Assembly: GCA_002269645.1 (NCBI GenBank)
Contig: NIVC01000283.1
Location: 124,001 to 188,000 of the forward strand
Direction of reading: 5' to 3'
DNA length: 64,000 bases
Origin: Macrostomum lignano
Taxonomy: Eukaryota
In this document: positions 1 to 64,000 of the stretch, in pieces
Layout: every line of letters starts with the position of its first letter
Position numbering within the stretch: the first letter of the stretch is position 1
Position numbers and translations under genes: made by a program
The notes under the pieces: model-generated
Told to the model about the DNA's origin: nothing
The model's input: only the letters and a program-made list of their open reading frames with translations
Database searches by the model: none

Positions 1-2460
1 ACACCAAACAACCTGTTAGACACAAACAACCTGTTAGACACCAAACAACCTGTTAGACACAAACAACCTGTTAGACACCAAACAACCTGTTAGACACAAA
101 CAACCTTTTAGACACAAACAACCTGTTAGACACAACAGCCTGTTAGACACAAACAACCTGTTAGACAAAAAACCTGTTAGACACAAACAACCTGTTAGAC
201 ACAACAACCTGTTAGACACCAAACAACCTGTTAGACAAACAACCTGTTAGACACAACAACCTGCTAGACACAACAACCTGTTAGACACCAAACAACCTGT
301 TAGACACAACAGCCTGTTAGACACAACAGCCTGCTAGACACAACAACCTGTTAGACACCAAACAACCTGTTAGACACAACAACCTGTTAGACACAACAGC
401 CTGCTAGACACAACAACCTGTTAGACACCAAACAACCTGTTAGACACAACAACCTGTTAGACACAACAGCCTGCTAGACACAACAACCTGTTAGACACAA
501 ACAACCTGTTAGACACAACAACCTGTTAGACACAACAGCCTGTTAGACACCAAACAACCTGTTAGACACAACAGCCTGTAGACACAACAACCTGTTAGAC
601 AAAACAACCTGTTAGACACCAAACAACCTGTTAGACACAACAGCCTTTAGACACAACAACCTGTTAGACAAAACAACCTGTTAGACACCAAACAACCTGT
701 TAGACACAAACAACCTGTTAGACACCAACAACCTGTTAGACACAAACAGCCTGTTAGACACAAACAACCTGTTAGACAAAACAACCTGTTAGACACCAAA
801 CAACCTGTTAGACAAACAACCTTTAGACACTAAACAACCTGTTAGACAAATCAGCCTGTTAGACACCAAACAACCTGTTAGACACAACAGCCTGTTAGAC
901 ACAAAAACAACCTGTTAGACACAACAGCCTGTTAGACACAACAGCCTGCTAGACACAACAACCTGTTAGACACCAAACAACCTGTTAGACACAACAACCT
1001 GTTAGACACAACAGCCTGCTAGACACAACAACCCGTTAGACACCAAACAACCTGTTAGACACAACAACCTGTTAGACACAACAGCCTGCTAGACACAACA
1101 ACCTGTTAGACACCAAACAGCCTGCTAGACACAACAACCCGTTAGACACCAAACAACCTGTTAGACAAAACAACCTGTTAGACACAACAGCCTGCTAGAC
1201 ACAACAACCTGTTAGACAAAACAACCTTTTAGACTCTAAACAACCTGTTAGACAAAACAGCCTGTTAGACACAAACAACCTGTTAGACAAAACAACCTTT
1301 TAGACTCTAAACAACCTGTTAGACACAACAACCTGTTAGACACCAAACAACCTGTTAGACAAAACAACCTTTTAGACTCTAAACAACCTGGTAGACAAAA
1401 CAGCCTGTTAGACACCAAACAACCTGTTAGAGACAACAGCCTGTTAGACACAACAGCCTGCTAGACACAACAACCCGTTAGACACAAAACAACCTGTTAG
1501 ACACAACAGCCTGCTAGACACAACAACCTGTTAGACACCAAACAACCTGTTAGACACAACAACCTGTTAGACACAACAGCCTGCTAGACACAACAACCTG
1601 TTAGACACCAAACAACCTGTTAGACACAACAACCTGTTAGACACAACAGCCTGCTAGACACAACAACCCGTTAGACACCAAACAACCTGTTAGACACAAC
1701 AGCCTGTTAGACACAAAAACAACCTGTTAGACAAAACAGCCTGTTAGACACCAAACAACCTGTTAGACACAACAGCCTGTTAGACACAACAACCTGTTAG
1801 ACACAACAACCTGTTAGACACCAAACAACCTGTTAGACAAAACAACCTTTTAGACTCTAAACAACCTGTTAGACAAAACAGCCTGTTAGACACCAAACAA
1901 CCTGTTAGACAAAACAACCTTTTAGACTCTAAACAACCTGTTAGACACAACAACCTGTTAGACACCAAACAACCTGTTAGACAAAACAACCTTTTAGACT
2001 CTAAACAACCTGTTAGACAAAACAGCCTGTTAGACACCAAACAACCTGTTAGACACAACAGCCTGTTAGACACAACAGCCTGCTAGACACAACAACCCGT
2101 TAGACACCAAACAACCTGTTAGACACAACAGCCTGTTAGACACAACAGCCTGTTAGACACAACAGCCTGCTAGACACAACAACCCGTTAGACACCAAACA
2201 ACCTGTTAGACACAACAACCTGTTAGACACAACAGCCTGCTAGACACAACAACCCGTTAGACACCAAACAACCTGTTAGACACAACAACCTGTTAGACAC
2301 CAAACAACCTGTTAGACACCAAACAACCTGTTAGACACAACAACCTGTTAGACACCAAACAACCTGTTAGACACAACAACCTGTTAGACACAACAACCCG
2401 ATAGACAATAACCTGTTAGACACAACGGCCTGTTAACCAACCTGTTAGATACAAAAACTT
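1..2460. repeat. Minisatellite, 18-21 bp variable unit with core CA(A/G)CCTGTTAGACA
   Basis: Continuous tandem copies such as ACACCAAACAACCTGTTAG from the window start, degenerating near 2400-2460. The ORFs called here are repeat translations. Confidence 0.95.
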
Positions 2461-2568
2461 GTTACACAAACCTGTTAAATCTACAATCACCGGCAGCCAC
2501 AGTCTAAAAGCTTATTAATCTGTTCAAATTCAATCAGAAGCCGACAGCACAGCAGCTCAGCGAAAGGC

Positions 2569-4073
2569 ATGATGGAGGCTGCCATTGCAGCGGCCTCAAA
2601 CGCCCACGCACCCTACAGCAAGTACAAGGTGAACAATTTATTGTGTTTAATTGCTTATAATGAACTGTTTTTAATTTGCATTGACTACACTACTGACTCA
2701 AGTAGCTTACTAACGTTAATTAAACTTAGCTAGTGGTCTAGAGTATTTGCTATTTGAAAACTAAAACTTTTTATAATTTTTTGGACATTATACAATCCTG
2801 CTGACTATAATGCGGGGGCTTATTAACGAAATATACTGACTAGGAGACTAAAGGATTAGTTAAGGAATCTAATGAACTAATTAATGTGACTAAATTCCTT
2901 ATTAAGGAAAGTAACGCCCTAGTTAAAGAGACTAATGCAATAATTAAGGAGTCCAATACGCTAATTAAGGAGACTAGCGCACTAATTAAATCGACTAATA
3001 CACTAATTAAGGAGACTAGCACGCTAATTAAGGAGTCTCATACGATAATTAAATAGATTAATACACTAATTAAGGAGACTAATGCACTAATTAAGGAGAC
3101 TAATACCCTAATTAAGGAGACTAATACCCTAATTAAGGAGACTAATACCCTAATTAAGGAGACTAATACCCTAATTAAGGAGACTAATACCCTAATTAAG
3201 GAGACTAATACACTAATTAAGGAGACTAATACCCTAATTAAGGAGACTAATACACTAATTAAGCAGATTAATACACTAATTAAGCAGACTAATACTCTAA
3301 TTAAGGAGACTAATACACTAATTAAGGAGACTAATACACTAATTAACGAGACTAATACCCTAATTAAGGAGACTAATACACTAATTAACGAGGCTACTGC
3401 ACTAATTAAGGAGACGAATACTCTAATTAAGGAGACTAATACCCTAATTAAGGAGACTAATACCCTAATTAAGGAGACTAATACCCTAATTAAGGAGACT
3501 AATACACTAATTAAGCAGACTAATACACTAATTAAGCAGACTAATACACTAATTAAGCAGACTAATACTCTAATTAAGGAGACTAATACACTAATTAAGG
3601 AGACTAATACCCTAATTAAGGAGACTAGCACAACTAATTACAGAACTTAATGCACAAAAGTACATGCCTCAGCAAAATGCAGTAGCCAATTCTGCATCAT
3701 TGTCGCCATCAAAACTCTGTTCCCATAGGTAGGCGCCGCCCTGCTCCTATCCAACGGCACAGACATTGTCCCCGGCTGCAACGGAGAGAACTGCGCCTAT
3801 CCCAACACGAACTGCGCCGAGAAGACGGCTGTGTGCTCAGCTGTGGCCAGAGGTCACCGAAGCTTCACAGCTCTGGCCGTGTCAACTCCCTGCAGGCCAG
3901 GGGAGTTCCCGCGCCTCTGCGGCTCCTGCCGGCAGCTCATGTGCGAGTTCTGCGGGGAAGACTTCCCAATCTACTTAGTGCGATCGGACGATGGGCAGTT
4001 CGTGAAACGGCTGCTGGGCGAGTGCCTGCCTGAGGCATTTCGACCTGAGTGCCTGCTGGTGGACCGGGGCTAA
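2569..4073 (+). CDS. CDA: Cytidine deaminase (free-nucleoside, homotetrameric CDA class), 2 exons: 2569-2628 and 3729-4073, ~134 aa
   Basis: Exon 1 reads MMEAAIAAASNAHAPYSKYK, followed by a GT donor at 2629. The acceptor is tcccatAG at 3727-3728. Exon 2 reads VGAALLLSNGTDIVPGCNGENCAYPNTNCAEKTA...LCGSCRQLMCEF...LPEAF, giving the CAE and CxxC zinc ligands. The phase-0 junction restores APYSKYKVGAALL. The true start could lie further upstream. Confidence 0.9.
2840..3640. repeat. 21-bp minisatellite (TAATTAAGGAGACTAATACCC) inside the CDA intron
   Basis: Tandem 21-bp units between the two CDA exons. Confidence 0.95.
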
Positions 4074-4204
4074 ACATTGGCTGTCCTTGACGCTTGAACT
4101 TGATGTGTGCATGTATTCAAGATGAGCTTGTGACACTCCATTTGGTGCTGGCTGTCCATTTTGCTATTCGTAACTGGAACTGCCAGAAATGATTAATACC
4201 TGTG

Positions 4205-5145
4205 CTTCACCTGTTAGACAGGGGATAGTGTCACACCTGTTAGGCAGAGGTTGGTGTCACACCTGTTAGACAGGGCCGGGATAGTGTCACACCTGTTAGA
4301 CAGGGGATAGTGTCACACCTGTTAGACAGGAGATAGTGTCACACCTGTTAGACAGGGGATAGTGTCACACCTGTTAGACAGGGGATAGTGTCACACCTGT
4401 TAGACAGGGGATAGTGTCACGCCGGTTAGACAGAGGATAGTATCACACCTGTTAGACAGGGGATAGTGTCACACCTGTCAGACAGGAGATAGTGTCATAG
4501 TGTCACACCTGTTAGACAGGGGATATTGTCATACCTGTTAGACAAGGGATAGTGTCACACCTGTTAGACAGGGGATAGTGTCACACCTGTTAGACAGGGG
4601 ATAGTGTCACACCTGTTAGACAGGGGATAGTGTCACACCTGTTAGACAAGGGATAGTGTCATACCTGTTAGACAGGGGATATTGCCATACCTGTTAGACA
4701 AGGGATAGTGTCATACCTGTTAGACAGGGGATAGTGTCACACCTGTTAGACAGGGGATAGTGTCACACCTGTTAGACAGGGGATAGTGTCACACCTGTTA
4801 GACAGGGGATAGTGTCACACCTGTTAGACAGGGGATAGTGTCACACCTGTTAGACAGGGGATAGTGTCACACCTGTTAGACAGGGGATATTGTCATACCT
4901 GTTAGACAAGGGATAGTGTCATACCTGTTAGACAGGGGATAGTGTCACACCTGTTAGACAGGGGATAGTGTCACACCTGTTAGACAGGGGATAGTGTCAC
5001 ACCTGTTAGACAGGGGATAGTGTCACACCTGTTAGACAGGGGATAGTGTCACACCTGTTAGACAGGGGATAGTGTCACACCTGTTAGACAGGGGATAGTG
5101 TCACACCTGTTAGACAGGGGATAGTGTCACTCACAACTGTTAGAC
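4205..5145. repeat. 26-bp minisatellite (ACACCTGTTAGACAGGGGATAGTGTC)
   Basis: Highly homogeneous tandem units with 26-bp period (e.g. 4341, 4367). Confidence 0.95.
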
Positions 5146-5548
5146 AGGATGCTAGCTGTCACTGACATGCTATCAGTTTACGCCAAAATTAAGCCGTTTA
5201 ACACCAGCCAGTACAATTTAGTAATTAATACAAGTGAAACATGGTAAGAATAAATAACCATGCAAGTCTGTCTTGCTGAATTATATTATCTACTGCTAAT
5301 CCATATAATTAACAGAACAAGTGAAGTACAAGCGGAACTTCGCAGATTTAGAAAATTTGTTTTGACACGCAAGCACGTGAACTCTAACCGGTAGAAGCCG
5401 CACCTCTACGAGACGGCGCAACGCACTGCTGTGTATACTTTTATCTGATAACGCTCTGCAGTCTGGTTATAGAAAGTACCTAGATTTACTTGATTAATAA
5501 TCTCATGTAATATATGTGATATTGTTCGCAGGATGTAGATACTTAGTC

Positions 5549-5623
<75 letters not shown>

Positions 5624-5626
5624 GTC

Positions 5627-5707
<81 letters not shown>

Positions 5708-5762
5708 GTCAGACAGACAGACAGACAGACAGACAGTCAGACAGACAGACAGACAGACAGGC

Positions 5763-5819
<57 letters not shown>

Positions 5820-5822
5820 GTC

Positions 5823-5863
<41 letters not shown>

Positions 5864-5898
5864 GTCAGACAGACAGACAGACAGACAGACAGACAGTC

Positions 5899-5935
<37 letters not shown>

Positions 5936-6036
5936 GGCAGATAGGCAGACAGACAGACAGACAGACAGACAGACAGGCAGGCAGACAGGCAGACAGACAG
6001 ACAGACAGACAGACAGACAGGCAGACAGACAGACAC

Positions 6037-6102
<66 letters not shown>

Positions 6103-6118
6103 GGACAGACAGACAGTC

Positions 6119-6167
<49 letters not shown>

Positions 6168-6170
6168 GGC

Positions 6171-6215
<45 letters not shown>

Positions 6216-6236
6216 GTCAGACAGACAGACAGACAG

Positions 6237-6274
<38 letters not shown>

Positions 6275-6310
6275 GGACAGACAGACAGTCAGACAGACAG
6301 ACAGACAGAC
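5549..6310. repeat. (ACAG)n microsatellite with occasional AGTC/GGC variants
   Basis: Direct reading. The QTDR-type ORFs are artefacts of this repeat. Confidence 0.97.
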
Positions 6311-9300
6311 ACTCTTACGACTGTCTGTGTGTTTAGCGGGACCTGAGTTATGTTAGTGCGTTACGTGGACCACGCAATTCCGGTTAAAAAATAGAGTCTG
6401 TTTTGACAACGCGAAAGGCTAGCTAGGGTTATCTTTTTGTTAACTTGACGGAATAGCCAGTTCGGGGAAACTGTGGTGGTTCACTAACTACGTTTTGGGG
6501 ACCGGGTTAGGTGGACCGCAAAAAAACAGTTGGTTTAGTTAGACCTCTTTCGTTGTAGAAAATTTATTGCTTTAAACTGTTCTTTTGAACTAATTAAAAC
6601 AGAAATTCTCAAAAAGAACAGATAAAAGGGTTACGACGTCATTTAATGAAAATATCCCAAGTTCAAACCAATTTATTTAGCATTACTAATCGGGTTAATC
6701 GGGTTAAACAAATGTACGATCGCATTAGTTAGTTGCGTCGCGTGAATACAAGAAGGTGAATGAAAATAAAGCATTTTGAAAATAAATACAGAATCATATC
6801 AAATACTAACTGTAAACTCATTAAAACTAATTTAGGTCAAAATGTATGCTTCAAATACATGTTAACAAACGTAAGATTCCATTAGTTAAAAAGGTCATCC
6901 GAGTACGAGCCTACAAGAAGTTGAAGGGCATTTTTAATAACGACAAAAGTTACTAAAACTGAAATTAAATTGATTTGACTACATCAGTCCTATTATACTG
7001 AATGAGTTGGTGAGCAATCATATGATAAGCCAATCATTTTACCGACTTTCATCTTTTCGTTCACGCAGATGATGGCTTAATCTTCTTATTTTTTCTACGA
7101 AATATTCTCCTGGACCTTCCCTGCCTCCGTGGTCCGGGACCGCTTCTGTTATTGATCTGTCATTGCCTCTCTCACGAATTTCAGCTTACTCAGCCATCGA
7201 ATCCACTTTCGTCAGCTCAGCTTCTTTTACAGTTCGTTTTAACCTTCATCTCGGTGAAACGCAGTCAGTCTCGTCGAGCTCTCAGGCGAACAAAATCAAC
7301 CACAGGCTCCTACAAAGGTAGAAAATAAAATTAACTGACAATCAAACAGACACAGAAATCTGTTCCAGTTGTGTCTGTAGGTTATGTGGACCACCTCAGA
7401 TCCAGAGCCTCAAACAGACAGAGAAATCTGTTCGAGTTGTGTCTGTAGGTGAGGTGAACCACCTTCTGAGAGCCTAAGCCTCAAACAGACTTAGAGAGCT
7501 GCTTCAGTTGTGTCTGTAGGTTATGTGGACCACCTAAGAGCCAGAGCCTCAAACAGACAGAGAAATCTGTTCGAGTTGTGTCTGTAGGTTAGGTGGACCA
7601 CCTAAGAGCCAGAGCCTCAAACAGACAGAGAAATCTGTTCGAGTTGTGTCTGTAGGTTAGGTGGACCAGCTACTCCAAAGCACTTCTAGGCGATAGTCTG
7701 AGCCAGGAATCTCCGAGAGCCTCTCGTTACACATCCAGATGTTCTACCTTGATGCTGGACTAGCTCACTTTCTAGGAATCTGTTCTGATTGCATTCTAAC
7801 AAACTGAAGCATTCTCGGCACTAAACTTTCTCGGCGGCTCTGAGATCCAGAGCCTCAAACAGACAGAGAAATCTGTTCGAGTTGTGTCTGTAGGTTAGGT
7901 GGACCAGATACTCCACAGCACTTCTAGGCGATAATCTGAGCCAGGAGTCTCCGAGAGACTTTCGTTACACATCCAGATGTTCTGCCTTGATGCTGGACTA
8001 GCTCACTTTCTAGGAATCTGTTCTGATTGCATTCTAACAAACTGAAGCATTTTATGCACTAAACTTTCTCGGCGGCTCTAAGAGCCAGAGCCTAAACAGA
8101 CAGAGAAATCTGTTCGAGTTGTGTCTGTAGGTTAGGTGGACCACCTTCTGAGAGCCAAAGCCTCAAACAGACTGAGAGAGCTGCTTCAGTTGTGTCTGTA
8201 GGTTATGAGGACCACCTAAGAGCCAGAGCCTCAAACAGACAGAGAAATCTGTTCGAGTTGTGTCTGTAGGTTAGGTGGACCAGCTACTCCACAGCACTTC
8301 TAGGCGATAATCTGAGCCAGGAGTCTCCGAGAGACTTTCGTTACACATCCAGATGTTCTGCCTTGATGCTGGACTAGCTCACTTTCTAGGAATCTGTTCT
8401 GATTGCATTCTAACAAACTGAAGCATTCTCGGCACTAAACTTTCTCGGCGGCTCTGAGATCCAGAGCCTCAAACAGACAGAGAAATCTGTTCGAGTTGTG
8501 TCTGTAGGTTAGGTGGACCAGCTACTCCACAGCACTTCTAGGCGATAATCTGAGCCAGGAGTCTCCGAGAGACTTTCGTTACACATCCAGATGTTCTGCC
8601 TTGATGCTGGACTAGCTCACTTTCTAGGAATCTGTTCTGATTGCATTCTAACAAACTGAAGCATTCTCGGCACTAAACTTTCTCGGCGGCTCTGAGAGCC
8701 AGAGCCTCAAACAGACAGAGAAATCTGTTCGAGTTGTGTCTGTAGGTTAGGTGGACCAGCTATTCTACAGCACTTCTAGGCGATAATCTGAGCCAGGAAT
8801 CTCCGAGAGCTTCTCGTTACACATCCAGATGTTCTGCCTTGATGCAGGACTAGCTCACTTTCTAGGAATCTGTTCTGATTGCATTCTAACAAACTGAAGC
8901 ATTTTATGCACTAAACTTTCTCGGCGGCTCTGAGATCCAGAGCCTCAAACAGACAGAGAAATCTGTTCGAGTTGTGTCTGTAGGTTAGGTGGACCAGCTA
9001 CTCCACAGCACTTCTAGGCGATAATCTGAGCCAGGAGTCTCCGAGAGACTTTCGTTACACATCCAGATGTTCTGCCTTGATGCTGGACTAGCTCACTTTC
9101 TAGGAATCTGTTCTGATTGCATTCTAACAAACTGAAGCATTCTCGGCACTAAATTTTCTCGGCGGCTCTGAGAGCCAGAGCCTCAAACAGACAGAGAAAT
9201 CTGTTCGAGTTGTGTCTGTAGGTTAGGTGGACCAGCTACTCCACAGCACTTCTAGGCGATAATCTGAGCCAGGAGTCTCCGAGAGACTTTCGTTACACAT

Positions 9301-12300
9301 CCAGATGTTCTGCCTTGATGCTGGACTAGCTCACTTTCTAGGAATCTGTTCTGATTGCATTCTAACAAACTGAAGCATTCTCGGCACTAAACTTTCTCGG
9401 CGGCTCTGAGATCCAGAGCCTCAAACAGACAGAGAAATCTGTTCGAGTTGTGTCTGTAGGTTAGGTGGACCAGCTACTCCACAGCACTTCTAGGCGATAA
9501 TCTGAGCCAGGAGTCTCCGAGAGACTTTCGTTACACATCCAGATGTTCTGCCTTGATGCTGGACTAGCTCACTTTCTAGGAATCTGTTCTGATTGCATTC
9601 TAACAAACTGAAGCATTTTATGCACTAAACTTTCTCGGCGGCTCTAAGAGCCAGAGCCTAAACAGACAGAGAAATCTGTTCGAGTTGTGTCTGTAGGTTA
9701 GGTGGACCACCTTCTGAGAGCCAAAGCCTCAAACAGACTGAGAGAGCTGCTTCAGTTGTGTCTGTAGGTTATGAGGACCACCTAAGAGCCAGAGCCTCAA
9801 ACAGACAGAGAAATCTGTTCGAGTTGTGTCTGTAGGTTAGGTGGACCAGCTACTCCACAGCACTTCTAGGCGATAATCTGAGCCAGGAATCTCCGAGAGC
9901 CTCTCGTTACACATCCAGATGTTCTGCCTTGATGCTGGACTAGCTCACTTTCTAGGAATATGTTCTGATTGCATTCTAACAAACTGAAGCATTCTCGGCA
10001 CTAAACTTTCTCGGCGGCTCTGAGAGCCAGAGCCTCAAACAGACAGAGAAATCTGTTCGAGTTGTGTCTGTAGGTTAGGTGGACCAGCTACTCCACAGCA
10101 CTTCTAGGCGATAATCTGAGCCAGGAGTCTCCGAGAGACTTTCGTTACACATCCAGATGTTCTGCCTTGATGCTGGACTAGCTCACTTTCTAGGAATCTG
10201 TTCTGATTGCATTCTAACAAACTGAAGCATTCTCGGCACTAAACTTTCTCGGCGGCTCTGAGAGCCAGAGCCTCAAACAGACAGAGAAATCTGTTCGAGT
10301 TGTGTCTGTAGGTTAGGTGGACCAGCTATTCTACAGCACTTCTAGGCGATAATCTGAGCCAGGAATCTCCAAGAGCCTCTCGTTACACATCCAGATGTTC
10401 TGCCTTGATGCTGGACTAGCTCACTTTCTAGGAATCTGTTCTGATTGCATTCTAACAAACTGAAGCATTCTCGGCACTAAACTTTCTCGGCGGCTCTGAG
10501 ATCCAGAGCCTCAAACAGACAGAGAAATCTGTTCGAGTTGTGTCTGTAGGTTAGGTGGACCAGATACTCCACAGCACTTCTAGGCGATAATCTGAGCCAG
10601 GAGTCTCCGAGAGACTTTCGTTACACATCCAGATGTTCTGCCTTGATGCTGGACTAGCTCACTTTCTAGGAATCTGTTCTGATTGCATTCTAACAAACTG
10701 AAGCATTTTATGCACTAAACTTTCTCGGCGGCTCTAAGAGCCAGAGCCTAAACAGACAGAGAAATCTGTTCGAGTTGTGTCTGTAGGTTAGGTGGACCAC
10801 CTTCTGAGAGCCAAAGCCTCAAACAGACTGAGAGAGCTGCTTCAGTTGTGTCTGTAGGTTATGAGGACCACCTAAGAGCCAGAGCCTCAAACAGACAGAG
10901 AAATCTGTTCGAGTTGTGTCTGTAGGTTAGGTGGACCAGCTACTCCACAGCACTTCTAGGCGATAATCTGAGCCAGGAATCTCCGAGAGCCTCTCGTTAC
11001 ACATCCAGATGTTCTGCCTTGATGCTGGACTAGCTCACTTTCTAGGAATATGTTCTGATTGCATTCTAACAAACTGAAGCATTCTCGGCACTAAACTTTC
11101 TCGGCGGCTCTGAGAGCCAGAGCCTCAAACAGACAGAGAAATCTGTTCGAGTTGTGTCTGTAGGTTAGGTGGACCAGCTATTCTACAGCACTTCTAGGCG
11201 ATAATCTGAGCCAGGAATCTCCGATAGCCTCTCGTTACACATCCAGATGTTCTGCCTTGATGCAGGACTAGCTCACTTTCTAGGAATCTGTTCTGATTGC
11301 ATTCTAACAAACTGAAGCATTCTCGGCACTAAACTTTCTCGGCGGCTCTGAGAGCCAGAGCCTCAAACAGACAGAAATCTGTTCGAGTTGTGTCTGTAGG
11401 TTAGGTGGACCAGCTACTCCACAGCACTTCTAGGCGATAATCTGAGCCAGGAGTCTCCGAGAGACTTTCGTTACACATCCAGATGTTCTGCCTTGATGCT
11501 GGACTAGCTCACTTTCTAGGAATCTGTTCTGATTGCATTCTAACAAACTGAAGCATTCTCGGCACTAAACTTTCTCGGCGGCTCTGAGAGCCAGAGCCTC
11601 AAACAGACAGAGAAATCTGTTCGAGTTGTGTCTGTAGGTTAGGTGGACCAGCTATTCTACAGCACTTCTAGGCGATAATCTGAGCCAGGAGTCTCCGAGA
11701 GACTTTCGTTACACATCCAGATGTTCTGCCTTGATGCTGGACTAGCTCACTTTCTAGGAATCTGTTCTGATTGCATTCTAACAAACTGAAGCATTTTCTG
11801 CACTAAACTTTCTCGGCGGCTCTGAGAGCCAGAGCCTAAACAGACAGAGAAATCTGTTCGAGTTGTGTCTGTAGGTTAGGTGGACCACCTTCTGAGAGCC
11901 AAAGCCTCAAACAGACTGAGAGAGCTGCTTCAGTTGTGTCTGTAGGTTATGAGGACCACCTAAGAGCCAGAGCCTCAAACAGACGGAGAAATCTGTTCGA
12001 GTTGTGTCTGTAGGTTAGGTGGACCAGCTACTCCACAGCACTTCTAGGCGATAATCTGAGCCAGGAGTCTCCAAGAGACTTTCGTTACACATCCAGATGT
12101 TCTGCCTTGATGCTGGACTAGCTCACTTTCTAGGAATCTGTTCTGATTGCATTCTAACAAACTGAAGCATTCTCGGCACTAAACTTTCTCGGCGGCTCTG
12201 AGATCCAGAGCCTCAAACAGACAGAGAAATCTGTTCGAGTTGTGTCTGTAGGTTAGGTGGACCAGCTACTCCACAGCACTTCTAGGCGATAATCTGAGCC

Positions 12301-15290
12301 AGGAGTCTCCGAGAGACTTTCGTTACACATCCAGATGTTCTGCCTTGATGCTGGACTAGCTCACTTTCTAGGAATCTGTTCTGATTGCATTCTAACAAAC
12401 TGAAGCATTCTCGGCACTAAACTTTCTCGGCGGCTCTGAGAGCCAGAGCCTCAAACAGACAGAGAAATCTGTTCGAGTTGTGTCTGTAGGTTAGGTGGAC
12501 CAGCTATTCTACAGCACTTCTAGGCGATAATCTGAGCCAGGAGTCTCCAAGAGACTTTCGTTACACATCCAGATGTTCTGCCTTGATGCTGGACTAGCTC
12601 ACTTTCTAGGAATCTGTTCTGATTGCATTCTAACAAACTGAAGCATTCTCGGCACTAAACTTTCTCGGCGGCTCTGAGAGCCAGAGCTTCAAACAGACAG
12701 AGAAATCTGTTCGAGTTGTGTCTGTAGGTTAGGTGGACCAGCTATTCTACAGCACTTCTAGGCGATAATCTGAGCCAGGAGTCTCCGAGAGACTTTCGTT
12801 ACACATCCAGATGTTCTGCCTTGATGCTGGACTAGCTCACTTTCTAGGAATCTGTTCTGATTGCATTCTAACAAACTGAAGCATTCTCGGCACTAAACTT
12901 TCTCGGCGGCTCTGAGAGCCAGAGCCTCAAACAGACAGAGAAATCTGTTCGAGTTGTGTCTGTAGGTTAGGTGGACCAGCTATTCTACAGCACTTCTAGG
13001 CGATAATCTGAGCCAGGAATCTCCGAGAGCCTCTCGTTACACATCCAGATGTTCTGCCTTGATGCTGGACTAGCTCACTTTCTAGGAATCTGTTCTGATT
13101 GCATTCTAACAAACTGAAGCATTCTCGGCACTAAACTTTCTCGGCGGCTCTGAGAGCCAGAGCCTCAAACAGACAGAGAAATCTGTTCGAGTTGTGTCTG
13201 TAGGTTAGGTGGACCAGCTACTCCACAGCACTTCTAGGCGATAATCTGAGCCAGGAATCTCCGAGAGCCTCTCGTTACACATCCAGATGTTCTACCTCGA
13301 TGCTGGACTAGCTCACTTTCTAGGAAAATGTTCTGATTGCATTCTAACAAACTGAAGCATTCTCGGCACTAAACTTTCTCGGCGGCTCTGAGAGCCAGAG
13401 CCTCAAACAGACAGAGAAATCTGTTCGAGTTGTGTCTGTAGGTTAGGTGGACCACCTTCTGAGAGCCAAAGCCTCAAACAGACTGAGAGAGCTGATTCAG
13501 TTGTGTCTGTAGGTTAGGTGGACCAGCTTCTCTACAGCAATTGAGTTGCAGGCCTTGCAGCTAGCTACTTTGAGATCATCAAACGAAACTCACTTTTCTG
13601 GACTCGGTGTCGACGGATTTGCGAGCAGACTGATGATTTTCACCAGGCGATGCGGCTTCTTCGATTTCGCAGTGGCTTTTTGCGACGGTGTTTTTTTAGT
13701 TTTTATTTTAGGCTTGGCGTCCTTTTTTGCGGGTCATCATATCTTGGTTGTAGATTACAGTTTTTGGCACAATAAATTTATATATGGATGAAACTTGGAG
13801 TAAGGATTAACATTAGACCTATTAAGTATAAAAAAACCGTTCTAATCTATACAATTGCAATCCTTTAGAGTTGTATAGTATGGATTATAAGTACTTTCTT
13901 TTAAACTGTCTGTGTCTGGTCTCACTACGCCATGGTTTACGTGGACCACCCGCTTAGACATTATATATCCCTCTCTCCACTGTCTTACCTTCAGAACGCT
14001 TGCGGGTTTCCTATTGGCTGCGGTCGGTCCCATTGTTGGGGTGGATCTATCCTCCTAAGTGTTAACCAGCCAATTATAGAAAGGGAGGTCTGTCTGTCCG
14101 TCTGTTCCAACCCTATACTCCTGCACATGTGTTTACGAGGACCAAACAGACAGTGAGTGTTAGGCTGACTGTTAATGCGTTCTTAGTTTTACTGGGACCG
14201 CAATCAAGTCGACCTTTTGCTAGAGAGTCAGAGACCCGATCGCTAGCTAAAAGGCCCTTCTTAATTGCGTCCTCTTGATCAAATCTTTTGCATGTACATG
14301 TATGAATTGTCCTTTTCAATTAGGTAAATTGCATCTTCAACTTTGCACTTGAAAGGCTGCAGCTTAGGATCTTCTTCTTCCAACATTGGAGGAGGATAGA
14401 ACAGGATATCCCATAGTGTTTAGGATAGAATTGGCAAGCACTTAATTCATGAAGTTGCTATTTTCTTCTTGTGTAATGGTAGAGCCTCAGAAATTCGCAT
14501 TTACACAGTGTGGCTATCAAGGACCACTGGGAGTTCTTGAGAAGTCATTGAAGAATACTATTTAAGCTTCACTTAAATATCTTTCTTGTCTCGGAGTCTT
14601 TATCGTTTGATCTGGTTAGCGAATTGGATTTCTTTACGTTGGTGTCTTACTCTGTGAGTCTGTGCTCAGAGTACGATACCGGAATTGCTGGAACTGAGCT
14701 AATTAAATGGAGTTTAAAGTTTACTGTATCAAATTCATTTCGCATACGAGGTTTCAGAATTTTTAATTAACCTGCGCACCTACTTGAATGTCAAAGAACT
14801 GAACGCATATTGTTTTAAAGCCAGTAGCGGTCATAATATGATGCCAACATAGCCCTTTGTTCGTAAGGTAATGATCTGTAAAAAATTCAGTTTTGCATCG
14901 AATCTATGCTTAATAACTGCTATACACAAACAGACACAAACAGACACAAACAGACACAAACAGACACAAACAGACGATTTTCGAAAAATTTTCTAAAATT
15001 TTTCGGTTTACGTGGACCAGACTCGCTCGGTTTAGGTAGACCAGGCTGGAGGTCCAGCTAAACTGAAATGCAAATAACTTTGGAAAAATCCATGCTAGAC
15101 ATCCCAAAATTGCTTAAGCCTTTCTTGACCCGCCTGACATTAATGTGAGATCCTCATCAACGTCTTAACCCCACCAGAGACAAAATTATTTGGTGGTCCA
15201 CCTAAGTGGTCTACCTACACCGGTTGGTCCAGCTAACGAGGCTACTGAACTTCCAAAAAGTCCACGTAAACACACAGACAGTAGAACAGT
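6311..15290. mobile_element. Putative non-autonomous TIR DNA transposon (~9 kb) inserted in an (ACAG)n tract
   Basis: Left end: ACTCTTACGACTGTCTGTGTGTTTAGCGGGACC. Reverse complement of right end: ACTGTTCTACTGTCTGTGTGTTTACGTGGACT. GTGGACC-type motifs run in + orientation internally and are inverted at 15190-15265. (ACAG)n continues on both sides. No intact transposase seen. Confidence 0.6.
7340..13530. repeat. Satellite of 22 x 238-bp units with interspersed 138-bp blocks (higher-order repeat)
   Basis: Unit period is 238 (8461, 8699, 8937). The short-block marker CCACCTTCTGAG lies at 7459, 8141, 9707, 10797, 11885 and 13452. These spacings equal n x 238 + 138 to within a few bp; the first block carries an extra 68-bp short unit. 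Confidence 0.93.
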
Positions 15291-15307
15291 CAGACAGACA
15301 GACAGTC

Positions 15308-15403
<96 letters not shown>

Positions 15404-15459
15404 GGACAGACAGACAGTCAGACAGACAGACAGTCAGACAGACAGACAGACAGACAGGC

Positions 15460-15540
<81 letters not shown>

Positions 15541-15543
15541 GTC

Positions 15544-15584
<41 letters not shown>

Positions 15585-15623
15585 GGCAGTCAGACAGACA
15601 GACAGACAGACAGACAGACAGTC

Positions 15624-15660
<37 letters not shown>

Positions 15661-15663
15661 GTC

Positions 15664-15700
<37 letters not shown>

Positions 15701-15801
15701 GGCAGACAGGCAGACAGACAGACAGACAGACAGACAGACAGGCAGGCAGACAGGCAGACAGACAGACAGACAGACAGACAGACAGGCAGACAGACAGACA
15801 C

Positions 15802-15836
<35 letters not shown>

Positions 15837-15913
15837 GTCAGTCAGTCAGTCAGTCAGTCAGACAGTCAGTCAGTCAGTCAGTCAGTCAGTCAGTCAGTCA
15901 GTCAGTCAGTCAG
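15291..15913. repeat. (ACAG)n grading into (AGTC)n microsatellite
   Basis: Direct reading. It abuts and overlaps the stop codon of the second CDA. Confidence 0.97.
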
Positions 15914-16367
15914 CTGCACTTCGGTCCTGAGCCAGGATGCTGGGCCGGAACGCCGCAGGCAGGTAGTCACCCAGGCGCACCAGCTGGCAGTCCCGGTCCT
16001 TGTAGCGGACCAAGTAGATGGGGAACTGGTCGCCGCAGAACTCCGCCACCACCTGCCGGCAGGAGCCGCACATTCTCGGATGATCGTCGCCCTGAATCGC
16101 GATGGTCACCGCCAGGGCCAGGAATCTCCGGTGGCCTTCCGACACCGCCTTGACAATGGCGGTCTTCTCGGCGCAGCAGCCGTCGGGATAGGTGCAATTC
16201 TCCACGTTGCAGCCCGGGATGATGACCGGCTCCGGCGAGTCTGTGAGCAGCGCCGCTCCGACTCGATAGCCGCTGTAGGGCGAATACGAGAACTCGGCAG
16301 CTTTGACGCAGGCTGCCACCAGGGCCTCCAGCTGGCTCTCGCTGATGGCGTTTCCTTGCTGTTGCAT
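15906..16367 (-). CDS. CDA: Cytidine deaminase, intronless paralog, 153 aa
   Basis: Motifs YSPYSGYRVGAALL, GCNVENCTY...CCAEKTA, MCGSCRQVVAEF and YLPAAF are typical of tetrameric CDA. Confidence 0.93.
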   Translation of the reverse strand: MQQQGNAISESQLEALVAACVKAAEFSYSPYSGYRVGAALLTDSPEPVIIPGCNVENCTYPDGCCAEKTAIVKAVSEGHRRFLALAVTIAIQGDDHPRMCGSCRQVVAEFCGDQFPIYLVRYKDRDCQLVRLGDYLPAAFRPSILAQDRSAAD

Positions 16368-16764
16368 CTCTTACAGTTCGTGAAGCTTGAATTTATTTTG
16401 CCAACAGAGTAACAACTGGTATGTGCAATATGAGCGACCTTGAAGACTCTGTAATGGAGCGACAATGTAAACACAGACAGATTTTCAGTTGTGCACCTTC
16501 TTAAATTTAGTATGTCACGTGCTATTCTAGGCTTCATTCGTGCATACAAAATCTCTCTACATGCTATTAAACTGAGCTCTCGTCTCTTAGGTCTGTCACT
16601 CTTCGCTCTTTCTCTCCTATCTCTCTTGTCAGTTGCCGTGCATTTCGTTTGGCAAATCTTAGAATAGTGAGTAATGCTGCCTGGTCTTTCTGTCTTGGTA
16701 TGCCGTTGAATTGTGTAAAACAATTTTGCAAGCAACCGAAATTAAGATTTATGATTTAAAACTG

Positions 16765-18098
16765 TCAGAACAGGTTCATATGGTTGTCATGAACACCAGC
16801 ACTACCAGAATCGGTTCATATGGTTGTCATGGAGACCAGCACTGTCAGAACCGGTTCATATGGTTGTCATGGAGACCAGCACTGTCAGAACCGGTTCATA
16901 TGGTTGTCATAGAGACCAACACTATCAGAACCGGTTCATATGGTTGTCATGGAGACCAGCACTGTCAGAACCGGTTCATATGGTTGTCATGGAGACCAGC
17001 ACTGTCAGAACCGGTTCATATGGTTGTCATAGAGACCAACACTATCAGAACTGGTTCATATGGTTGTCATGGAGACCAACACTATCAGAACTGGTTCATA
17101 TGGTTGTCATGGAGACCAACACTATCAGAACAGGTTCATATGGTTGTCATTTGAAGACCAACACTATCAGAACTGGTTCATATGATTGTCATGGAGACCA
17201 ACACTATCAGAACTGGTTCATATGGTTGTCATGGAGACCAACACTATCAGAACTGGTTCATATGGTTGTCATGGAGACCAACACTGTCAGAACTGGTTCA
17301 TATGGTTGTCATATAAAGACCAACATTGTCAGAACTGGTTCATATGGTTGTCATGAAGACCAACATTGTCAGAACTGGTTCATATGGTTGTCATATGAAG
17401 ACCAACATTGTCAGAACTGGTTCATATGGTTGTCATATGAAGACCAACATTGTCAGAACTGGTTCATATGGTTGTCATATGAAGACCAACACTGTCAGAA
17501 CTGGTTCATATGGTTGTCATATGAAGACCAACACTGTCAGAACTGGTTCATACGGTTGTCATATGAAGACCAACACTGTCAGAACTGGTTCATACGGTTG
17601 TCATATGAAGACCAACACTGTCAGAACTGGTTCATACGGTTGTCATATGAAGACCAACACTGTCAGAACTGGTTCATACGGTTGTCATATGAAGACCAAC
17701 ACTGTCAGAACTGGTTCATACGGTTCTCATATGAAGACCAACACTGTCAGAACTGGTTCATACGGTTGTCATATGAAGACCAACACTGTCAGAACTGGTT
17801 CATCTGGTTGTCGTATGAAGACCAACACTGTCAGAACTGGTTCATCTGGTTGTCGTATGAAGACCAACACTGTCAGAACTGGTTCATCTGGTTTTCGTAT
17901 GAAGACCAACACTGTCAGAACTGGTTCATCTGGTTTTCGTATGAAGACCAACACTGTCAGAACTGGTTCATATGGTTGTCGTATGAAGACCAACACTGTC
18001 AGAACTGGTTCATATGGTTGTCGTATGAAGACCAACACTGTCAGAACTGGTTCATACGGTTGTCATATGAAGACCAACATTGTCAGAACTGGTTCACA
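16765..18098. repeat. 40/42-bp minisatellite (CATATGGTTGTCATGGAGACCAACACTGTCAGAACCGGTT)
   Basis: Period is 40 (16821, 16861), shifting to a 42-bp variant after about 17380. The array resumes at 19398-19655. Confidence 0.93.
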
Positions 18099-18150
18099 TG
18101 TGAAGTACCTGTGGTTCTCGGGTTGTTGATCGGGCAGTCTCGGGCTCCGG

Positions 18151-19397
18151 CCGCTGCCACCAATGTTGTACAGGCTTCTAGCTTAGGGTCCTCAGGCCCT
18201 CTCTCTTAGAAACCGGTCTTCGTAGTGTAGGTAGTGCTGCCACCAGAGTCTTGGAGTCGCAGCTTTCGGTGAGGCGCTGATCTGTGATTTCGTAGAAGCA
18301 AATAAATAAGACAGAGAGACTGGCACTTCGTGCAGATTTTGACAGTTCTCGATCGTAAGCGTCCGACGTCAGCAGTTCCTGCCGGGCTAGTTCCGGGTAG
18401 GAAAAATGGTGCTAGTTCCTGATGGGCTTAGCAGTGTTGTTGGCAGATAGCAGTCACAATAGGATCAGCAGTCACACTAACACACTTGGACTTAGAAAAC
18501 TTCTGAGGGCTGAGGACCCGGGAGATTTGAAACTCTGCAACTTAAACGGGAAGCGAAGGGCCTTGTCCCGCCAAGGCGGGAGGAGGGGGCTGAATATATG
18601 GGGTGGAAATCCTGTACCCCATAATAACAAGACCCCCCGTTGCGCGCAATCGATGGATTTGTTGCTATTTTTAGCAACGGGCGCACGGGTTTGTCTCAGA
18701 GGAGACAAGGCTCTCGGTGCACGTGATTTCCCCCACAAACACGTGCCCAGCGTACAATGATGAAATATTTGGACTGAGGCGGGCCAGGCTGAGGAGGGGA
18801 GAAGGCCCACTACACTGTACATGTGGTGAAGCCACCAGTGACCTTGAGACCTGAAAACGGAGAGCAAAAAAGGGACGGGCGAAACCGAAAACAAAAACGG
18901 AGGCAAGACAGACCAAGCAGTCTGGAGTCTGGACACTGCAAACGAGAGCACGAGACAAGGGGGCAAACGAGGACAGAATGGGGGCAAACGAGGACAGAAT
19001 GGGGGCAAACGAGGACAGAATGGGGGCAAACGAGGACAGAATGGGGGCAAACGAGGACAGAATGGGGGCAAACGAGGACAGAATGGGGGCAAACGAGGAC
19101 AGAATGGGGGCAAACGAGGACAGAATGGGGGCAAACGAGGACAGAATGGGGGCAAACGAGGACAGAATGGGGGCAAACGAGGACAGAATGGGGGCAAACG
19201 AGGACAGAATGGGGGCAAACGAGGACAGAATGGGGGCAAACGAGGACAGAATGGGGGCAAACGAGGACAGAATGGGGGCAAACGAGGACAGAATGGGGGC
19301 AAAAGGACAGAAAGGCGGACCACCCCAGCAACTGCTCAGCGGCAGACAGAAGCTCATGGCGAGGGCGAGGGAAGCTGCTGACTAGCGACTCACTACA
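18151..19397 (-). mobile_element. LTR-like remnant (~1.23 kb, TGT...ACA) with tRNA-Leu-type PBS, inserted in the minisatellite
   Basis: On the minus strand it begins TGTAGTGAG (19397) and ends GTACAACA (18164). TGGTGGCAGCGG follows (18162-18151), complementary to the 3' end of tRNA-Leu. No coding region and no clean TSD. Confidence 0.5.
18958..19310. repeat. 21-bp tandem repeat (GGGCAAACGAGGACAGAATGG) inside the LTR-like remnant
   Basis: About 17 near-perfect copies. Confidence 0.95.
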
Positions 19398-19655
19398 TAC
19401 ATATGGTTGTCATGGAGACCAACAATGTCAGAACCGGTTCATATATGGTTGTCATGGAGACCAACAATGTCAGAACCGGTTCATATATGGTTGTCATGGA
19501 GACCAACACTGTCAGAACCGGTTCATATGGTTGTCATGGAGACCAACACTGTCAGAACCGGTTCATATGGTTGTCATGGAGACCAACACTGTCAGAACCG
19601 GTTCATATATGGTTGTCATGGAGACCAACAATATCAGAATCGGTTCATATGCAAG
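19398..19655. repeat. Continuation of the 40/42-bp minisatellite
   Basis: Same unit as 16765-18098. Confidence 0.9.
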
Positions 19656-19759
19656 ACAACACAGTAAGTCTAATGACTTATTCCTGCCGCTTTGCCGCCG
19701 TAATGAGACAGCACTAAAAGTGCATGCCTGTTGGATGGGTTTGTATGTTTTCAGAAACT

Positions 19760-20130
19760 GACTGATTGATATAGGCACAACGTTGTTTATCCGTCAGCAG
19801 CGTATAGTTGCTATGCTATAACGACGTCCTTCAACATCGAGTACGTCGAGTACGTAGAGGGTGCATGATTTCTGCGACATTTCTAAAGGACCAGTCTACT
19901 AGACTACTAAGAGTTATACAACGAAACACTCCATGATTTTGGATACTCAAAATGCAGTATGCCCCAGCTGGATTATCTCGCTGATGATGGGGGGCTGGTA
20001 CAGCTTTCAGATAGATCCATTTTGTTTTGGAAAACAAGCCAAGTGACTCTTTCCAGACGCCCTGTGACGTCCAGGTGTCTATAGAACAGCTCAGCGCCAA
20101 TAAATCATAATGGAAGGTAACAACTTTACT
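19760..20130 (-). pseudogene. Possible degenerate hAT-family transposase fragment
   Basis: Minus-strand peptides SIDTWTS, NVAEI and LLTD loosely resemble hAT motifs (xxDxWTS, NIAE, VTDN). The frame is broken. Confidence 0.25.
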
Positions 20131-20797
20131 GGTAAGGGGCAAACTAGGAATGTCAAAATCCTACATTTTTTGAGCCAAAAAAATTTACACAGCTTCGATG
20201 GTAATAAATTATAGACTACCAGTGGTTATAAAATATAAAATATGTCTGAGGATCACTTTCTTTGACTATTTGGCATCAAAAGCGATAGGTAAAGGATTTT
20301 AAATCAAAGTTGGCCCAGTTTCTGGATGCGTAAAAGACTCGGACTCAGTGATTAATAGATCGTCAAAAGAAAGTGAACTATGATCTTTAATAAATGTTCA
20401 ATATATATATTTTGTTTCTTTCAAACTGTATGACATATTTTATATTACGTCGTGATCTAAAAACCGACAACAGAAAATCAGTATGTTTGGGTTTAGGGTT
20501 TTGAATTGGTTTAGTATTATCGAGAGATCGGTTTTACATGCGTTTTTAGGAATTGGATATAATAGTAGTTAGTACATTAAATCTGGGATTCTAAAATATT
20601 GTAGAAAGAAACAACTCAATACTTAGTCATCCAAAGCCATGACTTGGATAGGTTTTTTAATTATTGTCATTAATAGATCGGCCTTTAATTTTGTTTCCCG
20701 TCCCTAGCATTGAGTAGTTCACTGACAAGACGTAAACGAACTATCACACAGAAAGTACACTCATTTTTAGTTAACGATTGTCTCCAGCTACGCGACA

Positions 20798-21958
20798 TTA
20801 AGCCAGGTGGATCATCATCCGAATGCTCTTCAGCGCAGTACTATGCTGGGCTGCGGTGCCACCCCAGTGCATGGTTGAAGGATGAACCACCGCAGAGTTT
20901 TGATAGACCCCGTTCGGATTGTAATTTCCGCAGTGATTGAACCACCAGCCTGAGTTTCCGCGGCCATTGGAACAAAAGCCAGAAGAGCTCATATCGTTGT
21001 CGCGGTCCATAGTGGAGAACTGCATTCCCTTCATATTGGTAAACGAATCGCCAGTCGTGTTGGAGCTGTCACTCAGGTACGAAGTGTAGGTCATTCTGTA
21101 GTCTGTGCTGGCATCGGCTACAGAGAAGCCGGAGTACTCGCTGACGTAGAGCTCATCCGACCAGGTGACCGCCTCAACTCGTAGAAGCTTCGGTGAGCTA
21201 CCAGTCAGCTCGTGGATTGTGCGAAGACCTAAAATTACAGTTGCTTTTGTTACTGCCGTATACCGTTCTTCCGTACATAGCATCTCATTAAAATAATTAA
21301 CTCTGCTCACCGATCCAGAAGTCTGTCTCATCTCCAAATCCGTCCTCATACTGAGTCCATCCCCTGGCAAAGCTGAGCTCGCCCTTCGATCTGTGCTGGA
21401 TCACTTGGAATTTCTTGCCGTCAATCACAACCAGCTTTTCTGAAATAGTAGCAAAATTTGATGCTGGATGTAAATATGTTCAGTGTAATTTTTTATGCCT
21501 TTAATTAATACAAGCCACAGTTTATTCGAGTAGTTGTTTAAATCACATTAAATTTCTCACAACTCACTATCGCTATCGATGCTCTTTCGATAAACCAAGC
21601 CGCTAGGAGCGACGGATGCGAAGTCGGCATTCTGCGCCTCCGTGAGCAGGCAGAGCTTACTCTCAGGGACAAAGGCAAAGGCGGAGCAGTATTGCATATG
21701 CGGGGGCTCGCATTTCATCGCGCAGTCGGCAACGCTTCGACCAGGCTCTGACGTCATCGAAGCAACTATGGTTGGCGAAGCCTCGGCAGCCGAGAGCACT
21801 GAAATATGAAAACAAATTGTCTTCCAATTTTTCACGCATCAAGTAGGCTTTCAGCAAGCAAGTTTTACAATAGACCTACCCGACTGTGACCTGGTGGCAG
21901 TCAGAATCGGAGACACGCAGTTCAAGAGAACTGCAGCAGCAATAGGAAAAGCAGACAT
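20798..21958 (-). CDS. Secreted PAN/apple + fibrinogen C-terminal domain protein (FReD). Exons 21958-21880, 21798-21568, 21439-21311, 21228-20798
   Basis: Signal-like MSAFPIAAAVLLNCVSPILTA. PAN-type SVADCAMKC...YCSAFAF...LCLL. FReD motifs VIQHR, FARGWTQYEDGFG, FWIGL, FSTMDRDND, GWWFNHC and NPNG. All three introns are GT-AG and phase 1. Confidence 0.9.
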
Positions 21959-23583
21959 GTTGCAGAAGAAAGCTACCAAAAGCACGCGTGAAGACTTTCT
22001 ATTTCTGGGTTGACTTAAGTTGGCATTCTTATTTGCAACAGAAAGCCTGCTACAGCGGCGCTAATTAGTTGAAAACTGCATGCTGCTTGAGTCGATGCGT
22101 TGCTAAGCAAGAATTCTAAAAAACATCCTCATCATCATCCCTCCCTCGGCTCCGCGCCCCTTTTGTCCATGACGAGCCCTTGGTTGAGGGATTCCGAAAG
22201 CAAATGCCAATCAAGCAAACTAACGACAGACTTTTCAGACCGCATGACAGGTGAAGATGCCTTCACTAGTTTAGAACGTGTTGTTAAATGTCTCTAGGGC
22301 CTCACCAGCTCATCCGCATTAACTAACAAGGTTGGCTTCCATTCAAAGACTGAAGCATACTCAAGAGATTCAGAGAGCAGTTGCATGTAGATCTGGATGG
22401 ATGCCAATTAAAGAAACTACCATAAATGCATCGACTTTTGGAGACCTAGCTAAGCCCATTTTGGCAAATACAATGCCCATGCAGTCAACTCACTACAATG
22501 AATCCTTGCAACTTTCGGATTCTTGTCTTTTTTGTTGGCTTTTCAAACGCAGTAGTGTAGCTGATCGAGTATATTTCTTAGTCAACGAGCAAAAGGGGAA
22601 AGTTAAGAGAAGATGGTGCCAGAGGCTGATTTAATCACTTTAGTTTTAGGCATAGACAAACTTATACAGTATCTTTCTAGAAAGTTCTAAGACTTGGGAA
22701 ATCTAACGAGAGTTACTATAAATAGCATAGATACAATTTACATTACTTTTTCAACATTTTTCTATATGCAACGCCATTAATTGGAGATTCAAACGGAGCG
22801 GCGATGCAAGTAAAGGCGTGGTCTCTTTGCTGGAATGCTGAATAAAATGGAATGCTTTTAATGATGCCCCGTATAAGGATGCCTTAAAACCGACGGCTGA
22901 TTTTAAGCGTAGAAATATCATTGTCGGCTGATTTTCCATGCAGGAATGGCATTGTACCATGACCTTTGTGCCCGCTGGGCACTTATTCTTGCCTTTTAAT
23001 GACATAAACTACATTTAAGCCCGCTTGCAGGAGTCACACTTACTTTAATGCAAATTAGCGGGCAGTTAATGACATTTAACGCCCTTAAAGCATGGGTATT
23101 AATGTGCTATTATTGCACTCCTTTGCGTGCAGGAATGGATGTCTATGGTAAAATCTCCCTGAAAAAAGCCTTAGGCGCAGAAATGCATTCCTGCACGGTT
23201 TTGTGCATTCCTGCACGATGAATAATCCGACAATGGGATTCCTTCACGTTCACTCGTGCGTGAAAGACATCATGAACTCTTTCGCTAGCCGCCGAAATCT
23301 TCCCTCCATGGTTTATATATGATCTTTGATCGTAATTAGTGCTCCTACTTGATTTTCAGTTCTATGAAAAGTGAACTCGATAAGATTTTATACTTTTCAA
23401 GACAAGACACTCTGCAAAAAAGGGTTTAATTTTATAGTTTAACAAACAAAAAAACCAGCTTATTAAAATAGCTCGTACTTATATCTTTAGGAGTATTTAT
23501 TATATAAAGAGAGACCAGCTGAAGATTTCCAGCAGTTGAGCTTTGGCCAGCTACGTTAGATAAATTCGCAACAGGTTCTTCAT

Positions 23584-24107
23584 TGTGACGTTGGTGGTTC
23601 TTTTATTCTCCCAGTTCGTCGATTAATATCTACTAAAAAGTATTTAATATGTACTTTATTTATATCAATTGGTTTCACTTTTATGTTTATTGAAACTAGT
23701 AAGCAATGCTTTGTTTTACTGCATTAAATAGTTATATTTAACATTTTGAATTCTGTGGCTTCGGAGAAGACTGAGCGTGGTGTGCGGCTGCTGTTCCTAT
23801 CGCCAGTCATTTGATTTTAGTAAACACTGATTGATTTTAGTAAACACTGAAAAAAACAGTAGTTCAAGATCGCTCTCAATTTAGTAGTGTTACCCACTAA
23901 GGTCATCTTCGAAGCCATTCCATTGACACTGCAATTGTTCGTTACCAGTTAGCATCAGCAATAACCACTACATGTGTAACCTGCAAATATACATAATCCG
24001 TAATCGAATTATCGGCGCCGTCAGTTATCGTCACCACTAACTGTGTGTTTACTCACTACTTTAATAGCAGCCCGTCAGCACGCGAACTCGGACCAGATAT
24101 CGTCACA
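23584..24107 (+). repeat. 5' LTR
   Basis: No difference from 31896-32419 found by eye. Confidence 0.96.
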
Positions 24108-24113
24108 TAATTT

Positions 24114-24130
24114 TGGAGGTCCCACCGAGA
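24114..24130 (+). promoter_or_regulatory. Primer binding site complementary to the tRNA-Gln 3' end
   Basis: TGGAGGTCCCACCGAGA is the reverse complement of ...UCUCGGUGGGACCUCCA and lies 6 nt after the LTR. Confidence 0.85.
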
Positions 24131-24877
24131 CGGGCTGCTACTTACCGTTCGGTTTGAACACCAAACAAGTCAACAACAAGCCCGGGCTATCCAGGCGGCA
24201 GCCAAGAAGTGAATATTGGAATTGTCATAAAATTCTTATCGTGAGTCATAACCCTAGCCCAGCCAGCCAGCGTGTACAATTGCAACACAAGCCCAACCAA
24301 GCTGTACATTGCTTATCGCATTCTGTGGCTAATTGGCTACTCCGAGCGCCGCAAATAATTGTGCCCAACGGAATCAGTGCAATCTTAGTCAGCCTACACT
24401 GTCCTTTAACGCGAGTGGATCCAGTGCAAGCGCAGCCAACCCACCCCAAGGACAATTAATCTACGCGGCCTGCACTCTGCCTAGCTCAACAGTAATTGGC
24501 CACAGCTGCCAGCCTCGGCCTACACCAGTCCCAATTGACCCTTGGCGCGTCAACAGAGCTGCTTCTGCGTGTTAGCAACAGCTTGGAACGAACTGCTGGT
24601 TACGTCTAACTGGCCGGACAACTGCGACTGCACACCAGCGGTCAGCCAATCTGTGTGCGTGTGGTGAGTCTGTTTGCCTGTTTAAAAATAGGAGGTAGTC
24701 CCAGGTTGACGGGTTTAGATAGCGTTTGTGTCTGTGTCAGGGTTAGATTAGATCCCGCCAACTGCTGTCTGGGTTGCTTTCCCCTTTGCTTCTTTTCCTG
24801 CTTGCACCTGTTCGGTTGGTCGTCCCGATCATTGCTGGTGCAAAAAACTCGGCTTGGCGAGGTGATTAGGCTCTGGA

Positions 24878-26259
24878 ATGTCTAATAACGAGGATGGAGT
24901 GGTAGCCAATGTGGCTGGTCTTGAAGATGGTGGCTCTGTTAATAATGATGCTGGTGGAGCAAATGCTCAAGAATCTGAAAATGGAGCATCAGCTGCTGGT
25001 GGAGCTAATGCTCATGAATCTGAAAATGGAGCATCAGCTGCTGTTGGTTCGGCTGAAGCAGCGTTGCTCCCCGCTACTATGCAGAATTTCTTAGAAAGCT
25101 TCTCCCAGGTATTGGCCAATAGCTTAAATCGTGCATCAAATCCAACGGCACCATCGACCTCACCAAGAGCGTCTGAGGGCAGTGGTAATGTCCGCCTCCG
25201 ACCCCCACAACCCTACATGCCGAAAATGAGATTCGACTTGTGGCAAACGCAATTTCGCACTTACGTGGAGGCGCACAAAATTCCCAAGGAGCAGCAGTCA
25301 GCCATTTTGCTGTCCCTTTTATCGCCTGAATGCCAGGAGTATTGCTTTCACAACCAGTTGCATAAGCAAGATGCTGAGGTCGCACTAAAAGCATTGGACC
25401 TGCGCTACACGGATGTTTCGGAGAAGGACAAAAGTTATCTGGAACTAGCAAGTGCTCAGCAACATGATGCTGAAGATGTCCAAGAATACTTTGATCGACT
25501 AATAAGACTTTCACATGCTGCTAACTTGTCTCTCAAAGAGTCTGAGCCACTGGTCCGGGCCCGGTTCTGCCATGGGCTGCTAGATAGAAGCTTGGCCGAA
25601 AAGCTGCTGCTGGCCAGTCGGGAAGATCCTTCGCTATCCTCTGTTGACCTGGCCAAGAAGGCCAGGGAGATTACAGGTGTCCGACAGCTCTTGAACCTGG
25701 GCAGTCGGCGCTGGCTAAAGTCCGTTCTGTGGGTCCAGACAAGACTGCGGAGCTTGAAGCAAGGGTTAAAGAACTGGAAAAACTACTGGTGGAGCAGTCT
25801 AACCAAACATCAGTCAGGGCGTTTCAAAATGAAGTGCCAGTGGTTAGCGGGGTAGGCAATCCAAAGCAGACTCGATTTGCACAATCAGCGCCGCCCCATC
25901 AATTGGCATATGGCAAGGGAGCTCAGTTTAGCAGCCGACCGCCTAGAGCATGCTATCGATGCGGGTTAACAGATCATCTGGTCGCAGATTGCCCTCATCC
26001 ACCACCGCTAAATCACAGGGGTCGCTCTGGAAGAGAGCCAGGGAAGCAAAGAGCTGAACTAGTGGAGACCGGGGTCATCACCCAGTGGTTTCAGTCACAT
26101 GGGTTCATTCGGTCAGCGCTGATGGGAGACAATCTTTTTGTGCATGTCTCGCAGCTTGATCAAGAGCTTCGGGGCAGAGCGGCACCCCATAAATTGTTGG
26201 TCTCCGGGTCAGGTTTCGTCGGGTGGCCGACAGTGCAAAACCTAGTGATCGGGCCTTAG
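24878..26259 (+). CDS. gag: Gag (capsid-like region, CCHC zinc knuckle, N-terminal half of a cold-shock domain), interrupted by a -1 frameshift near 25690
   Basis: ORF 24878-25855 contains the gag-like FDLWQTQF...QEYFDRL...RARFCHGL. The next frame is open from about 25648 and contains CYRCGLTDHLVADC (25951-25992). Confidence 0.85.
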
Positions 26260-29200
26260 ACGTCTGCGAGTTGGCTTCGCCCCCGAATTGTGAGCAGTCC
26301 GCTGCGCAAGACACGGAGTTCCAGACCGATTCGAGTTATTTCGTGCAACTGGATGTCGGTGAGAGTCGAATCATTGCCTGCCTAGACTCTGGTGCCAACG
26401 CTAGTGTCATGGGAGTCCGAGTAAAGGATCAGCTAGTCGAGGCTGATCCCATTAACAACGTCTTCAAGCCGTCCACACAGCGACGCGCAGCTACCGCTTT
26501 CAATGGTACGTCAACTGAAATCTTAGGCACTTTGCGTTGCGAGGTTTCATTGGGAAAGCTGACCAGGACACAAGTCTTTTTAGTCATGGAAACAAGACTG
26601 TCTGATGTCTTGCTCGGTCTCGACTTTCTCAAGAGCTTCAGGGTCAACCTCTTAATTGCCGATGGTAAAGCTACAGTGGATGGAGAGGCCATTCCGATCA
26701 TTGAGGGTGACAGTAGTCTCTACCGCGTCAGGCGGGTGACATCAGCGTGTGACCTAGAAATGGCCCCCCGATCGGAAGCTATTGTCCCAAGTCGTGTCGC
26801 TGAAGCGGTCCCAGGGGCTCAAGGAGTCCTTGGACCGCGCCTTTTCCGTGGAGATGGGGAATGTCTGGTGGCCAGGTCCCTAGACAGTGTTAGTACAGGC
26901 CGCCATGTCCTGGTCCGTTTGCTTAACAGTGAAGATCAGACAATATCAATAAAAAGGGGGCAAGAAGTGGCCTCTTTTCAGGATGTAGGCGCTGATGAGG
27001 TTGTCACTCACACTCGGCTACATGAGCGTGATTTTTCGATCAATAACGCTGAAAGGTTGGGAAAACAGTTAGAAAAATTGCCTTACCCGGATAAAGCTAC
27101 TGCAGAGTGGCTCAAAGGGGAGTTTCGCCTGGGAAAATCAAATCTGACAACCCAACAACTGACAACAACTATAAAGTTGCTAAATTTCTTCCATAATCAA
27201 ATTTCAAAGTCCGACACCGATCTAGGAAAGACGTCGCTGACAGAGATGTCAATTGAGCTAAAAGACCAGACCTGTCGACCGGTATTTCAGCCCTCTCGGA
27301 GGACCACACCGGCACAGAAGGAGTTCCTGGACAAGCACATCTCCAAGTTGCTGGATTGTGGCGTAATAGAAGAATGTGACTCCGAGTGGTCGTCCCCAAT
27401 CGTGTTGGTGCGGAAAAAAGATGGGAGTCAAAGGCTTTGCGTTGATTATCGACAGACCAATAAAGTGATCAAACCTTGTAGCTTCCCGCTACCACTGGTT
27501 GACGAGTCGTTTGACAGCTTGTCGGGGGCACAGGTCTTTTCCAGTCTTGACCTAACATCCGCCTACTGGCAAGTCGGGATCCGTGAGCAAGACAGGGACC
27601 TCACTGCTTTTTCTTGCCCACAAGGCACCTTCAGGTGGAAGGTCGTCCCGTTCGGCATCAAGACCGCCCCGGCAACTTTTGCGCGGTTGATGCACCGGGT
27701 CTTCCAACCCCTGCTGCTTAAGGTCAGCTTGATTTACTTGGATGACGTCATTGTGAAAGCAAGGGATAATGATCAGATGATTGTTAATTTAGCGCTAGTG
27801 CTGTGGAGGTTGCAAAAAGCAAATTTAAAAATCAAACCTAGTAAGTGTGAACTGTTTAAGGACAAAGTGCGGTTCCTCGGGTTCGTGGTATCCGGACAAG
27901 GCATAGAAGCTGACCCAGAGAAAACCGATGCCGTTCGCGATTGGCCAACTCCGAGTAATCAGAAGCAGCTCTTGTCGTTCTTAGGCTTCTGTAATTATTA
28001 CAGAAAATTTGTTCCCAGGTTCTCAGTGATAGCCGCACCGCTGTACAGCCTGGCAAGGGGGGCGGAGAAGTTTGCCTGGCAAGAAAAGCACCAAAAAGCA
28101 TTCACTGAGCTGAAGTCAAGCCTCTGCTCACCTCCGGTCCTAGCCTACCCGGACTTTTCACCGAATGCCGGGTCATTTATCTTGGACTGCGACAGCTCCC
28201 TCGAGGGGGTTGGCGCTGTCTTGTCGCAACAAGGTGCTGATGGTCAGGAAAATGTGATCAGCTACGCTTCAAAAAAATTTACCGCCGCGCAGCGAAATTA
28301 TTGTGCCACGATGAGAGAGCTCTTGGGCGTGGTGATCATGCTCGAGAACTTCAGAGTCTATTTGCTTGATCATCCCTTCATCGTGCGCACTGACGCGGCA
28401 GCGTTGAAGTGGTTGCACGCCAAGAGACATGCCACAGGCATGCTGGCCCAATGGTTGGCCACGATCGAAGCCTATGATTTCAAAATCGATCAAACACCTC
28501 TTGAGCGCCTGGGGGAATACGACTTTGAGGTCAAACACAGGGCTGGACAAGAACATTCAAATGCCGATTTTCTAAGCCGGAACCCAAAGTTCCGGGCGGA
28601 TCATTACGACTGCCCAACATGCAGCCAGATACCGGAGTTTAAGGAAAAATTCATTGGAAACGCCAAAAGTGCGTCTGTAGTCGTACGGGCGGCCAGAGGG
28701 AAAAAGATTCAGACACGCACTGTTGCTATCCAGACGGAGAGCAATGAGAACTGCGATTTGACGCCCGACCACAAGGAGGCTGAGGCTCAGACCCCACAGC
28801 AGCTGGAAGCGCTCTCTGGGAATACTGATCAAAAGCAAACGGAAACTGAACTGCCAACGCCTGCTGAAACGCCGGCAATCCGAGCAGTGGGGCACCCTAT
28901 TAGATCAGAGGCTGGAAGCAACTCCGAGTCTGATGAAGAGTGGTCAGATCAGCAAGAAGAAAACTGGGCTAGGCAAGCTCAGGAGTCCTCAATTGACATC
29001 ATGAGGCTAGTAGAAGCTGTGAAGAATGAGCGAAAGCCAAGTAGCGAAGAGCTTCAGTCGTGCAGTCGTGAGGTCCGAATATTGTATTCAAATTTTGAGA
29101 GACTCACTCTAAATGAGGGCCTGTTATACCTCCAGAAACCGTCCAAAAAGGGTAGGCCTTCTCGCTCTGTCTTAGTCGTTCCCGAGACGGCGAACGTCGA

Positions 29201-30845
29201 TGAAGTCGTCTTGAATTATCACCAAGCTCTGAATCACAGTGGGGTAACAAAAACCACGAAAGCACTAAAGAACCGTTTCAAAATCACTGCGTTAACAACC
29301 CATGTCACAGGAATAATCTCTGAATGTGAGACTTGTGCTCGAACTAAGAAAAACAAGAAGAAAAATAAGGAACCGATGCAGCCCACCCTTGCTGGCTATC
29401 CAGGCCAAGTGGTGCACGTGGACCATGCAGGCCCATTCTCAGAACAAGATGGCAACAGGTACCTGCTGGTTCTTATTGACCGCTTCACCAGCTGGGTCGA
29501 AATAATTCCGGTACCAGATACAACTGCCGAAACCACCGCTCAAACAATCTTGACCGAATGGGTCGTCAGGTACGGGGCGATGGAAGCAATTGTGTCCGAC
29601 AATGGCACAGCTTTCATCAATCATGTATTGGAGGAGCTGACTAGCCTCCTTGAAATCGGAAAAGTTCGGATCGTAGCTCGCCGTCCCCAAGCCAACGGCA
29701 AGGTTGAAAGGGCGATTCAGACAATAAAGAGCCAGATCCGCGCCGTGTGTCAGGACAGGGAGTGCAATTGGCCACTGGCGGCCCGCCTCGTTGGCATGTC
29801 AGTCAGAGCGTCGGAAGCTGAGTCCACCGGCTTTACGCCAGCGCGCCTATTCCTAGGGCGCGAGCTCGTATTCCCTCTAGACCTAATATATGGGTCTCCA
29901 GTGCAGGACCAGTTTCAGCCTAACAGGTTCGCCCATAAACTATATCACGAGCTTGTGTCCGTCTCGACCTTGGCCAGACAGATTCGCGGTAAAGCCCAAC
30001 AGCGCCAGAAGCGCTACTACGATCGGGGCACCCACCATTCGGTATTCAAGGAAGGTGAGCTTGTATGGGTCTTGAACCCGGACCACAAGGGTCTGGACAC
30101 GGCGGTGTGGTTGGGGCCGTACAAGATCATTGAAAAGATCTCTGACAGAAACTACCGACTTGTCCCAGAGTCAGACACCGGGATGCCGAACCCAAGGCAC
30201 AATGTTTACAACATCGACAGGCTAAAAAGGTGTGTGAGAAAGCCCGCGTACATCGATTTGATCGACAAATTCGGACAGGCATCCGCACCGGGAGAGACTC
30301 GATCTTCAAATCCGGCTCAGCAGCCCTCGACTGACAGGTCCGTCTCCACAGTCTGCGTTCAGAGGCGTTCTCTAGATCGAGACTGGGAGGAGTCGGAGGA
30401 GGGAAGTTCGATTCCTGCTAGTAGCAGGCGGAACCCGGCATCGGAAGAGCCTCCTGCCCACAGTGCTCAAGGGGCCACGTCTGGAACGACCGCTAGTAGG
30501 GTTTCAGGGTCGGTAGCGGTGACAGTCGGTGGTGAAAGTCGACGAGAGCTAGGTCAAGACACTGAGGAGGTCAAGCAGCAGGTCTCGAGGACCGATTCGA
30601 GCCACTCGCGGCCAGAGTCAGATCAGTTGCCAAGCGAGGAACTTGGTGACCTCAAGCTGGAGCCACAATCAGACAATTCTCCTGCCACTACAGTTACTGA
30701 GAGCGTCAGTTCTCAGACGTCTCAATCCGTTGCTGCGAGGCCGCCTATCACCACCAGGTCTGGTCGAGTTGTGCGCAGGCCGGCAAGGTTCTTGGCGGCT
30801 TTTATCGATCGGTGCTCCAGGAAGGGAAGCACTGGGTCGGGGTAG
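26193..30845 (+). CDS. pol: Pol polyprotein: aspartic protease, reverse transcriptase, RNase H, integrase with GPY/F motif
   Basis: Motifs LDSGA (PR); PFGIKTAP and YLDD (RT); DSS...ELLG...RTD...NADFLSR (RH); HHCC region, DHAGP, SDNG and GKVER (IN); WLGPY. The frame is open from 26193. Confidence 0.96.
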   Translation: MVGLRVRFRRVADSAKPSDRALDVCELASPPNCEQSAAQDTEFQTDSSYFVQLDVGESRIIACLDSGANASVMGVRVKDQLVEADPINNVFKPSTQRRAATAFNGTSTEILGTLRCEVSLGKLTRTQVFLVMETRLSDVLLGLDFLKSFRVNLLIADGKATVDGEAIPIIEGDSSLYRVRRVTSACDLEMAPRSEAIVPSRVAEAVPGAQGVLGPRLFRGDGECLVARSLDSVSTGRHVLVRLLNSEDQTISIKRGQEVASFQDVGADEVVTHTRLHERDFSINNAERLGKQLEKLPYPDKATAEWLKGEFRLGKSNLTTQQLTTTIKLLNFFHNQISKSDTDLGKTSLTEMSIELKDQTCRPVFQPSRRTTPAQKEFLDKHISKLLDCGVIEECDSEWSSPIVLVRKKDGSQRLCVDYRQTNKVIKPCSFPLPLVDESFDSLSGAQVFSSLDLTSAYWQVGIREQDRDLTAFSCPQGTFRWKVVPFGIKTAPATFARLMHRVFQPLLLKVSLIYLDDVIVKARDNDQMIVNLALVLWRLQKANLKIKPSKCELFKDKVRFLGFVVSGQGIEADPEKTDAVRDWPTPSNQKQLLSFLGFCNYYRKFVPRFSVIAAPLYSLARGAEKFAWQEKHQKAFTELKSSLCSPPVLAYPDFSPNAGSFILDCDSSLEGVGAVLSQQGADGQENVISYASKKFTAAQRNYCATMRELLGVVIMLENFRVYLLDHPFIVRTDAAALKWLHAKRHATGMLAQWLATIEAYDFKIDQTPLERLGEYDFEVKHRAGQEHSNADFLSRNPKFRADHYDCPTCSQIPEFKEKFIGNAKSASVVVRAARGKKIQTRTVAIQTESNENCDLTPDHKEAEAQTPQQLEALSGNTDQKQTETELPTPAETPAIRAVGHPIRSEAGSNSESDEEWSDQQEENWARQAQESSIDIMRLVEAVKNERKPSSEELQSCSREVRILYSNFERLTLNEGLLYLQKPSKKGRPSRSVLVVPETANVDEVVLNYHQALNHSGVTKTTKALKNRFKITALTTHVTGIISECETCARTKKNKKKNKEPMQPTLAGYPGQVVHVDHAGPFSEQDGNRYLLVLIDRFTSWVEIIPVPDTTAETTAQTILTEWVVRYGAMEAIVSDNGTAFINHVLEELTSLLEIGKVRIVARRPQANGKVERAIQTIKSQIRAVCQDRECNWPLAARLVGMSVRASEAESTGFTPARLFLGRELVFPLDLIYGSPVQDQFQPNRFAHKLYHELVSVSTLARQIRGKAQQRQKRYYDRGTHHSVFKEGELVWVLNPDHKGLDTAVWLGPYKIIEKISDRNYRLVPESDTGMPNPRHNVYNIDRLKRCVRKPAYIDLIDKFGQASAPGETRSSNPAQQPSTDRSVSTVCVQRRSLDRDWEESEEGSSIPASSRRNPASEEPPAHSAQGATSGTTASRVSGSVAVTVGGESRRELGQDTEEVKQQVSRTDSSHSRPESDQLPSEELGDLKLEPQSDNSPATTVTESVSSQTSQSVAARPPITTRSGRVVRRPARFLAAFIDRCSRKGSTGSG

Positions 30846-31081
30846 TCCCTGCCCTTTCGGGGGGTGTAGTCTGCTGCCTGTGATGTGCTCCTCCGGGGTG
30901 GCTTCTGTTGCTTTGGGGCGGTGCCCTTCCGGTGTGGTTGCTCTTTGTTTTTTTCTGTGTTGCTGGCCGTTGTGGTGGGTTGCCGTGGTTATGTTTGGCT
31001 GTGTTGTGTGGTGCCTGGTGCCGTGCTGTGCGCTCCTCTGTGTGGCTGGTTATCTGTTGTTCCGTTGTCTGGTGCGGGTTT

Positions 31082-31497
31082 CTGCTGGCGGCAGTCGGCC
31101 GCTTCATCATCTGCTGGCGGCAGTCGGCCGCTTCATCAACTGCTGGCGGCAGTCGGCCGCTTCATCATCTGCTGGCGGCAGTCGGCCGCTTCATCAACTG
31201 CTGGCGGCAGTCGGCCGCTTCATCATCTGCTGGCGGCAGTCGGCCGCTTCATCATCTGCTGGCGGCATCCGGCCGCTTCATCATCTGCTGGCGGCATCCG
31301 GCCGCTTCATCATCTGCTGGCGGCAGCCGGCCGCTTCATCATCTGCTGGCGGCAGCCGGCCGCTTCATCATCTGCTGGCGGCATCCGGCCGCTTCATCAT
31401 CTGCTGGCGGCATCCGGCCGCTTCATCATCTGCTGGCGGCAGCCGGCCGCTTCATCATCTGCTGGCGGCAGCCGGCCGCTTCATCAACTGCTGGCCG
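31082..31497. repeat. 29-bp tandem repeat in the retrotransposon 3' UTR (CTGCTGGCGGCAGTCGGCCGCTTCATCAT)
   Basis: Period is 29 (31082, 31111), about 14 copies. Confidence 0.93.
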
Positions 31498-31881
31498 CGC
31501 AGTGCAAGTTCTTGGCGCGGTGTTCGAGTCTGAGGCGTCTGCAGCACGGGTCCCGTCGATGCTGTCAGTAAATTTTGTCATAATTATCAATATTCAGTTG
31601 TTACTACTTATTCGTTATTAGGCTTCCTTGTTCGCGCGAATATCACATTTTACTCCTCTATCCAAATGCTAGCTGCGCATGCGTTTAAAAATCAATCAAT
31701 CCTTGTTGCTGTTTCGTTGGAATGTTCAATTTTACTCCATCGTTCTACTTTGCGAAATTATCTTCAATTGTTCAAAAAATTCGATTTTTGCAACGCGGCC
31801 CAATCGTACCAAATTCATTTTGAAAAACAATGTTCGAAATCACTACTTGAAGTAGAAAGCGCTTCGTTTTTTTGTTTTTTT

Positions 31882-31895
31882 GGGAGAGAGGCGAG
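31882..31895 (+). promoter_or_regulatory. Polypurine tract
   Basis: GGGAGAGAGGCGAG immediately precedes the 3' LTR. Confidence 0.85.
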
Positions 31896-32419
31896 TGTGA
31901 CGTTGGTGGTTCTTTTATTCTCCCAGTTCGTCGATTAATATCTACTAAAAAGTATTTAATATGTACTTTATTTATATCAATTGGTTTCACTTTTATGTTT
32001 ATTGAAACTAGTAAGCAATGCTTTGTTTTACTGCATTAAATAGTTATATTTAACATTTTGAATTCTGTGGCTTCGGAGAAGACTGAGCGTGGTGTGCGGC
32101 TGCTGTTCCTATCGCCAGTCATTTGATTTTAGTAAACACTGATTGATTTTAGTAAACACTGAAAAAAACAGTAGTTCAAGATCGCTCTCAATTTAGTAGT
32201 GTTACCCACTAAGGTCATCTTCGAAGCCATTCCATTGACACTGCAATTGTTCGTTACCAGTTAGCATCAGCAATAACCACTACATGTGTAACCTGCAAAT
32301 ATACATAATCCGTAATCGAATTATCGGCGCCGTCAGTTATCGTCACCACTAACTGTGTGTTTACTCACTACTTTAATAGCAGCCCGTCAGCACGCGAACT
32401 CGGACCAGATATCGTCACA
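31896..32419 (+). repeat. 3' LTR
   Basis: Direct repeat of 23584-24107, followed by the TCAT TSD. Confidence 0.96.
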
Positions 32420-33034
32420 TCATATTCACCTGCTTTCACCTGTTGAAGGTCCAGAAGCACCGCCTGGGTGAGCTGATGTAGGTACATGTGCTCGACATGC
32501 TGAGGAAATTTAGAGGCTTGTGAAGACTGCACTGAGGCGCCTCCAGCGTAATTATTTCATCGAAAAAACTGACTGATTGAATTCTAACTCTCATAAAGAT
32601 TGCATCACATTGCAGGCTTTTAATTTTGTTTATCGTCAGTTTACTGGCTGAAGTGGGAGTCCAACTAAATTGAGTCACAGTATTGAAAATAAAGTGTGGA
32701 AGCAAATAGCACCAGACTTGGTTGCGTAACCAAATTGTTGACCAATTAATGGAGACTGATACTGACTGACAAAAAAAAAACTTTTACGTCATAAATACTT
32801 CATGTGACAACAATTAGGATCGAGTAACTAAGCCAACTTAATGTGAGTTTTGAATTAAAAATGCTACGATGATTCATGCCGAGAGCTTAGATGTGAAAAG
32901 ACTTGAACTGATAAAGCAGCTACGGGAGTTCAATTTTTAAGTGTATATATACTCTTATTAAATAATTGTTAAAGATAAAAACTAGAAAGTCAATAAAAAA
33001 ATAAAAAAATAAAAGAAAAATCTTGTCAAACACA

Positions 33035-33423
33035 AAAAAGCGTCATGTCAAACATAAAAGAAGCGTTATTTAAACAATAAAAGAAGCGTCATGTCAAACA
33101 TAAAAGAAGCGTTATTTAAACAATAAAAGAAGCGTCATGTCAAACATAAAAGAAGCGTTATTTAAACAATAAAAGAAGCGTCATGTCAAACATAAAAGAA
33201 GCGTTATTTAAACAATAAAAGAAGCGTCATGTCAAACATAAAAGAAGCGTTATTTAAACAATAAAAGAAGCGTCATGTCAAACATAAAAGAAGCGTTATT
33301 TAAACAATAAAAGAAGCGTCATGTCAAACATAAAAGAAGCGTTATTTAAACAATAAAAGAAGCGTCATGTCAAACATAAAAGAAGCGTTATGTAAACAAT
33401 AAAAGAAGCGTCATGTCAAACAT
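33035..33423. repeat. 46-bp tandem repeat made of two alternating 23-bp subunits
   Basis: AAAAGAAGCGTCATGTCAAACAT alternates with AAAAGAAGCGTTATTTAAACAAT. Period is 46 (33061, 33107). Confidence 0.93.
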
Positions 33424-33834
33424 AATTAAGATTCACTGGGGAATAACTCTGAGATGTCAAAGCTCGGGGGGAATCGCTACGAATATAATGCTGTGACTAT
33501 TGTTAAGAATTTCTGAGATTTCAAAACTGAGAGGTCAGAAGCTACATGTAGTTTATTTAAAAATTTTATCTCATTTTCTGTTGCCTCCCCAACGGGGGGC
33601 GCCGATTGCTAGCATTAAATAATACTACACTGCGTTAATAAATGTAGACATTACTTCGAAGTAGAATTAAGACGTGAAGGTGAGAGGCGCTGCAGCCATA
33701 GCCAGTTGCAATCAGAAGTCGGAGATCGGAGATCCAAGGGGTCCGTCGGCTTCAGACAGTTTCATGAGATGGCATCGGGAGCATCTCTCATTGGAAAAAA
33801 AATTTATGGCTTTACCTTACGGATTGTACCCGAA

Positions 33835-34535
33835 TCAGTCCTTGGTGCGGCCTTCATTATTTTTTGGTGTCTCCAGTAGGCTTGCGTGTACTTCGGCTTC
33901 ACGCAAAGCTTGCTTGAACGTCAGTTCTTTATGGTTCTTGATAATCAGCTTGCCGATAATTGCTTGGCTGTTCAGACCACATATGAAGTGATCTCTCAAC
34001 CGCTCGTCTTTGTTTGAAAACTCGCACTTCTCCGCTCCCTTTAGCAGTCTTTCGGAAAAGGCACGAACTTGCTCTGTTGCTTCGCGTCTGATATTTTGAA
34101 AGTTGAACCCTTCAGCCAATACGTATGTCTTTGGCTGCAGGATTTCTTCCGGTGCTTCTTTCAGCTGAGCAAAGGATTTCTTGCCAGGTTTTTCCGGTTC
34201 CAAATGATCGGCCAGCTTGTCATACAGCTGGGGAGAGATCCTCAAGAGCAGTACACGTGCCTTGTTAGCGTCAGTCCAGCTAAAACACTGTGCAGCGATA
34301 TCAAAGCGATCCATCCAGTGGTCGAGATATTGCTGCTCTCTTCTAGCCGCTCAATCTCGTTCAACCCTGATGTATGGAGAACGCCTTGACTTTGGACAGC
34401 CTCGTGATCTTGCTCGGTGACTTTGTGCCGTTTCCGGTCACCAGGACAGCGCGATGGCTTGGAGATTTTGTTGGCGACTTTGACATTGTCCCTGTAACTG
34501 TTTGTAACCAGTGCTTGTGACGCCACTGTTACGTA
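33835..34535 (-). mobile_element. Truncated second gypsy-type element: gag remnant with LTR-end/PBS-like junction
   Basis: WMDRFDIAAQC...KSFAQLKE...FSERLLKGAEKCEF...ERLRDHFICGL is typical gypsy gag. Upstream on the minus strand is ...GTAACA followed by G-TGGCGTCACAAG (34527-34511). Confidence 0.75.
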
Positions 34536-35226
34536 GCACTAGGGGGACGGAGTCATGAATGTAACGCGAGCCTTCTGCTTGTATATTTCAGCGCTCAAGC
34601 CCAGTGTCTTGCTAAACGAATTACTTTTTATTTCGCTCTGCAGAGCTTATACTTTGTACAAATAAAAGTACTGTGGTGGCTCACATATCGATAGCACTGA
34701 TTGAGCCCACACACAGCAGATAGTGAAATATTGAAACGGTTTTGGCACGCTAATGGAGGTAAAAATGTTGAGTAAATTAAGCCAGTGAACGTAAGATTCT
34801 GAAAATATTACGGCTATATCAAGGCGAAAACTTTCAAAATAGACCGATTAGATTAATTTCTGCGATATCCAACTTTTTCGGTGAGCATTACTATCTAATT
34901 ATTCCTGCATGCTGAAGACTGCGTCAAACGCAAAAGCACGAGAGCGCAAAAATTAGTTCGATTGGCAACAACAGTTAAACTAAAATGACGTGCAAAGGCT
35001 GGCTATTGCAGCTGGCTCTAAATCCTACAATGAGATTTACGTCCACGTGTCTATAGAATATTGATACTTTATAAATAAGGTGTCTGCTTCTGGGCCAAAT
35101 CTTTGCTCTTAAGTTTCTTTCGAGATCGGGGAGAAAATTACCTGCGATTTGATCAGCAACAACTGACAAACTAACATGGCGTGCAAAGGCTGGTACAGCG
35201 ACAATGATTTTTATCCACAAGCTCAG

Positions 35227-35375
35227 CTTATCTTGGCTGCTTCATCGACAACGCAGCCCGCGACCTGCCCAAGGTGGTGAGCGCTGGAGTGAGGACCAAT
35301 AGCCACTACTGCATCAATCTGTGCAAGCGTGCCGAGAGTGGGCCCTGGGCGGGCCGCCAGCGATATGTTTGTCAT
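35227..35375 (+). pseudogene. WSC-domain exon fragment
   Basis: After an AG at 35225-35226 the frame reads YLGCFIDNAARDLP...SHYCINLCKR...WAGRQRYVC, matching the WSC pattern YxGCFxD...C...C...AG. It ends in a copy of the 40-bp minisatellite unit. Confidence 0.6.
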
Positions 35376-36122
35376 GAAGACCAATACTGTCAGAACCGGT
35401 TCATATTGTTATCGAAATGTTCATTATAATTATCAAATATAAAAAAATGCATTCTACAATATTCCACATCTATTCCACGACGGGTAATCATGATTACTCG
35501 CTCAGCAATCTACTCTAATAAGTAGTATCGTAGGCTCTGTATACGACAATATTATTTGGAACAGATATAGAAGCTCAGGCACTGGTTCGATCACCAGGGG
35601 TTTTGCTTATCTCAATATACTGCCATCCAGACTGCCACTTCACAGCCATTCAGGCGCTGCAATTGCGGACTGAAAGCAGCACACTGAGTCAGCCACTTAG
35701 CTCTATGCACATTGAATACTGCAAATAAAGAAGCCAGAGGTTCACCCATGCATCAGCTTTCCCATGCATCAGATCTCTCATGCATCAGATCTCCCATGAA
35801 CGCTATCCATGCGTCGCACGCTATGGATGAATAATACTGAAAATGATCGACTGCAACACGGCCCGGAGCTAAACAAAAAATGATGCAGCACAAATTCTAT
35901 GGCTTGCCTTGCAGCCTTCACGCTTTCAGCTTCGCTTGCATTGTCTCGGAAGAGGAAACAGAAACCCACCGGTGATACCCCCCCAAGGCTTAGATTGCAT
36001 AGCAACATCTGAAAATGAATCCTGCCCATACGTTAATAAGCAAATATAAAGTAGGATAGAACTTGGGGAGAGCAGCCAGACGTCTCCTGCTTCCTTACAC
36101 TTCTGTGACACACAGCTGAGCA

Positions 36123-37148
36123 ATGCAGATCTTTGCTTTCATTTTCTTGCTTTTGGCAGCTGCCGCTGCAGTTGCGCAATCCCGTGTGAGCTGCCACAGA
36201 CGCTGGTGCCAGTACCGGATGCCGCACTGCCTCGACGAGACCTCGGCGCTGACTCGATGGAGCTCGCAAAGCCTGCAAGCCTGCGTGTTGAAAGCGAGCA
36301 GCGAGCCTGACGACCTGGTGCTTGAGTGGAACAAGCAGACAGGTGTGTGCTCGCTCTTCCACTACCAGCAGGTGTGTCGCACGATGCAGGCAAGCGGTGC
36401 CGTCGCGATCGGAGCTGGGGCTGCAGTGCAGCAGTCGCAGTGCTCGGTGTATCGCGCGTTGTCGTTGGCGAGCTGCGACGCCTCGCTCGACGCTCAGCTG
36501 GTGGGCGTGTGGCTGGCAGGTGGGAGCAGCCGGTTCAGCAACCTGGTGTGCCAGAGCGACAGCGGCGGCGGCGGCAGCCACCGACTGGAGAGCGCGAACC
36601 TGCAGTGGACTGAGGAGGGCGCCCGCTTCGACGGGACATCGTCGTACGCGCTGCTCAACGACAGCCGCTTCGTCTCGAGCGACCCGTCGGCCAGCTTCAC
36701 ATGGCTGATGAGGCTCAAGAGGGAGCCGAGGATTCAGCCCTTCATGGAGGCTGTGCCCTGCTCGGATTATTCTACACTCGGACCTCACCTGTGGGAGTTC
36801 GATGCGATTGGAAGGATGTACTTCAGCACCATTAGCACCACTGTTAACCGGCATTTTACGATGCTCTCTAATTTGAACGCAATTTCTGCCAACGCGAGCA
36901 CAATGATTGACATCGGAGTCTCCATCGGATCAAGCCAGTCGTTCCATGCCTTCTACCTGAACGGAGAATTTATCAGCACAGCTTCAGGCTCGAACGATAG
37001 GACTTCGTTCCCGTGCTACATCGTGTCTGTTGGCCGCCGGTTCGCTGAGGGCGGCGCCTTCCTGCAGGGAGTGGTGCGGGCTGTGGCCATCGCCAACGCC
37101 TCGCTGACTAAGCAGCAGATGAGAGACTTCTTCAGCAGCGTGCCGTAG
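36123..37148 (+). CDS. Secreted protein, copy A: signal peptide + Cys-containing PAN-like region + LamG/ConA-like (Laminin_G_3-type) domain, 341 aa, intronless
   Basis: Hydrophobic N-terminus. ARFDGTSSYA...FYLNG...VGRR...FLQGVVRAVAIANASLT is a LamG/pentraxin-like signature. It is a paralog of three other copies. Confidence 0.85.
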   Translation: MQIFAFIFLLLAAAAAVAQSRVSCHRRWCQYRMPHCLDETSALTRWSSQSLQACVLKASSEPDDLVLEWNKQTGVCSLFHYQQVCRTMQASGAVAIGAGAAVQQSQCSVYRALSLASCDASLDAQLVGVWLAGGSSRFSNLVCQSDSGGGGSHRLESANLQWTEEGARFDGTSSYALLNDSRFVSSDPSASFTWLMRLKREPRIQPFMEAVPCSDYSTLGPHLWEFDAIGRMYFSTISTTVNRHFTMLSNLNAISANASTMIDIGVSIGSSQSFHAFYLNGEFISTASGSNDRTSFPCYIVSVGRRFAEGGAFLQGVVRAVAIANASLTKQQMRDFFSSVP

Positions 37149-38009
37149 ACTTTTAAGTCCGAATAAATTTTACGCTTGTATCAATAAGAGCTTTTGAATA
37201 GCTTCGTTAATACGAGTACTTTGGTACTGGATTGAGTCTTTATAGTCAGCTCGTACATGGTTTGACTGTTTTTTTATTACAACACTAGGGGCTTATCAGG
37301 ATAATAACATCTTATAACCGCTTTTTGTGCGACAACAGTTTTTGAATCATAAATAAAAAAACAGTCGATGTTTGAACCGCTTTGAATTCCAAAATGGTCT
37401 CTTTACCTATATTGATAAACATTTCTGGAGGAGTGACATCGAATTCAGAGTGGGTGACAGATTGACCTGCGAGTGGAATGAGAAATTAGCTTCTAAACAT
37501 AAGTCAGGATTTTAACCTGAAAGTTCTCACGACTTGTGTAGGAGAAAAAAGCTGAATTTAAACAATAAGTCATGTTAACAGAGTTACAGAGGCCGGCAGG
37601 AACATGAATCATTGTAATAAGTTGTGTGAAGTTGTCATAAGATGCTTCTTTCTCCTCGCTGACACATGCAGTCGTGCGTTGCTCTGGAGTGAGACCAACC
37701 TAGCAGGCACATGCTTCCGCTGCAGATCACGGACCAGTGATCTTATGAATGGTGATCTTGAATATTAACACAGTGTCTTCTGCAAGCTCTCACGCCTTTC
37801 AGAAGTCCGTTGAAGACGCGGCAGATTTGACTTCGGGACACTGTCCACAGCCTGTTGGACATCCCGCATGTGCTTTAGTCACTCCAACGCTGATTTTCCT
37901 GATTTGAAGAAGTCTGCAACTTCTCTTTGTTTCACCATTTCTTGATAGTGTAAATAGATGGCTTGAGATAAAAAGATTAAAATGATGAATTGATGAACAG
38001 ATATGTTGC

Positions 38010-38139
38010 TCTATTAGTGTGTGGTAATTTTCAAATCACTGTGAAGCAATCTGTGGAGATAAGTGTATTGCTCAAGGACACAAATTGTTCTATGGGGATC
38101 GGGAATCGAACCCCGACCCTCTATAACCACTAGGCTACA
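38010..38139 (-). mobile_element. tRNA-derived SINE remnant
   Basis: The minus strand has an A-box TAGCCTAGTGG and a B-box GGTTCGATTCC with shortened spacing. These are followed by GTGTCCTTGAGCAATACACTT, a motif resembling the conserved central domains of animal SINEs. Confidence 0.45.
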
Positions 38140-40009
38140 ACCTCTCTTAAAGTGCATGGGCTCCACGTGCATTTAGTCAAGCTTACGCTCAAAGATTAGT
38201 AGCTAAAGATGCAGAAGTAACTTTTTGTTTTTGACATGAAAGTTTCTGTCTCATTTAGAGCATGGTGAGAGGGCGATACGAATAATTTCTCTGGTGATCG
38301 CACAGTGAGTTCAGATATTCCGGGAGAAGGGTTCGAAAACTACGGCTCTTACCAGTAAAACTTAATCATTTCAATTCACTTGCTTGTTGGAGAACCTGAC
38401 AATAAGTGCAGAACAAGAAGGTTCTGTGTAATAATTTAATCTTCATCTCTGTCTGATTACATTGCATTGGTATTTTAATTAATCTCTTCTTTTAGAGAAA
38501 GCTAATTTTTTGTTAGACCATTCGCATGCCCTTTAGTACAGACAATCTGTTCTATACCCAACAGTGAGTAGCAGGACTCTAAAGCTGATTCCAAGCTCAC
38601 TCTCAACACCAAGGCTGTAAATTGTGATACTGTGTGACTTTAGTTTATGGCAATACTCTTCTATTTAGTATGTAAGTATTGCAATATACACTGGCTTGTG
38701 GGCATGCAAGAATGCTGATACGCCAAGGCTAATGGGAGAATTGCTGAGATGTCAAGGCATACGGAGGGAATGGCTGAGATGTCAAGTCCACTATAATAAA
38801 ACTGTAAATTTTCTTATTAACTCTCACTAATCCATCCAAAAATAGCAGCTAAAAAGTAAACTTTAACAACATGAAGTCAAAAATTTATTTATTTTTCAAA
38901 AAAATTTAAACTTCGCAAATTATTTTGCTAGTAAGTAACTATTGTAGTTTGTAGATTTAAAATAGTATTAAAATAATTTTACCATATAGTTAACGCCATT
39001 TTGTAATGGGTAATGGCTTTCAGTTATATTATTTTCTCTGTCACCATTTTTTCAGTGCAGAAGAAGCCTTTTAAGGTCCTGGATCAGTTTCAAGGTCTTT
39101 CCTTTTCATCAGCTCGTTCAAAGTTCTATTATCATATGCTACTCGCAACTTTTTTAACCACTATTTAATAGTTTTGATTCACATTCTTATCATGCTACTG
39201 TTAGTAGGCGATCGCTTATGCATGTGCTCTGAATTTGCGTTACCTGCCGCTGTCAACGTCATTATTGCTCACGTGATCATTTGCTTGTTGATTATGCCGA
39301 GAAGCTTCAAGATGACCGACAAGCGAGGTGAGTCACCAAAACGACACTCTGTCGCCGCGCCGGCCTGGTCCGTCTATTGTGCCATCGGCGACTCCACTGA
39401 TGCATCTCCTGGACCTGTTGACTCTGCAGGCAACCTACCAACGAGCTCATACGCGAACCCCAATTCGATAGTTTTGTTGCTGAGTCTGATGGACTGCGCA
39501 GAATTCTGTTGTGGATTGGATTAGCCCTTCGAGTCTTGAAGACAGAGGGAAAGCCTGCGGTCGTTAGTGACTTCGTTTGAGAGTTAAGATATAGTTGCAA
39601 AAATCCAAGGCTAACATTGAAATTGCATGGAACAGTGAGGGTACGAATCTTTACATGTATCCTATATGTCAGGTCCGTACTGGACCATCATCATCCGTAA
39701 AATAGGAAAGTGATACTGATAGGATAAAAGTAGCGTCGGCGTCGATTCTATCTACACATTGCAGAAGCAAACACCAGTCCTGCCTTAACTGGCTTCTGTT
39801 GAGCAAACGCGCCAAGCAGCAACATCAAGCAAATAGTGAAAGCTAAAAGCTGCAGTGACTCCGAGAAACTGACTATTGCTCGAGCTAAATCCGCAACGTC
39901 TGCAAACAGACCGCTGATAAAACATGGAAGAAAGCCGAAAAACTCTCTCGGTACTGATAGCTTTGAGTCGTGAAACAAGTATTTTCTCTAATACACAGTA
40001 AATGGAAAA

Positions 40010-41035
40010 ATGGTTGCTGCACTGCCGGTAATTCTGTTAGCCTGGACTTCTGTAGCTACGGTTCTGACTGCAGGCTGCAGCAGACGCTGGTGCCAGTACC
40101 GGATGCCGCACTGCCTCAACGAGACCTCGGCGCTGACTCGATGGAGCGCGCAAAGCCTGCAAGCCTGCGTGTTGAAAGCGAGCAGCGAGCCTGACGACCT
40201 GGTGCTTGAGTGGAACAAGCAGACAGGTGTGTGCTCGCTCTTCCACTACCAGCAGGTGTGTCGCACGATGCAGGCAAGCGGTGCCGTCGCGATCGGAGCT
40301 GGAGCTGCAGTGCAGCAGTCGCAGTGCTCGGTGTATCGCGCGTTGTCGTTGGCGAGCTGCGACGCCTCGCTCGACGCTCAGCTGATGGGCGTGTGGCTGG
40401 CAGGTGGGAGCAGCCAGTTCAGCAACCTGGTGTGCCAGAGCGACAGCGGCGGCGGCGGCAGCCACCGACTGGAGAGCGCGAACCTGCAGTGGACTGAGGA
40501 GGGCGCCCGATTCGACGGGACATCGTCGTACGCGCTGCTCAACGACAGCCGCTTCGTCTCGAGCGATCCGTCGGCCAGCTTCACGTGGTTGATGAGGCTC
40601 AGGAGGGAGCCGAAGATCCAGCCCTTCATGGAGGCGGCGTCCTTTGATGATTTGCCACGAATGGGGCCTCACTTTTGGGAGTTTGGCGAGCCCCGTCAGC
40701 TGTATTTTCATCCGGTTGGGAGTCTGCAGCCCACCGTCTTTTCCGCCACAAACCTGCTGCCCAGCGAGAGTTCCGCCTGGATCAATGTCGGCTTTGTGCT
40801 GGGAAGCTCCCGAGTGGCTTCTCGGCTGTTCTTCAACGAGTCCTTTGTGCCGACCAGCTCAGCTGACAAATCGTTCAGCATGCCAAACCGCTGCTGTCGG
40901 ATGTACATCGGTCACAGGCCGAGACCTGAGGACTCTCTTTCTCGTTTATTAAGCGGAGTTGTGCGTGCGGTGGCCATCGCCAACAGGTCCATGAGTGCCG
41001 AGGAGATCCAGCAGTTCTTCAGACTCGTCGCCTGA
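40010..41035 (+). CDS. Secreted PAN-like + LamG-like protein, copy B (divergent C-terminal ~135 aa), 341 aa
   Basis: Core is near-identical to copy A up to IQPFMEA. The rest of the LamG half is distinct (GPHFWEF...LFFNES...IGHR...LSGVVRAVAIAN). Confidence 0.85.
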   Translation: MVAALPVILLAWTSVATVLTAGCSRRWCQYRMPHCLNETSALTRWSAQSLQACVLKASSEPDDLVLEWNKQTGVCSLFHYQQVCRTMQASGAVAIGAGAAVQQSQCSVYRALSLASCDASLDAQLMGVWLAGGSSQFSNLVCQSDSGGGGSHRLESANLQWTEEGARFDGTSSYALLNDSRFVSSDPSASFTWLMRLRREPKIQPFMEAASFDDLPRMGPHFWEFGEPRQLYFHPVGSLQPTVFSATNLLPSESSAWINVGFVLGSSRVASRLFFNESFVPTSSADKSFSMPNRCCRMYIGHRPRPEDSLSRLLSGVVRAVAIANRSMSAEEIQQFFRLVA

Positions 41036-41687
41036 TGCTGGAGCTATTTTTCTTGACGTCGATCTAAACTCAATTAATTTTATGTCTGAGAAATTTGATA
41101 AAAAAATTAGTATTGTTAAGTGACCTCTTGGACGCACCAAGATTTAATCTTTGGTCCCTGCATCAAGGATATGTCTTGAAGCTGTGCTTTTTTTAAAACA
41201 ACCTATTGTTTATTCATGAATAATTTTTGGAGAAATGTAAATTTTTTCTTACTTTCGTAGATGTGCGATAATAGTGTTATGATTGAAAGTGTGTTATGTA
41301 ATAGCCATACTGTCTTGAGTGCCATGTTACTGTTCAACATTACAGACATGGTTGTAGACAGATAATAAACAAGTTGTTTTTCTCCCAACCCGCTCACGCG
41401 AGGCGTTGTAAACTCGCTCATTCTATTTGCAGACTTGTGAGCAGGGAGAGAATGGGTGTCATGAGTGCCTGTCATGATCTATCCCAGACCCATCTCAACC
41501 TGAGTCTTCTACCCAGATTGAGGCTGACTCTGTACAGTGGTACTCTTAGGGCAGGCACTAAATATCATGCTGGGAGAAGACCCCGAGGCTGCATATCAGC
41601 ATCTGCAAAGTGTAACCATTTCTTGGACTAAAAAACTGAAGACAATAATTAGAAAAGAACACTGACCGATGCAAAATGAAGAAGGCA

Positions 41688-41802
41688 CGGATGCTGCACT
41701 GACTGAATGGGACCTCGGCGCTGAATCGATGGAGCTCGCAAAGCCTGCAAGCCTGCGTGTTGAAAGCGAGCAGCGAGCCTGACGACCTGGTGCTTGAGTG
41801 GA
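41688..41802 (+). pseudogene. Short fragment of the same gene family (core region)
   Basis: CGGATGCTGCACTG...GCAAAGCCTGCAAGCCTGCGTGTTGAAAGCGAGCAGCGAGCCTGACGACCTGGTGCTTGAGTGGA matches the shared core. The flanks are unrelated. Confidence 0.85.
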
Positions 41803-42315
41803 TCATCCTAGTAAGGTCACACTGTGTCACAACTATATGGTCATTGAAAGCTCCAGGCTCTTGACCTGCGAAGTACAACATTACTTCAGCATAAGCTTCC
41901 TTTTTTTCTCGTTATTTTTTTACAGGTAAGTCCTACTCTGTCGATTTTACAAAGAACTAGACTTTATTTACATTACATTTATCTTTTAGCAAATAGAGGA
42001 AATCCACCTTGGTAAATTGATCTCTTCGCAAGTTGCCGCATGCTTACACAGTACGAGCTATTTAACATCGAGTGTTGGATAGCGATATGACGTCTCAGTC
42101 ACGTGCAAAGGTGACGTCAATTTTTTACACTCTGTTTTGAACACTAGCCTGCAGTGCTACTTGACTAGAAAAGCTGCAAGCATGGCAGAAACTGTTTAAA
42201 AATCACTGCAGCACACGAAATTTCCTAGACAGTTTGTTGAAATGATTGATACAGGATTATCGTCTCCTGCTCCATGACTGAAACATTTTACGCAGCGGTA
42301 CAGAAGCAATTCAAT

Positions 42316-42510
42316 TTAGTAATGAGAACTTTCGATGGCCACAGTTTGCATGACGTCGTCAGGAAAACATTCTACAGGTCTACTCTCAGTAGCCAGAAAA
42401 AAGTTTTGGTTTTCTCGTAGATCTTTTAGGGTAAGTGCAAAAAAGTTGTGAATAGCTAAGTGATTGTAAGCTGGCAAAGAGTATGTGAGATCTAAACAGT
42501 CTCTGAGCAC
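42316..42510 (-). mobile_element. Possible CR1/L2-type non-LTR retrotransposon ORF2 3' remnant
   Basis: NFFAL...VECFPDDVM...ESS loosely resembles the CR1/L2 C-terminal FFxL...WNxLPxxVV motif. Confidence 0.3.
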
Positions 42511-43126
42511 GATGGAGCGATGAGGTTCTTGAACCTCGTCGAATGAATCAATCTAAGTTGCTCATCTTCACACAGCGCGCGCATCGGGACTCAAACGTGC
42601 TTGTAATATCGAATCATGAAGTGTCTACGCTGCTCAAGAACTCAAGGCTGGAGTTCTTCAAAACAGAAGACCGAAAAGACAATACAAGTTAAAAAGAAAC
42701 AATCTTTTAATTCATGGATTATACAGAAGCAAAAAATTGCATCGCAACAACAATAGATTCTGATTCACCCATGAAGCCACGGAAACTCTTCCGGTTTAAA
42801 AACTGTGCATCAACACTGCAACAGGCTTCTTCTCACACAATCACTGACAAAAAGCTTATTCAATTGACTGCATTGATTCCATTGTCTGCACGAGAGCTTA
42901 AAGCAATACAAGCGCAAGCATACGGAACTCCAAAAAAACAACGAAAAAGCAGCCGCCTTGATGGCAAAAAGAAGCCAACCAACCAACGGAAGTGCGGTGC
43001 CCACATTGTCAGATGATCTGGAAAAGCGTAGAAAATTGTCGAGAAGAACACAAGTTTTTTAAATCTACAATGGCAGAAAACTCTATAAAAGAAGTCGTTT
43101 CCCCGCATATCGCAAAGACTCAAACC

Positions 43127-44158
43127 ATGATGATGCTCTCTTCCTTGATGGTAATTCTGACTTTTGGTGCAGTCATTGGAGCCTCTGCAAGCTGCCGCAG
43201 ACGCTGGTGCCAGTACCGGATGCCGCACTGCCTCAACGAGACCTCGGCGCTGACTCGATGGAGCGCGCAAAGCCTGCAAGCCTGCGTGTTGAAAGCGAGC
43301 AGCGAGCCTGACGACCTGGTGCTTGAGTGGAACAAGCAGACAGGTGTGTGCTCGCTCTTCCACTACCAGCAGGTGTGTCGCACGATGCAGGCAAGCGGTG
43401 CCGTCGCGATCGGAGCTGGAGCTGCAGTGCAGCAGTCGCAGTGCTCGGTGTATCGCGCGTTGTCGTTGGCGAGCTGCGACGCCTCGCTCGACGCTCAGCT
43501 GGTGGGCGTGTGGCTGGCAGGTGGGAGCAGCCGGTTCAGCAACCTGGTGTGCCAGAGCGACAGCGGCGGCGGCGGCGGCGGCAGCCACCGACTGGAGAGC
43601 GCGAACCTGCAGTGGACTGAGGAGGGCGCCCGCTTCGACGGGACATCGTCGTACGCGCTGCTCAACGACAGTCGCTTCGTCTCGAGCGACCCGTCGGCCA
43701 GCTTCACTTGGCTAATGAGGCTCAGGAGGGAGCCGAGGCTTCAGCCCTTCATGGAGGCTCTGCCCTGCTCGGATTTTTCTGCATTCGGACCTCATCTGTG
43801 GGAGTACGATGCGATCGGAAGGATGTACTTCAGCACGATTAGTGCTACTGCCAACCGGCATTTCGAGATGTTTTCCAACTTGAACGCAATTTCTGCCAAC
43901 GCGAGCACAATGGTTGACATCGGAGTCTCCATCGGATCAAGCCAGTCGTTCCATGCCTTCTACCTGAACGGGGAATTTATCAGCACTGCTTCAAGCGGAC
44001 TGAAACACAGGACTTCGTTCCCGTGCTACATCGTGTCCGTTGGCCGCCGGTTTGCTGAGGGCGGCGCCTTCCTGCAGGGAGTGGTGCGGGCTGTGGCCAT
44101 CGCCAACGCCTCGCTGACTAAGCAGCAGATGAGAGACTTCTTCAGCACTGTGCCGTAG
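43127..44158 (+). CDS. Secreted PAN-like + LamG-like protein, copy C, ~343 aa
   Basis: Probable start CAAACCATG at 43127 gives the signal MMMLSSLMVILTFGAVIGASA. Core as in A and B; C-terminus is A-like. An in-frame upstream ATG also exists. Confidence 0.85.
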   Translation: MMMLSSLMVILTFGAVIGASASCRRRWCQYRMPHCLNETSALTRWSAQSLQACVLKASSEPDDLVLEWNKQTGVCSLFHYQQVCRTMQASGAVAIGAGAAVQQSQCSVYRALSLASCDASLDAQLVGVWLAGGSSRFSNLVCQSDSGGGGGGSHRLESANLQWTEEGARFDGTSSYALLNDSRFVSSDPSASFTWLMRLRREPRLQPFMEALPCSDFSAFGPHLWEYDAIGRMYFSTISATANRHFEMFSNLNAISANASTMVDIGVSIGSSQSFHAFYLNGEFISTASSGLKHRTSFPCYIVSVGRRFAEGGAFLQGVVRAVAIANASLTKQQMRDFFSTVP

Positions 44159-44664
44159 ACAATGTTTAAAACGTATCTTAAGGTCAATTTGAAGCTGCAG
44201 TAAAGCGTTCTGGATGGCCCTGGATGTACGCTCTCATCGAACAGATAGATTAACTAATTACTAATCAAAATGCAAAAAAGTGTTGTACGTTTTTTGTGAT
44301 GCTAGACTTTTTTAGTGAAAGTGGCTGGCAGAAAATATAGAAGATTTCTAAACAATTTCCCGAGTTTATTGGTTCGATATTTTTACACTCGCAATCTCGA
44401 TGACAGAAAGCGCTGGACAAGCGAGTCAAAATCGAATAATTTTTCAAAGCCAACAAGAAAACAATGCTGTGTATGAAAGCGTGCCTATCAGTTGTTGGCT
44501 ATTTGACATGTTTAACTTCTTTTTTGAAACTTCGAGTTTTAATTAAATAGACTTTTCAACCGAATCAGGTTGGAAAAACAGACACAAGAGAATAACTTAA
44601 TTATCAGCTAGCAAAAATCGCTGCACTTTACTTTTCAGATTTATATATAGGCTCCAGGCCATTG

Positions 44665-45626
44665 GGCCGGTGTCATTGTCATTATTAAGGCCGGTGTCAT
44701 TGCCTCTATTGCCGGTGTCATTGTCTCTAGTGCCGGTGTTGTCATTGTCTCTAGTGCCGGTGTCATTGTCTCTAGTGCCGGTGTCATTGTCTCTAGTGCC
44801 GGTGTCATTGTCTCTTGGGCCGGTGTCATTGTCTCTAGTGCCGGTGTCATTGTCTCTAGTGCCGGTGTCATTGTCTCTAGTGCCGGTGTCATTGTCTCTA
44901 GTGCCGGTGTCATTGTCTCTAGTGCCGGTGTCATTGTCTCTAGTGCCGGTGTCATTGTCTCTAGTGCCGGTGTCATTGTCTCTAGTGCCGGTGTCATTGT
45001 CTCTTGGGCCAGTGTCATTGTCTCTATTGCCGGTGTCATTGTCTCTAGTGCCGGTGTCATTGTCTCTATTGCCGGTGTCATTGTCTCTAGTGCCGGTGTC
45101 ATTGTCTCTTGGGCCGATGTCATTGTCTCTAGTGCCGGTGTCATTGTCTCTAGTGCCGGTGTCATTGTCTCTTGGGCCAGTGTCATTGTCTCTATTGCCG
45201 GTGTCATTGTCTCTAGTGCCGGTGTCATTGTCTCTAGTGCCGGTGTCATTGTCTCTAGTGCCGGTGTCATTGTCTCTAGTGCCGGTGTCATTGTCTCTAG
45301 TGCCGGTGTCATTGTCTCTTGGGCCAGTGTCATTGTCTCTATTGCCGGTGTCATTGTCTCTAGTGCCGGTGTCATTGTCTCTAGTGCCGGTGTCATTGTC
45401 TCTAGTGCCGGTGTCATTGTCTCTAGTGCCGGTGTCATTGTCTCTAGTGCCGGTGTCATTGTCTCTTGGGCCAGTGTCATTGTCTCTTGGGCCGGTGTCA
45501 TTGTCTCTAGTGCCACTGTCATTGTCTCTAGGGCCAGTGTCATTGTCTCTAGTGCCGCTGTCATTGTCTCTGGTGCCGCTCTCATTGTCTCTAGTGCCAG
45601 TGTCATTGTCTCTAGTGCCGGTGTCA
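44665..45626. repeat. 21-bp minisatellite (GTGCCGGTGTCATTGTCTCTA) between copies C and D
   Basis: About 45 tandem units. It is open in several frames because the unit length is a multiple of 3. Confidence 0.95.
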
Positions 45627-46130
45627 TAGGGCTGTCTCAAAAGTCACAAACACGCATAAATTTAAAATAGGGAATGATAGAAACTTTAAAAATCTGAAAT
45701 AAGAATCAATAAATTTGATTATGGGACGAGACGAAGTAATACGAGCTAATATGTGTTTTACTACTTTAAACAAACAGTCCGAGAATTTCGGACACAGTCG
45801 CAGAGTCCGTAGAGTCGCAAAACGGATACTCAAAATTCTTTTGACAACACTTAGGTCTCGAAAATGAGGTCGCAACGCCCTTGGTTAACAAAACGGATAC
45901 CACTGCGCTCACGATGCTGGGGCACACTGAAAACAAGCGTAAATAGAGTGATCTGACGAATATCAGAGAGCTAAGAATCTTGATCACCCACTGATACATT
46001 GAGTCTAAAAACCTTGCATTTTAACCTTTTTATGTTTTCAATTCTAAGGTTTCTTTTGGACACCAAAGCAGTATATACAAAATTATCAAAAAGTCTTTTA
46101 GACAGCGGGAGAATATTCGTCATTAAAATT

Positions 46131-47150
46131 CTACGGCACAGTGCTGAAGAAGTCTCTCATCTGCTGCTTAGTCAGCGAGGCGTTGGCGATGGCCACAGCC
46201 CGCACCACTCCCTGCAGGAAGGCGCCGCCCTCAGCGAACCGGCGGCCAACGGACACGATGTAGCACGGGAACGAAGTCCTGGGTTTCAATTCGCTTGAAG
46301 CAGTGCTGATAAATTCCCCGTTCAGGTAGAAGGCATGGAACGACTGGCTTGATCCGATGGAGACTCCGATGTCAATCATTGTGCTCGCGTTGGCAGAAAT
46401 TGCGTTCAAATTAGAGAGCATCGTAAAATGCCGGTTAACAGTGGTGCTAATGGTGCTGAAGTACATCCTTCCAATCGCATCGAACTCCCACAGGTGAGGT
46501 CCGAATGCAGAAAAATCCGAGCAGGGCAGAGCCTCCATGAAGGGCTGAAGCCTCGGCTGCCTCTTGAGCCTCATTAGCCAAGTGAAGCTGGCCGACGGGT
46601 CGCTCGAGACGAAGCGACTGTCGTTGAGCAGCGCGTACGACGATGTCCCGTCGAAGCGGGCGCCCTCCTCAGTCCACTGCAGGTTCGCGCTCTCCAGTCG
46701 GTGGCTGCCGCCGCCGCTGTCGCTCTGGCACACCAGGTTGCTGAACCGGCTGCTCCCACCTGCCAACCACACGCCCATCAGCTGAGCGTCGAGCGAGGCG
46801 TCGCAGCTCGCCAACGACAACGCGCGATACACCGAGCACTGCGACTGCTGCACTGCAGCTCCAGCTCCGATCGCGACGGCACCGCTTGCCTGCATCGTGC
46901 GACACACCTGCTGGTAGTGGAAGAGCGAGCACACACCTGTCTGCTTGTTCCACTCAAGCACCAGGTCGTCAGGCTCGCTGCTCGCTTTCAACACGCAGGC
47001 TTGCAGGTTTTGCGAGCTCCATCGAGTCAGCGCCGAGGTCTCGTTGAGGCAGTGCGGCATCCGGTACTGGCACCAGCGTCTGCTGCAGCCTGCAGCGAAA
47101 ACCACAGCAGAAGTCCAGGCAAACAGACTTACTGGCAGTGCAGCAACCAT
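46131..47150 (-). CDS. Secreted PAN-like + LamG-like protein, copy D (inverted), 339 aa
   Basis: B-like signal peptide and 5' flank, shared core, A/C-like C-terminus. Confidence 0.85.
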   Translation of the reverse strand: MVAALPVSLFAWTSAVVFAAGCSRRWCQYRMPHCLNETSALTRWSSQNLQACVLKASSEPDDLVLEWNKQTGVCSLFHYQQVCRTMQASGAVAIGAGAAVQQSQCSVYRALSLASCDASLDAQLMGVWLAGGSSRFSNLVCQSDSGGGSHRLESANLQWTEEGARFDGTSSYALLNDSRFVSSDPSASFTWLMRLKRQPRLQPFMEALPCSDFSAFGPHLWEFDAIGRMYFSTISTTVNRHFTMLSNLNAISANASTMIDIGVSIGSSQSFHAFYLNGEFISTASSELKPRTSFPCYIVSVGRRFAEGGAFLQGVVRAVAIANASLTKQQMRDFFSTVP

Positions 47151-49064
47151 TTTTCCATTTACTGTGTATTAGAGAAAATATGAGCGTATTGGCTTCAATA
47201 CTCAAAGCTATCAGTATTGAGAGAGTTTTGGGGGCTTTCTTCCATATTTTACCCCTGTCGTTAATGGGCTGGACCATTAGCGGTCTGTTTGCAGATGCTG
47301 CGGATTGGCTTTCCGTGTTCTGGGATGCAGGAGATGCTGCCCACTGTTGGAAAATCATCTGCAATTTTTTTTATTTTCTTTCGGATTGTAAGTTTCTCGG
47401 AACTCACTGCAGCTTTTAGATTTCACTATTTGCTTAATGTTGCTGCTTAGGGCGTTTGCTCAACAGAGATCCTACAAACTGCTCCGATGTGTACTCAGTT
47501 TAGGCAGGACTGGTATTTGCTTCTGCAGTGCGCAGGAGCAAATAGGATTATTTTATCGGAGCAGCAGCAGCAGCATTCTATCAGCATTACGGCTCTAGTT
47601 TAACCACAATGGACCAGTAGACAACACGTAGCATGCGTTTTTTATGCATGCAGTTTCCGAACTGTGTTCAGTGCATCAGAGACACGGAAACAAAACTATC
47701 GAATTGGGGTTGGCGACCTTTGACTTTGAATGAATGGGTCCACTTCCGATATGCTAGAAGAGTTGAAGGATTGGTAAGGCACGGATACTAGAAGTCTGAA
47801 AGCCCTGCTGCAATCACCAGGAGGGGCCATCCTCACTCGTCAAATAAGTTATGGCTTCTCGTGAAACAAAATCTCGAACTTCAAATAAAATAGGCTGCCC
47901 TTCAACTAAAAAATGCAGCCTCCTAAAATGGAGTGGCGCCTACTTTTCAATACCGTCCCACCTCTAAATAATAATCTTGGCGACGTCCCTGGAAAACTCA
48001 CGGCCCCTGAACTGGCGAGAGGTGTCGTGTGCTCTGTAGGAGCTCAGAAGTGGCTCCAGGTTGCCGCAGAGGGAGGGACCACACAAGACCTCAAAAGCAC
48101 TGACCCAAAGACCTTAAGAAATCAAAGTAGGACAACTGGCTTATGATGTTCACCTGACAAGTATCTCACTGTACTGTAGATACTACAACTCGAGAATGAA
48201 TTATTGAATTATTGCAAAGCGGGATCGGGATCCCGATGGTCAATCCCGGGATTTAGGCCTAATCAAAATCTTGGGATCCCGGGATTTTATTCCCCAATAC
48301 TATACTAGCTGTCATCAATTAAAAATGAAAGACTTTGAAGGGAGGGTAGATTTATTCAGTTTTATCTTTGGTTTATAACAATTTATTCCTTTAAAATCGA
48401 ACTTGCTAAAACTTTTAATCAATTTTGCATTCACTACTTCGCCACAAGTTTTGTATTCACAGTAATGTTGTACCTTCTATTCTAATCGTTTTGTGCACCT
48501 ATTGGAATTCGCTGTCTAATTTAAATTATTCTTACTTTTATCGAATTCAAAGTTCAGCGCATCATTTTGGGGTCTGTGTCGTGACTTTCTTAGTCATTTC
48601 TTCAGTTCATTTGCACTTTTGTCTCCGTATCTCTGTTTTCTCTCCCTCTCTGTCTAGCTCAGTCTTGTTATTCTTATCTCTCCCCCTCGCTACCTCTGAT
48701 TGGCTCTTCAATCTCGCCTATTTTCTCAGTCGCGCAGTCCACCCCCCCTACTTTGATCTGCGCTGCAGTAAACCCAGGCCCCTAATTGCTTAACCAAATA
48801 AAATGCCCACCCGTTTGGGCTCTGCGCACCAAATTTAGAATGTAGACCAGATGGTTCCTTTTATTTTTCTCTACATCACTTTTTTGTATTTTTTCCTGTC
48901 ACTTCGTCAATGCGACGAGTTGACGACGTAACGCGCTTTTAGAGTTTTGTATAGTCCGCAGAATTACATTTAAATTTTTGTTGTGAATAGATAGCTTAGC
49001 TATAGTTGAGAGTACTATTGTCGTTTTTTATTTCTCCAAATCACACATTGCAAGTTTGCGGCAT

Positions 49065-50028
49065 TTGGGTGTAAGGGCTCAGTTTGGGTGTGTCAGGGCT
49101 CAGTTTGGGTGTCAGGGCTCAGTTTGAGTGTCAGGGCTCAGTTTGAGTGTCAGGGCTCAGTTTGGGTGTCAGGGCTCAGTTTAGGTGTCAGGGCTCAGTT
49201 TAGGTGTCAGGGCTCAGTTTGAGTGTCAGGGCTCAGTTTGAGTGTCAGGGCGCAGTTTGGGTGTCAGGGCTCAGTTTGAGTGTCAGGGCTCAGTTTGAGT
49301 GTCAGGGCTCAGTTTGGGTGTCAGGGCTCAGTTTAGGTGTCAGGGCTCAGTTTGGGTGTCAGGGCTCAGTTTAGGTGTCAGGGCTCAGTTTGGGTGTCAG
49401 GGCTCAGTTTGGGTGTAAGGGCTCAGTTTGGGTGTCAGGGCGCAGTTTGGGTGTCAGGGCGCAGTTTGGGTGTCAGGGCTCAGTTTGGGTGTCAGGGCGC
49501 AGTTTGGGTGTCAGGGCGCAGTTTGGGTGTCAGGGCGCAGTTTGGGTGTCAGGGCTCAGTTTGGGTGTCAGGGCTCAGTTTGGGTGTCAGGGCGCAGTTT
49601 GGGTGTCAGGGCTCAGTTTGGGTGTCAGGGCGCAGTTTGGGTGTCAGGGCTCAGTTTGGGTGTCAGGGCGCAGTTTGGGTGTCAGGGCTCAGTTTGGGTG
49701 TCAGGGCTCAGTTTGGGTGTCAGGGCTCAGTTTGGGTGTCAGGGCTCAGTTTGGGTGTCAGGGCTCAGTTTGGGTGTCAGGGCTCAGTTTGGGTGTCAGG
49801 GCTCAGTTTGGGTGTCAGGGCTCAGTTTGGGTGTCAGGGCGCAGTTTGGGTGTCAGGGCTCAGTTTGGGTGTAAGGGCTCAGTTTGGGTGTCAGGGCTCA
49901 GTTTGGGTGTCAGGGCGCAGTTTTGGTGTCAGGGCTCAGTTTGGGTGTCAGGGCTCAGTTTGGGTGTCAGGGCTCAGTTTGGGTGTCAGGGCTCAGTTTG
50001 AGTGTCAGGGCTCAGTTTAGGTGTCAGG
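49065..50028. repeat. 19-bp minisatellite (GGGTGTCAGGGCTCAGTTT)
   Basis: Period is 19 (49101, 49120). Confidence 0.95.
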
Positions 50029-50394
50029 TTTTGAGGTAGTTTGAATTGAAAAAACCCAGTAACCCAAAAGGCATGCAGTTTGGATTGTGCAGCTTACAAG
50101 AATAATTGAATTCAAGTTTAAAATTTGTTAGTTGCTCGTTAGATAACTGACCTCTACTCATATTTCCTAACTTTTTCAAGTGACGGATCAAATTTAACAC
50201 TGCTAGAAGTCACCCAGAGTAAACAAAGAAAACCAGTGTTGTGCTTCAAACTGCCGGGATCAAATTTAAAACTAGCAGACACTGAAGGTCGCAGCACCTG
50301 GTCAGTTTTCGCAAAGATTTGCATTTTTGCATTGCAATACGAAACAGAGAAAAATTAGCGCAAAAAGTTCGATAGCTACTACTGAACATTTGAT

Positions 50395-50998
50395 CAGGGG
50401 CGTCGACACCGGGAGGGGGGACAGGGGATATGTGTCCCCCCCAGTAAAAGCCACCCCACCTTGTGACCCGATGTGAAAATCAATAATTTTGTTTCAGGAC
50501 ACCAAACTGAGTTTTTGCGGCGCCAAAATGAGAGCCTGTCTCTTGCGCCAAAATGAGTTCTTGCGGCGCCAAAATGAGAGCCTGTCTCATGCGCCAAAAT
50601 GAGTTCCTGTGGCGCCAAAATGAGTGCCTGCGGCGCCAAAATGAGTGCCTGTGGCGCCAAAATGAGTGCCTGCGGCGCCAAAATGAGTGCCTGCGGCGCC
50701 AAAATGAGAGCCTGTCTCTTGCGACAAAATGAGTGCCTGCGGCGCCAAAATGAGAGCCTGTCTCTTGCGCCAAAATGAGAGCCTGTCTCTTGCGCCAAAA
50801 TGAGTGCCTGCGGCGCCAAAATGAGAGCCTGTCTCTTGCGACAAAATGAGTTCCTGCGGCGCCAAAATGAGTGCCTGCGGCGCCAGAATGAGTGCTGAAA
50901 ACACCTATTCAGAAAATAATGAATCTCTAGGAATTCATTCATGTACATGTGAAATTCTTGGATTTGTCCCCCTACAATAAAATCCTTGCCGATGCCCC
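50395..50998. mobile_element. MITE-like element with short TIRs and an internal GCGCCAAAATGAG repeat (50500-50895)
   Basis: Left end CAGGGGCGTCGACA; right end TGCCGATGCCCC (reverse complement GGGGCATCGGCA). TSD not identifiable. Confidence 0.45.
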
Positions 50999-51315
50999 CC
51001 CCCCCGCATTCTCTAATTGAGTTTTAATGGAACAGAACAGCTTGATAAACTCAGTGAGAGAGCCTTGGACAAAACTCGGACTTTGCATCATTCGTGCACT
51101 GGCGGGTGTACGAGCTACGCAGCCAACTCCAGCTCACTGTGAGAGGAAAGGTTTCGACAGTCTAAAAATAGAACATGAAAAAACTGTTCTTGCCATATCA
51201 GCTCATGAGCTGAAACCAGTGTAGCTTACTGTCGCTGAGTATATAAGCATTTTTAGTGAGCACTTGGCCTTGTCAATTTCTCGCAAAAATAATCAACTGT
51301 CACCGCTCTGAGACA

Positions 51316-54300
51316 ATGATGATCTCAGCTCTTGTCTACACTGGCGAAGGCGCTGACGCTGAGGCTCGCGAGGACCTCCAGTCATTCCTGACCGACTACT
51401 TTGCCAATCGACGTCGGGAGTGTCGAATCGAGACCACAGCCGACGCCGCCGAATTCCAGGACTTGACGACGCTGGGCCGGTTTCAGCTGTTCGCCTTTCC
51501 CGGCGGCTTCGACCTCGGCTTCGTGCGCCTCCTCGGAGCCGCCGGCATGGCTAACTTGGCCCGCCGCGTGAGGTCTGGCAGCTGCGGCTACCTCGGCATG
51601 TGCGCCGGCGCCTACTTCGCCTGTCGGGAGATCGAATTCGCCAAAGGCGATCCCGAACTGGAGGTCCTAGGCTCGCGGCTCGGTCTGTACAGGGGCCTAG
51701 CGGTGGGCCCGGTGTTCCCCGGTTTCGACTACAAGTCGCTGGCCGGAGCGCGAGTTGTTGAGAATGCCACCGTATTCGAGGGTGACAATAAAGTGCACGT
51801 GTACTTTAACGGAGGACCCAAGTTCGTGCCCGACAATCAGGACCCCGCTGCTGCTGCTGCCGACAGCGCCGAGGTGCTGGCGAGGTACACGGAGGAGGAA
51901 GCGGCTGGTCAACCTGCGGTTGTGCTGGCGAAGTGCGGCCTTGGTGAGCTCTGGCTTGTACATTTACGAATAAAGTACTCACTGTACTACTAAATGGCAT
52001 AATATTTAACCAATCTGCTTGAGTTGCATTGATTATTTGCGATAAATGATAACAGTTCGGTTCAGGCCACGGTCTACTGAGATGTAAAGAAGGGCGCCAC
52101 CTGCTTTGACCAGTTGTATCCATATGATCCCAGATCTGAAGATTCCTAGATTTATAGAATCCTAGACTAGATCTACAGAAAACTAGGTCTACAGAATCTT
52201 AGTTCTATAGAACCATAGCCTAGATCTACAGTATCCTATATAGCTCTATAGAACCATAGACTAGATCTACAATATCCTACTAGCTCTATGGAACCATAGA
52301 CTAGATCTACCGTCTACAGAATCCTACTAGCTCTATAGAACCATAGACTAGATCTACAGTCTACAGAATCCTACTAGCTCTATAGAACCATAGACTAGAT
52401 CTACAGAATCCTACTAGCTCTATAGAACCATAGACTAGATCTACAATATCCTACTAGCTCTATGGAACCATAGACTAGATCTACAGTCTACAGTATCCTA
52501 CTAGCTCTATAGAACCATAGACTAGATCTACAGTCTACAGAATCCTACTAGCTCTATAGAACCATAGACTAGATCTACAGTCTACAGTATCCTACTAGCT
52601 CTATAGAACCATAGACTAGATCTACAGAATCCTACTAGCTCTATAGAACCATAGACTAGATCTACCGTCTACAGAATCCTACTAGCTCTATAGAACCATA
52701 GACTAGATCTACCGTCTACAGAATCCTACTAGCTCTATAGAACCATAGATTAGATCTACCGTCTACAGAATCCTACTAGCTCTATAGAACCATAGACTAG
52801 ATCTACAGTATCCTACTAGTACTAGCTCTATAGAACCATAGACTAGATCTAGTCTACAGAATCCTACTAGCTCTATAGAACCATAGACTAGATCTACAGT
52901 CTACAGAATCCTACTAGCTCTATAGAACCATAGACTAGATCTACAGTCTACAGAATCCTACTAGCTCTATAGAACCATAGACTAGACCTACAGTCTACAG
53001 AATCCTACTAGCTCTATAGAACCATAGACTAGACCTACAGTCTACAGAATCCTACTAGCTCTATAGAACCATAGACTAGACCTACAGTCTACAGAATCCT
53101 ACTAGCTCTATAGAACCATAGACTAGACCTACAGTCTACAGAATCCTACTAGCTCTATAGAACCATAGACTAGATCTACAATATCCTACTAGCTCTATGG
53201 AACCATAGACTAGATCTACAGTCTACAGTATCCTACTAGCTCTATAGAACCATAGACTAGATCTACAGTCTACAGAATCCTACTAGCTCTATAGAACCAT
53301 AGACTAGATCTACAGTCTACAGTATCCTACTAGCTCTATAGAACCATAGACTAGATCTACAGAATCCTACTAGCTCTATAGAACCATAGACTAGATCTAC
53401 CGTCTACAGAATCCTACTAGCTCTATAGAACCATAGACTAGATCTACCGTCTACAGAATCCTACTAGCTCTATAGAACCATAGATTAGATCTACCGTCTA
53501 CAGAATCCTACTAGCTCTATAGAACCATAGACTAGATCTACAGTATCCTACTAGCTCTATAGAACCATAGACTAGATCTAGTCTACAGAATCCTACTAGC
53601 TCTATAGAACCATAGACTAGATCTACAGTCTACAGAATCCTACTAGCTCTATAGAACCATAGACTAGATCTACAGTCTACAGAATCGTACTAGCTCTATA
53701 GAACCATAGACTAGACCTACAGTCTACAGAATCCTACTAGCTCTATAGAACCATAGACTAGACCTACAGTCTACAGAATCCTACTAGCTCTAGAGAACCA
53801 TAGACTAGATCTACATGCAGTCTACAATATCCTACTAGCTCTAGAGACCCATAGACTAGACCTACAGTCTACAGAATCCTACTAGCTCTAGAGAACCATA
53901 GACTAGATCTACAGTCTACAATATCCTACTAGCTCTAGAGAACCATAGACTAGATCTACAGTCTACAGAATCCTACTAGCTCTAGAGAACCATAGACTAG
54001 ATCTACAGAATCCTACTAGCTCTATAGAACCATAGACTAGATCTACAGTCTACAATATCCTACTAGCTCTAGAGAACCATAGACTAGATCTACAGTCTAC
54101 AGAATCCTACTAGCTCTATAGAACCATAGACTAGACCTACAGTCTACAGAATCCTACTAGCTCTATAGAACCATAGACTAGATCTACAGTCTACAATATC
54201 CTACTAGCTCTAGAGAACCATAGACTAGACCTACAGTCTACAGTATCCTACTAGCTCTAGAGAACCATAGACTAGATCTACAGAATCCTACTAGCTCTAT

Positions 54301-55577
54301 AGAACCATAGACTAGATCTACAGTCTACAATATCTTACTAGCTCTAGAGAACCATAGACTAGATCTACAGTCTACAGAATCCTACTAGCTCTAGAGAACC
54401 ATAGACTAGATCTACAGAATCCTACTAGCTCTATAGAACCATAGACTAGATCTACAGTCTACAATATCCTACTAGCTCTAGAGAACCATAGACTAGATCT
54501 ACAGAATCCTACTAGCTCTATAGAACCATAGACTAGATCTACAGTCTACAATATCCTACTAGCTCTATAGAACCATAGACTAGATCTACAGTCTACAATA
54601 TCCTACTAGCTCTAGAGAACCATAGACTAAATCTACAGTCTACAGAATCCTACTAGCTCTATAGAACCATAGACTAGATCTACAGTCTACAATATCCTAC
54701 TAGCTCTAGAGAACCATAGACTAGATCTACAGTCTACAGAATCCTACTAGCTCTATAGAACCATAGACTAGATCTACAGTCTACAGAAACCTACTAGCTC
54801 TAGAGAACCATAGACTAGATCTACAGTCTACAGAAACCTACTAGCTCTTTAGAACCATAGACTAGATCTACAGTCTACAGAAACCTACTAGCTCTATAGA
54901 ACCATAGACTAGATCTACAGTCTACAGTATCCTACTAGCTCTATAGAACCATAGACTAGATCTACAGAATCCTACTAGCTCTATAGAACCATAGACTAGA
55001 TCTACAGTCTACAGAATCCTACTAGCTCTATAGAACCATAGACTAGATCTACAGTCTACAGTATCCTACTAGCTCTATAGAACCATAGACTAGATCTACA
55101 GAATCCTACTAGCTCTATAGAACCATAGACTAGATCTACAGTCTACAGAATCCTACTAGCTCTAGAGAACCATAGACTGGACCTACAGAATTCTACACTT
55201 AGAGCTAAAGCAAACTAGATCTTGAGAATGGGCTCAATACTCTATGCCAGTGTGTCAGCAAGATGTCATGTACGGTACGAGATCTTCGCGAGCTCATGAT
55301 TCGAAAATTCTCAGAATCAGTCACCGTACATGTCAAGAGGCAGTGCGTGCTGATGCAGATCCCTCTAGCACACTCAGCAACCATCCCCAATGCTTCAGGC
55401 GGCGCCCTGCTATTCGGCTGTCACCCCGAGATGGACAAAAAGCAGCTGGAGTCCAGCTCGGATCCCAGGCTGAGAGAAATTTTTACTCAGCTGAGCAGAG
55501 GTGCCGAGGACAGGCGTCAGGCCACCTACAGGATGCTGGACGAGCTGATGAAGATTGTTGATGCGGCTGGGCATTGA
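51316..55577 (+). CDS. Stand-alone BPL_N (biotin-protein-ligase N-terminal, class I GAT-like) protein. Exons 51316-51943 and 55399-55577, ~268 aa
   Basis: Motifs LVYTGEG, FPGGFD, YLGMCAGAY, VYFNGGP and VLARY. The donor GTGAGC at 51944 joins the acceptor cttcAG at 55397-55398 in phase 1, giving GLGGALLFGCHPE and then a stop at 55577. Confidence 0.85.
52150..55190. repeat. 47/40-bp minisatellite (CTAGCTCTATAGAACCATAGACTAGATCTACAGTCTACAGAATCCTA) filling the BPL_N intron
   Basis: Tandem units with or without a 7-bp AGTCTAC segment. Confidence 0.95.
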
Positions 55578-55709
55578 TTGAATTGAAATTAGCAGATGCA
55601 CGTTTGTGAATTGAGGTTGATAAATGACAAATTTTCGATCTGTTGTATGAGCAACCGATTGCATTAAATAAACTGATTGAATAAAAGCACTACAAAGTGG
55701 ACACTTGGT

Positions 55710-56720
55710 TGAATGACAATGGATATAGGTGAATGACAATGGATATAGGTGATTGATAATGTATATAGGTGAATGACAATGGATATAGGTGAATGACATG
55801 GATATAGGTGAATGACAATGGATATAGGTGAATGACATGGATATAGGTGAATGACAATGGATATAGGTGAATGACAATGGATATAGGTGAATGACAATGG
55901 ATACAGGTGAATGACAATGGATATAGGTGAATGACAATGGATATAGGTGAATGACAATGGATATAGGTGAATGACAATGGATATAGGTGAATGACAATGG
56001 ATATAGGTGATTGACAATGGATATAGGTGAATGACAATGGATATAGGTGATTGACAATGGATATAGGTGAATGACAATGGATATAGGTGAATGACAATGG
56101 ATATAGGTGAATGACAATGGATATAGGTGAATGACAATGGATATAGGTGAATGACAATGGATATAGGTGAATGACAATGGATATAGGTGAATGACAATGG
56201 ATACAGGTGAATGACAATGGATATAGGTGAATGACAATGGATATAGGAGAATGACAATGGATATAGGTGAATGACAATAGATATAGGTGAATGACAATGG
56301 ATATAGGTGATTGATAATGTATATAGGTGAATGACAATGGATATAGGTGAATGACAATGGATATAGGTGAATGACAATGGATACAGGTGAATGAAAATGG
56401 ATATAAGTGAATGACAATGGATATAGGTGAATGACAATGGATATAGGTGAATGACAATGAATATAGGTGAATGACAATGGATATAGGTGAATGACAATGG
56501 ATATAGGTGAATGACAATGGATATAAGTGAATGACAATGGATATAAGTGAATGACAATGGATATAAGTGAATGACAATGGATATAAGTGAATGACAATGG
56601 ATATAAGTGAATGACAATGGATATAGGTGAATGACAATGGATATAGGTGAATGACAATGGATATAAGTGAATGACAATGGATATAGGTGAATGACAATGG
56701 ATATAGGTGAATGACAATGG
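55710..56720. repeat. 20-bp minisatellite (GAATGACAATGGATATAGGT)
   Basis: About 50 tandem units. Confidence 0.96.
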
Positions 56721-57589
56721 ATTTAAAAGATTAAAAACGATGAGAAAAATGACTCCAACTACAGATTATGAATTCAATGAGTAACCTGTGAAAATGCAGT
56801 CTCAGAGCTGATTGCTCGCAGATGAACTACAGTCAATACGTACAATGCAATAAAAATGAAGGTAATTAAGACCAGGACAAAACTGACCAGTTTCTAAGAA
56901 ACACACCAGACTCTTTAGAAAGAGCTTGAGATCTATAATATAAACAGTAAATAGTCAACTTTTGTAACTATTTATATTTATTATAAAAAAGGGCAAGTCA
57001 CGATCGAAGCGATTGGGAAGAAGACAGATCTGAATAGAGACAGCTGCATGTAGAACAAAATAAAATTATACAAATATATAAAAACGGAATGAGACTTCGT
57101 TTTAAACGAAAAAACGACTCTTGATAAAAACTGTTTTTTTGGCAAACTTGTCTTTCTAATTTTAAAGTTAGCAAGTTGAGCACAAGGCTAAATACCAGTA
57201 ATTATCAAAAAAACGGTTGAAATTTGGATGCCAAAGTAAGTCATAAATAAAAAGTTTACACAAATAAAATTTGTTACGTAAAACTGTAACTTTGAACTTT
57301 TCTATGAATAAAACTACGCTTATAAAAGACACCTTATCCTGCTGCTATTTACAAAAGTTGGTACAAATATTAAATGCAAGTTTTTTATGATTATTTTTTC
57401 CATATAAAGTTCAAGTACAGCATGTACTTTCAGGAGTCGCCACATGCTTTACTCAGTCAGAATGATGGTCGAATTCCGAATGAACATCTGCTCAGGACTC
57501 AGACGCTGGTCTCTTCGGGAAACCTGCGGTTCAGAGGATTTGATTCCAAATTTCAACTGACTCGCTATTAAATCCAGGTATTGAAGGGG

Positions 57590-58098
57590 GCGGGAGACAC
57601 GGGAGGGGGGAGAGAGGGAGACACGGGAGGGGAGAGAGGGAGACACGGTAGGGGAGAGAGGGAGACACGGTAGGGGAGAGAGGGAGACACGGGAGGGGGA
57701 GAGAGGGAGACACGGGAGGGGAGAGAGGGAGACACGGGAGGGGAGAGAGGGAGACACGGGAGGGGGAGAGAGGGAGACACGGGAGGGGAGAGAGGGAGAC
57801 ACGGGAGGGGAGAGAGGGAGACACGGGAGGGGAGAGAGGGAGACACGGGAGGGGAGAGAGGGAGACACGGGAGGGGGAGAGAGGGAGACACGGGAGGGGA
57901 GAGAGGGAGACACGGGAGGGGGGAGAGAGGGAGACACGGGAGGGGGAGAGAGGGAGACACGGGAGGGGGAGAGAGGAGACACGGGAGGGGGGGAGAGAGG
58001 GAGACACGGGAGGGGGAGAGAGGGAGACAAGGGAGTCGGGAGAGAGGGAGACACGGGAGGGGGAGAGAGGGAGACACGGGAGGGGAGAGAGGGAGACA
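57590..58098. repeat. Purine-rich ~22-bp minisatellite (GGGAGACACGGGAGGGGAGAGA)
   Basis: Tandem units that vary in G-run length. Confidence 0.93.
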
Positions 58099-58108
58099 CG
58101 CGAGGCGC

Positions 58109-58706
58109 TCACAGCACAGGCAGGTAGGCGGTGTCGATGTCCATGCCGAAAGCGCCGCTGACAGGTGACTCGCCACCGGTGGAGGCACCGGAGAGAGTCA
58201 GGTCAGCCATGGGGCCGTCGTAGCAATAGTCGGAGGTCGCCGGTGGCAGCGAAGCGTTCTGCTGACTCGGCCGTCGGTGCCTCGGTGGCAGCGGCGGCAG
58301 CAGCAACTGCAAGGTGCCACCGAGACCCGCAGTCGCGGTTGTCGACGACGAAGACGGCCGGCTGCTTGCCGACGGCAGGGTTCGAGCTGGGGACGACGGC
58401 ATTGACGAGGCGGAGTGCTGCTGCTGCCGCTGCTGAGGATTCGAAGGGCTGCCAAAGTTCGGCGCTGCGGGGATCATCAGGGATGGCGGCGGCAGCTCCA
58501 GGCTGACCGAGGAGGAGCTGGAGTCGGTGTCGTTGTCTGAGGAGTGGCTGGAGGCCAGGTTGTTGCCGCCGCTGTTGTTGGCGGTCTCGGCGGCGAAGTG
58601 CACGACTGGTGCTGCGGCGATTGTTGGATGCTGCAGCGGGGGCGCTGGCTGGCTGGGACTGCGGGATTGGTGGGATAGGATGGGTAACCTGTCTGTCTGT
58701 CTGTCC

Positions 58707-58773
<67 letters not shown>

Positions 58774-58930
58774 CTGTCTGTCTGCCTGTCCTGTCCTGTC
58801 TGTCTGCCTGTCTGTCTGTCTGTCTGTCTGCCTGTCCTGTCTGTCTGCCTGTCCTGTCCTGTCTGTCTGCCTGTCTGTCTGTCTGCCTGTCCTGTCTGTC
58901 TGCCTGTCCGTCTGTCTGCCTGTCCTGTCC

Positions 58931-58966
<36 letters not shown>

Positions 58967-59212
58967 CTGTCTGTCTGTCTGCCTGTCCTGGTTTGTCTGT
59001 CTGCCTGTCCTGTCTGTCTGCCTGCCTGTCTGTCTGCCTGTCTGTCTGTCTGCCTGTCCTGTCTGTCTGCCTGTCCGTCTGTCTGTCTGTCTGTCTGCCT
59101 GTGTCTGCCTGTCTGTCTGCCTGTGTCTGTCTGTCCTGTCTGCCTGTCTGTCTGTCTGCCTGTCTGTCTGTCTGTCCTGTCTGTCCTGTCTGTCTGTCCT
59201 GTCTGTCTGCCC

Positions 59213-59249
<37 letters not shown>

Positions 59250-62200
59250 TTGTGCCTGGCTGCTCACAAAGCCCTAGCACACTGCTAGTCTAACAATGAG
59301 CCGGGAACCCGCCGCTCACCCCTGCACGGCGGCGGCGCACACGGCCGCAGCCTTGGCCTCGAGCCTGGGCAGGCGGCCGCTCTCCCGCAGGCGCAGCCAG
59401 AGGCTCCGGCCCAGCGGGTCGGCCGCCTGCTCCAGCGCCACAGCTGCCGCCGCCTCGGCCAGCCACAGCGCCCCGGCAGTCATGTACAGATCGGCGCTGT
59501 CCAGACTGACGGCAGCGTAGGCCAGGCACCAGGCCGCTGTTGCTAGGGTCGATCGAATAGCGCAGGTTGGCATGGCAACGGGAAGCGAAGCGATTAGAGA
59601 ATCGGCAAATTGCAGCTGATTGGCCATGGGAAGCCGGCTTGACGCGCAGGAGATCTCTTCAGCTTCGTTGCTAGGGACGCTGGGTGCGTTGCTACGTACG
59701 CTAGCGACGTTGTTATGGACACTAGCTCCGTTGCTAGGGCCTTTGCTTCTCTTTTTAGGAACCGCGGATCCGTTACTACGTAGGCCGCCTTTGAGAATGC
59801 CCCTGACAATGACCGGCTCGCCTACGGTCGCTACATTTGCGGCGTCGGCTGCATGGCAACCGTTGCTAGGGTCTGGCTGTGAGTAGCAACAGATTCCATT
59901 GCACCCGTAGTTGCAGCAGCAGTCGTTGTTGCGTCGATAAACTACTAAGGCCGGGTAGACACAGCAGCAGGTGCAGATGCAGACAGCGTAGATTAGGCAA
60001 TAGGGTAGATAGACGGATACTGGCAGACTGCCCACTGGCGCCACCCAGCAACTAAAATGAGGGATTCTTATCAGTGAGCTTAAGCTTATTGATTTTCAGT
60101 TCTCTGCTCTAACCCTCTCTTCACAGCCCAACCCCTCCCTATCTGCCCCAGCCCTCCCTTCACTGCCCTACCCCTTCCTTCACAGCCCAACCCCTCCCTT
60201 CACTGCCCCAGTTCTCCCTTCACTGCCCCAACCCTCCCTTCACTTCCCTACCCCTCCATTTCACACGCAGGCACTGCAGCACTCACAAAGCGCCATCGCT
60301 AGTGAACAGGTGACCAGCCAGAGCCAAGGTGAAGCCCATGGACCCGGCGGGCAGCAGGCAGCCAATGAATCTGCTGGTTGCCAGGCCGCAACAATCAGCT
60401 TTGGCGCCGTGCCAAACCAGTCTGCAAGCCTGACAACTCATCAGACAGAGCCACAACAGCTGACTCTGACTAAAATAAATGAGAGCAGCCGACCCGAATC
60501 TGCACAGGACAGATTGGTGAATCTGAGTTAACAGGCTGGCTTGGCAAAGCAGTGCCAGACAGGCGGACAGGCTGGCATGGAATCTGGTCCAATAGGTCAG
60601 CGAATTGCCGCAGCGACGTGCGACAGCCAGACAGACAGACGAGTGGTACAGGTGCAACAGGCAGGTCAGACCGATCAGTGCGTAGGAACCGGCTGGCGGT
60701 AGGAACGGCTTCGGCAATGGTGCCTGCGATGATAAGAAGATTTCAATTGGCATGGTTCAATATATTTTGTTCAAGTGAGCCGAGTGTGTATGGAGAGGGC
60801 GCTCTATTTATATTTCTGAGAGTTTGTGTACAGCTAAAGTCAACAATGTACATTAGCGACTTGGGCCTCATTTTTCTAGCACCCAAATATAATGCTGGTG
60901 GGGTGGGTGCAGGTGAACACCTGATCTGTGTGGGTAAGGGTCTGCGGGTATCTGCCTTGTATTCCAATAATAACTAACACTATCACTCAATACAGAAGTT
61001 AAGCAATGCCTGATGAAGGAGCCACGATGGCATGTAAATTGGCACTTTATGGGGCGCCATTTCAGCTGATGCGACCCCATTTCATTTGATTTGGCGCCAT
61101 TTATTTTATTTAGGCGTTACTTCCTTTGGTTTGGCGCTATTTCGTTTGGTTTGGCGCCATTTGATTTGGTTTGGCGCCTTTTCTTTTGATTTGGCGCCAT
61201 TTTTTCTGATTTAGGCGCTATTTCATTTGATATGGCGCCATTTTTTTCTGATTTAGGCGCTATTTCATTTGATATGGCGCCATTTTTTCTGATTTAGGCG
61301 CCATTTCTTTTGATTTGGCGCTATTTCTACTGATTTGGCGCCATTTATTTTAATGAGGCGCCATTTCTACTGATTTGGCGCCATTTATTTTAATGAGGCG
61401 CCATTTCTACTGATTTGGCGCCATTTATTTTAATGAGGCGCTATTTCTACTGATTTGGCGCCATTTATTTTAATGAGGCGCCATTTCTACTGATTTGGCG
61501 CCATTTATTTTAATGAGGCGCCATTTCTACTGATTTGGCGCCATATTTTAATGAGGCGCCATTTCTACTGATTTGGCGCCATTTATTTTAATGAGGCGCC
61601 ATTTCTACTGATTTGGCGCTATTTCGCTTTTTTTCGCCAGTTCTTTTGAATTCGATTCTTACACAATATCAGAGGCTAACAGAACATACAGAGGTTTTCA
61701 ATTGATCTGAGTAAAAGTACATACAACAGAAACTTCGCCCACCTGAATAGCCTCGCCAATAATTGCAAATAAGCTGAGATGATTGCACTGACAGATTAAA
61801 CTTTCGTTACTACTGTCTGTAGTGAGTAGTGAGCAACCGTGAGTTGACCAGCTGCTCAATGAGTGACTCCAGTATGCGCACCTGGGTGGATGTGGGATCG
61901 GATTAATATTTAATTAAACTTCGTCAATATTCATCACTAAAAGTAATGATCAATATTAACAAATCCCACCTGTGATTAGTGGTTGCATTCATAACTTCAT
62001 CAACACTTGTAGTGTTAATAAATTCTATTTGAATATTAACAAGATAGCTACTGATATTAGTAGTATGATTGCCAACAGCAGACAGGGCTACAGCAACGAC
62101 TGGAGTAACTGTCTGATTGGTATTGTCAGGCTGCTTCGATAGCAGAGCCGAGTGATTTCCAGACCATACCAGCACACCTGTCGCTAGGCTAGCTGATGAA

Positions 62201-64000
62201 GGAAGCTGCAGATTGATGACGATTGACACCTGACTGCTGACTGGGTGACCGCATTGGGCAGTTAGTTCTACAGTTGATGACGAATTAACTGGCTCAAGCC
62301 GTGCTGAAAACAGTTCGATTTTAATTGCTTTTCAATAGTTATGACGGTTGAGCAACTGAGATTGTATTAACAGAATATTCTAGATCTGAAGCTCCCTAGA
62401 TTTGTAAGTCTTTAGATATGAATCTCTAGATCTCGAACTCTCTAGAACTAGAACTTTAGATCTCGAACTCTCTAGATCTGGAACTTTAGATCTCGAACTC
62501 TCTAGATCTGGAACTTTAGATCTCGAACTCTCTAGAACTAGAACTTTAGATCTCGAACTCTCTAGATCTGGAACTTTAGATCTCGAACTCTCTAGATCTG
62601 GAACTTTAGATCTCGAACTCTCTAGATCTGGAAATTTAGATCTCGAACTCTCTAGATCTGGAACTTTAGATCTTGAACTCTCTAGATCTGGAACTTAAGA
62701 TCCGAAACTCTCTAGATCTGGAACTTTAGATCTTGAACTTTCTAGATCTGGAACTTTAGATCTTGAACTCTCTAGATCTGGAACTTTAGATCTCGAACTC
62801 TCTGGACCTGGAACTTTAGATCTCGAACTCTCTAGATCTGGAACTTTAGATCTTGAACTCTCTAGATCTGGAACTTAAGATCCGAAACTCTCTAGATCTG
62901 GAACTTTAGATCTTGAACTTTCTAGATCTGGAACTTTAGATCTTGAACTCTCTAGATCTGGAACTTTAGATCTCGAACTCTCTGGACCTGGAACTTTAAA
63001 TTCCGAAACTCTCTAAATCTGGAACTCTCTAGATCTGGAAATCTCTAGATCTGGAACTCTCTAGATCTGGAAATCTCTAAATCTGGAACTCTCTAGATCT
63101 GGAACTCTCTAGATCTGGAAATCTCTAGATCTGGAACTTTCTAGATATGGAACTCTCTAAATCCGGAACTACAATGAATTAAATCTTTAAAAAGTTATAA
63201 AATAAAATCACTAGACTCACAGCTCTTAGTTGAGCACACGCTCAATCCCTGAAGTTCATCGGAACTGGCCGATCCGTCCAGCTTAGCAACGGTTGCCATG
63301 GCAACAGTGTAACTCTCTAAACTAGCCAACAGACTGGAAGCCGTACAGTTAAACTCGAATTGTTTCCCATCTATCCAAGACTGAGTTGTATCAGGCCTGA
63401 GCAGCCGTTCAACAGACATCAATAAGTTGTTAGTGAAATTAGCGCTGCCGCCAATGGCCGCCAAGGACAACACTTGGCCAACCCCGGCCAGATAGATCTC
63501 GCGCTCCATGAGCCTAGCCAACAGACTGCACACCAGCTGCAGCTCCCTGGCATAGATTACATCGGAAGACAACCAGAATTCAGTAGCGTTAACAATCCTA
63601 TCCAGAACAGTTAGAGCAGCAGACGGCGGCGAGTCCACATCGATACCATCAACAGCGAATCTAGCCAGCTTATCCAGCTCCATTCTGGTGCAGTTACCAA
63701 CTGATGGATCTGCCCACAGGCTTCCATTGCGAAGCTCTGTCAGACAGTACCGGCTGGCTAAGCCGACGTAACCCGCCGGACAAGGGACTGTAGTCAACTG
63801 GCCCTGCAGGGTGTTCGGCCACCAGATGCCAGCCGAATGTACTTTTGGACACAGGCCGTACAGCACGGTGCACCCAGTAGAAGTCAGTTCGGCAAATGGC
63901 GACTGGCATCTGTTGCAGTGACTGCCTGTAACACCTGGCCGACAGGTGCACTTGAAACTCGCACTGTTAGCCTGTTTTTCGCACGCGTCGCTAACGGAAC
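58109..64000 (-). CDS. CELSR/flamingo-like adhesion GPCR, 3' part. Exons >64000-63221, 62303-61970, 61881-61743, 60723-60287, 60051-59320, 58688-58109
   Basis: Laminin-EGF [27 protein letters not shown] leads into the HormR domain YGLCP...GIWWP...VPCPAG...RYC, as in CELSR. GAIN/GPS motif CAYW...WSTHGC...[10 protein letters not shown]; 7TM with FCWV. All five introns are GT-AG and phase-consistent. The last exon is less certain. Cadherin repeats would lie outside the window. Confidence 0.85.
58689..59250. repeat. (CTGT)n microsatellite with variants, in the last GPCR intron
   Basis: Direct reading. Confidence 0.96.
61050..61622. repeat. ~20-bp GGCGCCATTT-core repeat forming ~40-bp dimers (intronic)
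   Basis: GATTTGGCGCCATTTATTTTAATGAGGCGCCATTTCTACT occurs in tandem. Confidence 0.9.
62375..63170. repeat. 30-bp minisatellite (TCTCGAACTCTCTAGATCTGGAACTTTAGA) grading into shorter units (intronic)
   Basis: Period is 30 (62461, 62491). Confidence 0.93.

Follow-up and report, generated by a model that had tools for sequence, protein, structure and literature searches.

How can neighbouring genes be nearly identical over one part of their coding region and saturated with substitutions in the next? The question is raised by a gene cluster at 36.1-47.2 kb of a 64,000-nucleotide stretch of the Macrostomum lignano genome (the window), for which a sequence-only reading had proposed a family of secreted, lectin-like proteins with a constant core and variable ends. 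We consider it probable that the locus is a tandem cluster of functional-looking genes plus a relic, belonging to a lineage-restricted secreted family and homogenised by interlocus gene conversion. The genes themselves are presumably active.

Gene layout and the limits of similarity

The cluster contains four intact single-exon ORFs of 339-343 aa and one 118-bp pseudogene piece, in agreement with the four intronless paralogs of ~340 aa and the single fragment first reported. Gene A (36123-37148, forward strand, 341 aa) is divided by pairwise identities and segment boundaries into a signal region of type A (36123-36191), a core (36192-36752) and a distal part of type 1 (36753-37148). Gene B (40010-41035, forward strand, 341 aa) has, by alignment, identities and dS, a signal region of type B/D (40010-40075), a core (40076-40636) and a distal part of type 2 (40637-41035). 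The remaining two genes were partitioned by alignment and identities. Gene C (43127-44158, forward strand, 343 aa counted from an MMM start) combines a type C signal with a core at 43193-43759 and a type 1 distal part at 43760-44158; its frame is open upstream to 42992, so the true start is uncertain. Gene D is inverted (46131-47150, reverse strand, 339 aa), with a type B/D signal, a core at 46530-47087 and a type 1 distal part at 46131-46529. Self-BLAST places the pseudogene fragment at 41688-41805 on the forward strand, where it corresponds to core codons 32-70 and carries an in-frame TGA.

We considered whether the core edges mark an intron or splice site and rejected this, as the ORFs are continuous, no conserved GT is found at the junction and genomic homologs are likewise uninterrupted. 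Antisense ORFs of 160-273 aa overlap every core, and an Rfam search of the window returned no match. The window is retroelement-rich and highly repetitive, with an intact Ty3/gypsy element at 23.6-32.4 kb. It also holds a Fibrinogen_C ORF, separate from the cluster, at 20798-21370.

The core comprises codons 25-213, extending to '...QPFMEA'. At about 560-570 bp it is slightly longer than the ~550 bp originally estimated, and its near-identity is borne out in all pairs of A-D (97.1-98.7% of nucleotides and 96-100% of third positions, with dS of 0.008-0.06). DNA similarity among the genes runs from the first mature-peptide codon to the stop codon, with abrupt edges. Self-BLAST and sliding identity show the flanks of the four genes to be mutually unalignable, with the exception of a 5' flank common to B and D. 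In gene B this spans 39795-40009 on the forward strand, where 39918-40009 is 91% identical to D and runs on into the CDS, and 39795-39876 is 90% identical to 47385-47467. The counterpart in gene D, identified by self-BLAST, lies at 47151-47467 on the reverse strand (47151-47251 and 47385-47467). Genes A and D have 17 nt past the stop codon in common.

The signal peptides fall into three types (A; B/D; C) and the distal parts into two (A/C/D, type 1, and B, type 2), exactly as the first reading had grouped them. Signal regions are 40-52% identical in nucleotides between types and 76% identical between B and D, with dS above 1, or 0.41 for the B-D pair. The distal part of B shares 46% of nucleotides and 30% of amino acids with that of A/C/D (dS >1.6, saturated), and identity within A/C/D is 91-96% at the nucleotide level. 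Across the CDS, A, C and D differ by a dS of 0.07-0.2 while their flanks fail to align. Because the flanks, the signal peptides and the distal part of B are saturated, the paralogs are, on their divergence, shown to be old.

Base composition follows the same partition. The core has a GC3 of 0.84-0.86, against 0.67-0.70 for the distal part and 0.38-0.52 for the signal region, and flank GC is 0.40-0.46; the difference between core and distal part is significant in gene A (p=7e-4) and gene B (p=2e-4). Codon preference could partly account for the raised GC3. The diversification suggested for the distal half, if taken as positive selection, finds no sign among A/C/D, where omega in the distal part is 0.2-0.6; for B the comparison is saturated.

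Evidence for exchange between copies

The dS contrast within single ORFs is 30-fold or greater. A tract of far lower synonymous divergence than the adjoining gene parts and flanks is one hallmark of concerted evolution; a second, phylogenetic incompatibility or mosaic tracts, was likewise found. The core carries all three possible 2:2 site partitions (AC|BD, AD|BC and AB|CD), which are mutually incompatible. Gene D is a significant mosaic on the A/C/D triplet (max-chi2 31.4, permutation p≈5e-4), its distal part being A-like over codons ~225-265 and C-like over ~284-306. In the pseudogene fragment, 7 of the 8 mismatches to the genes lie in the first 38 nt (Fisher p=0.0014), and its final 80 nt match the genes at about 99% identity despite the stop codon. 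This indicates that the fragment was probably refreshed in part from the genes. Taken together, the incompatible site patterns, the mosaic structure of D, the partly refreshed pseudogene and the raised core GC3 indicate that gene conversion or crossover between loci is the likely source of core homogeneity, and the same four signs argue against both assembly duplication and codon-level constraint. The concerted evolution originally proposed is thus supported.

The events can be reconstructed as follows. The data show repeated overwriting by interlocus gene conversion, which in each of the four genes has affected the initial ~570 bp of the mature coding sequence and in A, C and D has extended over the mature CDS as a whole. 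They also show that at least one crossover inside the core has brought a promoter-plus-signal module together with a different distal module; gene D joins a B-type 5' end to an A/C-type 3' end. Conversion tracts presumably end where homology was already gone, which would produce the sharp edges at the first mature codon and the stop codon.

It is rather unlikely that the pattern reflects a few one-off events, namely a recent duplication and then one or two unequal crossovers involving a distant paralog, such that the core is similar through recency. With only four copies, discrete crossovers and continuing homogenisation are not cleanly separable, and both the 5' flank common to B and D and the 17 nt that A and D share past the stop codon would fit discrete events. 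Against this, the A/C/D flanks are unalignable at a CDS dS of 0.07-0.2, which would require a duplicated unit coinciding precisely with the mature CDS on three occasions. The three incompatible partitions within 570 bp, the fine-scale A/C mosaic in D, the partly refreshed pseudogene and a metagenome gene pair with the same blockwise dS alternation likewise speak for recurrent exchange. The spread of CDS-only cassettes by retroposition or transposon capture behind differing promoters and signals, with no need for conversion, would agree with intronless genes, with similarity limits near the CDS limits and with the retroelements of the window, including the Ty3/gypsy element. We regard this as very unlikely, given that there is neither a poly(A) tract nor 3' UTR similarity (the similarity ends at the stop codon itself), that three independent 5' truncations at one and the same codon are improbable, and that no shared repeat flanks the copies. 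Such cassettes would also leave the divergent distal part of B and the mosaics unexplained.

Selection on the nucleotide sequence itself (an antisense gene, an RNA element or extreme codon bias) could in principle freeze the core, and the long antisense ORFs over every core and the very high core GC3 are compatible with it. The antisense ORFs, however, lie in the sense codon register and begin and end at different points in different copies; they are a by-product, since 85% G/C at third positions excludes stop codons in that register. The lack of an Rfam match, the non-coding fragment that is also near-identical over 80 nt, and the fact that constraint alone yields no incompatible partitions make this explanation highly improbable. 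Finally, one or two true loci might have been collapsed or duplicated to give the copies, as an assembly or haplotype artefact. Repeats abound in the window, and Macrostomum-type genomes are repeat-rich and partly polyploid. Nevertheless, every copy sits in its own unique flanking sequence, the set includes three signal peptides and two distal types, one copy is inverted, and all lie on one contiguous sequence free of Ns. An artefact therefore has next to no probability: the similarity stops at the CDS edges, and the copies are not the haplotype or assembly duplicates that would have undone the original proposal. Homogenisation by interlocus gene conversion remains the favoured account.

Protein architecture and relatives

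Each of the four proteins consists of a signal peptide, a six-Cys domain, a Gly/Ala-rich linker and a ConA/LamG-like jelly roll. They have a hydrophobic N-terminus, no further hydrophobic segment, 3-4 N-glycosylation sequons and 11 cysteines, an odd number. The N-terminal domain spans ~120 residues with six family-conserved cysteines. It has no Pfam match, and its profile (A8) matched no PDB sequence at E<=10. A PAN/Apple identity, considered as a lead, is not supported, as no Pfam PAN match was seen at E<=1 in 23 members and none in PDB sequences.

For the C-terminal part, Pfam gave Laminin_G_3 (PF13385) scores of 18.1, 19.3 and 15.6 bits, below the gathering cut-off of 27.6, with no match for protein C; in gene A the weak match covers aa 170-332. 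Over the C-terminal ~180 residues the match extends from one end of the profile to the other (positions 1-149 of 151) and includes motifs typical of it ('FDG..s', 'ftW.lr.k' and a final 'G.vr.vai.n..lt..Ei..ff'). Among 23 family members, 11 have a Laminin_G_3 match (E<=1, best 1.2e-5), and a precomputed PF13385 match exists for P0013. An AF2 model reached pLDDT 69 and pTM 0.61 (pLDDT 30 when the four paralogs alone served as MSA), with pLDDT 75-91 over most of residues 160-340 and moderate to low confidence for the N-terminal domain. Foldseek returned 210 PDB matches at E<=0.001, and the best 50 of the 210 are all lectin-like jelly-roll domains with probability 1.0, at 8-16% identity to solved structures. 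The family profile (A6) weakly matched four CBM40-type chains among PDB sequences over part of the domain (E=0.004-0.009). The predicted two-sheet jelly-roll beta-sandwich is thus sub-threshold in Pfam and supported by fold search. The description as lectin-like holds at the level of fold, on the Foldseek and weak CBM40 profile matches, and goes no further than that. Kinship with the large clostridial-type neurotoxins or NTNH found in the top Foldseek rows was rejected: the match is to one jelly-roll subdomain (~200 columns, 8-16% identity), and the >1000-aa architecture with protease and translocation domains is not that of proteins of 339-343 aa whose Pfam match is LamG_3 only.

The LamG-like domain begins at residue ~160-170, already within the constant core. 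The distal divergence noted earlier is genuine, but the variable part, as delimited on the sequence, is the last two thirds of this domain and not a separate LamG half. The constant-plus-variable layout is itself real, and recurs in two other subfamilies: in the cluster and in a metagenome subfamily the switch occurs at the motif TWLxRLKR, inside the jelly roll, and the M. lignano P0003/P0006/P0050 subfamily shows this switch as well. At residue ~200 the family-wide entropy, about 0.7-1.0 bits up to there, steps above 2 bits. The metagenome subfamily is most constant in its signal peptide (100% identical, dS=0), and a pair shows blockwise dS alternation too, with other blocks at a dS of 0.8 up to saturation. 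The idea of variable ends therefore applies at the signal peptide to the window cluster specifically.

The family is, so far as seen, confined to Macrostomum flatworms and one uncultured relative. Macrostomum lignano is the only named source; further relatives come from metagenome contigs of brackish mats, and these genomic contigs carry full-length, intronless homologs. Exact look-ups of proteins A, B and D in a public collection found no record. An alignment query (A4) of a 5.8-billion-protein index gave no match, low-complexity words probably swamping it, and a single-sequence query with protein A matched no more than a 35-aa stretch of a chimeric M. lignano GPCR model. A metagenome locus scan yielded no contig beyond one already known. 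Pfam has no family of its own for this group, literature searches returned nothing on it, and the public M. lignano models are chimeric or mis-named; the family is thus undescribed, as had been supposed. For annotators it carries a warning, as besides these models, metagenome assemblies break inside the constant block of family genes.

Implications and comparison with known systems

Since the break in the jelly roll recurs in two other subfamilies, divergence may be tolerated or favoured by selection only distal to the TWLxRLKR strand. The constant part (Cys domain and first strands) could serve as a common scaffold or as a partner-binding and oligomerisation module, and the divergent rest of the sandwich might form differing binding surfaces for extracellular ligands, possibly glycans. 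One might speculate that the proteins act in recognition, adhesion, as effectors or in reproduction. It is unlikely, though conceivable, that the near-identical core goes beyond a passive conversion tract and acts as the recombination module in germline shuffling. It would then keep each paralog capable of crossing over with all the others, so that promoter-plus-signal and distal binding modules are re-paired continually, with the exchange point fixed just after the invariant R-x-K/R-R strand. If so, the secreted recognition proteins would form a combinatorial repertoire peculiar to flatworms, with an immune or mating-related use. As a variant of this shuffling proposal, R-x-K/R-R could be a predicted convertase site parting constant from variable regions.

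Returning to gene conversion, the cluster is a clear but mechanistically ordinary case of inter-gene copying in an undescribed family. It illustrates, in a compact natural setting, the division of one protein domain between conversion and divergence, the jelly roll being split into a homogenised and a free-running part with a break point common to three subfamilies. We know of no diversified extracellular recognition families described from free-living flatworms. Were the genes related to immunity, adhesion or reproduction, they would be a tractable target for Macrostomum genetics, transgenesis and RNAi being established in laboratory lines.

The proteins share profile span, motifs and jelly-roll fold with the Laminin_G_3/ConA-like superfamily, including the CBM40-type sialidase lectin modules. 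They differ in scoring below the gathering threshold and in the fusion to a novel Cys-rich N-terminal domain, and at 8-16% identity to structures no ligand-binding residues can be mapped.

Snail FREPs, sea-urchin Sp185/333 (Transformer) and amphioxus VCBPs are secreted recognition families diversified by gene conversion or recombination. They have in common with the cluster the clustered paralogs of secreted proteins, the mosaic of near-identical and highly divergent blocks and the recombination between paralogs. The cluster proteins, in contrast, are without IgSF, FBG or chitin-binding domains (Pfam detects neither of the FREP-type IgSF and fibrinogen-related domains in A-D), neither immune induction nor somatic diversification is known for them, and the passage from constant to variable falls within a single domain, not at a domain border. 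Conotoxin-type superfamilies pair a constant signal with a hypervariable mature peptide. The metagenome subfamily is alike in its constant signal peptide beside strongly diverged blocks, whereas the window cluster shows its lowest conservation in the signal peptide and its products are folded domains of ~340 aa, not short peptides.

Globin, hsp70 and opsin duplicates are the classical cases of concerted evolution limited to coding sequence. As in the cluster, their tracts end with flanking homology, a low tract dS stands beside old flanks, and GC3 is raised. The cluster departs from them in that only part of the CDS is common to all copies, two deeply divergent distal types are kept, and the break point recurs in other subfamilies.

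Homogenised core and divergent ends of four paralogs

The ORF listing contains four complete, single-exon reading frames of 339–343 codons each: gene A (36123-37148, + strand), gene B (40010-41035, +), gene C (43127-44158, +; frame open upstream to 42992) and gene D (46131-47150, −). Using the four proteins as tblastn queries against the whole window, no copy was found beyond these genes and a 118 bp pseudogene fragment (41688-41805, +). According to self-BLAST and sliding-window identity, the copies are alike in DNA from the Cys codon directly after the signal peptide and, for A, C and D, as far as the stop codon. Sequence outside the mature CDS is unalignable, the sole exception being ~215 bp of 5' flank common to B and D.

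The core spans alignment codons 25–213 (36192-36752 in gene A), with pairwise identities of 97.1–98.7% at the nucleotide level and 96–100% at third positions. Its only indel or length difference is a (GGC)n run encoding 3–6 glycines (approximately 36564-36575, 40448-40459, 43565-43582 and 46710-46718 in A, B, C and D, respectively). A sequence-only reading had described a near-identical core, third positions included, with three signal types and two distal types. This layout is borne out, the core extending slightly beyond the ~550 bp proposed. Signal region identity is 40–52% between types and 76% for B–D, while the distal part of B is 46% (nucleotide) and 30% (amino acid) identical to those of A, C and D, which are mutually 91–96% identical.

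The window is animal DNA. Ordinary animal genes lie at the cluster's flanks, as exon-like ORFs encoding a biotin-protein-ligase N-terminal domain (51256-51993, +; E=1e-38) and adhesion-GPCR HRM and GAIN domains (63195-63866, −). A Fibrinogen_C ORF or exon (20798-21370, −; E=1.9e-25) marks a second lectin-type gene ~15 kb away from the A–D cluster. An apparently intact and young Ty3/gypsy LTR retrotransposon (23584-32426) comprises LTRs of 531 bp each (23584-24114 and 31896-32426; 99.6% identical), a gag-like ORF (24878-25855) and a pol ORF of 1540 aa (26223-30845) that encodes protease, RT, RNase H and integrase domains. Minisatellites located between genes C and D (44666-45627; 21 bp x 45 copies), at 49064-50028 (19 bp x 51 copies) and at 50502-50895 (21/46 bp x 17.6/8.7 copies) give rise to long spurious ORFs in several frames. 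Other repeats are a ~6 kb satellite array with nested periodicities (7342-13542; copies 95–98% identical), tandem arrays of strongly skewed base composition (52132-55197 and 1-2468; 84–89% identity) and a repeat of ~40–80 bp period common to 16758-18100 and 19400-19651. A 461-aa Cys-rich ORF (16824-18209) with a weak Stig1-like match overlaps the 16758-18100 repeat.

Gene conversion and crossover within the cluster

Nei-Gojobori dS is 0.008–0.06 in the core for every pair and above 1 in the signal region (0.41 for B–D). For the distal part, dS is 0.065–0.20 among A, C and D, where omega values of 0.2–0.6 offer no hint of positive selection, and saturated for B (dS >1.6, dN ~0.7). Core sites display all three possible 2:2 partitions (AC versus BD, AD versus BC and AB versus CD). 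Within the A/C/D triplet, gene D is A-like at codons ~225–265 and C-like at ~284–306 (maximum chi-square 31.4, permutation p≈5e-4). Furthermore, the 5' flank and signal of D are of B type, its distal part is of A/C type, and the 17 nt directly past its stop are A-like; hence, at least one crossover within the core has re-paired 5' and 3' modules.

The pseudogene fragment has an in-frame stop and is therefore free of coding constraint. Its mismatches are concentrated in the first 38 nt (seven of eight; Fisher p=0.0014), and the other 80 nt hardly differ from the genes. GC3 is 0.84–0.86 in the core compared to 0.67–0.70 in the distal part (p=7e-4 for gene A, 2e-4 for gene B) and 0.38–0.52 in the signal region, and flank GC is 0.40–0.46. 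Such a pattern is what GC-biased gene conversion would be expected to leave. Each core is overlapped by long antisense ORFs; these share the codon register of the sense frame and are thus a by-product of high GC3, and an overlapping antisense gene was rejected on this basis.

The contrast between core and distal dS, the incompatible partitions, the mosaic D gene, the near-identity of the fragment and the core GC3 uphold the earlier proposal of concerted evolution. A–D are real, distinct paralogs with mosaic ancestry via conversion or crossover. An assembly artefact is contradicted by the unalignable flanks of the copies. Spread of CDS cassettes by retroposition conflicts both with A/C/D similarity ending at the stop codon itself and with the mosaic site patterns in the core. 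The latter also contradict nucleotide-level constraint on the core, as does the persistence of 80 near-identical nucleotides in a stop-bearing fragment. With just four copies in the cluster, it is possible that a few discrete crossovers, instead of ongoing homogenisation, produced the pattern.

Protein features and predicted fold

Each A–D N-terminus carries a 21–24-residue hydrophobic segment with small residues at its end, and no further hydrophobic segment is present in any of the four; the proteins are thus predicted to be secreted. Each contains 3–4 N-x-S/T sequons and 11 cysteines. The sole Pfam match is a sub-threshold, end-to-end one to Laminin_G_3 (residues ~170–332), a profile that 11 of 23 family members hit (best E=1.2e-5). 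An AF2 model based on an 18-sequence alignment (pLDDT 69, pTM 0.61) reaches pLDDT 75–91 across most of the C-terminal sandwich. Foldseek gave 210 matches in the PDB (E<=0.001), of which the best 50 are all lectin-like jelly-roll domains (probability 1.0), each being either the trans-sialidase lectin domain or a jelly-roll subdomain of a very large bacterial protein. The modelled C-terminal fold is ConA/LamG-like; at 8–16% identity over ~200 aligned columns, the likeness of the model to these structures is one of shared fold, not family membership. CBM40 sialidase lectin modules are weakly matched by the family profile (E=0.004). The N-terminal ~120 residues contain six cysteines conserved across the family, with no Pfam or PDB match. 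The constant part may act as a scaffold or oligomerisation module, with the distal part providing alternative, putative ligand-binding surfaces.

A lineage-restricted family with a recurrent constant/variable break

An exhaustive HMMER search yielded 49 matches, 21 below 1e-10. Among 20 proteins looked up, the named family members are all Macrostomum lignano, comprising PAA88331.1 and mostly chimeric or mis-named gene models; the remaining members come from JGI or ENA metagenome contigs of ~1 kb. Long proteins outside the family account for the three weakest matches looked up; a single one of them is named, as a LamG-like protein of bacterial origin (Candidatus Omnitrophota MAG). The family is undescribed, as the sequence-only reading proposed, and is shown to be lineage-restricted. 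The M. lignano model P0024, which includes a family member, takes its name from a fibrinogen domain. One JGI sample is a DNA metagenome co-assembly from brackish microbial mats of the Étang de Berre (PMC8605020), so its family copies are genomic, lack introns and stem from an uncultured mat animal. Near-identical public sequence is limited to 33 aa (97%, then out of frame) in the chimeric M. lignano UniRef model P0001, in which a GPCR is fused to a frameshifted family-core piece (residues 345–432). This match suggests that the window comes from M. lignano or a near relative. The window lacks the GPCR part, so further pieces of the core lie scattered through other parts of a Macrostomum genome.

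The switch from constant to variable sequence is found again in other subfamilies. In a metagenome subfamily, DNA similarity of 80–90% stretches from the 5' end as far as the TWLLRLKR codons and is absent beyond. Its paralogs carry one or the other form of a shuffled dimorphic cassette (SGVEWTKEGA or INVTFTSEGA), and dS per 30-codon block between the two full-length genes alternates: 0, 0.81, 0.17, 0.03, 0.77, 0.70 and 0.12, then saturated. Proteins of an M. lignano subfamily (P0003, P0006, P0050) are identical until LLRMKRQP and diverge directly after. Four contigs of one co-assembly (L003, L005, L006 and L007; JGI 3300040801) all have their first base within 50 nt of the family's constant block, a pattern to be expected of short-read assemblies that break at this repeat; family size will therefore be under-counted in such data.

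Column entropy across the family rises sharply at residue ~200, from ~0.7–1.0 to more than 2 bits, with loops only slightly more variable than strands (2.24 vs 1.87 bits, p=0.016). With ~40 residues of the jelly roll ahead of the break, the constant unit consists of the Cys domain plus the first sandwich strands. An R-x-K/R-R motif (RLKR, RLRR, RMKR, RFKR) is located exactly at the junction in A–D (codons ~197–200; 36711-36722 in A) and all relatives, with both outer Arg nearly invariant. It resembles a proprotein-convertase site, but the model places it at a beta-strand end. The most conserved block of the metagenome subfamily is the signal peptide; hence signal diversity is peculiar to the A–D cluster, where the 5' limit of conversion tracts is its best explanation.

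The A–D cluster provides a genuine, well-defined case of partial concerted evolution, from a flatworm family of putatively secreted, LamG-like proteins that had not been described. The mechanism is textbook; novelty lies in the family and in the split of a single domain into constant and variable parts.
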